DNA from: Neoechinorhynchus agilis
Lineage: Eukaryota > Animalia > Acanthocephala
Direction of reading: 5' to 3'
Assembly (NCBI GenBank): GCA_051530055.1
Contig: CM121341.1
Location: forward strand, 5,062,784-5,126,783
DNA length: 64,000 nt
The notes beneath the pieces were generated by a model that was not told where the DNA came from, made no database searches, and worked only from the letters and a program-made list of their open reading frames with translations. A program made the translations under genes and the position numbers. This document shows, one piece after another, positions 1 to 64,000 of the stretch. Numbering within the stretch: the first letter of the stretch is position 1; every line of letters starts with the position of its first letter.

Positions 1-432
1 AACCTCCCCTAAAAACATCTTCAACTTTATCATCCTGAAGGATTTTCTCTTGATGATTTCTTCTATTGATTATCAATAGAAAATCCTTAGGAAGAGTTGG
101 TTCCAGCCGAATAAAAAAATATTGAGATCTTTCGAAAGAGGAAACCCCTCCTAAAAACATCTCCAACTTTATAATCCTGAAGGATTTTCTCTTGATGATT
201 TATTCTATTGATTATCAAAAGAAAATCCTTAGGAAGAGTTGGTATCAGCCGAATAAACAAATATTGAGATCTTTCGAAAGAGGAAACCCCTATTAAAATC
301 ATCTTCAACTTTATAATCCTGAAGGATTTTCTCTTGATGATTTCTTCTATTAATTATCAATAGAAAATCCTTTGGAAGAGTTGGTTTCAGCCGAATAAAA
401 AATATTAAGATCTATCGAAAGAGGAAACCTCA
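1..432. repeat. Tandem repeat, about 141-bp unit, about 3 copies (runs off the window start); each unit has internal inverted repeats
   Basis: Unit 'ctaaaaacatc...gaaagaggaaaccc' recurs at about 10, 151 and 292. TCCTGAAGGATTTTCT...AGAAAATCCTTAGGA and TCTATTGAT-T-ATCAATAGA are palindromic. Confidence 0.9.
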
Positions 433-1035
433 TCAGTGATCAATGCTTAAAGGAGGATAATCGATTAAGCAACTTAACATTTCCCTTTTTTTCTATTAAA
501 CTTACTTTTCATACCAATTAAAAAATCTATTTTTATTTCCCTATTGTTTTATAGAAAATTTTCCTTTTTTGAAATATTTTAATATTTTTTATCCGGCTAA
601 GGATTATGATCACCAAATCTCCATAATAATTGATTTACCTTTAAAAGCTTACCTAAAAGGACAAACAAACAGAGGGTATTCATCGTTTACGTGAAGATGT
701 AAGCAATGCTTTAGTGCCGAATATGCGGTAAAAGACTTGTCGTATGGAATTTATGATCCTTCTGCTGACAGTTTCGCATAAAATGATTTCGGCACGTCGC
801 TAGTAGAACCCATAATTCGTTTGTTGTCTTTACATTATGGCAGACGTGGTTTGGGAAGATAATATTCAATGATAATTTTAAAACTACTTTTGAAATATCT
901 GATAACGACGGTGATCGTAATTATCATCATGTGATCGCTGATGGATCCATCGATCTAGATCGATTTCGCTCGATTGTGCAATACTTTTAAATGAACCTGC
1001 CATTCAAATGTGATTTTTGTTTAAAGAAAATGCCC

Positions 1036-2050
1036 GGACTCTTATTTACACAAAATACTAAGAGCATCGCATTTTAAAAAATTGTTTTGTCGATACTTCT
1101 ATCATGAAAGGAAAAAAGGCGAAAAGTAAGGCAAAAATTGAAAAAAATCCCATGGACTATTTTTTTCTTTTGCGAACAAAGAAGTTTATAAATTTCTTGA
1201 GAGTTAATCTTCGTGAGTAAATTTGTATAAATTCTTACAATGATCGTGAAAGTACAAAACCAGTATAAATAATAAAAAATCTACTCTCTAAACACAGAAA
1301 AATTTCATTCCATAGAAAAAAGACCTTAAAGAACAATAAAAAAATGAACTCTATTAAAACTTCGGTAAATAACGTCTCAATATTTTTTCCCTTTTGTACT
1401 AAATACAAATGCTTAACGCTTTACGATTGTGATTTTTATTAAAAAAAATGCCCGATATCGTTTAGAGATGGCGATGAAACTCGAAGTTTATCAGTAAGTT
1501 AAAAGGAATCGCTTATCGCAAGGAGATGAAAGACGGGCGAATCGGTGATCGTCGATCGCCGCTGGTCTATTCAGTCGAAGGCACACTTTTTTCCAGGAAA
1601 AGGGAAGATTACTCGGTGCTTTGAATGGAAATGTGAAGCGATAAAAGTGAAAACTTGAGATTTATTCTGTGTTGTTGTAGTTGGCATCAGTAGATCGAAA
1701 AATCTACTTTCGCCGCACAGAAATTGGTTTTTATTCAACATAACACCGAAAACGTTAACATGAACCTTGTGGCGTCGTTAATGGTCACTACATAGCCCCC
1801 TCAAGAAGGTTCTTCCGTTTTTTGCGAGGTCTGCCTCGTTTGGGAGGTTGATCGAGAATGGCGGGTGATGTTGGATCGATATACGCTTGTTTGAGGCGGT
1901 CTATCGATACGTTTTCTGGTTTTCCACCGAGATCGATCATGAAAAACTTTTCGTTGCGATCAAGTACTTTGTAAGGTCCGGTATTCGCCGCCTGTGTAGG
2001 ATTCCCATGCTGACCGCGTCTGACAAAAACGAACGGTGCTCTGCTGAGAA
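1036..2050. repeat. Direct segmental duplicate of about 5860-6888 (flank + Gypsy 3' LTR + integrase tail)
   Basis: Co-linear alignment by eye from 'ggactcttattta' to 'ggtgctct...ctgaga', with scattered substitutions. Confidence 0.9.
1670..1792 (-). mobile_element. Gypsy 3' LTR (123 bp), duplicate copy
   Basis: Minus strand reads TGTAGT...CAACA and contains AATAAA. It is preceded by the polypurine tract GAGGGGGC and the integrase stop, and is identical to 6506-6628. Confidence 0.8.
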
Positions 2051-2138
2051 ATCGTTCCGAAGGAGGATGTGCGTCGAACTCAATGTCAATCAATTCGCTA
2101 TAATTCACTTCTTCCTCTACTTTTGCTTTCTTAGACAT
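1788..2138 (-). CDS. Chimeric ORF (116 aa): host-like N-terminus MSKKAKVEEEVNYSELIDIEFDAHPPSE (BCCIP/BCP1-like) fused in frame to a Gypsy integrase C-terminus (GPY motif, KRGRPRK)
   Basis: 1788-2050 aligns to the integrase tail at 6637-6888; 2051-2138 does not. 'IDIEFDAH..SE' resembles the BCCIP 'VNIEFEAY..SDNDY' motif. A CCAAT box and TTTCATTTAAG lie just before the ATG. Confidence 0.45.
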   Translation of the reverse strand: MSKKAKVEEEVNYSELIDIEFDAHPPSERFLSRAPFVFVRRGQHGNPTQAANTGPYKVLDRNEKFFMIDLGGKPENVSIDRLKQAYIDPTSPAILDQPPKRGRPRKKRKNLLEGAM

Positions 2139-2506
2139 CTTAAATGAAAAGCTCTGCGTTCTTCGCTGATTGGTCAAACGGAAATTTTGACGCTTGGGCC
2201 TAAAGTATTAAGAGCTTCAGTAAATAAGCGATAAAAATGAAAACTTGAAATTTATTCAAATAACCATGGATATTTCTATTGAACTGCGGGACTCATATAC
2301 TTTTCATCCTAAACAACTCTTGAGTCCCGTGGACCAGAAAATAACGACTAAGATTGATAATTGCAATTAAGGTGAAGATCATCGTCAGGTTATTGAAGGA
2401 AATTCGTCGTAAAATTGTTTTCTGATTTTATTTAAAGTAATTTTTTTTCAATCATTTAAAATTTTTTAGGCAGTATTGTTTTCTATTTGGTTACTTTTCT
2501 TTACAT

Positions 2507-4392
2507 TCACCACCTCCCACCAAATTCCAGCTTTTGTCCTTCCTCGACCGTCGCCATCACGCTGGCAGCATTGCCCCGTTGTACTGCCAGCGAGATATTT
2601 TGTCGAAGAAATAAGCCTGCTCTTGAGTCTCCGGTTGCCTCTCTCAATTTCTTCGAGAGATCCTTGAGCAGAGAGAGTGCCGAGCTGCCGAGCGCTCCAT
2701 ACGTCTCTACCCCAAAGGGGACAAAATAGTGAGCCCTCGATAGCTGCATATATTTTCGTACCTTCCTCCCTTCCGCTGCACTGGCGGCACCACCGGCGAT
2801 TTCGAGGGAGTAGGGGATGTTGCTGGCTGCGAGGGTGTCCACACACGTGGCGTCCCAGAGAAGGCATTTGCCCTCCCGCCACGGGAAGACCGAAATTCCA
2901 TCGGGCCTACGGCCGTCTAGTCTGCAGAGGTGGGCGGGTTCCAGGATGTTCGGGAAGTTCGCCGTTCTCAACGCCCGAGAAATTACGTTATTGATTTCAG
3001 AATGGCGTGAAAACCTTCCTGCTGACCTTCTGCAGACGAGACCGTGTCGCCCGAAAGCATCAACCAAAGACCCACATCGACAGCGATGGGGCGTGCATAT
3101 CGGGAGACCAAGTCTTAAGGATGCTGCGATCCTCGTTACCTCATCAGTGAGAAGAGTTCCCACTGATGCCAGAGGAACAGCCCCCAACCACGCCCCAGAT
3201 TCTCGTGTTGAAACTGCCAACAATCTAGCTCGGACGAACCCATCGCGAGAACCTGAAAGTAGAGAGCTGTGAGCTCTCGAGACAAGAGGTCCGTCCCAGA
3301 TCGACTGTCTGAGGCCATTCACGGGAGCATGGTTAGCGCCTGTCTGCTGGCACCATTCCTCAACCGCCACCACGAAATCCCGGTCAAGACAGAAATTTTC
3401 CTTCAAAATGTTCTTCGAGACTGGTAGGCTCCCCTCAAACGATCCAAGAAAGGCCGGCAAAGCAAGGTCGACTAGTGCCCGAATTCCCAATCCCCCAGAT
3501 GACACAGGCAAAGAAGCTTGTCGCCACGCCTCATCTGAGAGCTGGACATTTAAAATACGCTCGAGGCAAGCCCTCACCTTATTGTCCAGCTTTGCCAATC
3601 CTTCTTTGTGTTTGAAAAATGTTGCTGTGCGAACCTTGTACAATAATTTGGGGATGAAGAGCGCGTTCTTTATGAGAAACAAGGCTTCATGAGCCGAGAG
3701 AGCGCACACCCTATCGCACAGCAACGAAAGTTTCGGTATGATATGGCCGATCTCATCTTCCACATTTGAATCGAAGACACAACTGCCCAAGAGGCTGAGT
3801 TGTTCCCGAGTCACGAGTTTCAGACCCGGAGCTACGGCCTCGAACCCAGCCATTAGTTCTTTGACTTTGGCGGCGTCTCCAATATTCAATACAAGGAGCT
3901 CACATTTTCCAGCATTGAGCTCAATGCCCATCTTCGAGGTCTCCCTAATCAGCGTCTCCAAATCGCGCAGTACAACGGAGGGATCACCTCCGAGCGTAGC
4001 GTCATCCAAGTACCAAGCGTTGAAGCTGGAATGGAGAGAATGCGCTATTGGGTTTACTGTTAGGGAGAATCCGATTGGACCGAGGGGATCTCCTTGCTGC
4101 ACTCCTCTTTCGGACCAAATGAGGTGGTCTTCGAAAAGCAAAGGAATCGCCGTCCGTAGGCATTGAGAAAATACTGGAAGGCTTCTGGTGCGTGATCCCT
4201 AATTGCGCGGAACATGCTTTCTCTATTGAGAGAGTTAAAGGCGTTCCGAAAATCGCACTTTAGAATCACGCACGGCTCTGAGCTTCTCGTAGCAAAGTTT
4301 CGGAGCGAGTGGACAATAGCTTCTGCCCCGCAGGATGTGCAGCAGCCCAGTTGGACTGGGCGAAGTTCCTGCCCGGTTTTCTCTGTGATCAA
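2507..4392 (-). pseudogene. CRE RT/RLE ORF split by a frameshift at about 4145-4155; early RT domains are missing
   Basis: ORFs 4060-4392 (LRPVQLG...AYG) and 2507-4141 (LLFEDHLIWSERGVQQGDP) join by a one-base shift. Confidence 0.85.
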
Positions 4393-4800
4393 CGGAAACT
4401 CACTCTGATTCTCGGTGGCCGTTTGCCATCACTTGATCGGAAACCGCTATGTTCTCCTGTTCGTAGATTCTTGAATTGTTCGGTTGAACTACTTGAGATA
4501 CATTTCCATTCAGATGAGGACGCTGAATCCTTAATTCCTCGACAATTTGCCGTCGTCCTTTTGGTCGCCACAGTCGACCACTCGTCCTGCTATCATTGAT
4601 CGTCCAAAAAGATTTCCTGGGTCTTTCTCGAACAGGAATTTTCCTGAATCTTCGACAATAAGATAGTGTATTCCTGATTGATCCTTTCCATGACTTGGTA
4701 TCTGTTCTTCGTTGGAAATATGGGATATTCTCCTGAATCCATTCGTAGATTTCATTGACCCGCAATCTTCTGGTCAAACTGTTCTCGATCGCTGCTGGAG
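4387..4800 (-). pseudogene. Forkhead (winged-helix) gene fragment embedded inside the CRE ORF
   Basis: AAIENS..LRVNEIYEWIQENIPYF..SWKGSIRNTLS..FRKIP..SFWTIN is a forkhead domain lacking most of helix 1. It aligns to 10503-10910 and has CRE coding sequence on both sides. Confidence 0.85.
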
Positions 4801-5374
4801 TATTTACAGTGTCGCGTTGTCTCCTTCTGCAAAACTGTCGGAGGATGACAATAACCGAACAGCCCCCGAACATCTCCGTCCGCAAGCTTCGAAGAAACAC
4901 GTTCAGTCAGGGATCGCGAGGCGGCATCGGTGCAGTCGGTGGTGGAGGTGGCAATTTGGCATCAATTCTTTAAGATTTCCGTCAATTTTATAAAAGAACG
5001 TTATTATACTAAAAAGATAATTCTTTGGGGACTGAAACAAAATTACTTTCAATTTGCTTAACCAAGATGAATGCTGGAACAAAACGTAATTATATTGTCG
5101 AGCGTTTCGCTTGGCGTCTCAAACTAAGATTGACAAACGAAGCAATGAGGGATCACAGACGGACGGATTGGTGATCATCGATCGCCGATGGTCTATTCAA
5201 TCGAAGGTTAATTTTTTAAAGGGAAAGGTTAAGATTGCTCAGAGCTTTGGATTGAAATGTGAAGCTTCTCAAAAGTATTTTAGTAGATAAAAGTAAAATC
5301 TGTCAACGTGTCCTAAATGCGTTTCTATTACCTGAGCGTTCTAACCCAGTGCATTGTAAAAGAGAAAAAACGAT

Positions 5375-5851
5375 ATGTTTTATGCCCTTGTAATATTCGT
5401 ATTATTTATAATTTTAACTAGACAGACGGAAATAAGACAGTCGCAATTCGAACTTATCGAAGGTTGCATGGATTTTACGGTGGTGGTGGAAAGTGTGACC
5501 GATACGTCTAAAAATTTTGATTTGTGCGGCTATGCCTTACGATTATTTCTTAAACAGTGCATTCAAATACTCGTGGAAGTTTGCTTTTCAGTGGACTATA
5601 TAATTTCCCGAGAATGTCGAAATCACACAGTCTACTCAGTAGATTTGAATCAGAGACCAGTAATATTAACTATCGATCGGTTAAGCTATCCGTTCTACTA
5701 CCTGCTCTTTCGAACTTACTACCAAATTGATAAATTGGTCAAATATAAGTGGCCTCATTTGTTGAAGAAGACGATGCCGCAGGAGATCGTTTTGTTCCGG
5801 AACAATCCTTGTCCGTATTTTGACGACAATCATTTGAGTAAAGATTTTTGA
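5375..5851 (+). CDS. Hypothetical 158-aa protein with a hydrophobic N-terminus (signal peptide-like)
   Basis: ATG-started ORF in AT-rich DNA with no recognised domain. Confidence 0.3.
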   Translation: MFYALVIFVLFIILTRQTEIRQSQFELIEGCMDFTVVVESVTDTSKNFDLCGYALRLFLKQCIQILVEVCFSVDYIISRECRNHTVYSVDLNQRPVILTIDRLSYPFYYLLFRTYYQIDKLVKYKWPHLLKKTMPQEIVLFRNNPCPYFDDNHLSKDF

Positions 5852-6505
5852 AGGATACGGACTCTTATTTAAACCAAATACTAAGAGCATCGCATTTTAA
5901 TAAATTGTTTTGTCGACACTTCTATCATGAAAGGAAAAAAGGCGAAAAGTAAGGCAAAAATGGAAAAAAAACCCATGGACTATTTATTTCTTTTGCGAAC
6001 AAAGAAGTTTTCAAAAAATTTTGAGAGTTAATCCTCGTGGGTTAAATTTGTATAAATTCTTACAATGATCGTGAAAGTACAAAACCAGTATAAATAATAA
6101 AAAATCTACTCTCTAAACACAGAAAAATTTCATTCCATAGAAAAAAGACATTTACGAACAATGAAAAACATGAACTCTATTAAAACTTCATTAAATAACG
6201 TCTTAATAATTTTTCTCTTTTGTACTTAATACAAATTCTTAACGCTTTACGAATGTGATTTTTATTAAAAGAAAATGCCCGATATCGATGAGAGATGGCG
6301 ATGAAACTCGAAGTTTATCAGTAAGTTAAAAGGAATCGCTTTTCGCAAGGAGATGAAAGGCGGGCGAATCGGTGATCGTCGATCGCCGCTGGTCTATTCA
6401 GTCGAAGGTACATTTTTTCCAGAAAAAGGGAAGATTACTCAGTGCTTTGAATGGAAATGTGAAGCGATAAAAATGAAAAACTTGCGATTTATTCAAATAA
6501 CAATG

Positions 6506-6628
6506 TGTTGTTGTAGTTGGCATCAGTAGATCGAAAAATCTACTTTCGCCGCACAGAAATTGGTTTTTATTCAACATAACACCGAAAACGTTAACATGAA
6601 CCTTGTGGCGTCGTTAATGGTCACTACA
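6506..6628 (-). mobile_element. Gypsy 3' LTR (123 bp)
   Basis: TG...CA ends, AATAAA and hairpin AGTAGAT/ATCTACT; PPT at 6629-6640 directly after the integrase stop. Confidence 0.82.
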
Positions 6629-6636
6629 TAGCCCCC

Positions 6637-9633
6637 TCAAGAATGTTCTTCCGTTTTTTTGCGAGGTCTGCCTCGTTTAGTAAGTTGAGCGAGAATGACG
6701 GGTGATGCTGGATCGATATACGCTTGTTTGAGGAGGTCTATCGATACGTTCTCTGGTTTTCCATCGAGGTCGATCATGAAAAACTTTTCGTTGCGATCAA
6801 GTACTTTGTAAGGTCCGGTATTCGGCACCTGTGTAGGATTCCCATGCTGACCGCTTCTGACAAAAACGAGCGGTGCTCTTCTGAGAGTATTTGGTACAAA
6901 CGTCGTCAATTTAACACGGTTCACAACGGGCGTGGGAGCAAGAGATTTAACTTTATTACGTCGCCGTTGTAGATCAGTGTGAGAATCGACTCGGCTAAGT
7001 GAGGAATTAAGAAAATCGGCAGGTATGTTGATGGCACTTCCATATTCATGCTCTGCTGCCGAGGAATCAAGGTCGGCTTTGGGCGCCGTGCGAATTCCTA
7101 ACAAAATCCAAGGCAGTTCGTCGATCCAATTGTTTCCGCAGAGACGAGCTTTCAAAGCCGATTTCAGATGCCTGTGGAATCTTTCTACCATATCATTGGA
7201 TTGAGGATGATACGCGGTTATGCGGTGGAGCTTCATTCATAAATGTTCGGCGATTGCTCTCCACAGCTCGGATATGAACTGTGGTCCTCGATCGGAGGAG
7301 ATGTCGTTACGAATACCAAAACGAGCCATCCATTGGCTGATAAGTGCTTTTGCACACGTTACGGCGTTGGTATTATTTAAAGAAATCGCCTCGGGCCACC
7401 GAGTATATCGGTCTACCACGGTTAATAAATGAGTGAAACCTTGTGATCCCAGTAGCGGACCTACTAAATCTTTACGGATGTGATCAAATCGACGTTGCGG
7501 AGGTTCGAAAAGAGAAAGCCGTGCTCGTATGCGTCTTTGAACCTTAGCCTTTTGACATCCGATGCATGACTGAACCCTGGCACCAACATCCTTTGTTAAA
7601 CCAGGCCAAACGTATTTTGTTTTAACCAATTTTCGGGTTGCTTTAATTCCAGGGTGGGACAGCTGGTGTACAGCCTCGAAAACTCGTTTCGTCCAAGATG
7701 ATGGTACCAACGGTCTATAACGGCCAGTCGAAATGCCACACAAAATAGTTTGTCCTGTGCTATTGAAAGGAATTTATTTCAACTATAGCGAGGTATTCGC
7801 TGAACGATATGTATGGATGTGTTGATCAGACTTTTGATCTTCTGTCATCGCTTCAAACGATATTCCTTCGGAAATACTGGCTAAATAATCAACGCGGGAC
7901 AATGCATCGGCAACTTGGTTCTCTTGTCCACTAATGAGTTCGATATTGGTCGTGAACTCAGATATATAATTCAAATGTCGTTGTTGACGGGCGGACCAAG
8001 GATCCGAAACTTTTGACATCGCATAAACTAAAGATCGATGATCAGTGTAAATCGTAAACGATCGGCCCTCGACGTAATATCGAAAATGTCGGACAGCGAG
8101 ATACATGGCCCGAAGCTCGCGATCGAAGGTGCTGTACCGTTGTTCAGGTTTACGCAGTTGTTTGTTGAAGAATGCCAGCGGCTGCCATGAATCGGTCACT
8201 TTCTGCTGTAGAACAACGCCAATAGTGAACTCGAATGCATCTGTACTGATAGAGATTGGTGCGTGGGTCACTGAATGTCAAAGCATCGTTGCGTTTGCTA
8301 GAGCGGCTTTAGCTTTTTCGAATGCTGAAGCCATTTCAACTGTCCAAGAAAAACTTCGTAGATTTGTTTTACCAGAAAGCGCTTGGTAGACCGGACGCAT
8401 CAGACGAACTGCCGAAGGGATGAAATGATGATAATAATTTACCATACCAACAAATCCTTGCAAAGCTTTGGTGGATGTTGGAGGAGGGAAACTGCGAATC
8501 GCGCTAACTTTATCTGGCAATTGTACTGCACCTCGTCCACTCACCCGGTGTTCTAGGAAATCGATCTGTTCTACCCCGAACTCACACTTATCTGGGTTCA
8601 AAACGAGGCCGTACTCTGAGAGTCGATCGAACAATGTTCGTAGGTGTTTCCTGTGCTCGGATCGATTTGAACTCGCGATCAGTATATCATCTAAGTAGAC
8701 GAAAGTAAAATCCATACCTGAAAAACTGTTACCATTAACCGCTGGAATTTTTATGCAGCATTTTTCAACCCGAAAGGCATACGAAGAAATTCAGAAAGGC
8801 TAAAAGGCGTAAAAATCGCAGTTTTTGGTATGTCCAGTTCCGCCACCCGAATTTGATGGTACCCTCGGACAAGGTCTGTTTTCGAGAAAATCGTTGTTCC
8901 AGCGAGTTTAGCTGAAAAATCTTGTACTCGAGGAATCGGATATCTTTAGCCTGCGGTAATCGCCACAAGAACGCCATCCACGGCCTGATTTGGGTACGAG
9001 ATGCAACGGAGACGACCATTGGCTATTTGAGCGTCTAATGATTCCAAGATCCTCCATATTTTTGAATTCGGATTTAGTAATAGCGAATTTATCGAATGGG
9101 AGGCCTCGCGGTCTAGCATGGAGTGGTTGTCCTTGTGTCTCAATAATGTGCTCCACTGCATGTTTGGTCGAAACGTCCGAAAAGGTAGGTCTCGTTATAT
9201 CGGGGAAATCTGCGAGAATTTTACTAAATTCGTCGTTCTTCGATCCGAGGAAATCGACACTGAGGGCTTCGATCGATACACGAGTGGAGGCTAATGGTAT
9301 CATTGCGAAAGTTTCTGAACTAACCAACTGCTTATTCCTTAAGTCGACCAGTAAACCTGAGTGTCGAAGGAAATCAGCGCCTAGGATAGGGTGTTTAACC
9401 GCGGCAATAGTGAACATCCATTCCGTCTGAGTTTTACCGAAATTCAACTGCAGTAGCTTGTTGCCGAATCTTGGGATTGTTGAACCGTTCGCAGCTGTAA
9501 GTGCTCTGCCAGGGTGTTTGGTCTGTTTATCGAGTGTTGTGGCTGGAAGGACGCTGATTTCGGCACCAGTATCGACTAGGAACCGTCGTCCACTTTGGCG
9601 TTCGTTTAGGTTGACGGAGGGACCGATCATCAT
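6637..9633 (-). pseudogene. Gypsy pol (protease, RT, RNase H, integrase) broken into at least 5 ORFs
   Basis: ORFs 8908-9633 (PR + RT start), 8278-8715 (YLDD), 7783-8271 (RNase H), and 7237-7743 and 6637-7236 (IN). Confidence 0.9.
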
Positions 9634-9689
9634 TGCCTCTACTATTGATCGGTCAATTCGTTTTTTGGGTTGGCTTTCAATTTGAAATC

Positions 9690-10075
9690 CGCTGATCGCT
9701 TACAAAGTGATCTACATTTCCTTGCTCTATCTCCAAATTTACGGTGGTAATAGCATAAATCTGATACTGTTACTGGGATTTGCTTGGTCGCAATCTTTTT
9801 TTTTAATTGACGACGCTAAAGGTTGCCGTGATTGCAAAATGTTGTCGGCAGCGCGTGCAAGCTCACGAGGTTCGGTTATTTTCGAATGAACTAGAATAGA
9901 TCGGATCTCCCCAGGCATGCGCTCAAGAAATATTTCGCGGAATAAAAAACATGACAGGTTGCTTTCGAGGTACTCTAGCATCTCATCCATTAACGCTGAA
10001 GGCTTTTCGTCTCCATGCGACCTTGTGTGAAGGATTCGATTTGCCCTTTCTGTGACAAACTATACGGGCTCTCAC
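9690..10075 (-). pseudogene. Gypsy gag, 5'-truncated and frameshifted
   Basis: KPSALMDEMLE..FREIFLERMP..PRELARAAD, then the CHCC knuckle in another frame at about 9700-9760. Confidence 0.8.
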
Positions 10076-10079
10076 CAAT

Positions 10080-10127
10080 TGTTGTGGTAGCTGGCATCAG
10101 TAGATCCAAAAATCTACTGTCGCCGCA
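10080..10127 (-). mobile_element. 5' LTR remnant (48 bp, the LTR's downstream end), cut off by a CRE 3' end
   Basis: tgttgtggtagctggcatcagtagatccaaaaatctactgtcgccgca aligns to 6506-6553 and is followed on the minus strand by AT-TGGTGA. Confidence 0.75.
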
Positions 10128-10325
10128 ATGGATGTTTCTATTGAACTGCGCGACGAATATCAAAGAACTCATAAACTTTTCATCCTAAACAACTCGGGAG
10201 TCCCATGGACAAGAAAATAACTACTAAAATTGATAATTGCAATCAAGGTGAAGATCATCGTCATCTTCCTGAAGGAAATTATTCGTAAAATTGCTTTCTA
10301 ATTTTATTTAAAGCAATTAATTTTA
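10128..10325 (-). mobile_element. Solo CRE 3' UTR fragment
   Basis: Aligns to 2263-2450 (atggat(a/g)tttctattgaactgcg...ggtgaagatcatcgtc). Confidence 0.8.
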
Positions 10326-10516
10326 GTACGAAAGCGAATCTACTAAGAAATTTTAGTTGAAAAGGCGAATTTGTTTTTCAATGAAATTTGATTAGAAATT
10401 ATAGACACGTTCTTTATTAACAAAAGACGTCTTGATCCTTAACTTAAACTCACTGATGGCTTCCATTTATCCATCTTTTTTAAGTATTGAGGTCACCATT
10501 TCCGATCAACGGAAAC

Positions 10517-10987
10517 TCACTCTGATTCTCGGTGGCCGTTTGGCATCACTTGATCTGTAACCGCTAAGTTCTCCTGTTCGCCGATTCTTGAATTGTCCGG
10601 TTGAAGTACTTGAGATGCATTTCCAATTAGATGAGGACGCTGAATCCTTGATTCCTCCACAATTTGTTGTCGTCCTTTTGGTCGCCACAGTCGACCACTC
10701 GTCCTGCTATCATTGATCGCCCAAAATGATTTCCTCGGTCTCCCTCGAACCGGAATTTTCCTGAATCTTCGACAAAAAGACAGTGTATTCCTGATTGATC
10801 CTTTCCATGACTTGGTATCTGTTCTTTGTTGGAAATATGGGATATTGTCCTGAATCCATTCGTAGATTTCATTGACCCGCAGTATGCCGATCAAACTGTT
10901 TTCGAGCGCTGCTTCTATTAAATCCGCATAACTTGCGTGGTCCCATTCGCTGATTGCGCCGTTGACCATTTCTGCAGAGGAATGCAT
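10517..10987 (-). CDS. Divergent forkhead-domain protein (FoxO-like signature), 156 aa, intronless as seen
   Basis: SYADLIEAALENS..IYEWIQDNIPYF..WKGSIRNTLS..KSFWAIN; SYADLI and K-S-x-W-x-x-N resemble FoxO. The reading frame stays open about 110 nt upstream without an ATG. Confidence 0.75.
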   Translation of the reverse strand: MHSSAEMVNGAISEWDHASYADLIEAALENSLIGILRVNEIYEWIQDNIPYFQQRTDTKSWKGSIRNTLSFCRRFRKIPVRGRPRKSFWAINDSRTSGRLWRPKGRQQIVEESRIQRPHLIGNASQVLQPDNSRIGEQENLAVTDQVMPNGHRESE

Positions 10988-11607
10988 TTGATCGAGGTCA
11001 GAACAACACCAAGAGAGTTCACATTGAACAAGTTCGAATCGTTCCGCTTTATCCGTAAATCGCCAAGAACAAACAATGGTAAATAAATGGACAAATATTT
11101 GTCAGCATCGATGTTGGTGTTTTGGATACCATTGTTTTAGAGTTTTTTTGTTTTGTTGACTTAAAATGTTCCTGTTAAACTTCGTTTCTTACCAGATCGC
11201 CGTAGATCAACTGATTACTCATCGTTCTAACTTATTTGACGTTGAAATAATGATTCTTATTAATCGATTAATGAATAAAATCAATATTTAATTTTGTGTT
11301 TATTAACGGCCTCGATCAATGGGTGCGCCGTACCTTCGTTAAGATTATAAAAGTGGGACGAAGGAAATGAGAACAAGTAAATAAAACTTTTCGAAGTGTT
11401 CTTTTCTTAGTCGCTCTTTCAGTCTCCGACAATCACACAAATCGATTTGAGCTGCCATTTTTAACGATAAAGTTCCACACTAAATCGTGTTTAAAAGTTC
11501 GAATACTAAATCGTTTCGCCTGTATACATTAAGGCATATCATCTCGCTGAAAGTGAGTCGTCGTTGTAACTACACCTCGCCACGACGCTCGCTCTATTGA
11601 ACGTAAA

Positions 11608-13458
11608 ATGCGTGTTGTAATAACTTACCTTGAATTTTTCAAACGTATTTCGGTCTACTATGGCCAGGCTGGTGACCAACAAGAAGTCAGTTCATTTTCC
11701 AGCCTTGAGTGGGCCACTGATCAATTTAAAATCTTTTTAATTGATGCAGTTTGTCTTCTTATCGTTGCCGTAATATTTACGATCTTACGAAGGTTCCACT
11801 ACGACGTTATGATGAAGGTATTTTACGAAAAATAAATTAATTTTTAAAAATCCCGTGAATTTAGGTAGCCGTTGAGAGGCTTAAGATTGATTCGAAAAAT
11901 TCACAGTACACATTCATAGCTAGTTCATTCAAAACGTCGTACTATTTACTCATGACTCTGCTCATTTATTTCTTTTTGTTTAAATTGGATAAAGGATGTA
12001 CTTGGAACCAAAACGAACTTATCTTTGAAGGTGGGAAAGTTTTATTTTTGAAAATACCATGAGGAAAACGAACAAATGAGCGTTGAACCTTATAGACCTT
12101 TTTTTCTAGTCTCTAAGAAAAGCTTCGCCAGTGGTTATTTGCAAGTTTATGTAAAATGAACTTCATCGAATCGCGAGGTCGGCCCGCTATAAATTTGGAG
12201 ATTTTATTGTGCTTCCAAGGTTTTTATCAATCGCATTTAAAGTGACTTATCTCCGATATTTTATAAAATCCGACATTTTTTTCCGAAATTGTAAAGATGT
12301 TCATCATTTTGACTTTCTTTATAGCGAGTATAATTCATTTTTATTTTCGTACTCTACTCGTGGGACTTCTTCATAATTGTTTCGCCAGTTAAAAAAATAT
12401 TTCAAGCAATAGAATTGATGAAATGACTCTAGAAATCAATCGGAATACGCATTCTTCTTTAATGATCCCTCTCGTAAAATTAACAAACGACCCAAATAAC
12501 AATAATTTTTAAGAATTTTTTTTCGTTTGTAAGCGGCCGGTCCACTAAAACGGTCGGATTTGACTGTAACTCCAATCGTTCAAACTTTAAACCTCGTTGA
12601 TCTGTAGATTGAGTAAAGTATTTCCGTGATAAGCTTCACGATTGGTCGAGTCTTTTTTTTTAATTGCGCCGATTTATTACAAGACTTCATTTTGTTCTAT
12701 TTTAAAGGCTGGTCCGTTAAAACGCCGACTCCACTACTGCCAAGACTGATATATTTAATCGAATGTGGATTTTACCTTCATTCCTTGTATGCGATAATAT
12801 TCATGCCAAAAGAAGAAACTTCTTCTCAGCAGAAAGATTTTTACCCAATGATCATTCATCATTTGGTAACAGTAACACTTATGGTGTTTTCCCATATTCT
12901 AAAGTATATGTATTAATTTTCGTCGATGTAAAATCTTAATACTTTTTTTTAATTAAGATTCTACAAAAATGGACTATTGGTTCTAGCGTGCCATGACATT
13001 AACGATGTATTTCTGGAGTTTGCTAAGACGATGGGTGCACTGAGACGGCGCAATAGGAGATTTTATCCCATGTTCGATCACATTTGTACTGGAGGAACTA
13101 TAATATTCGTCGTTTCATGGTTTGTTTTATACTTTAAACTTTATTCACTTTAATGTTACAGGATTTACACTCGACTATACTTGTTTCCTCTAAAAGTAAT
13201 CTACTCCAATATATCAGGAGAAATGCTTTCTGGTCAACAATCATTACCTATGGTCAAGTACCTCAACACAATGCTTCTTACTATTTTATTTCTTGACCTC
13301 TATTGGTTCACTGTGAGTACATTTTGAAAAAGTTAAAATAATCCGAGCCTTATCGATTTTAGCTCATTGTCAAGACAGTTAAAAGACGAATATCGGGCAA
13401 AAGACTTGAAGATGTTCGGGACAATTACGTCCGATCTGATTTGCGGAAAAACCAATAA
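11608..13458 (+). CDS. CERS1: Ceramide synthase (TLC/LAG1 domain, CerS1-like), 6 exons: about 11608-11817, 11865-12030, 12708-12903, 12959-13119, 13162-13311, 13363-13458
   Basis: GT-AG introns join GFYLHSLYAIIFM, MIIHHLVT, LACHDINDVFLEFAK, RLYLFPLKVIY and LYWF, which are Lag1 motifs. Confidence 0.88.
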
Positions 13459-13995
13459 ATTTTGTATTCAAAAACGAAAAACTATTGTGAACAGAATTTC
13501 GCTTCAGAAATTTTTAGATGCAAATGTATTTTAAAATGGTTTGTGGGCAACGTGGACAGTAGCATAATGGAGAATGTAGATCAACAATTCTGTTTTGATC
13601 GATTACAAAAATCTCAAAATGTTTATTGGCTTTGGAAAGTAACGATTGATGCATAGACTCGCTTCGTTGGTCCTCTTTTTAGAAGAGATTCTATTCGCAT
13701 CACGACGAGCTCCTTGGCATTTCAATCTAATGATTGATGTTTGGATTCTTAGTTATTTTAATAGAATCTCTTAGTAAAAAACCATGAATGATTGCTTTCT
13801 TCGAATGATAGAGAAACCGAACGTTGTCAGGCAGGAATCAATCTTCGTTGGCCTTTTTCGCACCAGGACGAGCCCAAACATCAATCATTGGTTTCAACCA
13901 ACGAAGAATGATTAAATCACTTACATCGCGAAGAAACCTTTTTTAATGTTTGTGCGTTGGCGAATCTTGTCCCCGGTGTTTTCGTTACTCATTTA

Positions 13996-14048
13996 TTTTA
14001 GAAATATTTCGCAAGGTTTTCCTTGCCTCTTCAGTCTCTATCTAAAAT
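13996..14048 (-). ncRNA. Minimal type-I hammerhead ribozyme (Penelope-associated)
   Basis: Minus strand: aga-CTGAAGA-G-GCAAGG-AAAA-CCTTGC-GAAA-TAT-T-tct. The core boxes, a 6-bp stem II and a palindromic stem III (GAAATATTTC) are present, about 100 nt downstream of the GIY-YIG stop. Confidence 0.7.
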
Positions 14049-14151
14049 GGACGTCTGGATGTAGCTCAGATCCGCGGGTTTGGTAATACCCGAAGTGTGG
14101 GGATCCCCACACACCTCTTGCGGTTTGTTGCCGACTAATTTGTTCGTCGTG

Positions 14152-14711
14152 CTACGCAACTTTGGTACCATCAGAGTGTGGTTTGATTTGTTGCCTTCCA
14201 TCGTCCGAGTTTAACCGGACGTGAATGGCCTCAAGAATCAGTCTTCTTCTAAGATCCGGTTCGCTGGTTATGAATCTGGCCTTTTTAAAATCCACCTTAT
14301 GCTGGATTGTTTGTTGGTGGTTCGAGATTGCTGAGGATTTGTCGAAAGTCCTGCAAGCCTGTTTATGCTGCGAAATCCGTTTCCTGATCCCTTGCATAGT
14401 TATTCCGCACATGGGATTTTGAATATTCCTGATTTGGTCTCTTGTTTGGCTTTCCTCTTGAGAATGCCCGCATTGGATGTGCCCCGTTTGTTGTAAATCA
14501 AGAGATTTTGAGCGAGGTAGTTGAGGCGCCTCAGTTTTTCGGTCGCCGTGTCACTTATGTGGTGAAAGCCGATGTATTTGATGGAGATGCTTGTGGTTTC
14601 CTCCTTCTTGCGATGGCCGCTATGTGTTGCCTTTTTCAGACTGATTTTGATGGCATATTCAGGGAAGCCTCGTGATCTGAGAACTTTGGTGATGCTTTTT
14701 CTTCTTCCCAA
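14152..14711 (-). mobile_element. Penelope-like element remnant (RT thumb end + GIY-YIG endonuclease), 5'-truncated and frameshifted
   Basis: RGFPEYAI (thumb), SGIFKIPC, GITMQGIRKRISQHK, SAISNHQ and RRLILEAIHV. Confidence 0.85.
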
Positions 14712-14805
14712 TCCCTGCTACTTTTTTAATGTGTATTAAAAAAAGAAGCTTTGTACAATGATGAATTTTGGAAAGGAAATAAAAAATTAAAAGCAAGGAA
14801 TTATT

Positions 14806-15573
14806 TCAGAATGTATCAGCGAACAAATCCTTCTTTTGAATTTTAGCGGCTTTCAAGTGATATTTGTTTTCTCTGGTTTTGTTTTTGCCAACAATCCCAT
14901 TAGCGATGTTGTTAGCCTTATCTGCAACATCAACTTGGTAATGCCTACTCAAAAGTCTCAACTCGGAGCCGATACATTTCAATAGATCGTTCACTGATCG
15001 TTCATGGGTATCCATAATATGAGCTACAAGATCCAGACAAAGAATAGCTTCGTAATTCGTTCCAGTACATGCCATGGAGCAGAACTTTTTTGTGAATGAC
15101 TCTATCATGTCCCGAGGAATGAGCGGAGAACTAAGACAACTTCCAAGTACTTCTATAAATCCAAATTGATTGTTTTGACTGGGACACAACGCTTCAGGCA
15201 TATCGAGAAGTTCAAGGAATCGTGGAAATAGTCGCTTGTATTCGAGATTATGCTGAGTAATCAAGATAAACAATGGCTTCGTTGCAGCGAATGCACAAAT
15301 ATCGTCTTGTTCGAATGCTTTTATTATAAAATTGAGCAATCGAGCGGGTTCTTTTGTACGATTGATACCAGTATCGGCGATTAGTTTTAAAAATTGACAT
15401 CTGACTTCGCGATTTGATTGGCCTTTCTGAATCTCATGCGTTAGTTGGACAATACGACGTGCAACTTCACCATCTCCAATATTCGGAGAGCTTTCAAGAT
15501 CATGCAAAAGTTGATTTATCTGAGTTCGAAAATATTCAGGAGTAAACGTGGCCACTGTCATCTTCAAAAACAA
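14806..15573 (-). CDS. NOC4L: NOC4-like CBF/Mak21-domain protein, short form (about 251-255 aa)
   Basis: LFILITQHNLEY..F..LL..FIEVLGSCLSSPLIP...F.KKF aligns with the NOC4 'LFILIHKHNLEYPDFY..FLSSSHLP..AF.KRL' region. The likely start is ATG 15561. Confidence 0.65.
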   Translation of the reverse strand: MFLKMTVATFTPEYFRTQINQLLHDLESSPNIGDGEVARRIVQLTHEIQKGQSNREVRCQFLKLIADTGINRTKEPARLLNFIIKAFEQDDICAFAATKPLFILITQHNLEYKRLFPRFLELLDMPEALCPSQNNQFGFIEVLGSCLSSPLIPRDMIESFTKKFCSMACTGTNYEAILCLDLVAHIMDTHERSVNDLLKCIGSELRLLSRHYQVDVADKANNIANGIVGKNKTRENKYHLKAAKIQKKDLFADTF

Positions 15574-16077
15574 ACAAAACTTTGAGAACCTACCGTGAAA
15601 AAATAGTTATCCAAAATTGCGAATTATGATCTTTATTGGTGGATGCGCAGGGCTACAAAAGAATTTGTATATATGACGCAATGTTTTAAGCCAATCACAA
15701 TTTACCTTTGTTTTAGCCGTAGAACTCGCGATCTCCAACGTTTCACAAATCTTTTATACTTTAGTCAATATATTGATGAGACGAATTGAATAATAAAAAT
15801 GATGTTGATTGGTGATTAATTCGTTATTTGCATAAAATATTGAGAACAAATAAATTTTCATCTTGCAAAGATGGCCGTGTAAATGATATTTTAAGAGGAA
15901 ACGCTTAATTTAATTAAGATTGTAGGATTTCTAGATGCCAATCGATATTTGACGGCATCGTCTTTCATATCCCTTAAAATTTCGTTAAACCTTTCACCAC
16001 ATTGAAACGTAAATTGTTATGTGATACTAAGAGAAATCTTGTTAAGCCAATAAAATCTTTATTACAATGTAATTAAG

Positions 16078-17612
16078 TTGCTTCAATGAACCAATAAGAA
16101 TTTTTTACATTGCTAATTTCACTCCAATAATTTTCAAAGCTTTAAATTCGTTTCAAAATGAGCGGCATTGACATTTTCTTCAATATAAATATTGATCTCG
16201 ACGATGCCTTAAATCTTCCACGTATTTTTTACGTTTAAAAACGGCTTCGGTTGAAAACATTTAAATATAAAAAAATGATGATATTGTCGTCGCAGTTCAC
16301 TTTGCTTCAATGAACCAATAAGAATTTTTTACATTGCTAATTTCACTCCAATAATTTTCAAAGCTTTAAATTCATTTCAAAATGGGCGGCATTGACATTT
16401 TCTTCAATATAAATCTCGACGACGCCTCAAATCTTCCACGTATTTTTTACGTTTAAAAACGGCTTCGGTTGAAAACATTTAAATATAAAACAATGATGAT
16501 CTTGTCGTCGCAGTTCACTTTGCTTCAATGAACCAATAAGAATTTTTTACATTGCTAATTTCACTCCAATAATTTTCAAAGCTTTAAATTCATTTCAAAA
16601 TGGGCGGCATTGACATTTTCTTCAATATAAATATTGATCTCGACGACGCCTTAAATTTTCCACGTATTTTCTACGGCTCAAAACGGTTTCGGTTGAAAAC
16701 ATTTAAATATAAAACAATGATGATCTTGTCGTCGTAGTTCACTTTGCTTCAATGAACCAATAAGAATTTTTTACATTGCTAATTTCACTCCAATAATTTT
16801 CAAAGCTTTAAATTCATTTCAAAATGGGCGGCATTGACATTTTCTTCAATATAAATCTCGACGACGCCTCAAATCTTCCACGTATTTTTTACGTTTAAAA
16901 ACGGCTTCGGTTGAAAACATTTAAATATAAAAAATGATGATCTTGTCGTCGCAGTTCACTTTGCTTCAATGAACCAATAAGAATTTTTTACATTGCTAAT
17001 TTCACTCCAATAATTTTCAAAGCTTTAAATTCATTTCAAAATGGGCGGCATTGACATTTTCTTCAATATAAATATTGATCTCGACGACGCCTTAAATTTT
17101 CCACGTATTTTTTACGTTTAAAAACGGCTTCGGTTGAAAACATTTAAATATAAAACAATGATGATCTTGTCGTCGAAGTTCACTTTGCTTCAATGAACCA
17201 ATAAGAATTTTTTACAGTGCTAATTTCACTCCAATAATTTTCAAAGCTTTAAATTCGTTTCAAAATGGGCGGCATTGACATTTTCTTCAATATTGATCTC
17301 GACGACGCCTTAAATCTTCCACGTATTTTCTACGGCTCAAAACTGTTTCGGTTGAAAACATTTAAGTATAAAAAAATGATGATCTTGTCGTCGAAGTTCA
17401 CTTTGCTTCAATGAACCAATAAGAATTTTTTACAGTGCTAATTTCACTCCAATAATTTTCAAAGCTTTAAATTCGTTTCAAAATGGGCGGCATTGACATT
17501 TTCTTAAATATAAATATTGATCTCGACGACGCCTTAAATTTTCCACGTATTTTTTACGTTTAAAAACGGTTTCGGTTGAAAACATTTAAGTATAAAACAA
17601 TGACGATCTTTA
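16078..17612. repeat. Tandem repeat, about 220-bp unit, about 7 copies
   Basis: 'ttgcttcaatgaaccaataag' recurs at about 16078, 16302, 16520, 16744, 16960, 17184 and 17403. Confidence 0.95.
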
Positions 17613-17979
17613 TCTTAAAGCGCTTTATGGATTTTTCTATGTATGCTAAAAAAACCTTAAGTACTACTTTGATTAACTACCACTGTTGGCGTTGAGCTAT
17701 TCAACGAGCACTAAAAGTGAATATATGCGGTTTTAAAACTTTTAACTTATTATCTCATTAGTTTACAATGGAGCCATTAAATGTAAACGAAATTCCAAAA
17801 CGAGGCTGCCAAACCCATAATTAATTTTCGCACTATATAAGAAGCGCACTTCAGTGTACGTGCAATTTCAGCCAATCACAACGCGAGATTTCTTCATTGG
17901 GCATCAGATAAGATCATCATCATCGAATATTACTTGCATTTCAATGCATTCGGACCGCTCTAAAGTTACCAAAATCACA

Positions 17980-18881
17980 ATGTACTCTCGCCAGTACACC
18001 CCAATGAGTGGGAATTTCGTTCAGCCAATGAATGGAGGTTATCCACAAATTGATGCGGGTTTATATAAAATCCCGATTGAGTATCAATACATCTACGATC
18101 AAAACCAATTCGCAGAATTTTCGCCGCACTTTCAGGATCAACAATATGGTCAACAAAATTATATGATGAATTATGTCCAAGAAAATAATGATCCTAATAA
18201 ATATTATTATCAACAGCAGCAGCAGCCGTATGAATACCAAAATGGATACAGTATTGGAGTTTCTCAGCCGCAGTATCATTCGTCTTATCAATCTTATATG
18301 CAGTCTCCTTTAATGGAGAAAAAAATGGAAATGTCTTCATGCGATCGGAACATTCAACTTAACCAATTTGCGGCGAAAAAGAGCGCGAAGAGAAAAGGAT
18401 CAAAAAGCGACTGTCCTTGCGACCAATGTCAAGCTGAGATTCATGGTGGATTTCCAGTAACAATAAAGCAAGCTCATGTTTGTCCTGTTTCAGGATGTTC
18501 AAAATCTTATCCGAAATCTCAACATCTAAAAGCTCATGTTACATGGCATGACAGTAAGTTTTTTTCTTATCTCCCAAGCTTTTGTTAAAACTATTTATAT
18601 GATGCATAATCGTTGTAGATAAGGCGAAATTATTCACACGTTTTAGTTACGTTAAAAAATAGAAATCGTACTTATGGATTTTTGATCGAAATTACTTTTT
18701 TTTTCGTTTAGAAGACAGAGTTCATAGATGTCCTGTTTGCAAAGACAAATTTCAAGGAACTGCAATACTTGAAGTTCATCTTCAAGAACATACAGCGAGA
18801 GGTGAAAGAGCTCAGCCTCAACTCAAAAAACGACGAAGAAAAACTCCAGATGAAATATCTAACAAACTACGAAGATATTAA
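17980..18881 (+). CDS. Divergent Sp/buttonhead-type C2H2 transcription factor, 2 exons (17980-18553, 18712-18881)
   Basis: btd-box-like CPCDQC; finger 1 is HVCPVSGCSKSYPKSQHLKAHVTWH; finger 2 after splicing is CPVC..HLQEH. N-terminus is Q/Y-rich. TATA at about 17834 and CCAAT at about 17871. Confidence 0.8.
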
Positions 18882-19657
18882 ATCGAATTTAAACTCCCGA
18901 ATAAATTTCGTGCAATTCTTTTATCTGCAACAAGTGTCATCTTCACTTAATACGACTGATTTGACCTCTTCCCGAGTTCAAACGTCCTTCATTCCCTATA
19001 GGCTATAATCAATCAAGCCGCTTATGGTCTAACTAACTGAAGCAGAATCAATAAATATAAAACTGCCCAATGGTTCATTTAACAGATTAGAAATTATTCA
19101 AAATTAAAATAGACGGAATCGTACTGGTTTAATTGGGAAGGCGTGTCTTACGATGGGAATCAGATGGGACTTATCGATTAATTCCATGCGAAAAAACGGA
19201 CAATGTGGATATTTAGATGGAAACCTGGCGGCCTGTTGAGATCGGACCAATTATTACATAATTATTATAAAGGGCGCATAGTATCACTTCCAAACAGAAA
19301 TTAATGATTTTAAATTCGCTTTTTTTGAATACTAAACGGGATCAAATACTTAATAACGCTTCAAAAGATTTAAAATATAGCTCATTTTACGTAAAAAGCC
19401 CAATGAATACGAATTAAATTGCTGATGATTTTTTTCATAGAGAAAAATAATTGTTTCTTTAATTGTGGTAATTAGAATCCACGATAAAACGTTCATTATA
19501 GTGAAATATTTCCAAGTTTTTAGAGAATTGTTTCTTACTCAACAGAAATCACCCAAAATCTATCTTTTTTGGATTTAAATAAATTAGAAATTTTAGAATA
19601 TATTTTAAACTTCTCCATAGATTGGTTCCGTTCCCATCCAGTGAAAGTTAGAAAAAC

Positions 19658-21382
19658 TCATAAAATTCTGTTTACTAATTTCGACAGCAGGGGTTCTTGG
19701 ATTTGTAAATTTAAGGATGATTTTCGAAAACCAAAAAGTATTCTAAAGTCTAAGAAAAACATTGAAGCTTTGAAGATAAATGTGTATAAAATTGTCGAAA
19801 TGTTGTTGTAAAATGAAAGTAAATTGTTTACGACGTTAAGACGCTGATTTGCTAGCGCCAAGAAATGGTTAAGATCGACTGAGTTAAACTGATCGATATT
19901 CTCATTACTTGTGTCAACGTTCAACTATGGGCGACTGTTGCTGCTGCCAAACTATCCGACCCGATTTCGGTCGGCGTGATATTCCGTGAGTTCTATTTAT
20001 CGTTCGTCCATCTATTGACGTATCGATCTTTAGACTCGCATACTCACTGATCGATCGATGCCAATTGATGTGGAATTTAACTTTGTTGAAAATTCCACAA
20101 TATGGAACTACGTTTAGATCAAGACAGGCCTTACCAATGAGTTAAAGATTTCATAGCTAGCGTAGATATAGAAACTCATAATTATCAGCTTAGTCAGCCA
20201 ATAAAACGTAGATTGCATTCAATCTTTAATGACATCGGGACACATTTATTGTTCACCTGCAAAGTTAGGAGAATTTCTTATTCGTCTTTCATAGTATCCA
20301 GCAACACAGAATCCAACGCACTTTCCCGATATTGCACCTGCACATCCTCCCATGAAACTACCAACGCCGGCTCCAATGAGTGGCAATGGAATCAGCACTT
20401 CACCGAGCAGAAATCCACTCACTGTACCGCCAACCGTAAGTGCAGTGTATAGTGAGTGTCGGATCATAAATTTCTTATCCTGGGAAGTTCAATCACATAG
20501 TTCAAAAACGCTTTTGATTTTGTGCATTTCTTGAAAAATCGACAAAAATCAACAAATTGCAACATTGAAAAAGTGAAAAATAGTTAACTTTTAATTGAGC
20601 GATTAAAACTTCCCAATTCGTATGAGTTATATTGGTGATCTGACCACCTTTTAACCTTTCCCTACTTTTCCGTATTGCACAAAGAAGTCTGATTACTTCA
20701 AACACGGTTGCAACCATGGGACTGCTGAAGGCTGCCAGAACACTGAACCATTGGTTCATTAGCTTATTTTCAATGAGTTGGGCAATGTACAAGACCAGTA
20801 TGTAAAGAAACGATGTCCCGAGGAGTTTGATCAAAATTCTGGTAAGGACAGTTAGAGTGAATGCTTTGACGAAAGTATGAACTTTCTTGGAATCCCCAAA
20901 GTAATTAGAATAAAGAGCATAAATGTGCTCTTGATATTATCGATAGAACGTTGAAGACCTCGCCGAACGTTCCATCGAAACTCGTTTTACTTGAGTGATA
21001 ACCTAAGAGTCTGATTGGTTAAATGTTTATGGGCTAGATATCTGACAGTGTGGAGGGTAACTCTATTAAGACAAACAAACTGCTTGTCTTCACAAAGGAT
21101 ATAAATTCTGTGAATATCTAATCTTATAAGATGAGTTTCTTCAGTGAGTTTTGAGTCATGATCACAGTCTCGACCGAATACTCGTTTGCATACGAGGCTA
21201 TCGGAGTAATAGAGAAGGCGGAATAATCGGTGTTCTCGGGATACCGCAATTATAAGTGAGTAACATTGAGCTCCAGACGTTGTGTTAGTAATCCGGACTA
21301 TCTGTCCCGGTCTCAGAACATCCGTTCTTCGAATATTCCGAAACTCATATTTGCTTCTTGCATTCGTGCATGGTGACGGCAT
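19658..21382 (-). CDS. Probable multi-exon gene for a membrane protein with a glycine-zipper hairpin; exon structure unresolved
   Basis: Co-oriented ORFs 20987-21382, 20502-20834, 20246-20467 (GGTVSGFLLGEVLIPLPLIGAGVGSFMGGCAG) and 19658-19924. Confidence 0.45.
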
Positions 21383-21690
21383 TGAGTATTACAGGTGGAA
21401 AATGAACAACAATGGAAATGAACGAAGGCCGTACGGAAAAAGTACGTTTCTCATGTCTCATTTTCTAAAATAATGAAAATTTCCTTTCAAAATAGAAGAC
21501 ATTGCATCTTCACTCTTTCAATTCTAAAAACACATCAAGACACCCCACTACCAGGAAATGAATGGAAATCGAACAAAATTTGAAATAATACGCGTTTAAA
21601 CCCATTTACGCTTTTCAATTTGTTCATAGCATGAAAAATTCATATAATTTAAACGTTCGAACGGACAGAGACTTTATCGAGAATCTGAAT

Positions 21691-23346
21691 TTATTTGATT
21701 ATCCATGAAGGAAAAGAAATAACGGCGTAAGCCAAGATCAATGTTGAACAGCAGAAAAATAAACAATACATCGAACCGTAGAAGTAGCGGTTATTATTTC
21801 CATTAGAATTATTTTCGAGGACGCTGGTGTTTCCTGCTGAATACAACTCATCCAAATCTGGTATTTTTGTGTCTTCGATTGAACAGGAGTCTCCTTCAAC
21901 TGAACACTTCATATCGGACTCCGACTTGTTGTGGATATCGTCCATGCCAGGTCCGACATTGATTTCTGTCTGTCCTGTGCCGACTTGAACGCTTTCCTTT
22001 AAATTTGGGAACTCTGAAGCTTTATCTTTAGTCGTCTTCTCATGACTGGAATCTTCAGAGGGACGATGTTTATTGATCTCAAGTTGATTTGAATTAACCA
22101 CATTGGTGGCCTGATTGGATTCCTTGACGGATTTGTCATTTTGTTTGCTGTCAGCAATCGTTGAATGATTCTGATGTTTCATGGAATCTCTTGGGAGTGA
22201 CTCATTCGAGCGTTCAACGCAATCTGAATCCATTGGTCCGACATTGATTTCTGTCTGTCCTGTGCCGACTTGAGCGCCTTCCTTTAAATTTGGGAACTCT
22301 GAAGCTTTATCTTTAGTCGTCTTCTCGTGACTGGAATCTTCAGAGGGACGATGTTTATTGATCTCAAGTTGATTTGAATTAACCACATTGGTGGCCTGAT
22401 TGGATTCCTTGACGGATTTGTCATTTTGTTTGCTGTCAGCAATCGTTGAATGCTTCTGATGTTTCATAGAATCTCTTGGAACTGACTTAAAACACGCAGC
22501 ATCGCCTTTATTCCGATTTTCCGATTGCTCTAGCAATTGAGTAAATGGCGCATCTGAATCCATTGGTCCGACATCGACTTCTGTCTGTCCTGTGCCGACT
22601 TGAGCGCCTTCCTTTAAATTTGGAAACTCTGAAGCTTTATCTTTAGTCGTCTTCTCGTGACTGGAATCTTCAGAGGGACGACGTTTATTGATCCCAAGTT
22701 GATTTGAATTAACCACATTGGTGCCCAGGGTAGATTCCTCGACGGATTTGTCCTTTTGTTTGCTGTCAGCAATCGTTGAATGCTTCTGATGTTTCATAGA
22801 ATCTCTTGGAACTGACTTAAAACACGCAGCATCGCCTTTATTCCGATTTTCCGATTGCTCGAGCAATTGAGTAAATAGCGATGTAGAGTTTGTGATGTTT
22901 GGTTCGCCCAAGTCCATTTTGGAAGACGAACACGACAAGGATCTTGAGAAATACATCGGTTCATGAAATGAGTTGTTTGGTTGTACCAAGTTTTTATTAC
23001 TGTAATAAGTTAAGCTACTTGAGTAGGAATAAAACATAGTGCTGTTGATTTCCTCCTCCATGGTTTCAAGTTGTTCCTCAGATGAATTTTTGTTCGGTCT
23101 TTTAATGTCACAACTTCGCCTCATTCTACGTGCCCGCTTCCGACCCTTCTGGTGCTTTTGGCAGCTCGTATTGACTGGAGATTTCGAAAATGATGACCAG
23201 CGTCGCAAACTTTCTTGCTTTAAAGGTTCCATTTTGACTAAAATTCCAAGAAGACCAATCCGCGATATATATACGCATTTTGGATGCGTATCAATTGCGA
23301 AGATTAATAAAGACATTAACGGGTCATTTAATAGGGTAAAGGTCAT
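21691..23346 (-). CDS. Orphan low-complexity protein with 2-3 internal repeats of about 80-110 aa, a basic NLS-like patch and a C-terminal TM anchor
   Basis: 551-aa ORF with repeat FTQLLEQSENRNKG...VGPMDSD, KGRKRARRMRR, and a hydrophobic tail YCLFFCCSTLILAYAVISF. Confidence 0.75.
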   Translation of the reverse strand: MTFTLLNDPLMSLLIFAIDTHPKCVYISRIGLLGILVKMEPLKQESLRRWSSFSKSPVNTSCQKHQKGRKRARRMRRSCDIKRPNKNSSEEQLETMEEEINSTMFYSYSSSLTYYSNKNLVQPNNSFHEPMYFSRSLSCSSSKMDLGEPNITNSTSLFTQLLEQSENRNKGDAACFKSVPRDSMKHQKHSTIADSKQKDKSVEESTLGTNVVNSNQLGINKRRPSEDSSHEKTTKDKASEFPNLKEGAQVGTGQTEVDVGPMDSDAPFTQLLEQSENRNKGDAACFKSVPRDSMKHQKHSTIADSKQNDKSVKESNQATNVVNSNQLEINKHRPSEDSSHEKTTKDKASEFPNLKEGAQVGTGQTEINVGPMDSDCVERSNESLPRDSMKHQNHSTIADSKQNDKSVKESNQATNVVNSNQLEINKHRPSEDSSHEKTTKDKASEFPNLKESVQVGTGQTEINVGPGMDDIHNKSESDMKCSVEGDSCSIEDTKIPDLDELYSAGNTSVLENNSNGNNNRYFYGSMYCLFFCCSTLILAYAVISFPSWIIK

Positions 23347-24388
23347 TCATTCTTTAAGGATAAACTATAACGAAGGTAGCTACTTTGGAATCGATGTCAA
23401 CAGGTCTTCTGCTTGACTATAATCGTGACTCGACTGAATAAGATCTTGGAATATTGTTTTAATGAGCTCTCAGGATCTCGGACGTGTTTTCTAACTATCC
23501 AAGTGCACTTTAATTGTTCCGATCTATCGATATTTAATGCTCATAACGTTTTTATGGCGGAAAATCGCAGGAATTTTATTAAATCCGAAATTCGAGCACA
23601 ATCTCGTGCCTTTATCAAGGGGTTTTATTCGCACTTTATGCAAATCTATCGATCAATGATGTTCACACTTGTAAATCGTGAACAATCGCAGTAGATTTCT
23701 TTTAAATAGTTTTTGTCGAATGTCTGAAGATTGAACTAAAAGGCACCCAACAATGCTCATAACCATCAACTGGTTCAATAGATAGAAAGGTTAAAATCAT
23801 TGATCAAGAATTTTTGTCAATGCTTTGAACTCTATCTTTAAAATGTTTTTTGTCTTGATTCAGCTCAATGATCCGTTTTCGATTAATTTTGCTATATCAT
23901 CTAGTTTGTGTCCTCGTCTTCGTTATATTTTCCGGTTTAAGATGAAGAAATAATATCAGATACCGATGCCTCTTCGCTCGGAACAATATGAAGACGGAAA
24001 CTTGACACTCCCAAAATCTTGTTGAAAAGATAATTCATTGTTATTTGTCGATAGGAGAAATGAAATTAAGAATTTATTGGATATTTCGATCCACTATCTC
24101 TCAAGTGTTTACGACAAACTCCCAAAATCGAGCCAAGTGACCGAGCTTCTCAACCGGATTTTGCTAGGGTCGTGGAGGAATTTTATCCCTGGCCAAAACA
24201 GCAGTTCTCAAGTTTCATTAAGCCTCTCTTCGGCGACTCGTTTCACAAATACTTTGGTCTATCCTTTTTTGATTAATATTGTCCTAGAAATCCAATCTCG
24301 ATTGGTGGCAGTCTCGACTTAGAGAATCAGGTGTTTGGCAAAACGCTCTCTTAGGTTGTTTTCTTTGGGTACCTTTTGACGAGATAGT

Positions 24389-24833
24389 AAGGATCGCAGT
24401 GTCCCACTGAGACTTCAGGAGCGATCGTAAAGTCGTGGTTCGTCAACAATCGTCTGGAAGGTACGAGACGCCGAAGTGAACGCAATTCTCTCAGTCGTGC
24501 CCAGAATACTGAGAATTCGAAAAGAACATCCTAGAGTCAATCTATTTTTGCCGACTCGATCGATGGCGATAGACCGGACGGTGTCAGAATGTTTCCTCGG
24601 CGAGCAGCCACCAACATAAAATTCGCCGTTGTTAAACCTGACAATGGGAGCAGTGACCACCTTTGAGGATCCCGAAAAGATTAGAAATCATTATTTCGTT
24701 CCCTTTGGCAATGAGACATTCAGATCGTTTTGTACCGTTGCAAGGAAGCTGATCAATCAATTGTCCAAGAGACTCAGATGATCCGAGGACAGGAACATTG
24801 TTGGAACGCTGAATCCGTCCTTTTGACCATTAC
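24389..24833 (+). mobile_element. Decayed CRE 3' (RLE) remnant
   Basis: RIAVSLRL, DRPDGV and NHYFVPFGNETF remnants align with 2507-3150 and 35650-36330. Confidence 0.75.
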
Positions 24834-25854
24834 ACCACGAAAATCAATGCAGGAAGCTCAGAATCCAAAAGCTTTTTTTCCGAGCAATCGCCATAATGAT
24901 CGCCTGGAATGCAATTTTTAATGACGTTCTGCATTCCTTTAAATTGGTAAATGAAATCAATATAACGACTAATAGTTCCACAAACGTAGACCGATTATTA
25001 CGAATCCTTTTTAAAATCAAAAAATGCAGTTCTCACGGAATTCTAGGTCGTTACACAAATGAGAATTTTTCGCATTCCTTAGAACGATTACGTATTTATT
25101 TACTAAATATGACAAATCAATCAGCCTCGAAGTCCGATTCAATGAAATCAATTTCATGATTGAACGCAAGACATTGACGAAGTGGCACATTTCCTAAAGC
25201 TTCATAATGTCCAAACGATCAATAAAATTAAAAAAAAATTTAAATTGAATATTGTTCGATAATGTTGGTTGCGTAAAAATAAGTAACCAACATGCAACAA
25301 TGCGGTTGTTAGAAAAAACACGAAACAAATGCCTATTATTTTTGCAAACTCCTTCCCAATTTCCAATAATCACCCGGTTAAAAATCATTTTATTGTTCGC
25401 GAAATATTTCGAAAAAGAGGAAACCTCCTCTTATCAGTCCTTGCTTGTAAACTCAGATATTTAAAAAATTATAATGATTGATAAGACGAGGTTTTTCTCA
25501 TCTCGCTCCCACAATCAAATTGTACATGTATTTTTTTTATTACTAGAAAAATAGTTATTGATTTATTAACTCCTAATATTTCGTTGGACTTCTTCAGGTT
25601 AGCAGCGGACTAAATATTGGGAGTGCATAAATCAATCTCTATTTTTTATCATCACCTAAAATACATATACGATTTCCCGATAATATTCCGCGACAGCAAA
25701 TGGGGGGGACTCGTATTCCTCAGGATAATATTCAATAATAATAATTAATATCTCTGACGATTGAATTATTGTGATGTTTTCATGTGCGGTGTATAAAAAA
25801 AGAATTCAGAAATACTTGAAATCAATAAATTATCTTTAATTTTTATATACCGCA

Positions 25855-26778
25855 GATGAATAAATCCCTCGTTTTTTTCTCAATTCCCCGGTAATATTTC
25901 AAGAATAATCCCTCGTTTTCTCAATTCCCCTTTAATATTTTAGGAAAAATCCCTCGTTTTCTCAATTCCCCGTTAATATTTTAGGAATAATCCCCCGTTT
26001 TCTCAATTCCCCGGTAATATTTTAGGAATAATCCCTCGTTTTCTCAATTCCCCGGTAATATTTTAAGAATAATCCCTCGTTTTCTCAATTCCCCGGTAAT
26101 ATTTTAGGAATAATCCCTCGTTTTCTCAATTCCCCTTTAATATTTTAGGAATAATCCCTCGTTTTCTCAATTCCCCGAGAATTTTTTAAGAATAATCCCT
26201 CTTTTTCTCAATTCCCCGGTAATATTTCAAGAATAATCCCCCGTTTTCTCAATTCCCCTTTAATATTTTAGGAATAATCCCTCGTTTTTTCAATTCCCCG
26301 GTACTACTTCAAGAAAAATCCCTCGTTTTCTCAATTCCCCGAGAAGTTTTTAAGAATAATCCCTCGTTTTCTCAATTCCCCTTTAATATTTTAGGAATAA
26401 TCCCTCGTTTTCTCAATTCCCCGTTAATATTTTAGGAATAATCCCTCGTTTTCTCAATTCCCCGGTAATATTTTAAGAATAATCCCTCGTTTTTTCAATT
26501 CCCCTTTAATATTTTAGGAATAATCCCTCATTTTCTCAATTCCCCGGTAATATTTCAAGAATAATCCCCCGTTTTCTCAATTCCCCTTTAATATTTTAGG
26601 AATAATCCCTCGTTTTTTCAATTCCCCGATAATATTTTAGGAAAAATCCCTCATTTTCTCAATTCCCCGGTAATATTTTAAGAATAATCCCTCGTTTTCT
26701 CAATTCCCCTTTAATATTTTAGGAGTAATCCCTCGTTTTCTCAATTCCCCTTTAATATTTTAAGAATAATCCCTCGTA
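25855..26778. repeat. Minisatellite, about 40-bp unit (aggaataatccctcgttttctcaattccccggtaatatttt), about 23 copies, bracketed by roughly 100-bp direct repeats
   Basis: Direct reading; flanks 'gacgattgaattatt.tgatgttttcatgtgcggtgtataaaa' at about 25757 and 26793. Confidence 0.95.
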
Positions 26779-26899
26779 TTTTGTCTCATCTTTGACGATT
26801 GAATTATTCTGATGTTTTCATGTGCGGTGTATAAAAGAATTCTTAAAATTTTTTTATGCACCACAGATGAAAAACTTGCTCCCCGTGTCCCGTTTTCAC

Positions 26900-27045
26900 C
26901 GCGATGACGTCACATTGTGCGGTCCACTTTGTGACGTCACTCGCGGAATTCTTCCAGCTCTCCATAAACGAACACGACGCGGTCCCGCCGAATCTACACG
27001 CGTTCTAGACTACATCTAGAAGGGTTGTGACTGCACTATAAAACA
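26900..27045 (+). promoter_or_regulatory. HSP70 promoter: two TGACGTCA (CRE/ATF) sites, HSE-like TTCTAGA/TCTAGAA elements, TATAAAA
   Basis: gatgacgtca at about 26905, gtgacgtca at about 26931, gttctagac...atctagaag at 27002-27022, ctataaaa at about 27037. Confidence 0.65.
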
Positions 27046-27118
27046 CAGCGTTCTCCCCGTTGCTCGCTTCACAGTCTTACACACACACTCCAATTCTGTC
27101 TCTCTCTCTCGAAAAGAC

Positions 27119-29062
27119 ATGTCCAAAGCTCCAGCGATAGGAATCGATCTCGGGACCACGTATTCGTGTGTTGGTGTATTTCAGCATGGTAAGGTTGAGA
27201 TCATCGCCAACGACCAAGGGAACCGGACTACGCCTTCGTACGTCGCATTTACGGACAGTGAACGGTTAATCGGTGATGCCGCTAAGAACCAAGTGGCCAT
27301 GAACCCTTCGAATACCGTCTTTGACGCAAAACGGCTCATCGGACGAAAATTCGACGATTCCAGCGTCCAAGCCGACATGAAGCATTGGCCTTTTAAAGTA
27401 GTCAATGATGCCGGGAAACCAAAGATCCAAGTTGAATATAAAGGAGAGGTCAAGAAGTTTTGGCCGGAGGAAGTGAGTTCAATGGTTTTGACTAAAATGA
27501 AGGAGATCGCCGAAGCGTATCTGGGGAAAAGCGTCACTGACGCCGTCGTTACTGTTCCGGCCTACTTTAATGATAGTCAACGCCAAGCGACCAAGGATGC
27601 TGGTGCCATCGCTGGTCTCAATGTCCTCAGGATCATCAATGAACCTACCGCAGCCGCCATCGCTTACGGATTAGACAAAAAAGTGAGCGGGGAAAAGAAC
27701 GTGCTAATTTTTGATTTGGGAGGTGGTACTTTTGATGTCAGTATTCTAACCATAGAAGATGGCATCTTCGAAGTGAAATCGACCGCTGGAGACACTCATT
27801 TGGGTGGTGAAGATTTCGATAACCGAATGGTCGATCATCTCATGAAAGAGTTTAAGCGAAAGAATAAAAAAGACATCAGTGACAATAAACGAAGTTTGAG
27901 ACGTCTTAGAACTGCTTGTGAGCGAGCTAAACGAACGCTGTCTTCGTCAACTCAGGCCAGCATTGAAATTGATTCTTTGTATGAAGGAGTCGATTTCTAT
28001 ACGAGTATTACAAGAGCTCGGTTCGAGGAACTATGTGCTGATCTTTTTAGAAGCACTCTTGAACCCGTGGAAAAGGCCTTGAGGGATGCTAAGATGGACA
28101 AGGGCGGAATTCACGACATTGTACTCGTTGGCGGATCAACGCGTATCCCAAAGATCCAGAAACTTCTTAAGGAGTTCTTCAATGACAAGGAACTCAATAA
28201 GAGTATTAATCCGGACGAAGCAGTCGCTTATGGAGCTGCCGTTCAAGCTGCCATTTTGTCTGGAGACAAATCAGACGCCGTCAAAGATCTTCTTCTTCTT
28301 GATGTGACTCCTTTAAGTCTCGGAATTGAGACGGCCGGTGGTGTAATGACCGTATTGATCAAACGGAATACTACGATTCCTACAAAACAATGTCAAACGT
28401 TTACTACCTATTCGGACAATCAACCAGGAGTACTGATTCAGGTCTTTGAAGGAGAACGGACGATGACCAAAGATAACAATCTTCTTGGGAAATTCGAATT
28501 GACCGGCATTCCACCAGCCCGTCGCGGTGTGCCTCAGATCGAAGTAACGTTCGATATTGACGCCAATGGCATCATGAACGTTAGCGCTTCTGACAAAGGC
28601 ACCGGACTTCAGAACAAAATCACCATTACCAACGATAAAGGACGCCTAAACAAAGATCAAATCGACCAAATGGTGAAGGAAGCTGAAAAGTACAGGAAAG
28701 AAGACGAAGAACAGAGGGAAAAAATTGAAGCGAAAAACAAACTTGAAACGTACTGCTTTAACATGAAGCAAACTATTGAAGACGAAAAAATCAGCTCAAA
28801 GTTAGGAGCCGATGATATCGCTAATGTTAAAGCAAAGGTAGACGAAGCGCTCAAATGGCTAGATAGTAACCAGACTGCCGAGAAAGACGAGTTTGAGTAT
28901 CATTTGAAGGAGCTAGAAAAAGCGTGTAGTCCAATCATGACCAAATTGTACCAGGGTGCCGGTGGCATGCCTGGAGGAATGCCCGGTGGAATGCCCGGTG
29001 GGATGCCCGGTGGCGCTGGCGGTGCTTCCGGAGGTGGACCAACCATCGAAGAAGTTGACTAA
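27119..29062 (+). CDS. HSP70: Cytosolic heat shock protein 70, intronless, 647 aa
   Basis: [26 protein letters not shown] repeats and terminal EEVD. Confidence 0.98.
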
Positions 29063-29274
29063 AAAGGATCGAGACTGCGTAGAGTGCTAATATCAGAAGA
29101 AACAACGAGCGCTGGCGGTAAAGGTACACGGGATTTCGAGTGGATTCTAATTTTTTTGCCGTCCAGCGGTATTTTTAGGGCGCAAAAAATCTACTTATAA
29201 AAGAGTACGGACGAAATTGAGAAAAATTAACCTAAAAAAGGCGGCACTCCGACGGTTTAGACATTAGGAACAAG

Positions 29275-29420
29275 ACGTTTCTTTTAGTTATCCTAAATTC
29301 TGAGGAGCTCACGAATCAATCTTAGCCCTCTCGGTTCTCCTGTTATATTTTTCGAGTTTTAAAAACTACCTCCTTTATTTTGGCTTTAGGATTTTTTCAT
29401 GAGAAATCGAAATGCGTTAG
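29275..29420. repeat. Dispersed repeat of about 140 bp, copy 1 (copy 2 at about 32753-32892)
   Basis: atcctaaattctgaggagctcacgaa...gagaaatcgaaatgcg is shared by both copies. Confidence 0.85.
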
Positions 29421-29495
29421 GATAAAAAATAGTGTTGCTTTCTAAACTTTGAGTGCTAATAATTTCGCTTGAAATCAAGCTCTCTACTATGGAAT

Positions 29496-30314
29496 CTATT
29501 TTTCATTCAACCAATTCGGTACGTTGTTCTGATTTTCGTCAATTGGTCCATTTATCCACCTTTGCAAGCGTTCTCCATCTTCAATGAGTTTCCCAAGCGA
29601 CTTCATTAGCGCTGGTGATTTGGCAAACCCAATCGCAGAACTGACGATGCTCTGTTCCAAGGTCAATCCAATTGAAGTCTGTGGTACATGAAAAGCTTGT
29701 AAATATTGATTGATTCCAAAAGGCTGGGGATTCTGACCAGTATTTGCCGGTATCGCAGCCGATGCGCTAATTTGGGCTCCGTGCACAAAATGTCTTTCAT
29801 TTCCTCTGCTTAAAGGCACCGCTGAACTTATCGTTTTTTGGTGAATTTGAGGCTGTCTGATTAACTTTTCGTTCTTCATTCTTACTTCTACGGCCGAAAT
29901 TCTGTCTCGACTTCTTAAGTTACTATTTTTCTCAAAAGTTTCTTTCACTTGTTCGGCTGACATTTTGATTAGTGCCTTATAAGTCGGTTCATCGATCCGT
30001 GGACGCCCTCTGCCTTTTTTCTGATACAATTCACCATCCACTTCTCGTTCCACTGCGTCCACGAGATCTTTCATAAGGGCCACAATGTGTTTTCGAATAT
30101 AAATCTCAAGATCCTTCGGTGGTCGACCAACTCGTTTTTTATATGTCCGACGGTTAACCGCTTTTTCTACTGGAATCCGCGGCAAGGAAACTGGTTCAAC
30201 GAATCGCGGAGTGGCATTAAGATTTTGCTGTTCAATAATTTTCGGTGCGTCAGCCGAGTTTGTAGGATTTTTTTGAACGTGGTCATTAGCACTTTCCTTG
30301 TTTATGTTTGCCAT
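29496..30314 (-). CDS. Orphan 272-aa protein with two AT-hooks
   Basis: KRVGRPPK and KGRGRPRI motifs; single-exon ORF with a clean ATG. Confidence 0.75.
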   Translation of the reverse strand: MANINKESANDHVQKNPTNSADAPKIIEQQNLNATPRFVEPVSLPRIPVEKAVNRRTYKKRVGRPPKDLEIYIRKHIVALMKDLVDAVEREVDGELYQKKGRGRPRIDEPTYKALIKMSAEQVKETFEKNSNLRSRDRISAVEVRMKNEKLIRQPQIHQKTISSAVPLSRGNERHFVHGAQISASAAIPANTGQNPQPFGINQYLQAFHVPQTSIGLTLEQSIVSSAIGFAKSPALMKSLGKLIEDGERLQRWINGPIDENQNNVPNWLNEK

Positions 30315-31487
30315 CTTTAGAATGAGAAAATTATCAGAAATGTTCCAAGTGCTCGAAAAATTAAGAATAAAATTTGTCTGAATGGATCTTTTTAACGAGC
30401 AAACAAAGTGAGACGGAGAGAAGTCTAAAAAGTTTTGTAAAAAAGTTTCGTTTAATCGTCCGTTTTATACCCTTAGACATTGTACGCAAATTTCATGCCC
30501 ATTATTAGAAATGTTGACAAAACAAAATTCAAGAAGCCTCGTGATTTCGTCTACGATCACATTTCTTAGTGAAGTTTGTCAACGTTTAAGAAAAACTGAA
30601 ATGTTGGCACTTGAGATTCATGGAGCAGCTATAAAAATAATTTTATTGATACTCCAAAGAAACGGTGACGATTTAATTGCTGCAAAAAGAATTAAGCACA
30701 TTCTTCAACTTGTGTTTACCTGCTACAATTTTTTTTAGGTAAATCAAGAAAACGAAATTTATCCCGAAAGGAGAAGAATCGATAGCGCCTACAACTAATA
30801 TTGTTCCTTAATATTTTCAAACTGATTTCCGTTAAATCGATTTAAAGTTAGGATACCATTTTTGTTCGTACTCAGTTTTCGGTTTTAACCCCGTAAGCTT
30901 CCTCCGCGCCATAAATTCACTCCTCTTAAACACGTAACTTAAACAATTCACATGTTTTTGAGCTTTCTCAATACGTTAAGATGTTATTGAAGGTGTAAAT
31001 GTATCTTATGATCGAAAAGGTTCATTTAAAATAAGTAGATTGCGTGTGTTTTTCAGGATCCCGAAGGTGGAGTGTAACTTAAGGACAATGAAAAAGATAA
31101 CGTGGGGTTGAGAAGTCAGTCGAAAATCTACCAACTGATTAAAAAGAAAAAAGTATTGTGAGAATGCTCCTAAATATACCAGGAAACTGCCGATTTGTTT
31201 TGAGATTCGAGCTAAATAGAAAATTGATTCCACGATGCATCGTAAAGTGCTAATAAGTCGATATTTCGACTGTAGAGAAAGATTAAGACGATGATATTTA
31301 TAAGAAGTGTCAATCAAAATGTTTGAGAAATTGTTGCAAAAAGTTGAGATTCAAACTATAGAATGGCCGCTATAAAGGCGAAAACCTAAGGAGAGATATT
31401 GCTATTGGCACAGAAACGATTTCCTTAGAACCATTTCGGTCGTCTTACAAAACAGGCCTGCCCATCAAAGATGGACAATCGAACGAC

Positions 31488-31658
31488 TTTTTTATAGCGA
31501 ATTATCAAATAATTGATTTCATAATTTTCGGCCTTCGCGTAAACCTCCAGTCAATTGCCTGCAAGTTTTTTTCTTGCAAGCAATAGACTGAAGGTCTACG
31601 CGAAGGCCGAAAATTATCAAACAAATCCATCAATTATTTGATAATTCGCTATAAAAAA
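31488..31658. mobile_element. Foldback MITE, about 170 bp, almost fully palindromic
   Basis: TIR ttttttatagcgaattatcaaataattgat / atcaattatttgataattcgctataaaaaa; inner IR attttcggccttcgcgta / tacgcgaaggccgaaaat. Confidence 0.85.
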
Positions 31659-32125
31659 TCGAAAGACTAACGTTGGGCATTCTGATAGATTTTGTTTAAA
31701 GTTATACTAATAATTTTAACATTTCGTTTTTTCCAGTAATGACAACGCGGATTTTCTATCGATGCTTATCTTTATGTTTGTTTATGACGGAGAAAGTGAA
31801 GGAATTTTATTGAATCCAATATTTAGGCACAATCTCGTGCCAAAGTTCTACGCAACGTGTGCACTCTTAGCAATATCCAACTAACGGTTTTTAATCTGGA
31901 ACCAAAGTCTGATATTGCAATTGTTTACAAACATTCTGATAGATATTCAATGCTTAAATCAATATTTCTTTAAAAATTATACGAATTTAGAAAAAGTAAT
32001 ATAAAAAGCAGGAAAATTGAACTGCACATTTTATAATATTTTCGTAGAGCCTCACCAATGATCGCTTCAAGGTTGCTATGACAACGCCACCTTAAACCAA
32101 GTTCCCATTGTCGTTCTGAATTCAA

Positions 32126-32506
32126 ATGAACGCGGATGGACCAGTGTTTCACAAGGATCGTGTTGAGAAAGTTGTTCGTCGATATTTGAATGGTCGTTTC
32201 GATGGAAAAGACGCTTCGGCATATCCGGAGGATATGAGAGATTTGTGCGGCCGTTTATTTGAAGTCCTGGACGAAGAAAACATTGATCCGAATTCGGCTT
32301 ATAAGACAATAATTCAAGCGAATGCTTCACGAAGGCGATCAGCCGAGGAAACGTCAATTGTGCCGCTGAATTGCAGTATGATTTGTGGGAACCAATTGCG
32401 ATTTGATCCCAAAACCGACAGCTCAACTAACGTTGTCTATTGCAATGAACATTTTAATATTATTGTCACCATTTTCGCCATTCTTTGGCCAAATCGTTTG
32501 AATTAA
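32126..32506 (+). CDS. Tctex-1 family dynein light chain
   Basis: F..D.V..VV..YL, YKTIIQ, RFDPKTDS..V.Y.NEHF.IIVTIFAI match the Tctex-1 pattern. Confidence 0.7.
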   Translation: MNADGPVFHKDRVEKVVRRYLNGRFDGKDASAYPEDMRDLCGRLFEVLDEENIDPNSAYKTIIQANASRRRSAEETSIVPLNCSMICGNQLRFDPKTDSSTNVVYCNEHFNIIVTIFAILWPNRLN

Positions 32507-32752
32507 AGCCACGTAGAACTCCTATTGCTTACGTTGGGTTCCTTTGAAAAATCTAAAATGTGCCAGATATTGATTTTCCTTTTGTTCAAATAATTTCGGT
32601 TTCACCACCACTTTCTTGTCTTCCAACAGCTAAAATCTCTAAACGAAATGGAAACTTTTAGGCATTCAAAATCTTTATGGAGTTTTGTTTGACAAAAATT
32701 AAGCTTCTCTCTGGGAGCATAAAAAGAAGCAGCATTTGGGTTTTTTTCTGTG

Positions 32753-32892
32753 GACGTTTTTTAGCCATCCTAAATTCTGAGGAGCTCACGAACCAATCCA
32801 GCCCTCTCGGTTCTCCTGTTATATTTTTAGAGTTTCAAAAACTACCTCCTTTATTTTGGCTTTAAAATTTTTGGTGAGAAATCGAAATGCGG
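32753..32892. repeat. Dispersed repeat of about 140 bp, copy 2
   Basis: Aligns to 29275-29420. Confidence 0.85.
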
Positions 32893-33099
32893 CCTTCCAA
32901 AAAAGTGAATCTAATAAAGTCCGCAAATTTGGACCAAATGCCCAAATCAATGACGTCACTACGTTGATTCTTTCCGCTACATTTTCCCACTGTTTTCCAA
33001 TGCGCGCTTCAAATCCGAAAGAATTTATTTGTGTACGTCAAATCTCGATTCCCATTGTCCTTCTCACGTGTGTGTTTGTCTTTTTGTGGTCATTTGGAT

Positions 33100-35388
33100 A
33101 TGTCCGAGGGAGCTCGTTCGAGTAGTGAAAAGGGACCCGAGATCGATGTTCGTTTGACATTGTCGGATGTAATGCTTCCATCCGCTGAAATGCTCCTTCC
33201 TAACCCAACTCCCTCTTCTCTCGATGGTTTAAGTGCCTTAGAGGAGCGCGAGTTCCGTGCGCTTGCTTGTGATCTGATTCGTTCATGTGGAGTATTGTTG
33301 AATCTGCCTCAACCAGCGATGGCAACCGCTCAACTTCTATTCCATCGAGCCGCTTATGCCAGGTCGATAGTTCGTTTTCGGCTCGAATACACATTAATGG
33401 GAGCTTTGACGTTGGCTGCTAAGATCAACGAATGCAGTCGAAGAATCCGAGACGTTATTAATGTTTTTAAGCATGTAAAGCAGTTGCAAACGGGTGCACC
33501 GGTCCGTTCCGTGCTGGTGGATCAGCATTATACACATTTGAAGGAACAGGTCATTAGAGCCGAACGTAGAATTCTTAAAGATCTTGGATTCTGTGTGTTC
33601 CCTAAACAACCTCATAAGGTATCTGATGGGTTTTTTTGATCTGAGGAATGTAACCTTTTCATTTAGATCTTAATATCGTACTTACGGCTTCTTAAAATGG
33701 AAGAGGATCAAGAACTTGTTCAAAAGGCTTGGTGAGTGTGGGTTTTCTTTTTAAACCCAACTTTGGACTACAGATCGTTCGTTTGACCGATTCTATAGTC
33801 TACATTCATTTTGAGCGTTTATTAGTAGGCCGTTGATTTTAGCTATTTTGAGAGGGAAATCAATCATAGAAATCGTAGCCCGTTGATTTCTATGGTTTTA
33901 TCCATTTTGAGAGTTTATTGGTCAATCATAGAAGTCGCAGCCCGTTGATTTTATCAATTTTGAGAGTTTATTGGTCAATCATAGAAGTCGTAGCCCGTTG
34001 ATTTCTATGGTTTTATCCATTTTGAGACTGAAATCTTTCATAGAAATCGTGGGCCGTTGATTTTATCAATTTTGAGAGTTTATTGGTCAATCATAGAAAT
34101 CGTAGCCTTGATTTCTATGGTTTTATGCATTTTGAGACTGAAATCTTTCATAGAAATCGTAGCCGGTTGATTTTATTGATTTTGAGACTGAAATCAATCA
34201 TAGAAATCGTAGCCCCCTGATTTTATCCATTTTGAGAGGGAAATCAATCATAGAAGTCGTAGCCAGTTGATTTTTATCAATTTTATGAGTTTAGTCATTC
34301 ATAGAAATCGCGGGCCGTTGATTTTATCCACTTTGAGAATGAAATCAATCATAGAAATCGTAGCCCGTTTATTTCTATGGTTTTATCCATTTTGAGAGTT
34401 TATTGGTCAATCATAGAAATCGTAGGCCGTTGATTTTATCCATTTTGAGAATGAAATCAATCATAGAAATCGTAGCCCGTTGATTTCTATGATTTTATGC
34501 ATTTTGAGACTGAAATCTTTCATAGAAATCATGGCCTTGATTTTATCCATTTTGAGAATGAAATCAATCATAGACATCATGCCCATTCTGATGTTTTGCT
34601 ATATATTAAAAGTTTTGAAAGCGATCTTCAAGTGGGGGAAACTCGTTGCTTTTCAATGGCTTGTGAGTGCAAAACAACTAGTAATTGTGTTATTTTGTGA
34701 AGAAGTTCTAATTTTTGTGTGTATCAAAACCTCTAACCAGCTCTCTTATTATAGGAACTTTTTGAACGACAGTTTCATGTCGGACGTCCACCTCCGATTT
34801 CCAGTTGAGAAGATCGTTTGTGCTTGTATATTCGTAGCAGCACGTCAGCTAGAGGTCAGATACGTGTATAATTTCGGATATTATTTGATTTTAATACACC
34901 TTTTCGAATAGATTCCAATGACTTTTGAACAAGACGGTAACACCTCGACGCCTCAGTGGTATGAATTGTTCGGGCTTACAGGCGAGCAAATTAAACTAAT
35001 AAGCCTGCATTTGCTCCGCGTTTACACAATCAAATTTAAACCACTTAAAACATATTTTCAGAGACTCGATGAACTCAAAGTAGCGTATGATTTATCAAGG
35101 CAGCCATTGGCTTCAAATAGCGAGACTATCATCAAAGAAACCAAACTCATTAAGTCGATATCGTCTTTGATAATCCCTTTGTCGAATAAAACGGAAAGTC
35201 GATCCGAAACAAAGAAGGATCATCATCGGCGAAAGCCACATCGCAGTGACAACGATCGAAAAAGAAGTAGCAGTCCTCACAAAGTCCACGAGTCTCAAAG
35301 GAAACATCGAAGGCTCGCAAGCGCTGTTGTACGGGTCAGGCGAGATGCACCCGTCTATCTTAATCATTATGGACGCGGTGATCGATGA
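33100..35388 (+). CDS. CCNL1: Cyclin L; exons 33100-33618, 33667-33731, 34755-34854, 34912-35388
   Basis: LLPNPTPSSLDGL, LNLPQPAMATAQLLFHR, ERRILKDLGFCV..KQPHK, QKAWNFLNDSF, IVCACIFVAARQL, WYELFG and an R/S-rich tail. Confidence 0.93.
33830..34575. repeat. Irregular minisatellite (about 40-60-bp modules 'aatcatagaaatcgtagcccgttgattt') filling cyclin L intron 2
   Basis: Direct reading of the recurring module. Confidence 0.9.
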
Positions 35389-35649
35389 TAAACAAAAAAA
35401 ACGAGAGAAATTTGTGTAAAATCATGTGAAGATTGTCAGGGAATAAAATTGCATTACGCGAAATGTGCTCTTTTTCAAACAAAAACCCAAGGTCTTTCAG
35501 TTTTAGCGAACTTAGAACATTTAGTTGGGTCGATTTGATAGCTTTTGCAGTCTTTTTGTTCGTTGATTCAGGCAGCGAACAGGTACCCCTCAATGGTTTC
35601 AAACAATTTCTTTTGGGACTCACCCCTGGTAGCGAGAATTCATAACTCT

Positions 35650-36330
35650 TTAATTTCAGATTCTCGTGGCCTGGTGAACCGAACTCGATTGGGGCATTCT
35701 CTACAAGAGAATCAGCTGCTTGGCTCAACGTTATCCCAATCGTTTCTGTGGGTACTCTCCGACGAGACATTAAGGATTGCAGTGTCCCTGAGACTTGGGA
35801 TACCGATGTGCACATCCCATCGCTGCCGTTGCGGAGCGACCGTGAAACCATCGGGATGTCACGGGAATCGTCCGTCGGCAATCAGACGGAAGGTACTCAC
35901 GACACGCCGGCGTCCAACATCCTGGAACCGAGCAATCTTTGCCGACTCGATGGCCGTCGACCAGACGGTGTCACAGAATTCCCTTGGCGAGGGAGGCAAA
36001 TGTCTTCTCTGGGACGCAATTCGCAGCCAGCAACATAAAATTCGCCACAATTAAACCGGAGGGAGAACTGCAAACGCCGCTGAGAACCGCAAAAGAGTGG
36101 AAATCATTATTTCGTTTCCTTTGGCGTCGAAACACTGTGGTCGTTTAGTACCGCGGCGCAGGACCTGGTGAATCAATTGTTCAAGAGACTGAGACGAATC
36201 ACTAGCTATCCGAGATCAGGAGCATTTCTCCTACAAAACATAAGTCTGCCCCGTCAACGAGCGAACCCTGCATCCGTCCTTTCGACCGTTGCAGCAAGGA
36301 CGGCAGATGAGTGATTCAGAAAGGCGGTGG
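35650..36330 (+). mobile_element. Decayed CRE 3' remnant (knuckle + RLE)
   Basis: RIAVSLRLGIPMCTSHRCRCG, NILEPSNLCRLDGRRPDG, GGKCLLWDA. Confidence 0.85.
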
Positions 36331-37820
36331 TGTGAATGATCTAACTCTATCTATTTTATGTCCGAAAAACAATAATCTAAACAACGTTTTCGTTAATAGA
36401 AGCTAATCTATAATTGTCTTATTCGATTTTGGATGAAACTAAAAAGCCGACGAATGGATCTGATTAAAAAATCTGAATCAATAAAACCGGCTTGCCATTA
36501 AATAAAGAAGCATTTAAAGAATTATTGCGTCCACGCATTTAGTTTTTCGTAGTTTCCATAAAAATGGCTTCTGCTCTTAAAATGCCAGCGTATGGACAAT
36601 CTTGAATAGCTCTGGCCAAAATTGTTCAATACTAGACTCCCCAACTGAACAAGAATCCATTGAGTAAAAAAATGGAAAGAATAAACAGTAATAGATATTG
36701 TGGGAAGTATAGAAAGCCGATTGCCAAAGTTACTTTTTTTACGATTAGAGCGCAATATCAGACAAGTGCAAGTCAACAAAAAAACGCAATAAAGACACAT
36801 GACAACAACGAATCGAACAAGACAATTATTATATACACTAACCAAGAAAACGACTGCAGAAGCTTTCAAACAACATCGCCCTGATTTTCGAGGCACCTGC
36901 CTTCAAGAAAAAGCCACTTAAGACGTCAGGTTTTGGTCAACTTCTGCCACGAACAATTCGGATCAGTTCGTCGTGGGGTTAAATCTTTGCAACTAGTTGC
37001 AGGGCCTTCTTTGCAAAGAAAACTATGTGAGAGAAGTCAAAACAAAAAGGATTCATAGGTGCACCATTCGTCGATGATGATTTATTCACTGCAATTAACA
37101 ATCTGATTAATAGAGCTGCCCCCAAAAAACCTCGAGTGTTGTATCTAAACGACGAATGCTAAATCATTAAGATCCATGGTTAAGAAACGAGATTAACATA
37201 ATTCCCTGCAGCGAATGCATTAAATCCTACGTAGGCCAAACAAACAATTTTGAAAGAAGAACCAAAGAGCAGAAATATGCGCTCTGAGGACCAGCGACGT
37301 GTTAAAAATCAATGGAAAACGCAAGGAACGGATACATTTTCGCTGAACTTCGGGTATAGCGATCCCGAGCGCACTCGAGCCCAATATTTCAAATATAATT
37401 ATATCATCCCGAAATATATTCTCTGAAGATTATTAATGTCCAAAATCGATATGCAGCCTTATTTTAAAAGTATTGAGGATTAAGCGAGTAAATGACGCGA
37501 CCTGGATCATAAAATTTATTAAATTATTTGATTTAATGTTCTCAAAAACGTTTTTCTCGTTATTTTTGAATGGGTCATTGGAACGTTGATTTTTTCGGTT
37601 CAACATAGAAACTCGCTCCGATTAATCGAAAACTGAGAGTTCTTAAAGTCTCACTAATTATCTCACTTGTTTTCGATTAGGCCAAATAACAAACAGATTT
37701 AATAGGCGAAACTGTTGTTCAAAATACAAAATAGCAAACAACATTTGCAACGAAAAAACCGATTATGGTTGCGGTGAGCGGTTGAAAAGAGACAAAGAAA
37801 CACAGCGATAAGAGAAAGCA

Positions 37821-38800
37821 ATGATGTCTCAAACTAAATGCAAAGAATCTCCAGTAAAGAAAACTACCCTTGAGGATTTATTTACCGCCCTGAAACTAAA
37901 TGCAGATGAGATGTTTGTTATAAGAAATGAAGAAATGGCTGAGAAACTCATTCGAGAAATACTCAAAAGGAATATCACAGCTTCTGATATAAAGGAATTG
38001 GATATCGAATATTTTATAAGAAGCTCAGTGCTGATGACGAGAGCGACGATCTTCTTGATTTGATAATAGAATTGTTAAACCGTATTGAAGAAGTGTTAGA
38101 CGAAAGAGAGAAAGGTTTCTCCAGCCCGGATATTTGCATAAAACAAACGGAGAGTAAGGAGATAACGACCTCGGAGCTCAGGAAAAACGATACAGGGAGC
38201 ATTTTAGAAGAAGCGATCGAGATTCCACTTCCTGATGATGAAGAGGAATCATTTGAAGAGTTCCTAAGAAATTCCTTCGAATACTTGCGTCCGGGTGAAA
38301 TTGCTATGCAGAATTCCGCGTTTAAAATTAGTGCACCACGGCAAAGTTCCATTGATGATTTCAACGGAATTCGAATGATCCGTAGTCCAAAAGATCGAAT
38401 GGCATCATCAGGGCCGAGAGATAAAAGAGAAATGGCTCAAAAGCGTCAATGTCCATTAAACACGACGTTTCCAGATATTAGAACTTTGCCAGTGAAGCGT
38501 CCTCATATTGAATCGTTCATAAACTGTGAGGATCAAATGATTCCTAATTGGTTAAATCCATTAACCTTCCCAGAATCCAATAGTCGGTGTTCAAGGTCAA
38601 AACCGACTCAATTATCGACAACGAACATTGATTCCACCAATCGAAGACTTTTGCATGGAACCAAACGTCCATCAACGGACGAGGAATGCCCGTCAAATGG
38701 TTCCAAGCATCGTATCCTGAATGCGGACGTCAATGAACAAACAACACCGAAATTGGCATTGCTTCCATTTGTAATTGATGGAGAAATTGTGTATTTGTAA
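37821..38800 (+). pseudogene. Orphan family A, copy 1; one-base frameshift at about 38022
   Basis: ORFs 37821-38063 and 38060-38800 together equal the intact 49166-50146 protein. Confidence 0.75.
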
Positions 38801-39209
38801 TCTTTGTTAGAAATTTAGAAAAGTTTTCTTAATTTTAAAGAAGTGAACTTTGTTTCATTTTTTAATGTGTATCGGAAATATAGCTAATTTTTTTGAATTG
38901 TCGTCATTTATTGTTGTTAGCTTCAAATGAGCGCCGCAGTCATCATTACGCTGCCAACATTCAGTTTTGTAGAAAATTTAAAAGCAACTTTGAGAAAGTC
39001 GTAAAAGTTTGGACTTCCGAAATCAATCGGATTCAATTAGTTTAAAATTTAGCCCACATAAAAAATGAGCACGAACAATTCAATGTTTAAACGTGTGATT
39101 ATTTCAACATTTCGGTTTGACCCTTGAATTGGTAATAAATTGACGGAATAAAGGAATCAATACCGAAATGTCAACTTATTTGGCGCACACACACAAACCA
39201 TCGAGCAAC

Positions 39210-39904
39210 TTAAGTATCCAGTAATGATCTAACAAGCCTTCTCATTTCATTTAGACTGGTTTTTTCATCTTTGTGATCGTTATGCCAATCTCGTTTTGGA
39301 ACCTTTTCGGTCTTAACTTCTCCATCTTGTTCGAACCAACCGAGCTGCTTGATAACTAAAAAAGCGGATTGTTCGTCATTTGGACGTAATCGATTGAACT
39401 TACATTTTTGGCCATCATCAACCGATATTCCGAGATATTCGGAAATTTTGTTAACGGAAAAACTAAGTTCGTCTTCTTTAAGCCTCGATAAAAACCGTTC
39501 TCTGTATGTGTCTAAGAAGATTTCTAAAAAAACCATAGAACAGAAAGCATCTCACCCTTCAGTAAAGTACTACTACTTTGAATCGAATTAATAATTTCTA
39601 ATGAACCCAAGAAATCAGCCAAAGCCCATTTTTTTCCAAATTCGTTTAATCTGTTCAACACATCGTCCCCGATTCTCTTTTTTAGCATTGCGAAATTACC
39701 ACTCAAAGAAATGAAGTTATTCTATTTTGCTAAAAGCAAAATTTAAACCTATTCTCAGTGAGTATACACAAAACTCCCAATTCAAATTGTTCCATTTCGC
39801 TAAGATCGTCCTGTTGAGGCTACCGAACAAACTTTTTATAACGTCAATCAAACCGTCAAATACTTCATCTCGAGCTCATCGATACGTTCTGCGACGTTCG
39901 ACAT
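39210..39904 (-). CDS. COPS8: COP9 signalosome subunit 8-like, left-arm copy
   Basis: Mirror of 48062-48756 with the same length and splice sites. Confidence 0.7.
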
Positions 39905-41066
39905 CTACAAAGCGTGATATAGACTTATTTTTTCGCCAAGAACCACGATTTTAACGGTCAGAATCGTCAAAAATTCACTTTTGATCGTTTGGACACGCGC
40001 TACCATCTATGGAATAAGTTAAAAATTGTGTTTTTCGATTGAGGATTCCATATTGGAAACCTAGCCGTCACAATTCAGTTATCCCTGTAATAACTTTTCT
40101 GACATCTCTTGTTTAAAATTATGGCTAAATGTTTGAAGCATTGGATCTTAACGGGTTTCAGAGTGCCCTGTAAAAGTTTCGAGGAATTTACTTCAATTTT
40201 ATTTGACTTTAAATGAAAATCAAAGTTTAGTGTCTTGAAAGTGGACGTCCGGGAGACGCCGATTCATGTTCCCAATAACTTTTTACCCCACATGAACCTT
40301 TGCGAATCGAACGGCAAGCGTCCGGGTGGTTTGGGAGTTTTTCCCTCGGTCCGACGGAAATGGCCCATCGGCCAAATCGAACGCCAATATTGCGAAGAAT
40401 GACCCGGTCCATAGATTTCAACGTTTTCCTCCTTTAGAGCGGAGACCGGCGATGAAATTCAATAGCGAAATCTTAAGCCCTACGAAGATTATCACGAAGG
40501 ATCTTCGCTCGGCAGCATTTCTCCAGAATATTAGAAATCCGGCGAGAATAGCTTTTGGGGATGATTGCGGAGCTGAATTTAGTGATTTTTTTGAGAAATA
40601 AAATTTTAAGTGATTGGAAATAAGTCTCATGGTTAAATCGTGAATATTATGAATTATTGCAATTTTTTCCAATTCGCCTGTTTTGTTCGTTAGGAAGTTG
40701 TTCAACAGATTTGGAAAATCTAAGGTCTTTCAAACCCCGTGAAGTCAAATATTTTTATTGAAGAATCAGCGATTCATGAAGCAATAGAGGATAAAGATGT
40801 TTCTACAGTGTGCCCAGAGAATAAGTGTAAAAAATTGAATAAAACATTTTCTATTAAACCTAAAGATATTCCCTCGAAATGCAGAAATTACAAAGAAATG
40901 ATTCATTTCCATCTCGAAAACAATTGACTGAACAAAGCCAACGAAAAGGTCGAAAATTTTCAAGATAAATCTCTTTTCATAATCAAACATCGCTAATTTA
41001 AACTTAAACAGAAATTGCAAGCTAGTGACCGATACACCTTCAAGGTCAAAAGAACGCCAAACTTGT

Positions 41067-42582
41067 TTAATTTTGGGAAGGCGGCGAATCATTCGGCTCC
41101 GTTCGTTGCGGGTTGCAATCTAGGCTTTGAACAGCGCTTTTTGCTATTTTAGAAGGACGATCGTCGCTTGGTAGTGGACGCTTCTTTTCTTGCGTTGTTT
41201 CCTGGACACTTGAGTCAGTATTTAGTTGCGATGTTTGATTGGATATCGTAGCTCTTAAATCTGATTGGTTTGTGGGAACTGTGGCCGGAACGTTACCACG
41301 AGACCACCGATATGGAGGGAATCGATACGAGTTCTTGTTGAAAATCTTCGTCCTAAAAGGTATCTAGCAATTTTTTCTCAACGTTTGGGCTAATTTAGCT
41401 GGATCGTTTTGAAGTTGCTCTGTAGTCAAAGTCACTGGATCTGGTGGATCTTGATTATTCTTGGCAAGAGATTGTTCAAGGTGCTGATCAGTATCTAGAT
41501 TTCCACTAAGTTCGGCAGTTATTGGTCTCTTCGTAATGGTCGAGGTCGTAGAGGAATCATTGATCTTTGAATTGGGATAATGGCGATCGGGTGGAGGAGA
41601 TCGTAATTGGCGATCAGGCTCATGCGTACTTGGTGGATATCGCGTCAAAATCGGTCCTGATGGATTTGGTATTCGTACCGGTTCAACGAATTGGCTATCA
41701 GCCATTACCGATGTGAATGCAGGAGTGGTCTGAGCTACTGGATATTGAATATTGGGAGCGAATTGTCTTCTATAATGGCTGTCGGACCCATTTCTGCGAT
41801 TACCAATGACCTCAATATTCGGTATTCTTGATGCGGTACCAGCTTCAATATGTGGACGTTTCGCCATCAAAGTCCCACATCGTGCAGCATTTTCGTAGTT
41901 CGATCGCTTCATTGAATTGATCGGCTCATTTGGTCGAACGAATTCAGAGTTCGGTACCATCGAAGCGGGCTGTATGGTTCGCATATTGTAATTAACAGGA
42001 ATTGGTTTTTGCTCGACAGCATTACGTTGAAAGTTGACTGGAAATTCATTTGTGGATCTGGTACAACAGAACGCTGTAGATTCCTTATTGGAAGGAATCG
42101 GACACCTGAGTGCTTGTCTGATTGATTCATCGATTTTATATTGTTTTGGTGCAGGAGCTGTAGCTCGTTTCTTAGATTTTGAAGCTCCGCCCTCATCAGG
42201 AAGCGGAACTTCTACAGCCGCTTTAAATTTTCGTTCAGCACCCACCTCCTCGTCTGGTGCTCTGGTTCCGACGATTTTTTGGTTACGTGATTTTGGTTTT
42301 TCGTTTATTGCTTCCTGAATTTTATCCACCACCTCGCAGTAATCTGCGGATTGATCACTTACTGCATTCGCCAGCAAATTTCTCAAAGTACGCAGCAAAA
42401 TGGAACCGCGCACATCACTCTTCGAAATGTCTCGTTTCATCATCTCTTCAAGGAGTTTCCTCAGCAATCGCGGCATCCGTAACTCGGTATCCACAGGTGA
42501 CATTAATCCTCAAAGTGGCCAGGAGATCGCTCATTGGAGCAGTTTTAAATGCTGATTCATTGTACGTTATTTTACTTACCAT
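41067..42582 (-). pseudogene. Orphan family B, copy 1; several indels versus the intact copy
   Basis: Indels at about 41370, 42330-42360 and 42460 break the frame relative to 45380-46897. Confidence 0.75.
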
Positions 42583-42864
42583 TTTTCTGTTAAAATGATC
42601 CATTGCCCGTTTGATCGTCGACGGTAAAGGACAACCTTAACGGGAGAGGGGGTCCGTGAACCGTGAAATCGGTTGATAAATCAATGAAAAAAAACAAAGA
42701 GATCTTTGGGCAACTAATGGAGAAATCGACCTTGCTATTAGGAATAAATAATGAGCCAAAATAAAGGGTGATAATATTTTCGTGCTTCATATCAGATAAA
42801 CATTCTGAAAACATCTTTAATACCGAGAATTTGGCTGATTTTAAGGTCGCCAGTTGTTTTCCAT

Positions 42865-44278
42865 TAGGCCAAATAACAAACAGATTTAATAGGCGAAACT
42901 GTTGTTCAAAATACAAAATAACAAACAACATTTGCAACGAAAAAACCGATTATGGTTGCGGTGAGCGGTTGAAAAGAGACAAAGAAACACAGCGATAAGA
43001 GAAAGCAATGATGTCTCAAACTAAATGCAAAGAATCTCCAGTAAAGAAAACTACCCTTGAGGATTTATTTACCGCCCTGAAACTAAATGCAGATGAGATG
43101 TTTGTTATAAGAAATGAAGAAATGGCTGAGAAACTCATTCGAGAAATACTCAAAAGGAATATCACAGCTTCTGATATAAAGGAATTGGATATCGAATATT
43201 TTATAAGAAGGCTCAGTGCTGATGACGAGAGCGACGATCTTCTTGATTTGATAATAGAATTGTTAAATCGTATTGAAGAAGTGTTAGACGAAAGAGAGAA
43301 AGGTTTCTCCAGCCCGGATATTTGCATAAAACAAACGGAGAGTAAGGAGATAACGACCTCGGAGCTCAGGAAAAACGATACAGGGAGCATTTTAGAAGAA
43401 GCGATCGAGATTCCACTTCCTGATGAAGAGGAATCATTTGAAGAGTTCCTAAGAAATTCCTTCGAATACTTGCGTCCGGGTGAAATTGCTATGCAGAATT
43501 CCGCGTTTAAAATTAGTGCACCACGGCAAAGTTCCATTGATGATTTCAACGGAATTCGAATGATCCGTAGTCCAAAAGATCGAATGGCATCATCAGGGCC
43601 GAGAGATAAAAGAGAAATGGCTCAAAAGCGTCAATGTCCATTAAACACGAAGTTTCCAGATATTAGAACTTTGCCAGTGAAGCGTCCTCATATTGAATCG
43701 TTCATAAACTGTGAGGATCAAATGATTCCTAATTGGTTAAATCCATTAACCTTCCCAGAATCCAATAGTCGGTGTTCAAGGTCAAAACCGACTCAATTAT
43801 CGGCAACGAACATTGATTCCACCAATCGAAGACTTTTGCATGGAACCAAAACGTCCATCAACGGACGAGGAATGCCCGTCAAATGGTTCCAAGCATCGTA
43901 TCCTGAATGCGGACGTCAATGAACAAACAACACCGAAATTGGCATTGCTTCCATTTGTAATTGATGGAGAAATTGTGTATTTGTGATCCTTGTTAGAAAT
44001 TTAGAAAAGTTTTCTTAATTTTAAAGAAGTGAACTTTGTTTCATTTTTTAATGTGTATCGGAAATATAGCTAATTTTTTTGAATTGTCGTCATTTATTGT
44101 TGTTAGCTTCAAATGAGCGCCGCAGTCATCATTACGCTGCCAACATTCAGTTTTGTAGAAATCTTTTAAGCAACTTTGAGAAAGTCGTAAAAGTTTGGAC
44201 TTCCGAAATCAATCGGATTCAATTAGTTCAAAATTTAGCCCATATAAAAAATGAGCACGAACAATTCAATGTTTAAAC
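42865..44278. repeat. Direct repeat (about 1.41 kb) of 37678-39090 inside the palindrome spacer
   Basis: Match from ttaggccaaataac to caatgtttaaac. Confidence 0.92.
43008..43986 (+). pseudogene. Orphan family A, copy 2; one-base insertion at about 43850 alters the C-terminus
   Basis: Nearly identical to copy 3 up to LLHGTK, then shifts (ggaaccaaaacg versus ggaaccaaacg). Confidence 0.7.
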
Positions 44279-45379
44279 CTATAATGGACGTTTCAAGAGT
44301 TTAAATAGTAGAAAATTTACACGAAACTTTGAGAAAATCGTACAAGACTCTCCGAAATATCGGATTCAATAGCCGTTAAAGAGCTCGATAATTCAAATTT
44401 GTTGGTTTGGTCTTCGTTCGATAGAGAACGTTTTATTGGAGAAATTCACTGGTATCGGTACTTCGCATATCGATATTTTGAAAATAATCGATGATTCACT
44501 TCAAAAAAGGTGTTTTGAGCTTATAATTCTAAAAAATGAAGAGGATTGTCATTCATTTTTGGTATGTCATAGAGAGAATATCCTTCTGGATGATAAAGTT
44601 TGAATTGTGGTGATGATAATCCTCTGGTTAAAAGATATTTTATTGGTTCGCCAGAAAGCTTCATATCATTAGTCATTGTTAAAGTATTGCGAAATAACAT
44701 CGGGATCAATGGCGATAGCAGTGAAGCAAACGAGAAACTTCTAAAATATAGAAAGCTATCCATAGATTTCAACTTTTTCCTCCTTTAGAGCGGAGACCGG
44801 CGATGAAATTCATTGGTGAGATCTTGAGGCTTTTGAGGATTATCACGATCGCTCGGCAGCATTTCTCCAGAATATTAGAAATCCAGCGAGAAAATGCAGT
44901 CAGCTTTTGGGGATGACTGCGGTGCTGACTTGATTCTTTTTCCAGAATCAATATTTTTTAATATGGCAAAAAATAAAACGTATTTAGAAATTTATTAAAA
45001 TCTTAGAGAACTGACATTAATTGATGCTTCAATTCAGCTGAGAAAATATCAATCAACCATTAAAAATCGGGCGAATTATTTAATTTCAAGTTTCTCGCGC
45101 TTAAGAATTTAACGACCTTAAAATCAGCCAAATTCTCGGTATTAAAGATGTTTTCAGAATGTTTATCTGATATGAAGCACGAAAATATTATCACCCTTTA
45201 TTTGGGCTCATTATTTATTCCTAATAACAAGGTCGATTTCTCCATTAGTTGCCCAAAGATCTCTTTGTTTTTTTTCATTGATTTATCAACCGATTTCACG
45301 GTTCACGGACCCCCTCTCCCGTTAAGGTTGTCCTTTACCGTCGACGATCAAACGGGCAATGGATCATTTTAACAGAAAA

Positions 45380-46897
45380 ATGGTAAGTAAAATAACGTAC
45401 AATGAATCAGCATTTAAAACTGCTCCAATGAGCGATCTCCTGGCCACTTTGAGGATTAATGTCACCTGTGGATACCGAGTTACGGATACCGCGATTGCTG
45501 AGAAACTCCTTGAAGAGATGATGAAACGAGACATTTCGAAGAGTGATGTGCGCGGTTCCATTTTGCTGCGTACTTTGAGAAATTTGCTGGCGAATGCAGT
45601 AAGTGATCCAATCCGCAGATTACTGCGAGAATTGGTGGATAAAATTCAGGAAGCAATAAACGAAAAACCAAAATCACGTAACCAAAAAATCGTCGGAACC
45701 AGAGCACCAGACGAGGAGGTGGGTGCTGAACGAAAATTGAAAGCGGCTGTAGAAGTTCCGCTTCCTGATGAGGGCGGAGCTTCAAAATCTAAGAAACGAG
45801 CTACAGCTCCTGCGCCAAAACAATATAAAATCGATGAATCAATCAGACAAGCACTCAGGTGTCCGATTCCTTCCAATAAGGAATCTACAGCGTTCTGTTG
45901 TACCAGATCCACAAATGAATTTCCAGTCAACTTTCAACGTAATGCTGTCGAGCAAAAACCAATTCCTGTTAATTACAATATGCGAACCATACAGCCCGCT
46001 TCGATGGTACCGAACTCTGAATTCGTTCGACCAAATGAGCCGATCAATTCAATGAAGCGATCGAACTACGAAAATGCTGCACGATGTGGGACTTTGATGG
46101 CGAAACGTCCACATATTGAAGCTGGTACCGCATCAAGAATACCGAATATTGAGGTCATTGGTAATCCCAGAAATGGGTCCGACAGCCATTATAGAAGACA
46201 ATTCGCTCCCAATATTCAATATCCAGTAGCTCAGACCACTCCTGCATTCACATCGGTAATGGCTGATAGCCAATTCGTTGAACCGGTACGAATACCAAAT
46301 CCATCAGGACCGATTTTGACGCGATATCCACCAAGTACGCATGAGCCTGATCGCCAATTACGATCTCCTCCACCCGATCGCCATTATCCCAATTCAAAGA
46401 TCATCGAATCCTCTACGACCTCGACCATTACGAAGAGACCAATAACTGCCGAACTTAGTGGAAATCTAGATACTGATCAGCACCTTGAACAATCTCTTGC
46501 CAAGAATAATCAAGATCCACCAGATCCAGTGACTTTGACTACAGAGCAACTTCAAAACGATCCAGCTAAATTAGCCCAAACGTTGAGAAAAATTGCTAGA
46601 TACCTTTTAGGACGAGAGATTTTCAACAAGAACTCGTATCGATTCCCTCCATATCGGTGGTCTCGTGGTAACGTTCCGGCCACAGTTCCCACAAACCAAT
46701 CAGATTTAAGAGCTACGATATCCAATCAAACATCGCAACTAAATACTGACTCAAGTGTCCAGGAAACAACGCAAGAAAAGAAGCGTCCACTACCAAGCGA
46801 CGATCGTCCTTCTAAAATAGCAAAAAGCGCTGTTCAAAGCCTAGATTGCAACCCGCAACGAACGGAGCCGAATGATTCGCCGCCTTCCCAAAATTAA
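45380..46897 (+). CDS. Orphan family B, intact (about 505 aa): N-terminal helical domain plus a long P/S/T/N-rich disordered tail
   Basis: Uninterrupted 512-codon ORF. Confidence 0.8.
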   Translation: MVSKITYNESAFKTAPMSDLLATLRINVTCGYRVTDTAIAEKLLEEMMKRDISKSDVRGSILLRTLRNLLANAVSDPIRRLLRELVDKIQEAINEKPKSRNQKIVGTRAPDEEVGAERKLKAAVEVPLPDEGGASKSKKRATAPAPKQYKIDESIRQALRCPIPSNKESTAFCCTRSTNEFPVNFQRNAVEQKPIPVNYNMRTIQPASMVPNSEFVRPNEPINSMKRSNYENAARCGTLMAKRPHIEAGTASRIPNIEVIGNPRNGSDSHYRRQFAPNIQYPVAQTTPAFTSVMADSQFVEPVRIPNPSGPILTRYPPSTHEPDRQLRSPPPDRHYPNSKIIESSTTSTITKRPITAELSGNLDTDQHLEQSLAKNNQDPPDPVTLTTEQLQNDPAKLAQTLRKIARYLLGREIFNKNSYRFPPYRWSRGNVPATVPTNQSDLRATISNQTSQLNTDSSVQETTQEKKRPLPSDDRPSKIAKSAVQSLDCNPQRTEPNDSPPSQN

Positions 46898-48061
46898 ACA
46901 AGTTTGGCGTTCTTTTGACCTTGAAGGTGTATCGGTCACTAGCTTGCAATTTCTGTTTAAGTTTAAATTAGCGATGTTTGATTATGAAAAGAGATTTATC
47001 TTGAAAATTTTCGACCTTTTCGTTGGCTTTGTTCAGTCAATTGTTTTCGAGATGGAAATGAATCATTTCTTTGTAATTTCTGCATTTCGAGGGAATATCT
47101 TTAGGTTTAATAGAAAATGTTTTATTCAATTTTTTACACTTATTCTCTGGGCACACTGTAGAAACATCTTTATCCTCTATTGCTTCATGAATCGCTGATT
47201 CTTCAATAAAAATATTTGACTTCACGGGGTTTGAAAGACCTTAGATTTTCCAAATCTGTTGAACAACTTCCTAACGAACAAAACAGGCGAATTGGAAAAA
47301 ATTGCAATAATTCATAATATTCACGATTTAACCATGAGACGTATTTCCAATCACTTAAAATTTTATTTCTCAAAAAAATCACTAAATTCAGCGCCGCAAT
47401 CATCCCCAAAAGCTATTCTCGCCGGATTTCTAATATTCTGGAGAAATGCTGCCGAGCGAAGATCCTTCGTGATAATCCTCGTAGGGCTTAAGATTTCGCT
47501 ATTGAATTTCATCGCCGGTCTCCGCTCTAAAGGAGGAAAACGTTGAAATCTATGGACCGGGTCATTCTTCGCAATATTGGCGTTCGATTTGGCCGATGGG
47601 CCATTTCCGTCGGACCGAGGGAAAAACTCCCAAACCACCCGGACGCTTGCCGTTCGATTCGCAAAGGTTCATGTGGGTTAAAAAGTTATTGGGAACATGA
47701 ATCGGCGTGTCCCGGACGTCCACTTTCAAGACACTAAACTTTGATTTTCATTTAAAGTCAAATAAAATTGAGAAAATTCCTTGAAACTTTTACCAGGAGC
47801 GCTCTCGAAACCCGTTAAGATCCAATACTTCAAACATTTAGCCATAATTTTAAACAAGAGATGTCAGAAAAGTTATTACAGGGATAACTGAATTGTGACG
47901 GCTAGGTTTCCAATATGGAATCCTCAATCGAAAAACACAATTTTTAACTTATTCCATAGATGGTAGCGCGTGTCCAAACGATCAAAAGTGAATTTTTGAC
48001 GATTCTGACCGTTAAAATCGTGGTTCTTGGCGAAAAAATAAGTCTATATCACGCTTTGTAG

Positions 48062-48756
48062 ATGTCGAACGTCGCAGAACGTATCGATGAGCTCGAGATG
48101 AAGTATTTGACGGTTTGATTGACGTTATAAAAAGTTTGTTCGGTAGCCTCAACAGGACGATCTTAGCGAAATGGAACAATTTGAATTGGGAGTTTTGTGT
48201 ATACTCACTGAGAATAGGTTTAAATTTTGCTTTTAGCAAAATAGAATAACTTCATTTCTTTGAGTGGTAATTTCGCAATGCTAAAAAAGAGAATCGGGGA
48301 CGATGTGTTGAACAGATTAAACGAATTTGGAAAAAAATGGGCTTTGGCTGATTTCTTGGGTTCATTAGAAATTATTAATTCGATTCAAAGTAGTAGTACT
48401 TTACTGAAGGGTGAGATGCTTTCTGTTCTATGGTTTTTTTAGAAATCTTCTTAGACACATACAGAGAACGGTTTTTATCGAGGCTTAAAGAAGACGAACT
48501 TAGTTTTTCCGTTAACAAAATTTCCGAATATCTCGGAATATCGGTTGATGATGGCCAAAAATGTAAGTTCAATCGATTACGTCCAAATGACGAACAATCC
48601 GCTTTTTTAGTTATCAAGCAGCTCGGTTGGTTCGAACAAGATGGAGAAGTTAAGACCGAAAAGGTTCCAAAACGAGATTGGCATAACGATCACAAAGATG
48701 AAAAAACCAGTCTAAATGAAATGAGAAGGCTTGTTAGATCATTACTGGATACTTAA
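48062..48756 (+). CDS. COPS8: COP9 signalosome subunit 8-like (PCI), about 180 aa, 5 exons with introns of about 32-48 nt
   Basis: Spliced product ..MLKKRI..FGKKWALADF..FLDTYRERFL...ISEYLGISVDDG..IKQLGW aligns by eye with CSN8 (LWKRIP..GQRIWQRDF..LRDATRRRAF..FAAFVGLPVEEA..EQGW). Confidence 0.72.
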
Positions 48757-49165
48757 GTTGCTCGATGGTTTGTGTGTGTGCGCCAAATAAGTTGACATTT
48801 CGGTATTGATTCCTTTATTCCGTCAATTTATTACCAATTCAAGGGTCAAACCGAAATGTTGAAATAATCACACGTTTAAACATTGAATTGTTCGTGCTCA
48901 TTTTTTATGTGGGCTAAATTTTAAACTAATTGAATCCGATTGATTTCGGAAGTCCAAACTTTTACGACTTTCTCAAAGTTGCTTTTAAATTTTCTACAAA
49001 ACTGAATGTTGGCAGCGTAATGATGACTGCGGCGCTCATTTGAAGCTAACAACAATAAATGACGACAATTCAAAAAAATTAGCTATATTTCCGATACACA
49101 TTAAAAAATGAAACAAAGTTCACTTCTTTAAAATTAAGAAAACTTTTCTAAATTTCTAACAAAGA

Positions 49166-50146
49166 TTACAAATACACAATTTCTCCATCAATTACAAATG
49201 GAAGCAATGCCAATTTCGGTGTTGTTTGTTCATTGACGTCCGCATTCAGGATACGATGCTTGGAACCATTTGACGGGCATTCCTCGTCCGTTGATGGACG
49301 TTTGGTTCCATGCAAAAGTCTTCGATTGGTGGAATCAATGTTCGTTGTCGATAATTGAGTCGGTTTTGACCTTGAACACCGACTATTGGATTCTGGGAAG
49401 GTTAATGGATTTAACCAATTAGGAATCATTTGATCCTCACAGTTTATGAACGATTCAATATGAGGACGCTTCACTGGCAAAGTTCTAATATCTGGAAACG
49501 TCGTGTTTAATGGACATTGACGCTTTTGAGCCATTTCTCTTTTATCTCTCGGCCCTGATGATGCCATTCGATCTTTTGGACTACGGATCATTCGAATTCC
49601 GTTGAAATCATCAATGGAACTTTGCCGTGGTGCACTAATTTTAAACGCGGAATTCTGCATAGCAATTTCACCCGGACGCAAGTATTCGAAGGAATTTCTT
49701 AGGAACTCTTCAAATGATTCCTCTTCATCATCAGGAAGTGGAATCTCGATCGCTTCTTCTAAAATGCTCCCTGTATCGTTTTTCCTGAGCTCCGAGGTCG
49801 TTATCTCCTTACTCTCCGTTTGTTTTATGCAAATATCCGGGCTGGATAAACCTTTCTCTCTTTCGTCTAACACTTCTTCAATACGATTTAACAATTCTAT
49901 TATCAAATCAAGAAGATCGTCGCTCTCGTCATCAGCACTGAGCCTTCTTATAAAATATTCGATATCCAATTCCTTTATATCAGAAGCTGTGATATTCCTT
50001 TTGAGTATTTCTCGAATGAGTTTCTCAGCCATTTCTTCATTTCTTATAACAAACATCTCATCTGCATTTAGTTTCAGGGCGGTAAATAAATCCTCAAGGG
50101 TAGTTTTCTTTACTGGAGATTCTTTGCATTTAGTTTGAGACATCAT
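49166..50146 (-). CDS. Orphan family A, intact (326 aa)
   Basis: Uninterrupted ORF: helical N-terminus, acidic patch, disordered tail. Confidence 0.8.
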   Translation of the reverse strand: MMSQTKCKESPVKKTTLEDLFTALKLNADEMFVIRNEEMAEKLIREILKRNITASDIKELDIEYFIRRLSADDESDDLLDLIIELLNRIEEVLDEREKGLSSPDICIKQTESKEITTSELRKNDTGSILEEAIEIPLPDDEEESFEEFLRNSFEYLRPGEIAMQNSAFKISAPRQSSIDDFNGIRMIRSPKDRMASSGPRDKREMAQKRQCPLNTTFPDIRTLPVKRPHIESFINCEDQMIPNWLNPLTFPESNSRCSRSKPTQLSTTNIDSTNRRLLHGTKRPSTDEECPSNGSKHRILNADVNEQTTPKLALLPFVIDGEIVYL

Positions 50147-51633
50147 TGCTTTCTCTTATCGCTGTGTTTCTTTGTCTCTTTTCAACCGCTCACCGCAACC
50201 ATAATCGGTTTTTTCGTTGCAAATGTTGTTTGTTATTTTGTATTTTGAACAACAGTTTCGCCTATTAAATCTGTTTGTTATTTGGCCTAATCGAAAACAA
50301 GTGAGATAATTAGTGAGACTTTAAGAACTCTCAGTTTTCGATTAATCGGAGCGAGTTTCTATGTTGAACCGAAAAAATCAACGTTCCAATGACCCATTCA
50401 AAAATAACGAGAAAAACGTTTTTGAGAACATTAAATCAAATAATTTAATAAATTTTATGATCCAGGTCGCGTCATTTACTCGCTTAATCCTCAATACTTT
50501 TAAAATAAGGCTGCATATCGATTTTGGACATTAATAATCTTCAGAGAATATATTTCGGGATGATAGAATTATATTTGAAATATTGGGCTCGAGTGCGCTC
50601 GGGATCGCTATACCCGAAGTTCAGCGAAAATGTATCCGTTCCTTGCGTTTTCCATTGATTTTTAACACGTCGCTGGTCCTCAGAGCGCATATTTCTGCTC
50701 TTTGGTTCTTCTTTCAAAATTGTTTGTTTGGCCTACGTAGGATTTAATGCATTCGCTGCAGGGAATTATGTTAATCTCGTTTCTTAACCAAGGATCTTAA
50801 TGATTTAGCATTCGTCGTTTAGATACAACACTCGAGGTTTTTTGTGGGCAGCTCTATTAATCAGATTGTTAATTGCAGTGAATAAATCATCATCGACGAA
50901 ATGGTGCACCCGAGGAGGAGGTGTTCTTCATCAATAATTTTCCTTCCTTCATCGGGGTATTTCGTCCCCTTTTCGCCATGAGTCATCGGTTATTGTGGAT
51001 TTTAAACTCTTTGACCCACTCCAAACAGGGATTCTTGCCCAAAGTCCACTATACCATCTCTAAACAACTTTATAAAATGCACAAACTGTTCCATTTTTTC
51101 AGTTTAATCCAATTATTTAATTATTTTTAAGTTTTTAAGCGTTGAAGTGAACATTGCTTACACGGCTGATTTCTTGGCCACAACACAATCAAACCGATAT
51201 CTTGGATCAACCAATCTTTTCGCGTCATTTCTGTTTAAACCGACCGGTCCAACGATTATTAGTTATTCCATCAAATTGTTCCTTCGAGTTGATCTGTATT
51301 CTCCATGTCGAATTGTTACACACTCGAACTTTATTATTGAACTCTTCATTGCGAATTTCTAAGACTTCAGCCTCCTTCTCAAGCATTGTTTTGGGAGGAA
51401 AAATACAAGAAAGCTTTGTGTTATCGAAAAAGTTCTTTAATTACGAGAATAGATATTGATTTATTAATTCCCAATATTTCGTCTGTTTCGTCGGACGTCT
51501 TCAGGTTCCTGGTAAAAAAACTAAATATCTATTAAAATATATAAATTACACTCGAGATTCAAAAATAAGAAAAAAAGGTTTAATAAACATTTAAAGTCTG
51601 TGGTGAATATACTCGCCCGGTTAACGATTCTAC

Positions 51634-51724
51634 TTTTTTTTATAGCGAATTCCAATAATTGATTCCTACGCGAAGGCCGAAAATTATCAAATCAATCAAT
51701 TATTTGATAATTCGCTATAAAAAA
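51634..51724. mobile_element. Internally deleted copy of the 31488 MITE
   Basis: Same TIR (ttttttatagcgaatt...aattcgctataaaaaa) and the right inner arm tacgcgaaggccgaaaattatc. Confidence 0.85.
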
Positions 51725-51928
51725 GTAAATGATGAACATCTTTACAAGATTAAAGGTTCTTCTTATCGAAATGGAATATTTCGAAAGAAAACATGGTTCT
51801 TTTCTATGTTTTGTCAACAGCTTCCAACAAGGTTCGGGGATTCGCTTGGTTGGTTTCAAAGATTTACCATCTCGAGATGGATTTTCTCGATAACGAAAAA
51901 AATCTCACATGAAACACCGTTTTATTGT

Positions 51929-52297
51929 TCAAATGAACGCCTTCGACCACTCGTTCAAGGCATAGGCACAGTTATTCGCGTTTTTCTTTGTTGAACCAAA
52001 TTCTTCCATGAGCCATTCAGTAAAAGCTTCAGAATCCTTTTTCAACAATAAAAATTGGCCCAGAAGCATGTAAGCCTTTTCGAACCCAAGTTTAGTTAAT
52101 TTTGAGCCGGTCACTTCACCGATGCCCGGAACACTCGTAACGTCTTTATCCGCTAACGGTTCGCAAATGAATTCATCGTGCTTTTTCGAGGTTGATTTTA
52201 TAACTGGACTCAACATTTGCTCACTGGATGAGTCCATCGGACCCGACGAAATCGAATAAGACGAGTTAAATGAACGTTCCATCAAATGATGTTTCAC
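51929..52297 (-). CDS. BANF1: Barrier-to-autointegration factor (start codon uncertain)
   Basis: STSKKHDEFICEP..VPGIGEVTG..GFEKAYMLLGQFLLLKKD..F.EWL..C..AL.EW..F. Confidence 0.95.
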   Translation of the reverse strand: MKHHLMERSFNSSYSISSGPMDSSSEQMLSPVIKSTSKKHDEFICEPLADKDVTSVPGIGEVTGSKLTKLGFEKAYMLLGQFLLLKKDSEAFTEWLMEEFGSTKKNANNCAYALNEWSKAFI

Positions 52298-52358
52298 TTA
52301 ATTGCGCCCTCAATTAAATCGGTATTGTCTTTTTGATTTCTTCCGTATTTTGGCATCT

Positions 52359-54407
52359 ATGACGTTTCAGTTGGGAAAAACAACGTTCTGCCACGCGTCC
52401 ATCGGTTTGTGTCGTCGTCTGTGTCCATGGCAGAGAATCCTGATTTGTTTGGTGATTGTTTCGTTGATTTCGGCTCCTTTTTTTCATTGGTCCAAAAATT
52501 CCTGGTCACTTTTGAGGATAAGCCACATTCAGAACTTTCACGAATCTTATCAAACTCACAAGAAAACTAGTGCCTTTCAGCTCCATTCGACGTTATTTGG
52601 TTCATTGACCACTGAACAAAGTAAACTTTGCGGCTTTCCATCATCGTGAGTATCCTTTTCCCCATACTGCGCTTTTTCGAACAAAATTTACATAATTTAA
52701 ATTGATAATGATTGTATTTTGTTCGAAAAAGCTGTTTTTTGCACGAAATATTTTTGAAATTCCTTTTATTCTCGTTTCTCCGGTCAGGGGTTCGATTCCT
52801 TCAAAGACCATTTATTCTAAAATTGTTCTTTTAAAGTGGAATCATTCTTCTTGAATGAAAACGTGAATACTTTCACGATTTTTAATAGTGAAAACAACAC
52901 GTCTTTGAGATTCCTTTTATTCGTTTGCCAGGTCAGGGGTTCGATTCCTTCAAAGACCATTTAATCTAAAATTGTTCTTTGAAAGTGGAATCATTTTTCT
53001 TGAATGAAAACGTGAATACTTTCACCCTTTTTAATAGTGAAAACAACACGTCTTTGAGATTCCTTTTATTCGTTTGCCAGGTCAGGGGTTCGATTCCTTC
53101 AAAGACCATTTAATCTAAAATTGTCCTTTAAAAGTGGAATCATTTTTCTTGAATGAAAGCGTGAATACTTTCACCCTTTTTAATAGTGAAAGAAGAACAC
53201 GTTTTTGAGATTCCTTTTATTCGTTTGCCCGGTCAGGGGTTCGATTCCTTCAAAGACCATTTATTCTAAAATTGTTCTTTAAAAGTGGAATCATTTTTCT
53301 TGAATGAAAACGTGAATACTTTCACGATTTTTAATAGTGAAAACAACACGTCTTTGAGATTCCTTTTATTCGTTTGCCAGGTCATGGGTTCGATTCCTTC
53401 AAAGACCATTTATTCTAAAATTGTTCTTTAAAAGTGGAATCATTTTTCTTGAATGAAAACGTGAATACTTTCACCCTTTTTAATAGTGAAAACAACACGT
53501 TTTTGAGATTCCTTTTATTCGTTTGCCAGGTCAGGGGTTCGATTCCTTCAAAGACCATTTATTCTAAAATTGTTCTTTAAAAGTGGAATCATTTTTCTTG
53601 AATGAAAACGTGAATACTTTCACGATTTTTAATAGTGAAAACAACACGTCTTTGAGATTCCTTTTATTCGTTTGCCAGGTCAGGGGTTCGATTCCTTCAA
53701 AGACCATTTATTCTAAAATTGTCCTTTAAAAGTGGAATCATTTTTCTTGAATGAAAACGTGAATACTTTCACCCTTTTTAATAGTGAAAGAACAACACGT
53801 TTTTGAGATTCCTTTTATTCGTTTGCCAGGTCAGGGGTTCGATTCCTTCAAAGACCATTTATTCTAAAATTGTCCTTTAAAAGTGGAATCATTTTTCTTG
53901 AATGAAAACGTGAATACTTTCACCCTTTTTAATAGTGAAAACAACACGTCTTTGAGATTCCTTTTATTCGTTTGCCAGGTCAGGGGTTCGATTCCTTCAA
54001 AGACCATTTATTCTAAAATTGTTCTTTAAAAGTGGAATCATTTTTCTTGAATGAAAACGTGAATACTTTCACGATTTTTAATAGTGAAAACAACACGTCT
54101 TTGAGATTCCTTTTATTCGTTTGCCAGGTCAGGGGTTCGATTCCTTCAAAGACCATTTATTCTAAAATTGTCCTTTAAAAGTGGAATCATTTTTCTTGAA
54201 TGAAAACGTGAATACTTTCACCCTTTTTAATAGTGAAAGAAGAACACGTTTTTGAGATTCCTTTTATTCGTTTGTCCTGTGTTCAGTTTTCAAACTACTC
54301 CAATGAATTCTAGTCCAAGTTCTAAAAGATTTCCTCATTTTCCCGACCGAGCAGTCAAAAGAGTTCAACGTAACTTTAGTGGGCCTCATAAGAATCTTTC
54401 ATTGTGA
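52359..54407 (+). CDS. Predicted two-exon small type-II membrane protein (52359-52645 + 54287-54407, about 135 aa)
   Basis: TM segment ILICLVIVSLISAPFF; GTGAGT donor at 52646 (phase 2) and TTCAG acceptor at 54286 give an open second exon. No recognised family. Confidence 0.35.
52770..54274 (+). repeat. Tandem repeat, 149-bp unit, 10 copies, each with a tRNA T-arm/B-box (AGGTCAGGGGTTCGATTCC)
   Basis: TTCGATTCC at about 52791, 52940, 53089 ... 54135. Confidence 0.95.
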
Positions 54408-54436
54408 AGAGTCCATTTTTCTAATTTCAGAGTGAG

Positions 54437-56253
54437 ATGCAGCAAGATTCTGCGCCGAATCATTCCGCTAATTATGGAAAAATTAAGGTATATACATTGA
54501 AGTGGACTTAAGATAAATCTTCATTTTCTAAAACAGGAATATCTATGGAATCATAAACTTGAATGTTTTCAATTCGTTCTTCGTATTGCTTGTGTTTTCC
54601 ATGCATTTCGATTTATGTTCATGTTCGGATACCCAATTGAAAGACGAAAATTCTACAGGCGTTCATTGCGTATGGCTGGTGCAGTATCTTTGATTCGCTT
54701 AAAAGTACGATTTCTCGTTTCGATCGAGAAATCGTGCTATAAACCAACGATTGCAAGAATCACCTCGTCCTCAAGGCGCAACTTTGGACTTTATGGCATT
54801 GTTTAAAAGAATGTTCGTGGAAGACAGCTTTCACTACGTTATATATTCGTTAATGATGAGCGCATACCCTACTTCGTTGACCGTCGCACTCGTCCCCATC
54901 ACGATATTCGCAATCGTACAATCACTTCAATGGCTACTTACCATTGTCAGATTGTCCGAAAGTGACCGTTCGTCACATGATCACTCCGATTTGTTCAACA
55001 AAACTACTGCCGCCCAAAACGTTCTAAAATCACGGCAATCCATTGCGTTCGAACTCGCTGCATTCGGTGAAATATTCTTACTGCTAGCGCTCGCTATGGA
55101 CTTGGCCGTAAGGTCAGTAAAATGTTCGCGAATTTGATATGGTTTGGTCAGATCATAGGTAAAAATGTTAATCCCCGAAAACATCCTAGAGGAAATGGAC
55201 GATAATAATAAAGGAATCTTGAACCGGGATTATGCTCACCATTAAAAGTTTCGATTTTTTATCATCGGTAAAGAAAATCCTTCAGGGTAATCAAAGTTTA
55301 TACTTTTGGTGAAAATAATCAACCGGCCACCCACAAAGATATTTGATTTGTAGGGAAAATATTTCGCGAACACCTAAATTTCGCCTCTATAAAAATCAAG
55401 GGAAAAAGTAGTCTGAGCTTCGGGTTTGGCGATCCCGAGCGCCCTCACCCATTTTTAGATAGGTTACCTTCTCGCGAAATATTTCCCCTACAAATCAAAT
55501 ATCTTTGTGGGTGGCCGGTTGATTATTTTCACCAAAAGTTCACTAATTTATCCATAGAAAATCCTTCAGGTTAATCAAAGTTTATACTTTTTGGTGAAAA
55601 TCACAAAGACATTTGATTTATAGAGGAAATATTTCGCTAGGAGCTAAGCTGCATATGGATTTTGGGCATTAATCATCGACAGAGAAAATCCTTCGGGATG
55701 ATTTATAGAGGAAATATTTCGCTCGGAGTTAAACTTCGTCTCTATAAAAATCAAGGAAAAAAGTAGTCTGAACTTTCGGTTTAACTAATCCCGAGCGCCC
55801 TGGAGCATAAAATCTTAATATGTAAAACCCATTGAAGAGGGCAGGTTACCTCCTCACTTTTCCCCCATAAATCAAATATGCGATGACCGGGGGATTATTT
55901 AGATTCTTTTATTAATTTCGCGTCGGTTTAATTGCAAAATTTAAACAATAAAACATTCTCTACCGTTTGAAGACCAAACCAACAAATTTACGACCAATTT
56001 TTAAACCGAAATCAAGTTTTTCTTTTAATTTAGGCGTCCTGGTATTTTGATGACAATCACGTTTCTTAGCTCCTACCTTCAATTCCTCAAACTGCGTTAC
56101 CGTTCAATGAGAAATCGGTACACCCGCGATGTGTTCGCGAAACTCAAGCACACAACTCAATGCTACACCATCCATTCTTCCACTTGCCCTGAACTGATCA
56201 AGAAAATTACTGCTTACGTCATCAATGGAATCGAAGCCATGTCTGCTCTATGA
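54437..56253 (+). CDS. TMEM33: TMEM33/Pom33; exons about 54437-54487, 54537-54704, 54745-55112, 56034-56253
   Basis: FYRRSL, LIRL.QRL, EDSFHYVIYSL, LVPITIFA, FGEIFLL and FLKLRYRSMRNRYTR..CP match TMEM33. Confidence 0.88.
55300..55542. mobile_element. Foldback/MITE-like element with inverted arms of about 70 bp in TMEM33 intron 3
   Basis: acttttggtgaaaataatcaaccggccacccacaaagatatttgatttgtaggg..tcgcga versus its reverse complement at 55472-55542. Confidence 0.75.
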
Positions 56254-56564
56254 TTTGAGAATGTGCGCTAGTAAAGTAACGATAATTTTATTTGGAGCGT
56301 CTCGCCTTATCAATCATTGTTTTCGATTTACAAAGTTTACTTGAATTTAAAAAGAAAAGTTCCGATAAATATCGCTCATCGAACGTCTATGGACGTGTAA
56401 AAAAAGATGAGCGTAAATAATCAGTGGCGTTTTTGGGGTGCTGTTTAATAAAAGTTTTAAAATGCACCTTCGTTCCAGTCACGACAATTAATCTCGTTAT
56501 TCATCAAGAGAAAATCATCCGGGATAGCTTTTAGTTATTAAAAAACATCCATGCAACTGCTCTG

Positions 56565-56925
56565 GATGATGTAACGGTCAAAAGGACGGATTCAGCGTTC
56601 CAACAATGTTCCTGTCCTCGGATCATCTGAGTCTCTTGGACAATTGATTGATCAGCTTCCTTGCAACGGTACAAAACGATCTGAATGTCTCATTGCCAAA
56701 GGGAACGAAATAATGATTTCTAATCTTTTCGGGATCCTCAAAGGTGGTCACTGCTCCCATTGTCAGGTTTAACAACGGCGAATTTTATGTTGGTGGCTGC
56801 TCGCCGAGGAAACATTCTGACACCGTCCGGTCTATCGCCATCGATCGAGTCGGCAAAAATAGATTGACTCTAGGATGTTCTTTTCGAATTCCCAGTATTC
56901 TGGGCACGACTGAGAGAATCGCGTA
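56565..56925 (-). mobile_element. Decayed CRE remnant; near-identical inverted copy of 24479-24833
   Basis: Mirrored ORFs 24415-24660 and 56744-56926; only a few substitutions by eye. Confidence 0.85.
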
Positions 56926-57439
56926 ACCGTCAACTTTCCCACCCTCCAGAACTCGGGATCCACTCCAAAATCAACAGCCACATTCATTTTTACCTATCAG
57001 TAATCGCACTTCCCTATACCTCCGCTCCTTTTTCTATGCTGCCCAATCTTCTTGGATGTCGAGACCGGAAATGAACCTGAGGAGAGACCCAACCTCAGAA
57101 ACTCCCCAGAAAACAATAACCGTCAACTTTCCCAACACCGCCCGAACTCGGGATCCACTCCAAAATCAACAGCCATATCCGCTCCTTTTTCCAAACTGAC
57201 CAAAAAATTAAACGACTGAGCTCTTCAAATTCCGTTTTTTTTTCGATCAGGTCTCTTAGCTGTAACGTTTTGTATTTTTAGACGAATTCTTATATAATAT
57301 TCTGCGTACATTTCGGCCCAGAGAAACCGATATCGTTTGAGATTCGCGAAAAGACGACACCTATTGTTTATTAGGTTCGACCGTTTTGGTCATGAGAGAA
57401 CAAACAGTCACACACACGCACACTAATCTCCGAGACAGC

Positions 57440-57901
57440 CTAGAATCGCTCTCCTCGAATGCGGCGAGCGAGCTGTATGTCCTTGGGCATGATCGTAACG
57501 CGTTTTGCATGGATCGCGCATAGATTGGTGTCCTCGAACAAAGAGACAAGATAAGCTTCAGCAGCTTCCTGTAGAGCTCCAATAGCCGCAGACTGGAATC
57601 GCAAGTCCGTCTTGAAGTCCTGAGCGATTTCTCGTACTAGTCGTTGGAACGGCAGCTTTCGAATCAATAGTTCGGTCGATTTCTGGTAGCGTCTAATCTC
57701 ACGCAATGCAACCGTTCCTGGGCGGAACCTATGGGGTTTCTTTTGTCCTGCAGCTCCAGATACACCTGCACCACCACCACCACCAGCGGGACCACCTATC
57801 GCACCGCCCGGTGCTGTTTTACGAGCTGCTTTAGTGGCTAGCTGCTTCCTAGGGGCCTTTCCACCCGTCGACTTCTTCGCAGTTTGCTTAGTTCGAGCCA
57901 T
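57440..57901 (-). CDS. H3: Histone H3.3-like variant with a 17-aa Gly/Ala-rich tail insertion
   Basis: Canonical histone fold with the H3.3 AAIG motif; tail ..[39 protein letters not shown]; 153 aa. Confidence 0.95.
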
Positions 57902-58340
57902 GTGTCTGAAATGAGAGACGGAAGAATTCCACGCAAGTTCCGATTGAAGAGAGCAGCGCTACGAGCGGGGGAGATTGGATGAAAACGAACGAACGAACGA
58001 ACGGGTCTATATAGTGCCGAAGATCGGAAAGAATTCCAGTGTACAATGTTACACACACACACAATCCAAACGCTCACAGGATTCTGTAATGGAGGAAGAC
58101 CTGCCGTCCCAGTGACGTCACATGACAAATTTAGGATCAAATGACGCGAGCGCGCGGAATTTCCATGTCGGCGCACTGTTTAGCGAAAAATTAAGGGGTT
58201 TCGAAATGGGGATTTTTCAACCGACAACATAGAAAGTCACGAAATACGACGACGACGTAATCAAAGCCACAAAATAGAAAAAAAGAAGATCGTTTGCCAG
58301 TGTGTCGGTAAACGAAATTTTAAAAATGCGAGTCGGTGCG

Positions 58341-60262
58341 TTACGTCACAAAATTTGGCGATGAAATCCGGGGTGAAAAGAAAGAGATTTTTCTCCGTTT
58401 ATAAGCGGATCGATTATTGATGACGCATTTTTCTTCGATTTCATTACGTCACAAAATTTGGCGATGAAATTCGGGGTGAAAAGAAAGAGATTTTTCTCCG
58501 TTTATAAGCGGATCGATTATTGATGACGCATTTTTTTTGGATTTCGTTACGTCACAAAATTTGGCGATGAAATTCGGGGTGAAAAGAAAGAGATTTTTCT
58601 CCGTTTATAAGCGGATCGATTATTGATGACGCATTTTTCTTCGATTTCGTTACGTCACAAAATTTGGCGATGAAATTTGGGGTGAAAAGAAAGATTTTTC
58701 TCCGTTTATAAGCGGATCGATTATTGATGACGCATTTTTTTTGGATTTCGTTACGTCACAAAATTTGGCGATGAAATTTGGGGTGAAAAGAAAGAGATTT
58801 TTCTCCGTTTATAAGCGGATCGATTATTGATGACGCATTTTTCTTCGATTTCGTTACGTCACAAAATTTGGCGATGAAATTTGGGGTGAAAAGAAAGAGA
58901 TTTTTCTCCGTTTATAAGCGGATCGATTATTGATGACGCATTTTTTTTGGATTTCGTTACGTCACAAAATTTGGCGATGAAATTCGGGTGAAAAGAAAGA
59001 GATTTTTCTCCGTTTATAAGCGGATCGATTATTGATGACGCATTTTTTTTGGATTTCGTTACGTCACAAAATTTGGCGATGAAATTCGGGGAAAAGAAAG
59101 AGATTTTTCTCCGTTTATAAGCGGATCGATTATTGATGACGCATTTTTCTTCGATTTCATTACGTCACAAAATTTGGCGATGAAATTCGGGGAAAAGAAA
59201 GAGATTTTTCTCCGTTTATAAGCGGATCGATTATTGATGACGCATTTTTCTTCGATTTCGTTACGTCACAAAATTCGGCGATGAAATTCGGGGAAAAGAA
59301 AGAGATTTTTCTCCGTTTATAAGCGGATCGATTATTGATGACGCATTTTTTTTGGATTTCGTTACGTCACTAAATTTGGCGATGAAATTCGGGTGAAAAG
59401 AAAGAGATTTTTCTCCGTTTATAAGCGGATCGATTATTGATGACGCATTTTTCTTCGATTTCGTTACGTCACAAAATTTGGCGATGAAATTCGGGGAAAA
59501 GAAAGAGATTTTTCTCCGTTTATAAGCGGATCGATTATTGATGACGCATTTTTTTTGGATTTCGTTACGTCACAAAATTCGGCGATGAAATTTGGGGTGA
59601 AAAGAAAGAGATTTTTCTCCGTTTATAAGCGGATCGATTATTGATGACGCATTTTTCTTGGATTTCGTTACGTCACTAAATTCGGCGATGAAATTTGGGG
59701 TGAAAAGAAAGATTTTTCTCCGTTTATAAGCGGATCGATTATTGATGACGCATTTTTTTGGATTTCGTTACGTCACAAAATTCGGCGATGAAATTTGGGG
59801 TGAAAAGAAAGAGATTTTTCTCCGTTTATAAGCGGATCGATTATTGATGACGCATTTTTTTTGATTTCGTTACGTCACAAAATTTGGCGATGAAATTTGG
59901 GGTGAAAAGAAAGAGATTTTTCTCCGTTTATAAGCGGATCGATTATTGATGACGCATTTTTTTTGGATTTCGTTACGTCACAAAATTTGGCGATGAAATT
60001 CGGGGTGAAAAGAAAGAGATTTTTCTCCGTTTATAAGCGGATCGATTATTGATGACGCATTTTTTTTGGATTTCATTACGTCACAAAATTTTGCGATGAA
60101 ATTTGGGGTGAAAAGAAAGAGACTTTTCTCCGTTTATAAGCGGATCGATTATTGATGACGCATTTTTTTTGGATTTCGTTACGTCACAAAATTCGGCGAT
60201 GAAATTTGGGTGAAAAGAGGGTGATTTTTCTCCGTTTATAAGCGGATCGATTATTGATGACT
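58341..60262. repeat. Tandem repeat, about 103-bp unit, about 19 copies
   Basis: ttacgtcacaaaatttggcgatg...tgatgacgcattt recurs at 58341, 58444, etc. Confidence 0.95.
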
Positions 60263-60620
60263 CCCAATGTTTTCGATACCTGCATACGATGATGTTTTTG
60301 TTCCAAGATAAGATTACGTCTTTAGAAAAGAGAGGGTTTTCGCCGAGAGATTCTTTAGTTGAAGGAAACGAAGACTGGAATGGTGAGGGCATTGGAAGGA
60401 GGACCGCGCCATTTCGGCCTCTCGATCTTTAATTGCGGCCGCCTGTCAAACAAAAAACTCGATTAACGATCCCGTTTTAGTTCGGGATTGGATCTCGGAG
60501 TCTTTTTCAATCGTGTTAACGGTGTGTGAGTGTTCGTTTTATACACTCGTTTGTTAAGTTTTGACGTCAAATGTTTACGGCCGATTTTCCACATAAAAAC
60601 AATCGAAGAGTTTTTGGAAG

Positions 60621-60902
60621 TTAAGGATTACATTCCTGTTGGATGCTTTCACATAATTCCGTTTTCCTTTGGTCCGATAAATTATCCATCGTTTCCTCGA
60701 TGAGAAGAAGTCCACACGAGCCAATCTCATCACTTTTAACGTCTTTACAAATCTGACAAACAATGAGACCTAAGCTTTCATCGGCACGATCATCAGAGAT
60801 CTCGTGGATGGCAAGAATGTAGATAACGAACGATTTTAAAATTAGAACTGATCGCCTGTTGTCCGTCCATTCGAGTATTGGCCTCATCATCGATCTTCGC
60901 AT
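60621..60902 (-). CDS. Possible exon of an unidentified gene
   Basis: 93-codon ORF with helical-protein-like composition between two satellites; no family recognised. Confidence 0.3.
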   Translation of the reverse strand: MRRSMMRPILEWTDNRRSVLILKSFVIYILAIHEISDDRADESLGLIVCQICKDVKSDEIGSCGLLLIEETMDNLSDQRKTELCESIQQECNP

Positions 60903-61084
60903 TCAATCAGCTGAGTCGATTTTCCAGAGCGGTGGTGTGAATGATTTCATGACATTTATAATAAGTATCCAATTTGAGAAAAAAAAGAAACGCTTGAAAA
61001 TTTAAATATCGGTCTCAATAAATTACTTCAATTTTTTGCAAAACATTAAAACCCTGTTGATTGTGGAATTCATTGATTTTTTCC

Positions 61085-63560
61085 AAAAAGCAAAAAAAAC
61101 CAATCCCTTTGGAGAATATTGGAAATCCGAGGAGGTATTAGAACCTACGCAAAAATAATTCGTCTTTTTCCCGTTCTAAAAACGCTTAGAGAGAAAATAC
61201 TTCCATTTTTGATTGATTTCTTAAATTTCGTCGGATAATCGTTCTATATTTTTAAGCAAAAAACCCAATCCCTTTGGAGAATATTGGAAATCCGAGGGGT
61301 ATTAGAACCTACGCAAAAATAAATCGTCTTTTTCCCGTTCTAAAAACGCTTAGAGAGAAAATACTTCCATTTTATTGATTTCTTAAATTTCGTCGGATAA
61401 TCATTCTATATTTTTAAGCAAAAAACCCAATCCCTTTGGAGAATATTGGAAATCCGAGGAGGTATTAGAACCTACGCAAAAATAAATCGTCTTTTTCCCG
61501 TTCTAAAAACGCTTAGAGAGAAAATACTTCCATTTTTGATTGATTTCTTAAATTTCGTCGGATAATCGTTCTATATTTTTAAGCAAAAAAACCCAATCCC
61601 TTTGGAGAATATTGGAAATCCGAGAGGTATTAGAACCTACGCAAAAATAATGTCTTTTTCCCGTTCTAAAAACTTAGAGAGAAAATACTTCCATTTTGAT
61701 TGATTTCTTAAATTTCGTCGGATAATCGTTCTATATTTTTAAGCAAAAACCCAATCCCTTTGGAGAATATTGAAATCCGAGGATATTAGAACCTACGCAA
61801 AAATAAATCGTCTTTTTCCGTTCTAAAAACGCTTAGAGAGAAAATACTTCCATTTTTGATTGATTTCTTAAATTTCGTCGGATAATCGTTCTATATTTTT
61901 AAGCAAAAAACCCAATCCCTTTGGAGAATATTGGAAATCCGAGGAGGTATTAGAACCTACGCAAAAATAATTCGTCTTTTTCCCGTTCTAAAACGCTTAG
62001 AGAGAAATACTTCCATTTTTGATTGATTTCTTAAATGTCGGATAATCGTTCTATATTTTTAAGCAAAAAACCCAATCCCTTTGGAGAATATTGGAAATCC
62101 GAGGAGGTATTAGAACCTACGCAAAATAATTCGTCTTTTTCCCGTTCTAAAAACGCTTAGAGAGAAAATACTTCCATTTTTGATTGATTTCTTAAATTTC
62201 GTCGGATAATCGTTCTATATTTTTAAGCAAAAAACCCATCCCTTTGGAGAATATTGAAACCGAGGAGGTATTAGAACCTACGCAAAAATAAATCGCTTTT
62301 TCCCGTTCTAACGCTTAGAGAGAAAATACTTCCTTGATTGATTTTAAATTTCGTCGGATAATCGTTCTATATTTTTAAGCAAAAAACCCAATCCCTTTGG
62401 AGAATATTGAAATCCGAGGAGGTATTAGAACCTACGCAAAAATAAATCGTCTTTTTCCCGTTCTAAAAACGCTTAGAGAGAAAATACTTCCATTTTTGAT
62501 TGATTTCTTAAATTTCGTCGGATAATCGTTCTATATTTTTAAGCAAAAAAACCCAATCCCTTTGGAGAATATTGGAAATCCGAGGAGGTATTAGAACCTA
62601 CGCAAAAATAAATCGTCTTTTTCCCGTTCTAAAAACGCTTAGAGAGAAAATACTTCCATTTTTGATTGATTTCTTAAATTTCGTCGGATAATCGTTCTAT
62701 ATTTTTAAGCAAAAAAACCCAATCCCTTTGGAGAATATTGGAAATCCGAGGAGGTATTAGAACCTACGCAAAAATAAATCGTCTTTTTCCCGTTCTAAAA
62801 ACGCTTAGAGAGAAAATACTTCCATTTTTGATTGATTTCTTAAATTTCGTCGGATAATCGTTCTATATTTTTAAGCAAAAAAACCCAATCCCTTTGGAGA
62901 ATATTGGAAATCCGAGGAGGTATTAGAACCTACGCAAAAATAAATCGTCTTTTTCCCGTTCTAAAAACGCTTAGAGAGAAAATACTTCCATTTTTGATTG
63001 ATTTCTTAAATTTCGTCGGATAATCGTTCTATATTTTTAAGCAAAAAAACCCAATCCCTTTGGAGAATATTGGAAATCCGAGGAGGTATTAGAACCTACG
63101 CAAAAATAAATCGTCTTTTTCCCGTTCTAAAAACGCTTAGAGAGAAAATACTTCCATTTTTGATTGATTTCTTAAATTTCGTCGGATAATCGTTCTATAT
63201 TTTTAAGCAAAAAAACCCAATCCCTTTGGAGAATATTGGAAATCCGAGGAGGTATTAGAACCTACGCAAAAATAATTCGTCTTTTTCCCGTTCTAAAAAC
63301 GCTTAGAGAGAAAATACTTCCATTTTTGATTGATTTCTTAAATTTCGTCGGATAATCATTCTATATTTTTAAGCAAAAAAACCCAATCCCTTTGGAGAAT
63401 ATTGGAAATCCGAGGAGGTATTAGAACCTACGCAAAAATAAATCGTCTTTTTCCCGTTCTAAAAACGCTTAGAGAGAAAATACTTCCATTTTTGATTGAT
63501 TTCTTAAATTTCGTCGGATAATCGTTCCATATTTTTAATCAAAAAAAAACAATCCGAGGA
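61085..63560. repeat. Tandem repeat, about 166-bp unit, about 15 copies
   Basis: aaaaaacccaatccctttggagaatattggaaatccgagg... recurs; middle copies have many single-base deletions. Confidence 0.95.
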
Positions 63561-63975
63561 AGCGTATATTCACCGACCTCCCCCCACGCCGCCAAATACT
63601 GATTGAACCCTTAAAGAACAAGGATTTAGCTTCGTTTCTAGACATGATGATACAATGACAAGTGTTAAGCAAATCGAACAATGTTTGTAGCTGGTACTCC
63701 GAGAACTTTAATCCATTAACAACCGCCTCTAATTCATCGATTTCGCAATGATGACCGAAGCACGACAACCAAGCAAGCGTAATTTGTAAAGATGGATCAT
63801 GAGGACGTTTTGGTGCCTTTATTAGTTTTGCTACCTTAACACATAAAGCTCTCAAGTTCGTAGATTGGCAGTAGATTCGAGTGATGACTTGAGTTGCATT
63901 TGGTTCCAGTGGGCATAATGCTGCTAATTGGAGACTGTGTATAGTAGATGTCGAATTTTCTTGGTCTTGGAGCAT
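63535..63975 (-). CDS. Exon of an unidentified gene entering from beyond the window end
   Basis: 146-codon ORF; candidate donor near 63600 leads into the satellite. Confidence 0.5.
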   Translation of the reverse strand: MLQDQENSTSTIHSLQLAALCPLEPNATQVITRIYCQSTNLRALCVKVAKLIKAPKRPHDPSLQITLAWLSCFGHHCEIDELEAVVNGLKFSEYQLQTLFDLLNTCHCIIMSRNEAKSLFFKGSISIWRRGGRSVNIRFLGLFFFD

Positions 63976-64000
63976 TGCAATAGCACAATTGGCCGCATTT

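Follow-up and report, generated by a model that had tools for sequence, protein, structure and literature searches.

The TND (TFIIS N-terminal domain; PROSITE PS51319, Pfam PF08711 clan) is the fold most enriched among transcription-elongation regulators, and the reviewed proteins carry one TND together with other domains (PMC9987994). TNDs read disordered motifs as a general logic; the ligand is read through a basic surface patch of 3–5 Lys/Arg located between two shallow hydrophobic pockets, and tandem TNDs are not mentioned in the TND review (PMC9987994). The motifs bound by TNDs (TND-interacting motifs, TIMs) comprise a helix and an acidic linker, with or without FxGF. In TFIIS, IWS1/Spn1, Elongin A and PPP1R10/PNUTS, which are conserved across eukaryotes, a single TND is joined to other domains, and MED26 carries the domain at its very N-terminus, ahead of a long disordered region.

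We compared with these proteins two genes, A and B, from Neoechinorhynchus agilis (Acanthocephala; GCA_051530055.1, CM121341.1, positions 5,062,784–5,126,783, forward). The whole stretch of DNA that was analysed, 64,000 nt, is called the window below. It is probable that A and B are intronless, fast-diverging N. agilis paralogues with a MED26-like TND and a disordered tail, belonging to a species-restricted family. The genes, their predicted domains and their neighbours are the following:

45359–46897, plus strand: gene B, uninterrupted copy, a 512-aa ORF (505 aa in the annotation, which starts at the Met at 45380), with a predicted N-terminal TND and a basic Pro/Ser/Arg/Asn-rich tail of ~400 aa; pI 9.5
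45410–45673, plus strand: TND-like domain of B, ORF residues 18–105 (HMM envelope)
48062–48756, plus strand: gene C (right arm, between B and A), annotated 170-aa product with an intron, assigned to no family
49166–50146, minus strand: gene A, uninterrupted copy, a 326-aa ORF (annotated product 325 aa), with a predicted N-terminal TND and an acidic tail of ~225 aa; pI 5.4
49847–50116, minus strand: TND-like domain of A, residues 11–100 (five-helix AF2 model)
51929–52297, minus strand: BAF gene (PF02961, E=1.6e-34), 1.8 kb from the start of A

The frames of A and B stay open for 326 and 512 codons in DNA of ~38% GC, and the deposited annotation has matching gene models. The original prediction had proposed a comparison of dN/dS across paralogues; between the N-domains of B and of the B-like protein P0002 we obtained dN=0.31 and dS=0.72 (omega=0.43). 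As far as can be judged from sequence, the long ORFs, the matching annotated models and the omega of B vs P0002 indicate that A and B are coding and under constraint.

The N-termini of A and B align, as had been claimed. BLASTP joined A 1–144 with B 8–142, ~146 N-terminal residues, at 28% identity and 55% positives (65.9 bits, E=3e-16), and the same A–B pairing was recovered by tblastn within the window. By these alignments A and B are diverged paralogues. Two short motifs occur in identical order in their tails:

49730–49759, minus strand: PLPD motif in A, EEAIEIPLPD
45740–45769, plus strand: PLPD motif in B, KAAVEVPLPD
49454–49471, minus strand: KRPHIE in A, residue 226
46103–46120, plus strand: KRPHIE in B, residue 249

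The first of these had been described as EA(I/V)E(I/V)PLPD in both proteins; the motif is indeed common to A and B, but the pattern is one residue off for B, which reads KAAVEVPLPD. KRPHIE is present in both tails, as stated, and a common 6-mer appeared by chance in 18 of 5000 shuffles of the A and B tails. A third, weak similarity was seen near the C-termini (A 247–309 and B 440–502, E=0.002), and the short conserved motifs of the disordered tails are PLPD, KRPHIE and C-terminal KRP-type basic stretches. Downstream of EEAIEIPLPD, A contains an acidic run and then a predicted helix of low confidence (DDEEESFEEFLRNSFEY).

The description of A and B as orphans agrees with our database searches. 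Word-indexed searches of 5.8 billion proteins with A and B returned same-species proteins only, and HMMER, run exhaustively on 1.84 billion representatives, found relatives in N. agilis only; in the searched databases the family is species-restricted. The proposed amplified family of stand-alone TND proteins was also recovered, since members consisting of a TND and a disordered tail were found by HMMER in N. agilis. The A/B profile matched P0004–P0008 at E=3e-24 to 4e-4, with 2–5 matched stretches per protein. The single-domain members are A, B, P0002 and P0004, and the tandem members, P0005–P0008, carry 2–5 TNDs each. The family domains have diverged to 15–37% identity, the 17 other domains being 15–36% identical to that of A; of the 91 columns in their alignment, 22 have a hydrophobic residue in at least 80% of the domains, with helical periodicity; the alignment indicates a conserved buried hydrophobic core with a variable surface.

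A profile of 18 family domains matched the MED26 TND (E=4.9e-6, 29.6 bits; profile 5–82 to MED26 6–83, ungapped), and the PPP1R10 TND marginally (E=0.46); hhalign gave a probability of 89.9% for the family. Neither A alone nor B alone nor the profile of the A/B/P0002/P0004 subgroup matched any TND by sequence, and for this subgroup hhalign gave P=0.087, though in the same register. The sequence similarity to an accepted TND is thus found via the 18-domain profile, and for A and B it is transitive, passing through the multi-repeat proteins, because A, B and the subgroup profile match no TND. The gathering threshold of PF08711 (20.6 bits) was reached by no family member; the best score was that of P0007 (16.2 bits, E=0.0096), and one of the 18 isolated domains gave a match (E=0.046). 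A and B themselves matched neither PF08711 nor PF11467 even at E<=10.

The N-terminal domains were also modelled. The AF2 model of A, built from A, B and P0002 only, has a pLDDT of 80–90 over residues 14–100, and that of B, built from an 18-row alignment, a mean pLDDT of 81.8; both contain five helices, and both are predictions from shallow, single-species alignments. The best PDB match of the A model in Foldseek was the MED26 TND (TMt 0.82, rmsd 1.2), and 19 of the first 23 PDB matches were TND-type (TNDs, IBDs, LW domains) or Pol II elongation complex chains containing them. The TND-type matches of A comprised MED26, TFIIS, PPP1R10, LEDGF, Elongin A, IWS1/Spn1 and the T. brucei LW domain, mostly with probability 0.9–1.0. 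The B model likewise matched best with the MED26 TND (6zv3; TM 0.80/0.80, rmsd 1.9 Å over 83 columns), followed by the LEDGF IBD, TFIIS and IWS1; for B, too, nearly all of the top PDB matches are TNDs. The Foldseek E-values were weak (0.025–1), which is to be expected for an 80-residue helical domain. In a control search against viral structures the B model gave poor matches only, with no viral structural counterpart. The N-terminal ~85 residues of A and B are predicted, on these models, to form a five-helix bundle of TND type; the AlphaFold and Foldseek check thus came out in favour of the TND-type fold that had been suggested.

The MED26 TND (5odd, 6zv3) ranks first in sequence, for the family profile, and in Foldseek, for the two models (TM ~0.8); it, and not the LEDGF IBD, is the nearest relative. 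This ranking also brings in another explanation, namely that A, B and P0004 are highly diverged MED26 co-orthologues, serving as alternative Mediator subunits with an unrecognised C-terminal docking region. The layout would fit, since the TND starts ~15 residues from the N-terminus in A/B, as in MED26, and is followed by a long low-complexity region rich in Pro/Ser/Gln/Asn. Many conserved metazoan genes have been lost in N. agilis, where 47% of the metazoan BUSCOs are complete (PMC12690905), and in such a genome Mediator parts could plausibly have diverged strongly. However, the Mediator-docking Med26_M/Med26_C regions were not detected in A, B or P0004–P0008 at E<=10, and the full-length MED26 chains in the PDB were unmatched by full-length B and P0004. 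Moreover, A, B and P0004 have tails with no likeness beyond two or three short motifs, and the tandem-repeat members resemble no Mediator subunit. A and B therefore resemble MED26 in the N-terminal TND and not in Med26_M/Med26_C, and we consider co-orthology unlikely.

The original prediction had linked A and B to retroelement integrases. The BAF gene that it placed about 2 kb away is indeed found at 1.8 kb from A, remains of LTR and non-LTR retroelements lie within the window, and LEDGF IBDs, several of them in lentiviral integrase complexes, are good Foldseek matches of B (TM ~0.7). A and B would then be LEDGF-IBD-like tethers or decoys for the integrases, functionally tied to the neighbouring BAF. 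The IBD matches are, however, explained by the TND fold that these domains have in common, with MED26 first by structure and sequence. PF11467 and PWWP were not found in A, B or their relatives at E<=10, nor was another chromatin reader or any further domain seen in these proteins, so the likeness of A/B to the LEDGF/HRP2 IBD, as judged from the models, is at the level of fold only. The pol of the LTR element, which spans at least 5 ORFs, lies at a distance of 36 kb, BAF is absent as a neighbour at the P0002, P0004, P0005 and P0015 loci, and no viral structural counterpart was seen in the control. The link to integrases and BAF comes down to proximity, and we regard it as extremely unlikely.

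Near-identical palindromes can house ampliconic gene families, as on mammalian sex chromosomes. All window copies of A and B are located in one palindrome with arms of 5.8 kb:

37058–42849: palindrome left arm (mirrored order A, C, B), which differs from the right arm by 30 substitutions and 9 indel events
37821–38800, plus strand: interrupted copy of gene A in the left arm; 1 indel event and 2 substitutions vs the intact copy
39210–39904, minus strand: copy of gene C in the left arm; identity with the right-arm copy 100%
41070–42603, minus strand: interrupted copy of gene B in the left arm; 6 indel events and 8 substitutions vs the intact copy
42850–45112: palindrome spacer of ~2.3 kb, with a third A-unit copy at 42851–44278
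43008–43986, plus strand: gene A central copy, interrupted near the 3' end; 2 indel events (one of 3 nt) and 4 substitutions, TND intact
45113–50910: palindrome right arm (B, C, A); identity with the left arm 99.36% across 5801 columns

The locus of P0004 is also a palindrome, with arms 99.1% identical.

The window has five copies of A and B, 95–100% identical. Three of these are interrupted, and one uninterrupted copy of each gene remains. If the assembly described in PMC12690905 is the same as GCA_051530055.1, it was built as a hybrid of ONT R9.4 and Illumina reads from pooled worms, and the palindrome and the three interruptions could then partly be assembly error. Together with the lack of homologues found outside the species, these features would suit the view that A and B are non-functional ORFs in recently duplicated or mis-assembled DNA and that the TND likeness comes from generic amphipathic helices. 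We find this view very unlikely, since both long frames stay open, omega is 0.43 at a dS of 0.72 (B vs P0002, N-domain), and the 22 hydrophobic core columns are kept even at about 15–37% identity. In addition, the matches in structure and sequence are specific to TNDs and not to helical bundles at large, the viral control differs, and family members also occur in ordinary gene neighbourhoods. On the reading of A and B as TND paralogues, the 5.8-kb near-identical inverted duplication is gaining and losing gene copies.

The charge of the domain, counted on sequence, differs between members. The domain of A has a net charge of -13, with 3 K/R vs 9 D/E in the helix 4–5 segment; that of B has a net charge of +1, with 6 K/R in this segment; the other family domains range from -6 to +9. 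The TIM-like strings reported in A, EEESFEEF and DDFNGI, are present there, but they are not canonical: no family member contains an FxGF motif, and the nearest to it in A is FNGI. The idea of the A domain as a reader of acidic TIMs fits poorly with its charge, since a domain so strongly acidic would be without the basic patch that reads them. Because its basic residues are replaced by acidic ones, the ligand preference of A has probably changed, whereas B, with basic residues kept in helices 4–5, may still read acidic motifs.

By analogy with other TNDs, the domain would have no enzymatic role and would dock nuclear transcription factors on its surface through their short disordered motifs. 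The A/B proteins may then act as adaptors or competitors in Pol II initiation or elongation assemblies, and the poly-TND members as multivalent scaffolds. A bolder proposal takes the family as species-specific ampliconic TND readers or decoys that rewire or compete for the Pol II elongation motif network, possibly in the germline or in genetic conflict. A and B would be a co-duplicated pair in which the acidic run and hydrophobic helix of A (DDEEESFEEFLRNSFEY) dock on the basic TND of B and the charge-inverted TND of A reads basic motifs, and the 2–5-TND proteins would be the first multivalent TND scaffolds. Taken as one joint claim, this is improbable.

The family represents a burst of TND genes that is confined to one lineage, a parasite with a strongly reduced genome, and has predicted products that include a TND with a tail, a charge-inverted TND and up to five TNDs in series. 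If expressed and nuclear, these proteins would offer natural variants for how TND surface charge sets motif selectivity and material on what multivalent TND scaffolds do, and more than a dozen N. agilis 'hypothetical proteins' would be assigned a fold. Structure prediction bore out a helical pattern that had been guessed from the raw sequence, but only once the same-species paralogues had been gathered into a profile.

Among the described systems, MED26 is the closest, with the same layout of an N-terminal domain and a long disordered region as in the A/B family. Where MED26 has a basic stretch between helices 4 and 5, A has an acidic loop and most family members have neutral residues, and unlike MED26 the family is multi-copy and includes tandem arrays. 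The IBDs of LEDGF/p75 and HRP2 have the same five-helix fold and rank 2–9 for the B model (TM 0.66–0.71, rmsd 2.2–3.6), whereas LEDGF shows no sequence-level match to the family, which lacks its PWWP/AT-hook chromatin module. The palindromes resemble the mammalian ampliconic ones in their near-identical arms and multi-copy genes; they differ in size, kilobases compared with hundreds of kilobases, and in that one copy per N. agilis palindrome (window and P0004) is interrupted. The remaining TNDs, i.e. TFIIS domain I, IWS1/Spn1, Elongin A, PPP1R10/PNUTS and the T. brucei LW domain, match at the level of fold with probability 0.9–1.0. Compared with the single-TND proteins conserved across eukaryotes, the N. 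agilis family is species-restricted and is predicted to consist of TNDs and disorder only, with up to five TNDs in one protein.

The two neighbouring genes A and B encode proteins with an N-terminal domain followed by a disordered tail.

49166-50146 (-): gene A, ORF of 326 aa
45359-46897 (+): gene B, ORF of 512 aa

As proteins, the N-termini of A and B align with E=3e-16 across 146 columns, of which 28% are identical and 55% positive, confirming the relationship claimed in the original prediction. The motif A[IV]E[IV]PLPD, common to both proteins, was found at the end of this alignment; the PLPD motif reported earlier is present in A and B, except that B reads AAVEV at its start, not EAVEV. 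Farther along, KRPHIE occurs in both tails with the order kept, and a 6-mer match arose by chance in only 18 of 5000 shuffles of the tails. A third, weak similarity (E=0.002) was seen near the C-termini. The tails are hydrophilic, rich in proline and serine, and were modelled without structure. The strings previously quoted from A were found in the protein, and the BAF gene reported near A was also found, 1.8 kb away.

Both genes lie in a palindrome, each arm of which carries A, C and B.

37058-42849: left arm of the palindrome
45113-50910: right arm of the palindrome
48062-48756 (+) and 39210-39904 (-): gene C, annotated 170-aa product, one intron

The arms are 99.36% identical over 5.8 kb, with 30 substitutions and 9 indel events, and within the 2.26-kb spacer the 1.43-kb A unit occurs a third time. 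Gene C was co-duplicated with A and B and its arm copies are 100% identical; it has no Pfam match and no family was assigned to it. A scan of all six frames of the window with the HMM of the domain detected no family members beyond the five copies of A and B. Only the right-arm A and the right-arm B are uninterrupted; one indel event was counted in left-arm A, two in the central A (one of 3 nt) and six in left-arm B. Some of the arm indels may be errors because of the assembly method, and only one of the nine is located in a homopolymer. For this acanthocephalan, Neoechinorhynchus agilis, a published assembly that is possibly the same as GCA_051530055.1 was made with MaSuRCA as a hybrid of Illumina and ONT R9.4 reads from ~50 pooled worms, with Hi-C scaffolding, BRAKER annotation using RNA-seq hints and just 47% complete metazoan BUSCOs (PMC12690905). 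Gene-level expression values for the family loci were not found in the text or one supplement of the N. agilis transcriptome paper. We also noticed two Ser-rich antisense ORFs of 177-178 aa opposite the 5' half of A copies, at 43016-43549 (-) and 49602-50138 (+), which most likely are not genes and merely result from the Glu/Asp/Lys-rich codon usage of A.

The N-terminal domain had been guessed to be of the TFIIS N-terminal type (TND), a five-helix domain to which the integrase-binding domain (IBD) of LEDGF also belongs. This guess is borne out by the predicted structures of A and B, both of which have five helices, and by Foldseek lists dominated by TNDs. The model of A, for which the input was A, B and the B-like protein P0002 only, had a pLDDT of 80-90 across residues 14-100, and its PDB matches down to rank 23 were nearly all TND-type domains or TND-containing chains of Pol II elongation complexes. 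The top match was MED26 (target-normalised TM 0.82, rmsd 1.2 Å, 80 columns), followed by TFIIS, PPP1R10, the LEDGF IBD, Elongin A, the T. brucei LW domain and IWS1/Spn1. Similarly, the model of B (pLDDT 81.8) matched MED26 with TM 0.80/0.80, then the LEDGF IBD, TFIIS and IWS1; a Foldseek search with it among predicted structures of viruses returned nothing meaningful. The Foldseek E-values were modest (0.03-1), which is to be expected of a small helical domain, and the evidence lies in the consistency of the match list.

In searches of Pfam at E<=10, A, B and the interrupted copies matched no TND, no IBD and no credible family, and single-sequence PDB searches with A, B and P0004, another N. 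agilis member, gave no matches. Word-indexed protein searches with A, with B and with an alignment of 18 domains returned only proteins of the same species; the alignment added no more than P0015, a piece of a degraded copy resembling P0005. When a profile of A, B and P0002 was run against 1.84 billion representatives by exhaustive HMMER, seven proteins were found, all from N. agilis: A, the interrupted B copy, P0004, P0005, P0006, P0007 and P0008. P0004 has one N-terminal domain (E=3e-24 with this profile), and the domain is present in five, four, three and two copies in P0005, P0006, P0007 and P0008, respectively. Throughout the family the annotation reads 'hypothetical protein', and nothing was recognised outside the TND: no Med26_M/C, PWWP, TFIIS central domain or zinc ribbon. 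The analysis shows a species-restricted, amplified family of paralogous TND-fold proteins.

The profile match to a TND, which failed with A and B themselves, was obtained with the 18 non-redundant domain copies, which align almost without gaps and share 22 conserved hydrophobic columns. In PDB their profile matched the human MED26 N-terminal domain with E=4.9e-6, positions 5-82 corresponding to MED26 6-83 with no gap; hhalign gave a probability of 89.9%, and the PPP1R10 TND was a marginal match. P0007 scored 16.2 bits against PF08711, below the cut-off of 20.6. No TND was matched in PDB by a profile of A, B, P0002 and P0004 only (hhalign P=0.087, register unchanged), so that in sequence terms the case for A and B is transitive and, as judged from these profiles, runs only via their repeat-bearing relatives. 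MED26 being the best match and the domain being N-terminal in both, A, B and P0004 might be diverged MED26 co-orthologues; we consider this unlikely, since the Mediator-docking region is missing and tandem-repeat members exist.

Family members at other loci of the genome were also compared.

L002 and L003 10001-11485: the two copies of P0002 (counterpart of the shared tail in B, window 45717-46824)
L006 9290-12213 and 18547-21476 (CM121341.1, about 8.98 Mb): P0004 locus, a second palindrome
L004 9992-11195: P0015 (138 aa), gene model placed on a degraded multi-TND copy resembling P0005, with matches across several frames

P0002 (494 aa) is present in two copies ~28 kb apart, about 115-165 kb from A and B and adjoining Forkhead genes. 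Over the final 1.1 kb its DNA matches that of B with 98-99% identity, but amino-acid identity in the N-domain falls to 54%; dS is 0.03 in the tail, as against dS=0.72 and dN=0.31 in the N-domain. P0002 is a mosaic, for which the best explanation is that dispersed members of the family exchanged the tail by gene conversion or recombination. The N-domain estimate of omega, 0.43, shows purifying selection on the domain. It also speaks against A and B being non-functional ORFs or an assembly artefact, as do the conserved core and the TND-specific matches, and we regard that explanation as very unlikely. There is no A copy beside the two P0002 loci; a conserved adjacency of A and B was therefore rejected.

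The P0004 palindrome has arms of 2.9 kb or more with 99.1% identity, and a 552-aa gene lies in its 6.3-kb spacer. Of the two P0004 copies, one is an uninterrupted ORF of 492 codons and the other is interrupted; the annotated length of 406 aa reflects modelling of the interruption as an intron by the annotator. We had considered P0004 as an intron-bearing parent from which A and B were copied without introns, and dropped this because the 'intron' bypasses the interruption and the mirror copy is uninterrupted. The P0005 cluster has six members at >=90% identity, one on CM121341.1 and five on another 7.8-Mb record. Since P0015 lies on a degraded multi-TND copy, the repeat-bearing branch also leaves pseudogenes. 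In the partial gene model of P0007 (ACOME3_010599), on a contig of 34 kb, residues 1-20 match part of the C-terminus of a Piwi domain (PF02171 E=0.04) and three TND repeats follow; this may be a fusion made in gene modelling or a genuine Piwi-TND neighbourhood.

The window also contains retroelements and several unrelated genes.

4400-4900 (-): Forkhead-domain gene
6637-9633 (-): LTR-retrotransposon pol, flanked by the two Forkhead-domain genes
10517-10987 (-): Forkhead-domain gene
14806-15573 (-): CBF/Mak21-domain ORF (Pfam)
27119-29062 (+): HSP70 ORF, 647 aa, intronless, identified by eye
33031-33639 (+): cyclin N-domain ORF (Pfam)
33787-34562: tandem-repeat array, unit ~50 bp
52623-54267: tandem-repeat array, unit ~149 bp
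58271-60309: tandem-repeat array, unit 101-103 bp
61043-63676: tandem-repeat array, unit 166 bp

The pol (protease, RT, RNase H, integrase) is split over at least five separate ORFs. It had been proposed that the family tethers retroelement integrases, in connection with BAF. This was not borne out and we find it extremely improbable: the IBD matches are explained by the common fold, the pol lies 36 kb away in its separate ORFs, and no BAF neighbour was present at the other family loci examined.

Most of the Forkhead/LTR block (about window 2560-11300) is repeated beside both P0002 copies, mostly at 98-99% identity (pieces 80-99%). A 544-aa ORF at 2507-4141 (-) has a partial reverse-transcriptase domain (PF00078 E=2.4e-7) and is probably the remains of a non-LTR retroelement; 35545-36054 (+) may be a related fragment, by a C-terminal likeness seen by eye. 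The 166-bp array overlaps a 146-aa ORF (63535-63975, -) without a Pfam match. A histone H3-type ORF of 153 aa (57440-57901, -; PF00125 E=2.4e-47) has a Gly/Ala-rich insertion of ~17 residues in its N-terminal tail, directly before the KKPHR stretch, so its sequence makes it an H3 variant whose K27-K36 region is altered.

By analogy with TNDs elsewhere, the proteins of this amplified TND-fold family would serve in the nucleus as modules on which disordered motifs of the Pol II machinery dock; members with one domain would be adaptors or competitors, and those with tandem domains multivalent scaffolds. The charge inversion in A would predict an altered ligand class. We hold this joint reading of fold and roles to be reasonably probable, its doubt lying mostly in function and less in fold.

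Cermakova et al. define the TND as a right-handed five-helix bundle with a conserved core. On its surface are two shallow hydrophobic pockets and 3-5 basic residues in a patch, by which it reads the acidic linker of the TIM, the disordered motif bound by TNDs; in TIMs a helix is obligate and FxGF is optional (PMC9987994). The predicted models and the alignment agree with this definition in fold and core. A basic patch in the A/B family is doubtful, judging from the residues present: MED26 has a Lys/Arg run between helices 4 and 5, whereas A has an acidic loop there. The domain of A has a net charge of -13 and a pI of 4.2, that of B is about neutral with six K/R in the helix 4-5 segment, and the other members range from -6 to +9. 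No FxGF-type motif was found across the family, including the TIM-like motif once suggested in A, where FNGI is the sole near-match. Residues 145-154 of A, after an acidic run, form a low-confidence predicted helix; the two seem to resemble a TIM in composition, and that is all.

The TND review makes no mention of tandem TNDs (PMC9987994), and our literature search found no lineage-specific TND expansions. Within the scope of one draft genome, a guess made without database searches was confirmed, and the family is a possible handle on TND selectivity. The fold is known and the family is new and unannotated, with an unusual architecture: TNDs that stand alone with a tail or follow one another up to five times, and one member whose charge is inverted.

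Follow-up and report, generated by a model that had tools for sequence, protein, structure and literature searches.

We analysed a 64-kb window (64,000 nucleotides) of a 19.4-Mb chromosome in assembly GCA_051530055.1 of Neoechinorhynchus agilis, an acanthocephalan (thorny-headed worm) parasitic in fish. A single uninterrupted open reading frame (ORF), running on the reverse strand from an ATG at 57901-57899 to a TAG stop at 57442-57440, is, judged by its sequence, an intact gene for an H3.3-type histone. The features of this ORF are listed below.

57440-57901, reverse strand: complete coding sequence (CDS), 153 aa plus TAG, of the H3.3-type histone; corresponds to residues 4-156 of the annotated protein ACOME3_001084
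57578-57589, reverse strand: AAIG codons, the H3.3 signature in helix alpha-2 (canonical positions 87-90; ORF residues 105-108)
57743-57808, reverse strand: insert of 66 nt coding for 22 residues instead of STGGV, a net gain of 17 residues; GC 0.64, GC3 0.14
57769-57785, reverse strand: perfect trinucleotide microsatellite within the insert, (GGT)5.7 on the coding strand
57869-57880, reverse strand: A-K-K-S codons, with R8K in the K9 context; unique among 315 retrieved H3s

The ORF product was 100% identical to ACOME3_001084 (156 aa), except that the annotated N. agilis protein carries three extra N-terminal residues, MLH. Human H3.3, compared with the 64-kb window by tblastn, found this ORF as its sole match (82% identity over 152 aa); with an E value of 5e-76, the similarity is therefore not due to chance. 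No second histone gene was detected within the window by the same search. The product also matched the core histone family in Pfam (PF00125, E=2.4e-47), and its best matches in PDB were H3.3 chains (237 bits). HMMER alignments to these chains contained one gap of 17 residues, located between APST and GGVKKPHR. With the 17 residues taken out, 126 of 136 alignable positions were the same as in human H3.3, and the ten differences were R8K, S28T, S31G, T32A, G33A, V35Q, Y41F, S96A, G102S and A135F. The protein differs from H3.2 at 13 positions and from H3.3 at 10, because positions 87-90 read AAIG. Only three changes from H3.3 were found within fold positions 44-135 (n=92), and the tail keeps K4, K9, K14, K18, K23, K27, A29-P30, G34, K36-K37 and P38-H39.

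An earlier note on this DNA had described a canonical histone fold with the H3.3 AAIG motif and had concluded that the protein is not CENP-A. The first claim was borne out by the PF00125 assignment, the H3.3 matches in PDB and AAIG at ORF residues 105-108. The second also held: the fold hardly departs from that of H3.3, loop 1 carries no insertion, and the tail, apart from the insert, is canonical. Thus, a centromeric H3 (CENP-A/cenH3), which would have a divergent fold (about 50% identity to H3), an extended loop 1 and a tail of unrelated sequence, was rejected. A replication-dependent H3.1/H3.2 was rejected as well, with AAIG instead of SAVM at positions 87-90 and no 3' stem-loop found. R8K, S28T, Y41F and the 22 residues in place of the usual five, all reported in the same note, are present in the alignments; it had not listed T32A, G33A and V35Q beside K36 (with G34 kept), S96A, G102S or the C-terminal A135F.

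The insert consists of 12 Gly, 5 Ala and one residue each of Ile, Pro, Val, Ser and Gln, and it increases the distance from K27 to K36 from the canonical 9 residues to 26. It replaces positions 31-35, and S31 of animal H3.3 is not clearly retained; its one serine lies 6 residues before K36, compared with 5 residues for canonical S31. The perfect (GGT)5.7 tract is surrounded by GGT, GGC, GGA, GCT, GCA, GCG, GTA and TCT codons, most of which differ from GGT by one or two changes.

The flanks of the CDS contain several elements relevant to the mode of expression.

57367-57372, reverse strand: AATAAA polyadenylation signal, starting 68 nt past the stop codon
57906-58225, reverse strand: 320-nt intron of the deposited gene model, GTCGGT...TCATTTCAG; reconstructed, and containing the next two motifs
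58008-58013, reverse strand: TATATA box, 112 nt 5' of the ATG
58113-58120, reverse strand: palindromic CRE-like motif TGACGTCA, 219 nt 5' of the ATG
58226-58230, reverse strand: 5-nt first coding exon of the deposited model, ATGTT; reconstructed

An Rfam scan of positions 55000-60000 showed no match to the histone 3' stem-loop (RF00032) at E<=1. The genes neighbouring the histone gene code for a TMEM33-like protein, a BAF-like protein and an aldo-keto reductase. A solitary gene with AATAAA and no stem-loop fits a polyadenylated replacement-histone gene, not a member of a replication-dependent cluster, and the features of the gene thus point to polyadenylated, replication-independent expression. 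The genome of N. agilis was annotated by BRAKER2 guided by mRNA-seq reads (PMC12690905). We reconstructed the exon/intron layout of the deposited model from its gene range and product length. The resulting 320-nt intron may be either a real 5' UTR intron or a prediction artefact. If the 5-nt first exon reflects a predictor accommodating a 5' UTR intron, spliced reads, and hence expression, would be implied. On the other hand, as both the TATA and CRE-like motifs fall inside the intron of the model, either the promoter lies directly upstream of the CDS and the intron is artefactual, or the motifs are fortuitous. Also, 4 nt upstream of the histone ATG is the end of a strong splice-acceptor-like site, TCTCTCATTTCAG (57902-57920, reverse strand), which the deposited model takes as a cis-acceptor; a spliced-leader acceptor is another possibility, because trans-splicing occurs in rotifers. 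A literature search returned nothing specific on trans-splicing in acanthocephalans. An exact-sequence look-up of the 153-aa product in transcript-derived collections was negative, and only the genome-derived 156-aa model was recorded. Histones are not mentioned in the main text of the N. agilis genome paper, and one of its supplements has no entries for them (PMC12690905).

To place the insert among known histones, we used 315 retrieved H3s and defined the K27-K36 spacing as the number of residues between the two lysines. The queries favour insert-bearing sequences, and the counts below therefore describe a biased sample.

Spacing 8 (canonical), 166 sequences: ordinary H3
Spacing 9-15, about 67 sequences: inserts rich in A, S, T, G and P, mostly from fungi and protists
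Spacing of at least 18, the remainder: mostly translated introns or internal duplications, told by hydrophobic or junk sequence

The fungi with a spacing of 9-15 included Tremellales such as Kwoniella, other basidiomycetes, chytrids and Rozella. Several long cases looked real: P0095, from an uncultured eukaryote, reaches a spacing of 24, and four independent environmental samples each contain it as a contiguous ORF; P0082, from Phaeothamnion, has a spacing of 23 with GGIAT repeated three times; P0113 has a spacing of 19; and P0080, which is transcript-derived, a spacing of 16. With a spacing of 25, the worm protein was the longest low-complexity case among the 315 retrieved H3s, and the sole other real-looking animal case among them was a histone-cluster form of Caenorhabditis brenneri with two additional residues. 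Taken together, these sequences indicate that the P30-G33 segment is widely tolerant of insertions across eukaryotes. In P0088, P0097, P0106, P0120, P0273 and others, the stretch exactly between K27 and K36 contained a translated intron or an internal duplication, so length outliers at this place are often annotation artefacts. No similar insert was found in another species in two protein searches, which returned nothing of the kind beyond the self-hit, and no orthologue was found. When the first 100 aa served as query, the self-hit reached 201 bits and the next sequences 182 bits or less; the ones examined among the latter were H3 models that had been duplicated or wrongly joined. One candidate relative, P0122, shared 11 residues with the worm protein but was rejected, as its tail is unrelated; it sits on a 1.4-kb metagenome scaffold from Tara Oceans. 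A literature search for H3 tail insertions and for rotifer H3.3 or PRC2 found nothing specific.

The substitutions fell into two kinds. Four of them are common states among the 315 sequences: S28T was present in 66, Y41F in 98, S96A in 83 and G102S in 43, and S28T and Y41F are usual in fungal, plant and protist H3s. In contrast, R8K, Q before K36 and the C-terminal F each occurred once among the 315, in this protein only. This uniqueness could equally be read as relaxed constraint. A bias of substitutions towards the tail was rejected as evidence: the Fisher test gave p=0.012 when four changes tied to the insert were counted as independent and p=0.36 without them, and its significance thus hangs on these four changes.

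We consider the best account of these data to be a real, intact, stand-alone H3.3-type gene with a translated, lineage-specific insert of 17 Gly/Ala-rich residues that most likely came from slippage, and we give this reading a probability of about 0.58. The perfect (GGT)5.7 core amid degenerate GGT/GCT-like codons makes replication slippage the likely origin. The insert would have arisen stepwise, with GGT-like triplets slipping in the P30-G33 segment and the older units diverging since. A perfect microsatellite implies a recent, perhaps polymorphic, change of length, and the young GGT core may still vary in length. Because the P30-G33 segment is a general H3 hotspot of low-complexity length variation, a near-neutral product of slippage is no less likely than an adaptive variant that uncouples K27 from K36.

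A less favourable view of the gene is that it is a drifting paralogue, i.e. a recent copy of a normal H3.3, made by retroposition or duplication, that is weakly expressed or unexpressed and on its way to a pseudogene, with the insert as a neutral microsatellite expansion. The CDS is intronless, as expected of a retrocopy; the gene is solitary and has satellites and transposable elements on its flanks, and the perfect repeat, the three otherwise unseen states at near-invariant positions (R8K, Q35 and the C-terminal F) and the failure of protein searches to find an orthologue are all consistent with this possibility. Moreover, H3 genes are dispersed across all chromosomes in Acanthocephalus anguillae (PMC10592040). 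However, the ORF is intact and nearly unchanged over the 92 fold positions; the TATA, CRE-like and AATAAA motifs are in place; the locus was called as a gene by the RNA-seq-guided annotation (PMC12690905); and the degenerate codons on either side of the perfect core suggest an insert of some age. Similarly, we found no retrocopy signature, either as a target-site duplication flanking the gene or as a poly(A) remnant after AATAAA. We regard decay of this kind as unlikely, though it deserves to be taken seriously.

The preferred reading, an expressed H3.3 with a longer tail, has predictable structural consequences. With this fold and AAIG, the protein would be assembled normally into nucleosomes by the H3.3 chaperone pathway (by its AAIG, of the HIRA or DAXX type). 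The composition of the insert, Gly and Ala with a single Ile, Pro, Val, Ser and Gln, suggests a flexible, uncharged linker. Such a linker would add up to roughly 60 Å, and K27, together with everything N-terminal of it, would lie farther from the nucleosome core. In the structure of PRC2 on a dinucleosome, EZH2 holds H3 residues R26-K37 in an extended path, with hydrophobic hotspots at A29/P30 and V35 and with unmodified K36 at the EZH2(CXC)-DNA interface, and both K36A and K36R lower K27 methylation on nucleosomes (PMC7725500). With 17 additional residues and V35Q, the geometry of the tail on PRC2 should change. PRC2, which reads K27 and K36 along one stretched tail path, would probably meet a slack tail; since A29/P30 are kept, V35 becomes Q and a slack linker lies between the contacts, a weaker coupling in cis from K36 to K27 is expected. 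Neither the K27 mark nor the K36 mark would be expected to be lost: the coupling would be weakened and modification would not be abolished. As to the other changed part of the tail, R8 is important to K9 methyltransferases of the G9a and SUV39 types, and R8K may therefore lower K9 methylation, probably by weakening those K9 writers that depend on the R8-K9 pair.

The earlier note had gone further and proposed that the variant uncouples K27/K36 crosstalk and extends the reach of the tail. Taken to its end, this would be a specialised H3.3 under selection for that role, for example a germline or stage-specific form that responds differently to PRC2 and to K36 methyltransferases. Uncoupling of K27/K36 crosstalk is possible, inasmuch as it fits the published PRC2 geometry: the extended R26-K37 path, the V35 hotspot and the position of K36 at the EZH2-DNA interface (PMC7725500) all concern the stretch in which the worm alters spacing and V35. 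R8K changes the K9 context too, and an orphan, sex-specific replacement H3 has a precedent among fast-evolving animals in H3t.3 of Oikopleura (PMC3156773). Nevertheless, low-complexity inserts occur at the same tail segment in many lineages, and S28T and Y41F are ordinary states elsewhere. This makes selection for such a function improbable in our view. It is likewise doubtful, and to a similar degree, that this parasite lineage has the insert-bearing protein as its main or sole H3.3, loaded genome-wide.

The preferred reading also requires that the insert be coding and not an intron. The insert is in frame, free of stop codons and divisible by three in length, and A or T is the third letter in 19 of its 22 codons in spite of a GC content of 64%. 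We enumerated 44 in-frame GT/GC..AG pairs in the region. Canonical sequence was restored by none of them; one 51-nt pair (gene nt 98-148) restored the canonical length, with APGAAGQKK as the result. The statement in the earlier note that no GT..AG pair restores the canonical tail was thus correct for sequence but not for length. Five of the 44 pairs were checked, and these had 63-67% GC; their donors (GTGCGA, GTGGTC) were weak, and no pyrimidine tract preceded their acceptors, among them GAG. In contrast, six to eight local introns, reconstructed from neighbouring models, had 27-37% GC and T-rich 3' ends finishing in TAG or CAG; their lengths included 49, 50, 132, 142, 303 and 921 nt. Under the upper bound of local-intron composition, the GC content of the candidates had a probability of 1e-4 to 1e-5. 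The same note's description of the candidate introns as GC-rich and unlike local introns therefore stands, and the insert is coding-like. The GC content, missing pyrimidine tract, A/T bias at third positions and open frame make a conventional intron unlikely, and the insert is retained as coding in the BRAKER2 gene model. Thus, on the basis of its sequence features, the insert is probably translated.

A remaining variant of this idea is an exitron, whereby the insert, wholly or mostly, would be spliced from some or all transcripts as a GC-rich in-frame intron to leave a canonical or near-canonical tail. Exitrons tend to have a high GC content and a length in multiples of three. The supply of in-frame pairs, with a 51-nt one that gives exactly the canonical spacing, would allow this, and the shortest local introns are 49-50 nt. 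Also, many database H3 inserts at this place are translated fungal introns, and the tail of Oikopleura H2A.Z loses GK motifs through alternative acceptor sites (PMC3156773). However, the weak donors, the absence of a pyrimidine tract and the GC content far above that of local introns in the checked pairs, the unspliced state of the insert in the RNA-seq-guided model (PMC12690905) and the lack of any candidate that restores the canonical sequence argue against it, and we think that splicing of this kind is very unlikely. Finally, an assembly or consensus error that inflated the insert can practically be dismissed, since the perfect triplet repeat, although of a sequence class given to length errors, covers only 17 of 66 nt, the remainder is unique and interrupted, and such an error could account for a few residues of length but not for the insert itself.

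Comparison with known systems helps to define what is unusual about the gene. Few animal proteins are as conserved as H3.3. Like canonical metazoan H3.3 (human H3-3A/B, Drosophila His3.3A/B), the worm protein has 126 of 136 positions in common, AAIG and the major tail lysines, and its gene is solitary, with a polyadenylation signal and no stem-loop; unlike it, the protein has 17 more residues between P30 and K36, in addition to its substitutions. Even in the fast-evolving Oikopleura, H3.3 is still 100% identical to vertebrate H3.3 (PMC3156773).

Fungal and protist H3s (Kwoniella/Tremellales P0103, P0104 and P0256, together with P0082, P0095 and P0080) carry inserts at the same site, after A29-P30 and before G33-G34. 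These inserts resemble that of the worm in their G/A/S/T/P composition, in being in frame and in lying in contiguous ORFs, and some have clear repeat units. They are mostly of one to seven residues, with a maximum of 16, and keep GGV, whereas the worm has 17 and altered residues next to K36. By descent, the insert-bearing H3s of fungi and protists are unrelated to the worm gene.

With regard to replacement variants, H3t.3 of Oikopleura is a lineage-specific orphan replacement H3 with sex-specific expression (PMC3156773). The PDB matches of the worm protein included mouse H3mm7 and H3mm15. Human H3.5, H3.Y and the mouse H3mm series are other lineage-specific replacement H3s. All these resemble the worm gene in being orphans derived from H3 or H3.3, without a conserved stem-loop and with a few lineage-specific substitutions. 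They differ from the canonical form by substitutions alone; a tail insertion, present in the worm, is absent from the descriptions compared. From its sequence, the worm gene is best classed as a lineage-specific replacement H3 variant, which is a known category, and the long tail insertion is its distinguishing change.

Another group of H3 forms is altered along the K27/K36 axis, namely the oncohistones H3.3 G34R/V/W and K36M and plant H3.10 and H3.15. These share with the worm protein a change near K27-K36 that could alter the action of PRC2 or K36 methyltransferases in cis. They carry single substitutions at K27, G34, K36 or the flanking residues, whereas the main change in the worm is one of spacing. 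Also, in contrast to these forms, the worm protein keeps K27, A29, P30, G34, K36, K37 and P38.

The K27-K36 segment is a meeting place of Polycomb silencing and transcription-coupled K36 methylation, and cancer-driving H3.3 mutations cluster there. For an animal H3.3 the insertion is unusual: it has analogues in fungi and protists, and none comparable was found among the animal sequences retrieved. If the protein were the main or only H3.3, N. agilis would have animal chromatin in which K27 and K36 are 26 residues apart and the K9 context is changed. Machinery for PRC2, K36 and K9 methylation that has co-evolved or become relaxed would then be implied, and the lineage would amount to a natural experiment on the flexibility of K27-K36 spacing, with crosstalk rewired in a parasite. 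If the gene were instead a drifting paralogue or a product of slippage, it would show that this segment of the animal H3 tail tolerates a low-complexity insertion, as it does in fungi and protists. In addition, an animal H3.3 with a long flexible spacer between K27 and K36 would be a ready-made reagent for asking whether PRC2 senses K36 through a fixed geometry.

Several other features of the window were observed. A 103-bp satellite occupies 58339-60261 (18.8 tandem copies, 96% matches) and starts about 440 bp 5' of the histone ATG; each unit contains ACGTCA and TGACGCA motifs resembling half-CREs. Four more satellite arrays were detected by self-comparison, at 16078-17610, 25858-26782, 52751-54274 and 61088-63555, which makes this stretch of the chromosome unusually satellite-rich. 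On the 3' side of the histone gene, 56943-57203 contains a tandem duplication of roughly 195 bp, with blocks of 41 and 26 nt at 93% and 85% identity; as both copies are on one side of the gene, it is not a target-site duplication. A near-perfect hairpin at 55302-55539, 2 kb from the histone gene, has 68-nt arms (99% complementary) and a 102-nt loop, with related copies at 55602-55879. It gave sub-threshold Rfam matches to the plant miRNA families MIR2670 and MIR4208; rather than a miRNA gene, it is probably an inverted-repeat element of the MITE type.

A large palindrome is formed by a 5.8-kb inverted duplication (37058-42849 versus 45113-50910, 99.4% identity), whose spacer contains a third copy of 1.4 kb (42851-44278). 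It includes paralogous ORFs of unassigned function at 38060-38800, 43008-43922 and 49166-50146, and at 41364-42503 and 45359-46897. Judged from translations, a reverse-transcriptase-like ORF of 544 aa lies at 2507-4141 (reverse strand) and a broken LTR-retrotransposon-like pol at 6637-9633 (reverse strand), with protease, RT, RNase H and integrase in separate ORFs. The latter element is flanked, one on each side, by two paralogous ORFs with a divergent forkhead-like domain (4400-4900 and 10517-10987, both reverse strand; 92% DNA identity over 410 bp). Finally, 27119-29062 on the forward strand contains an intronless HSP70 gene coding for 647 aa, with a C-terminal (GGMP)4 and EEVD.
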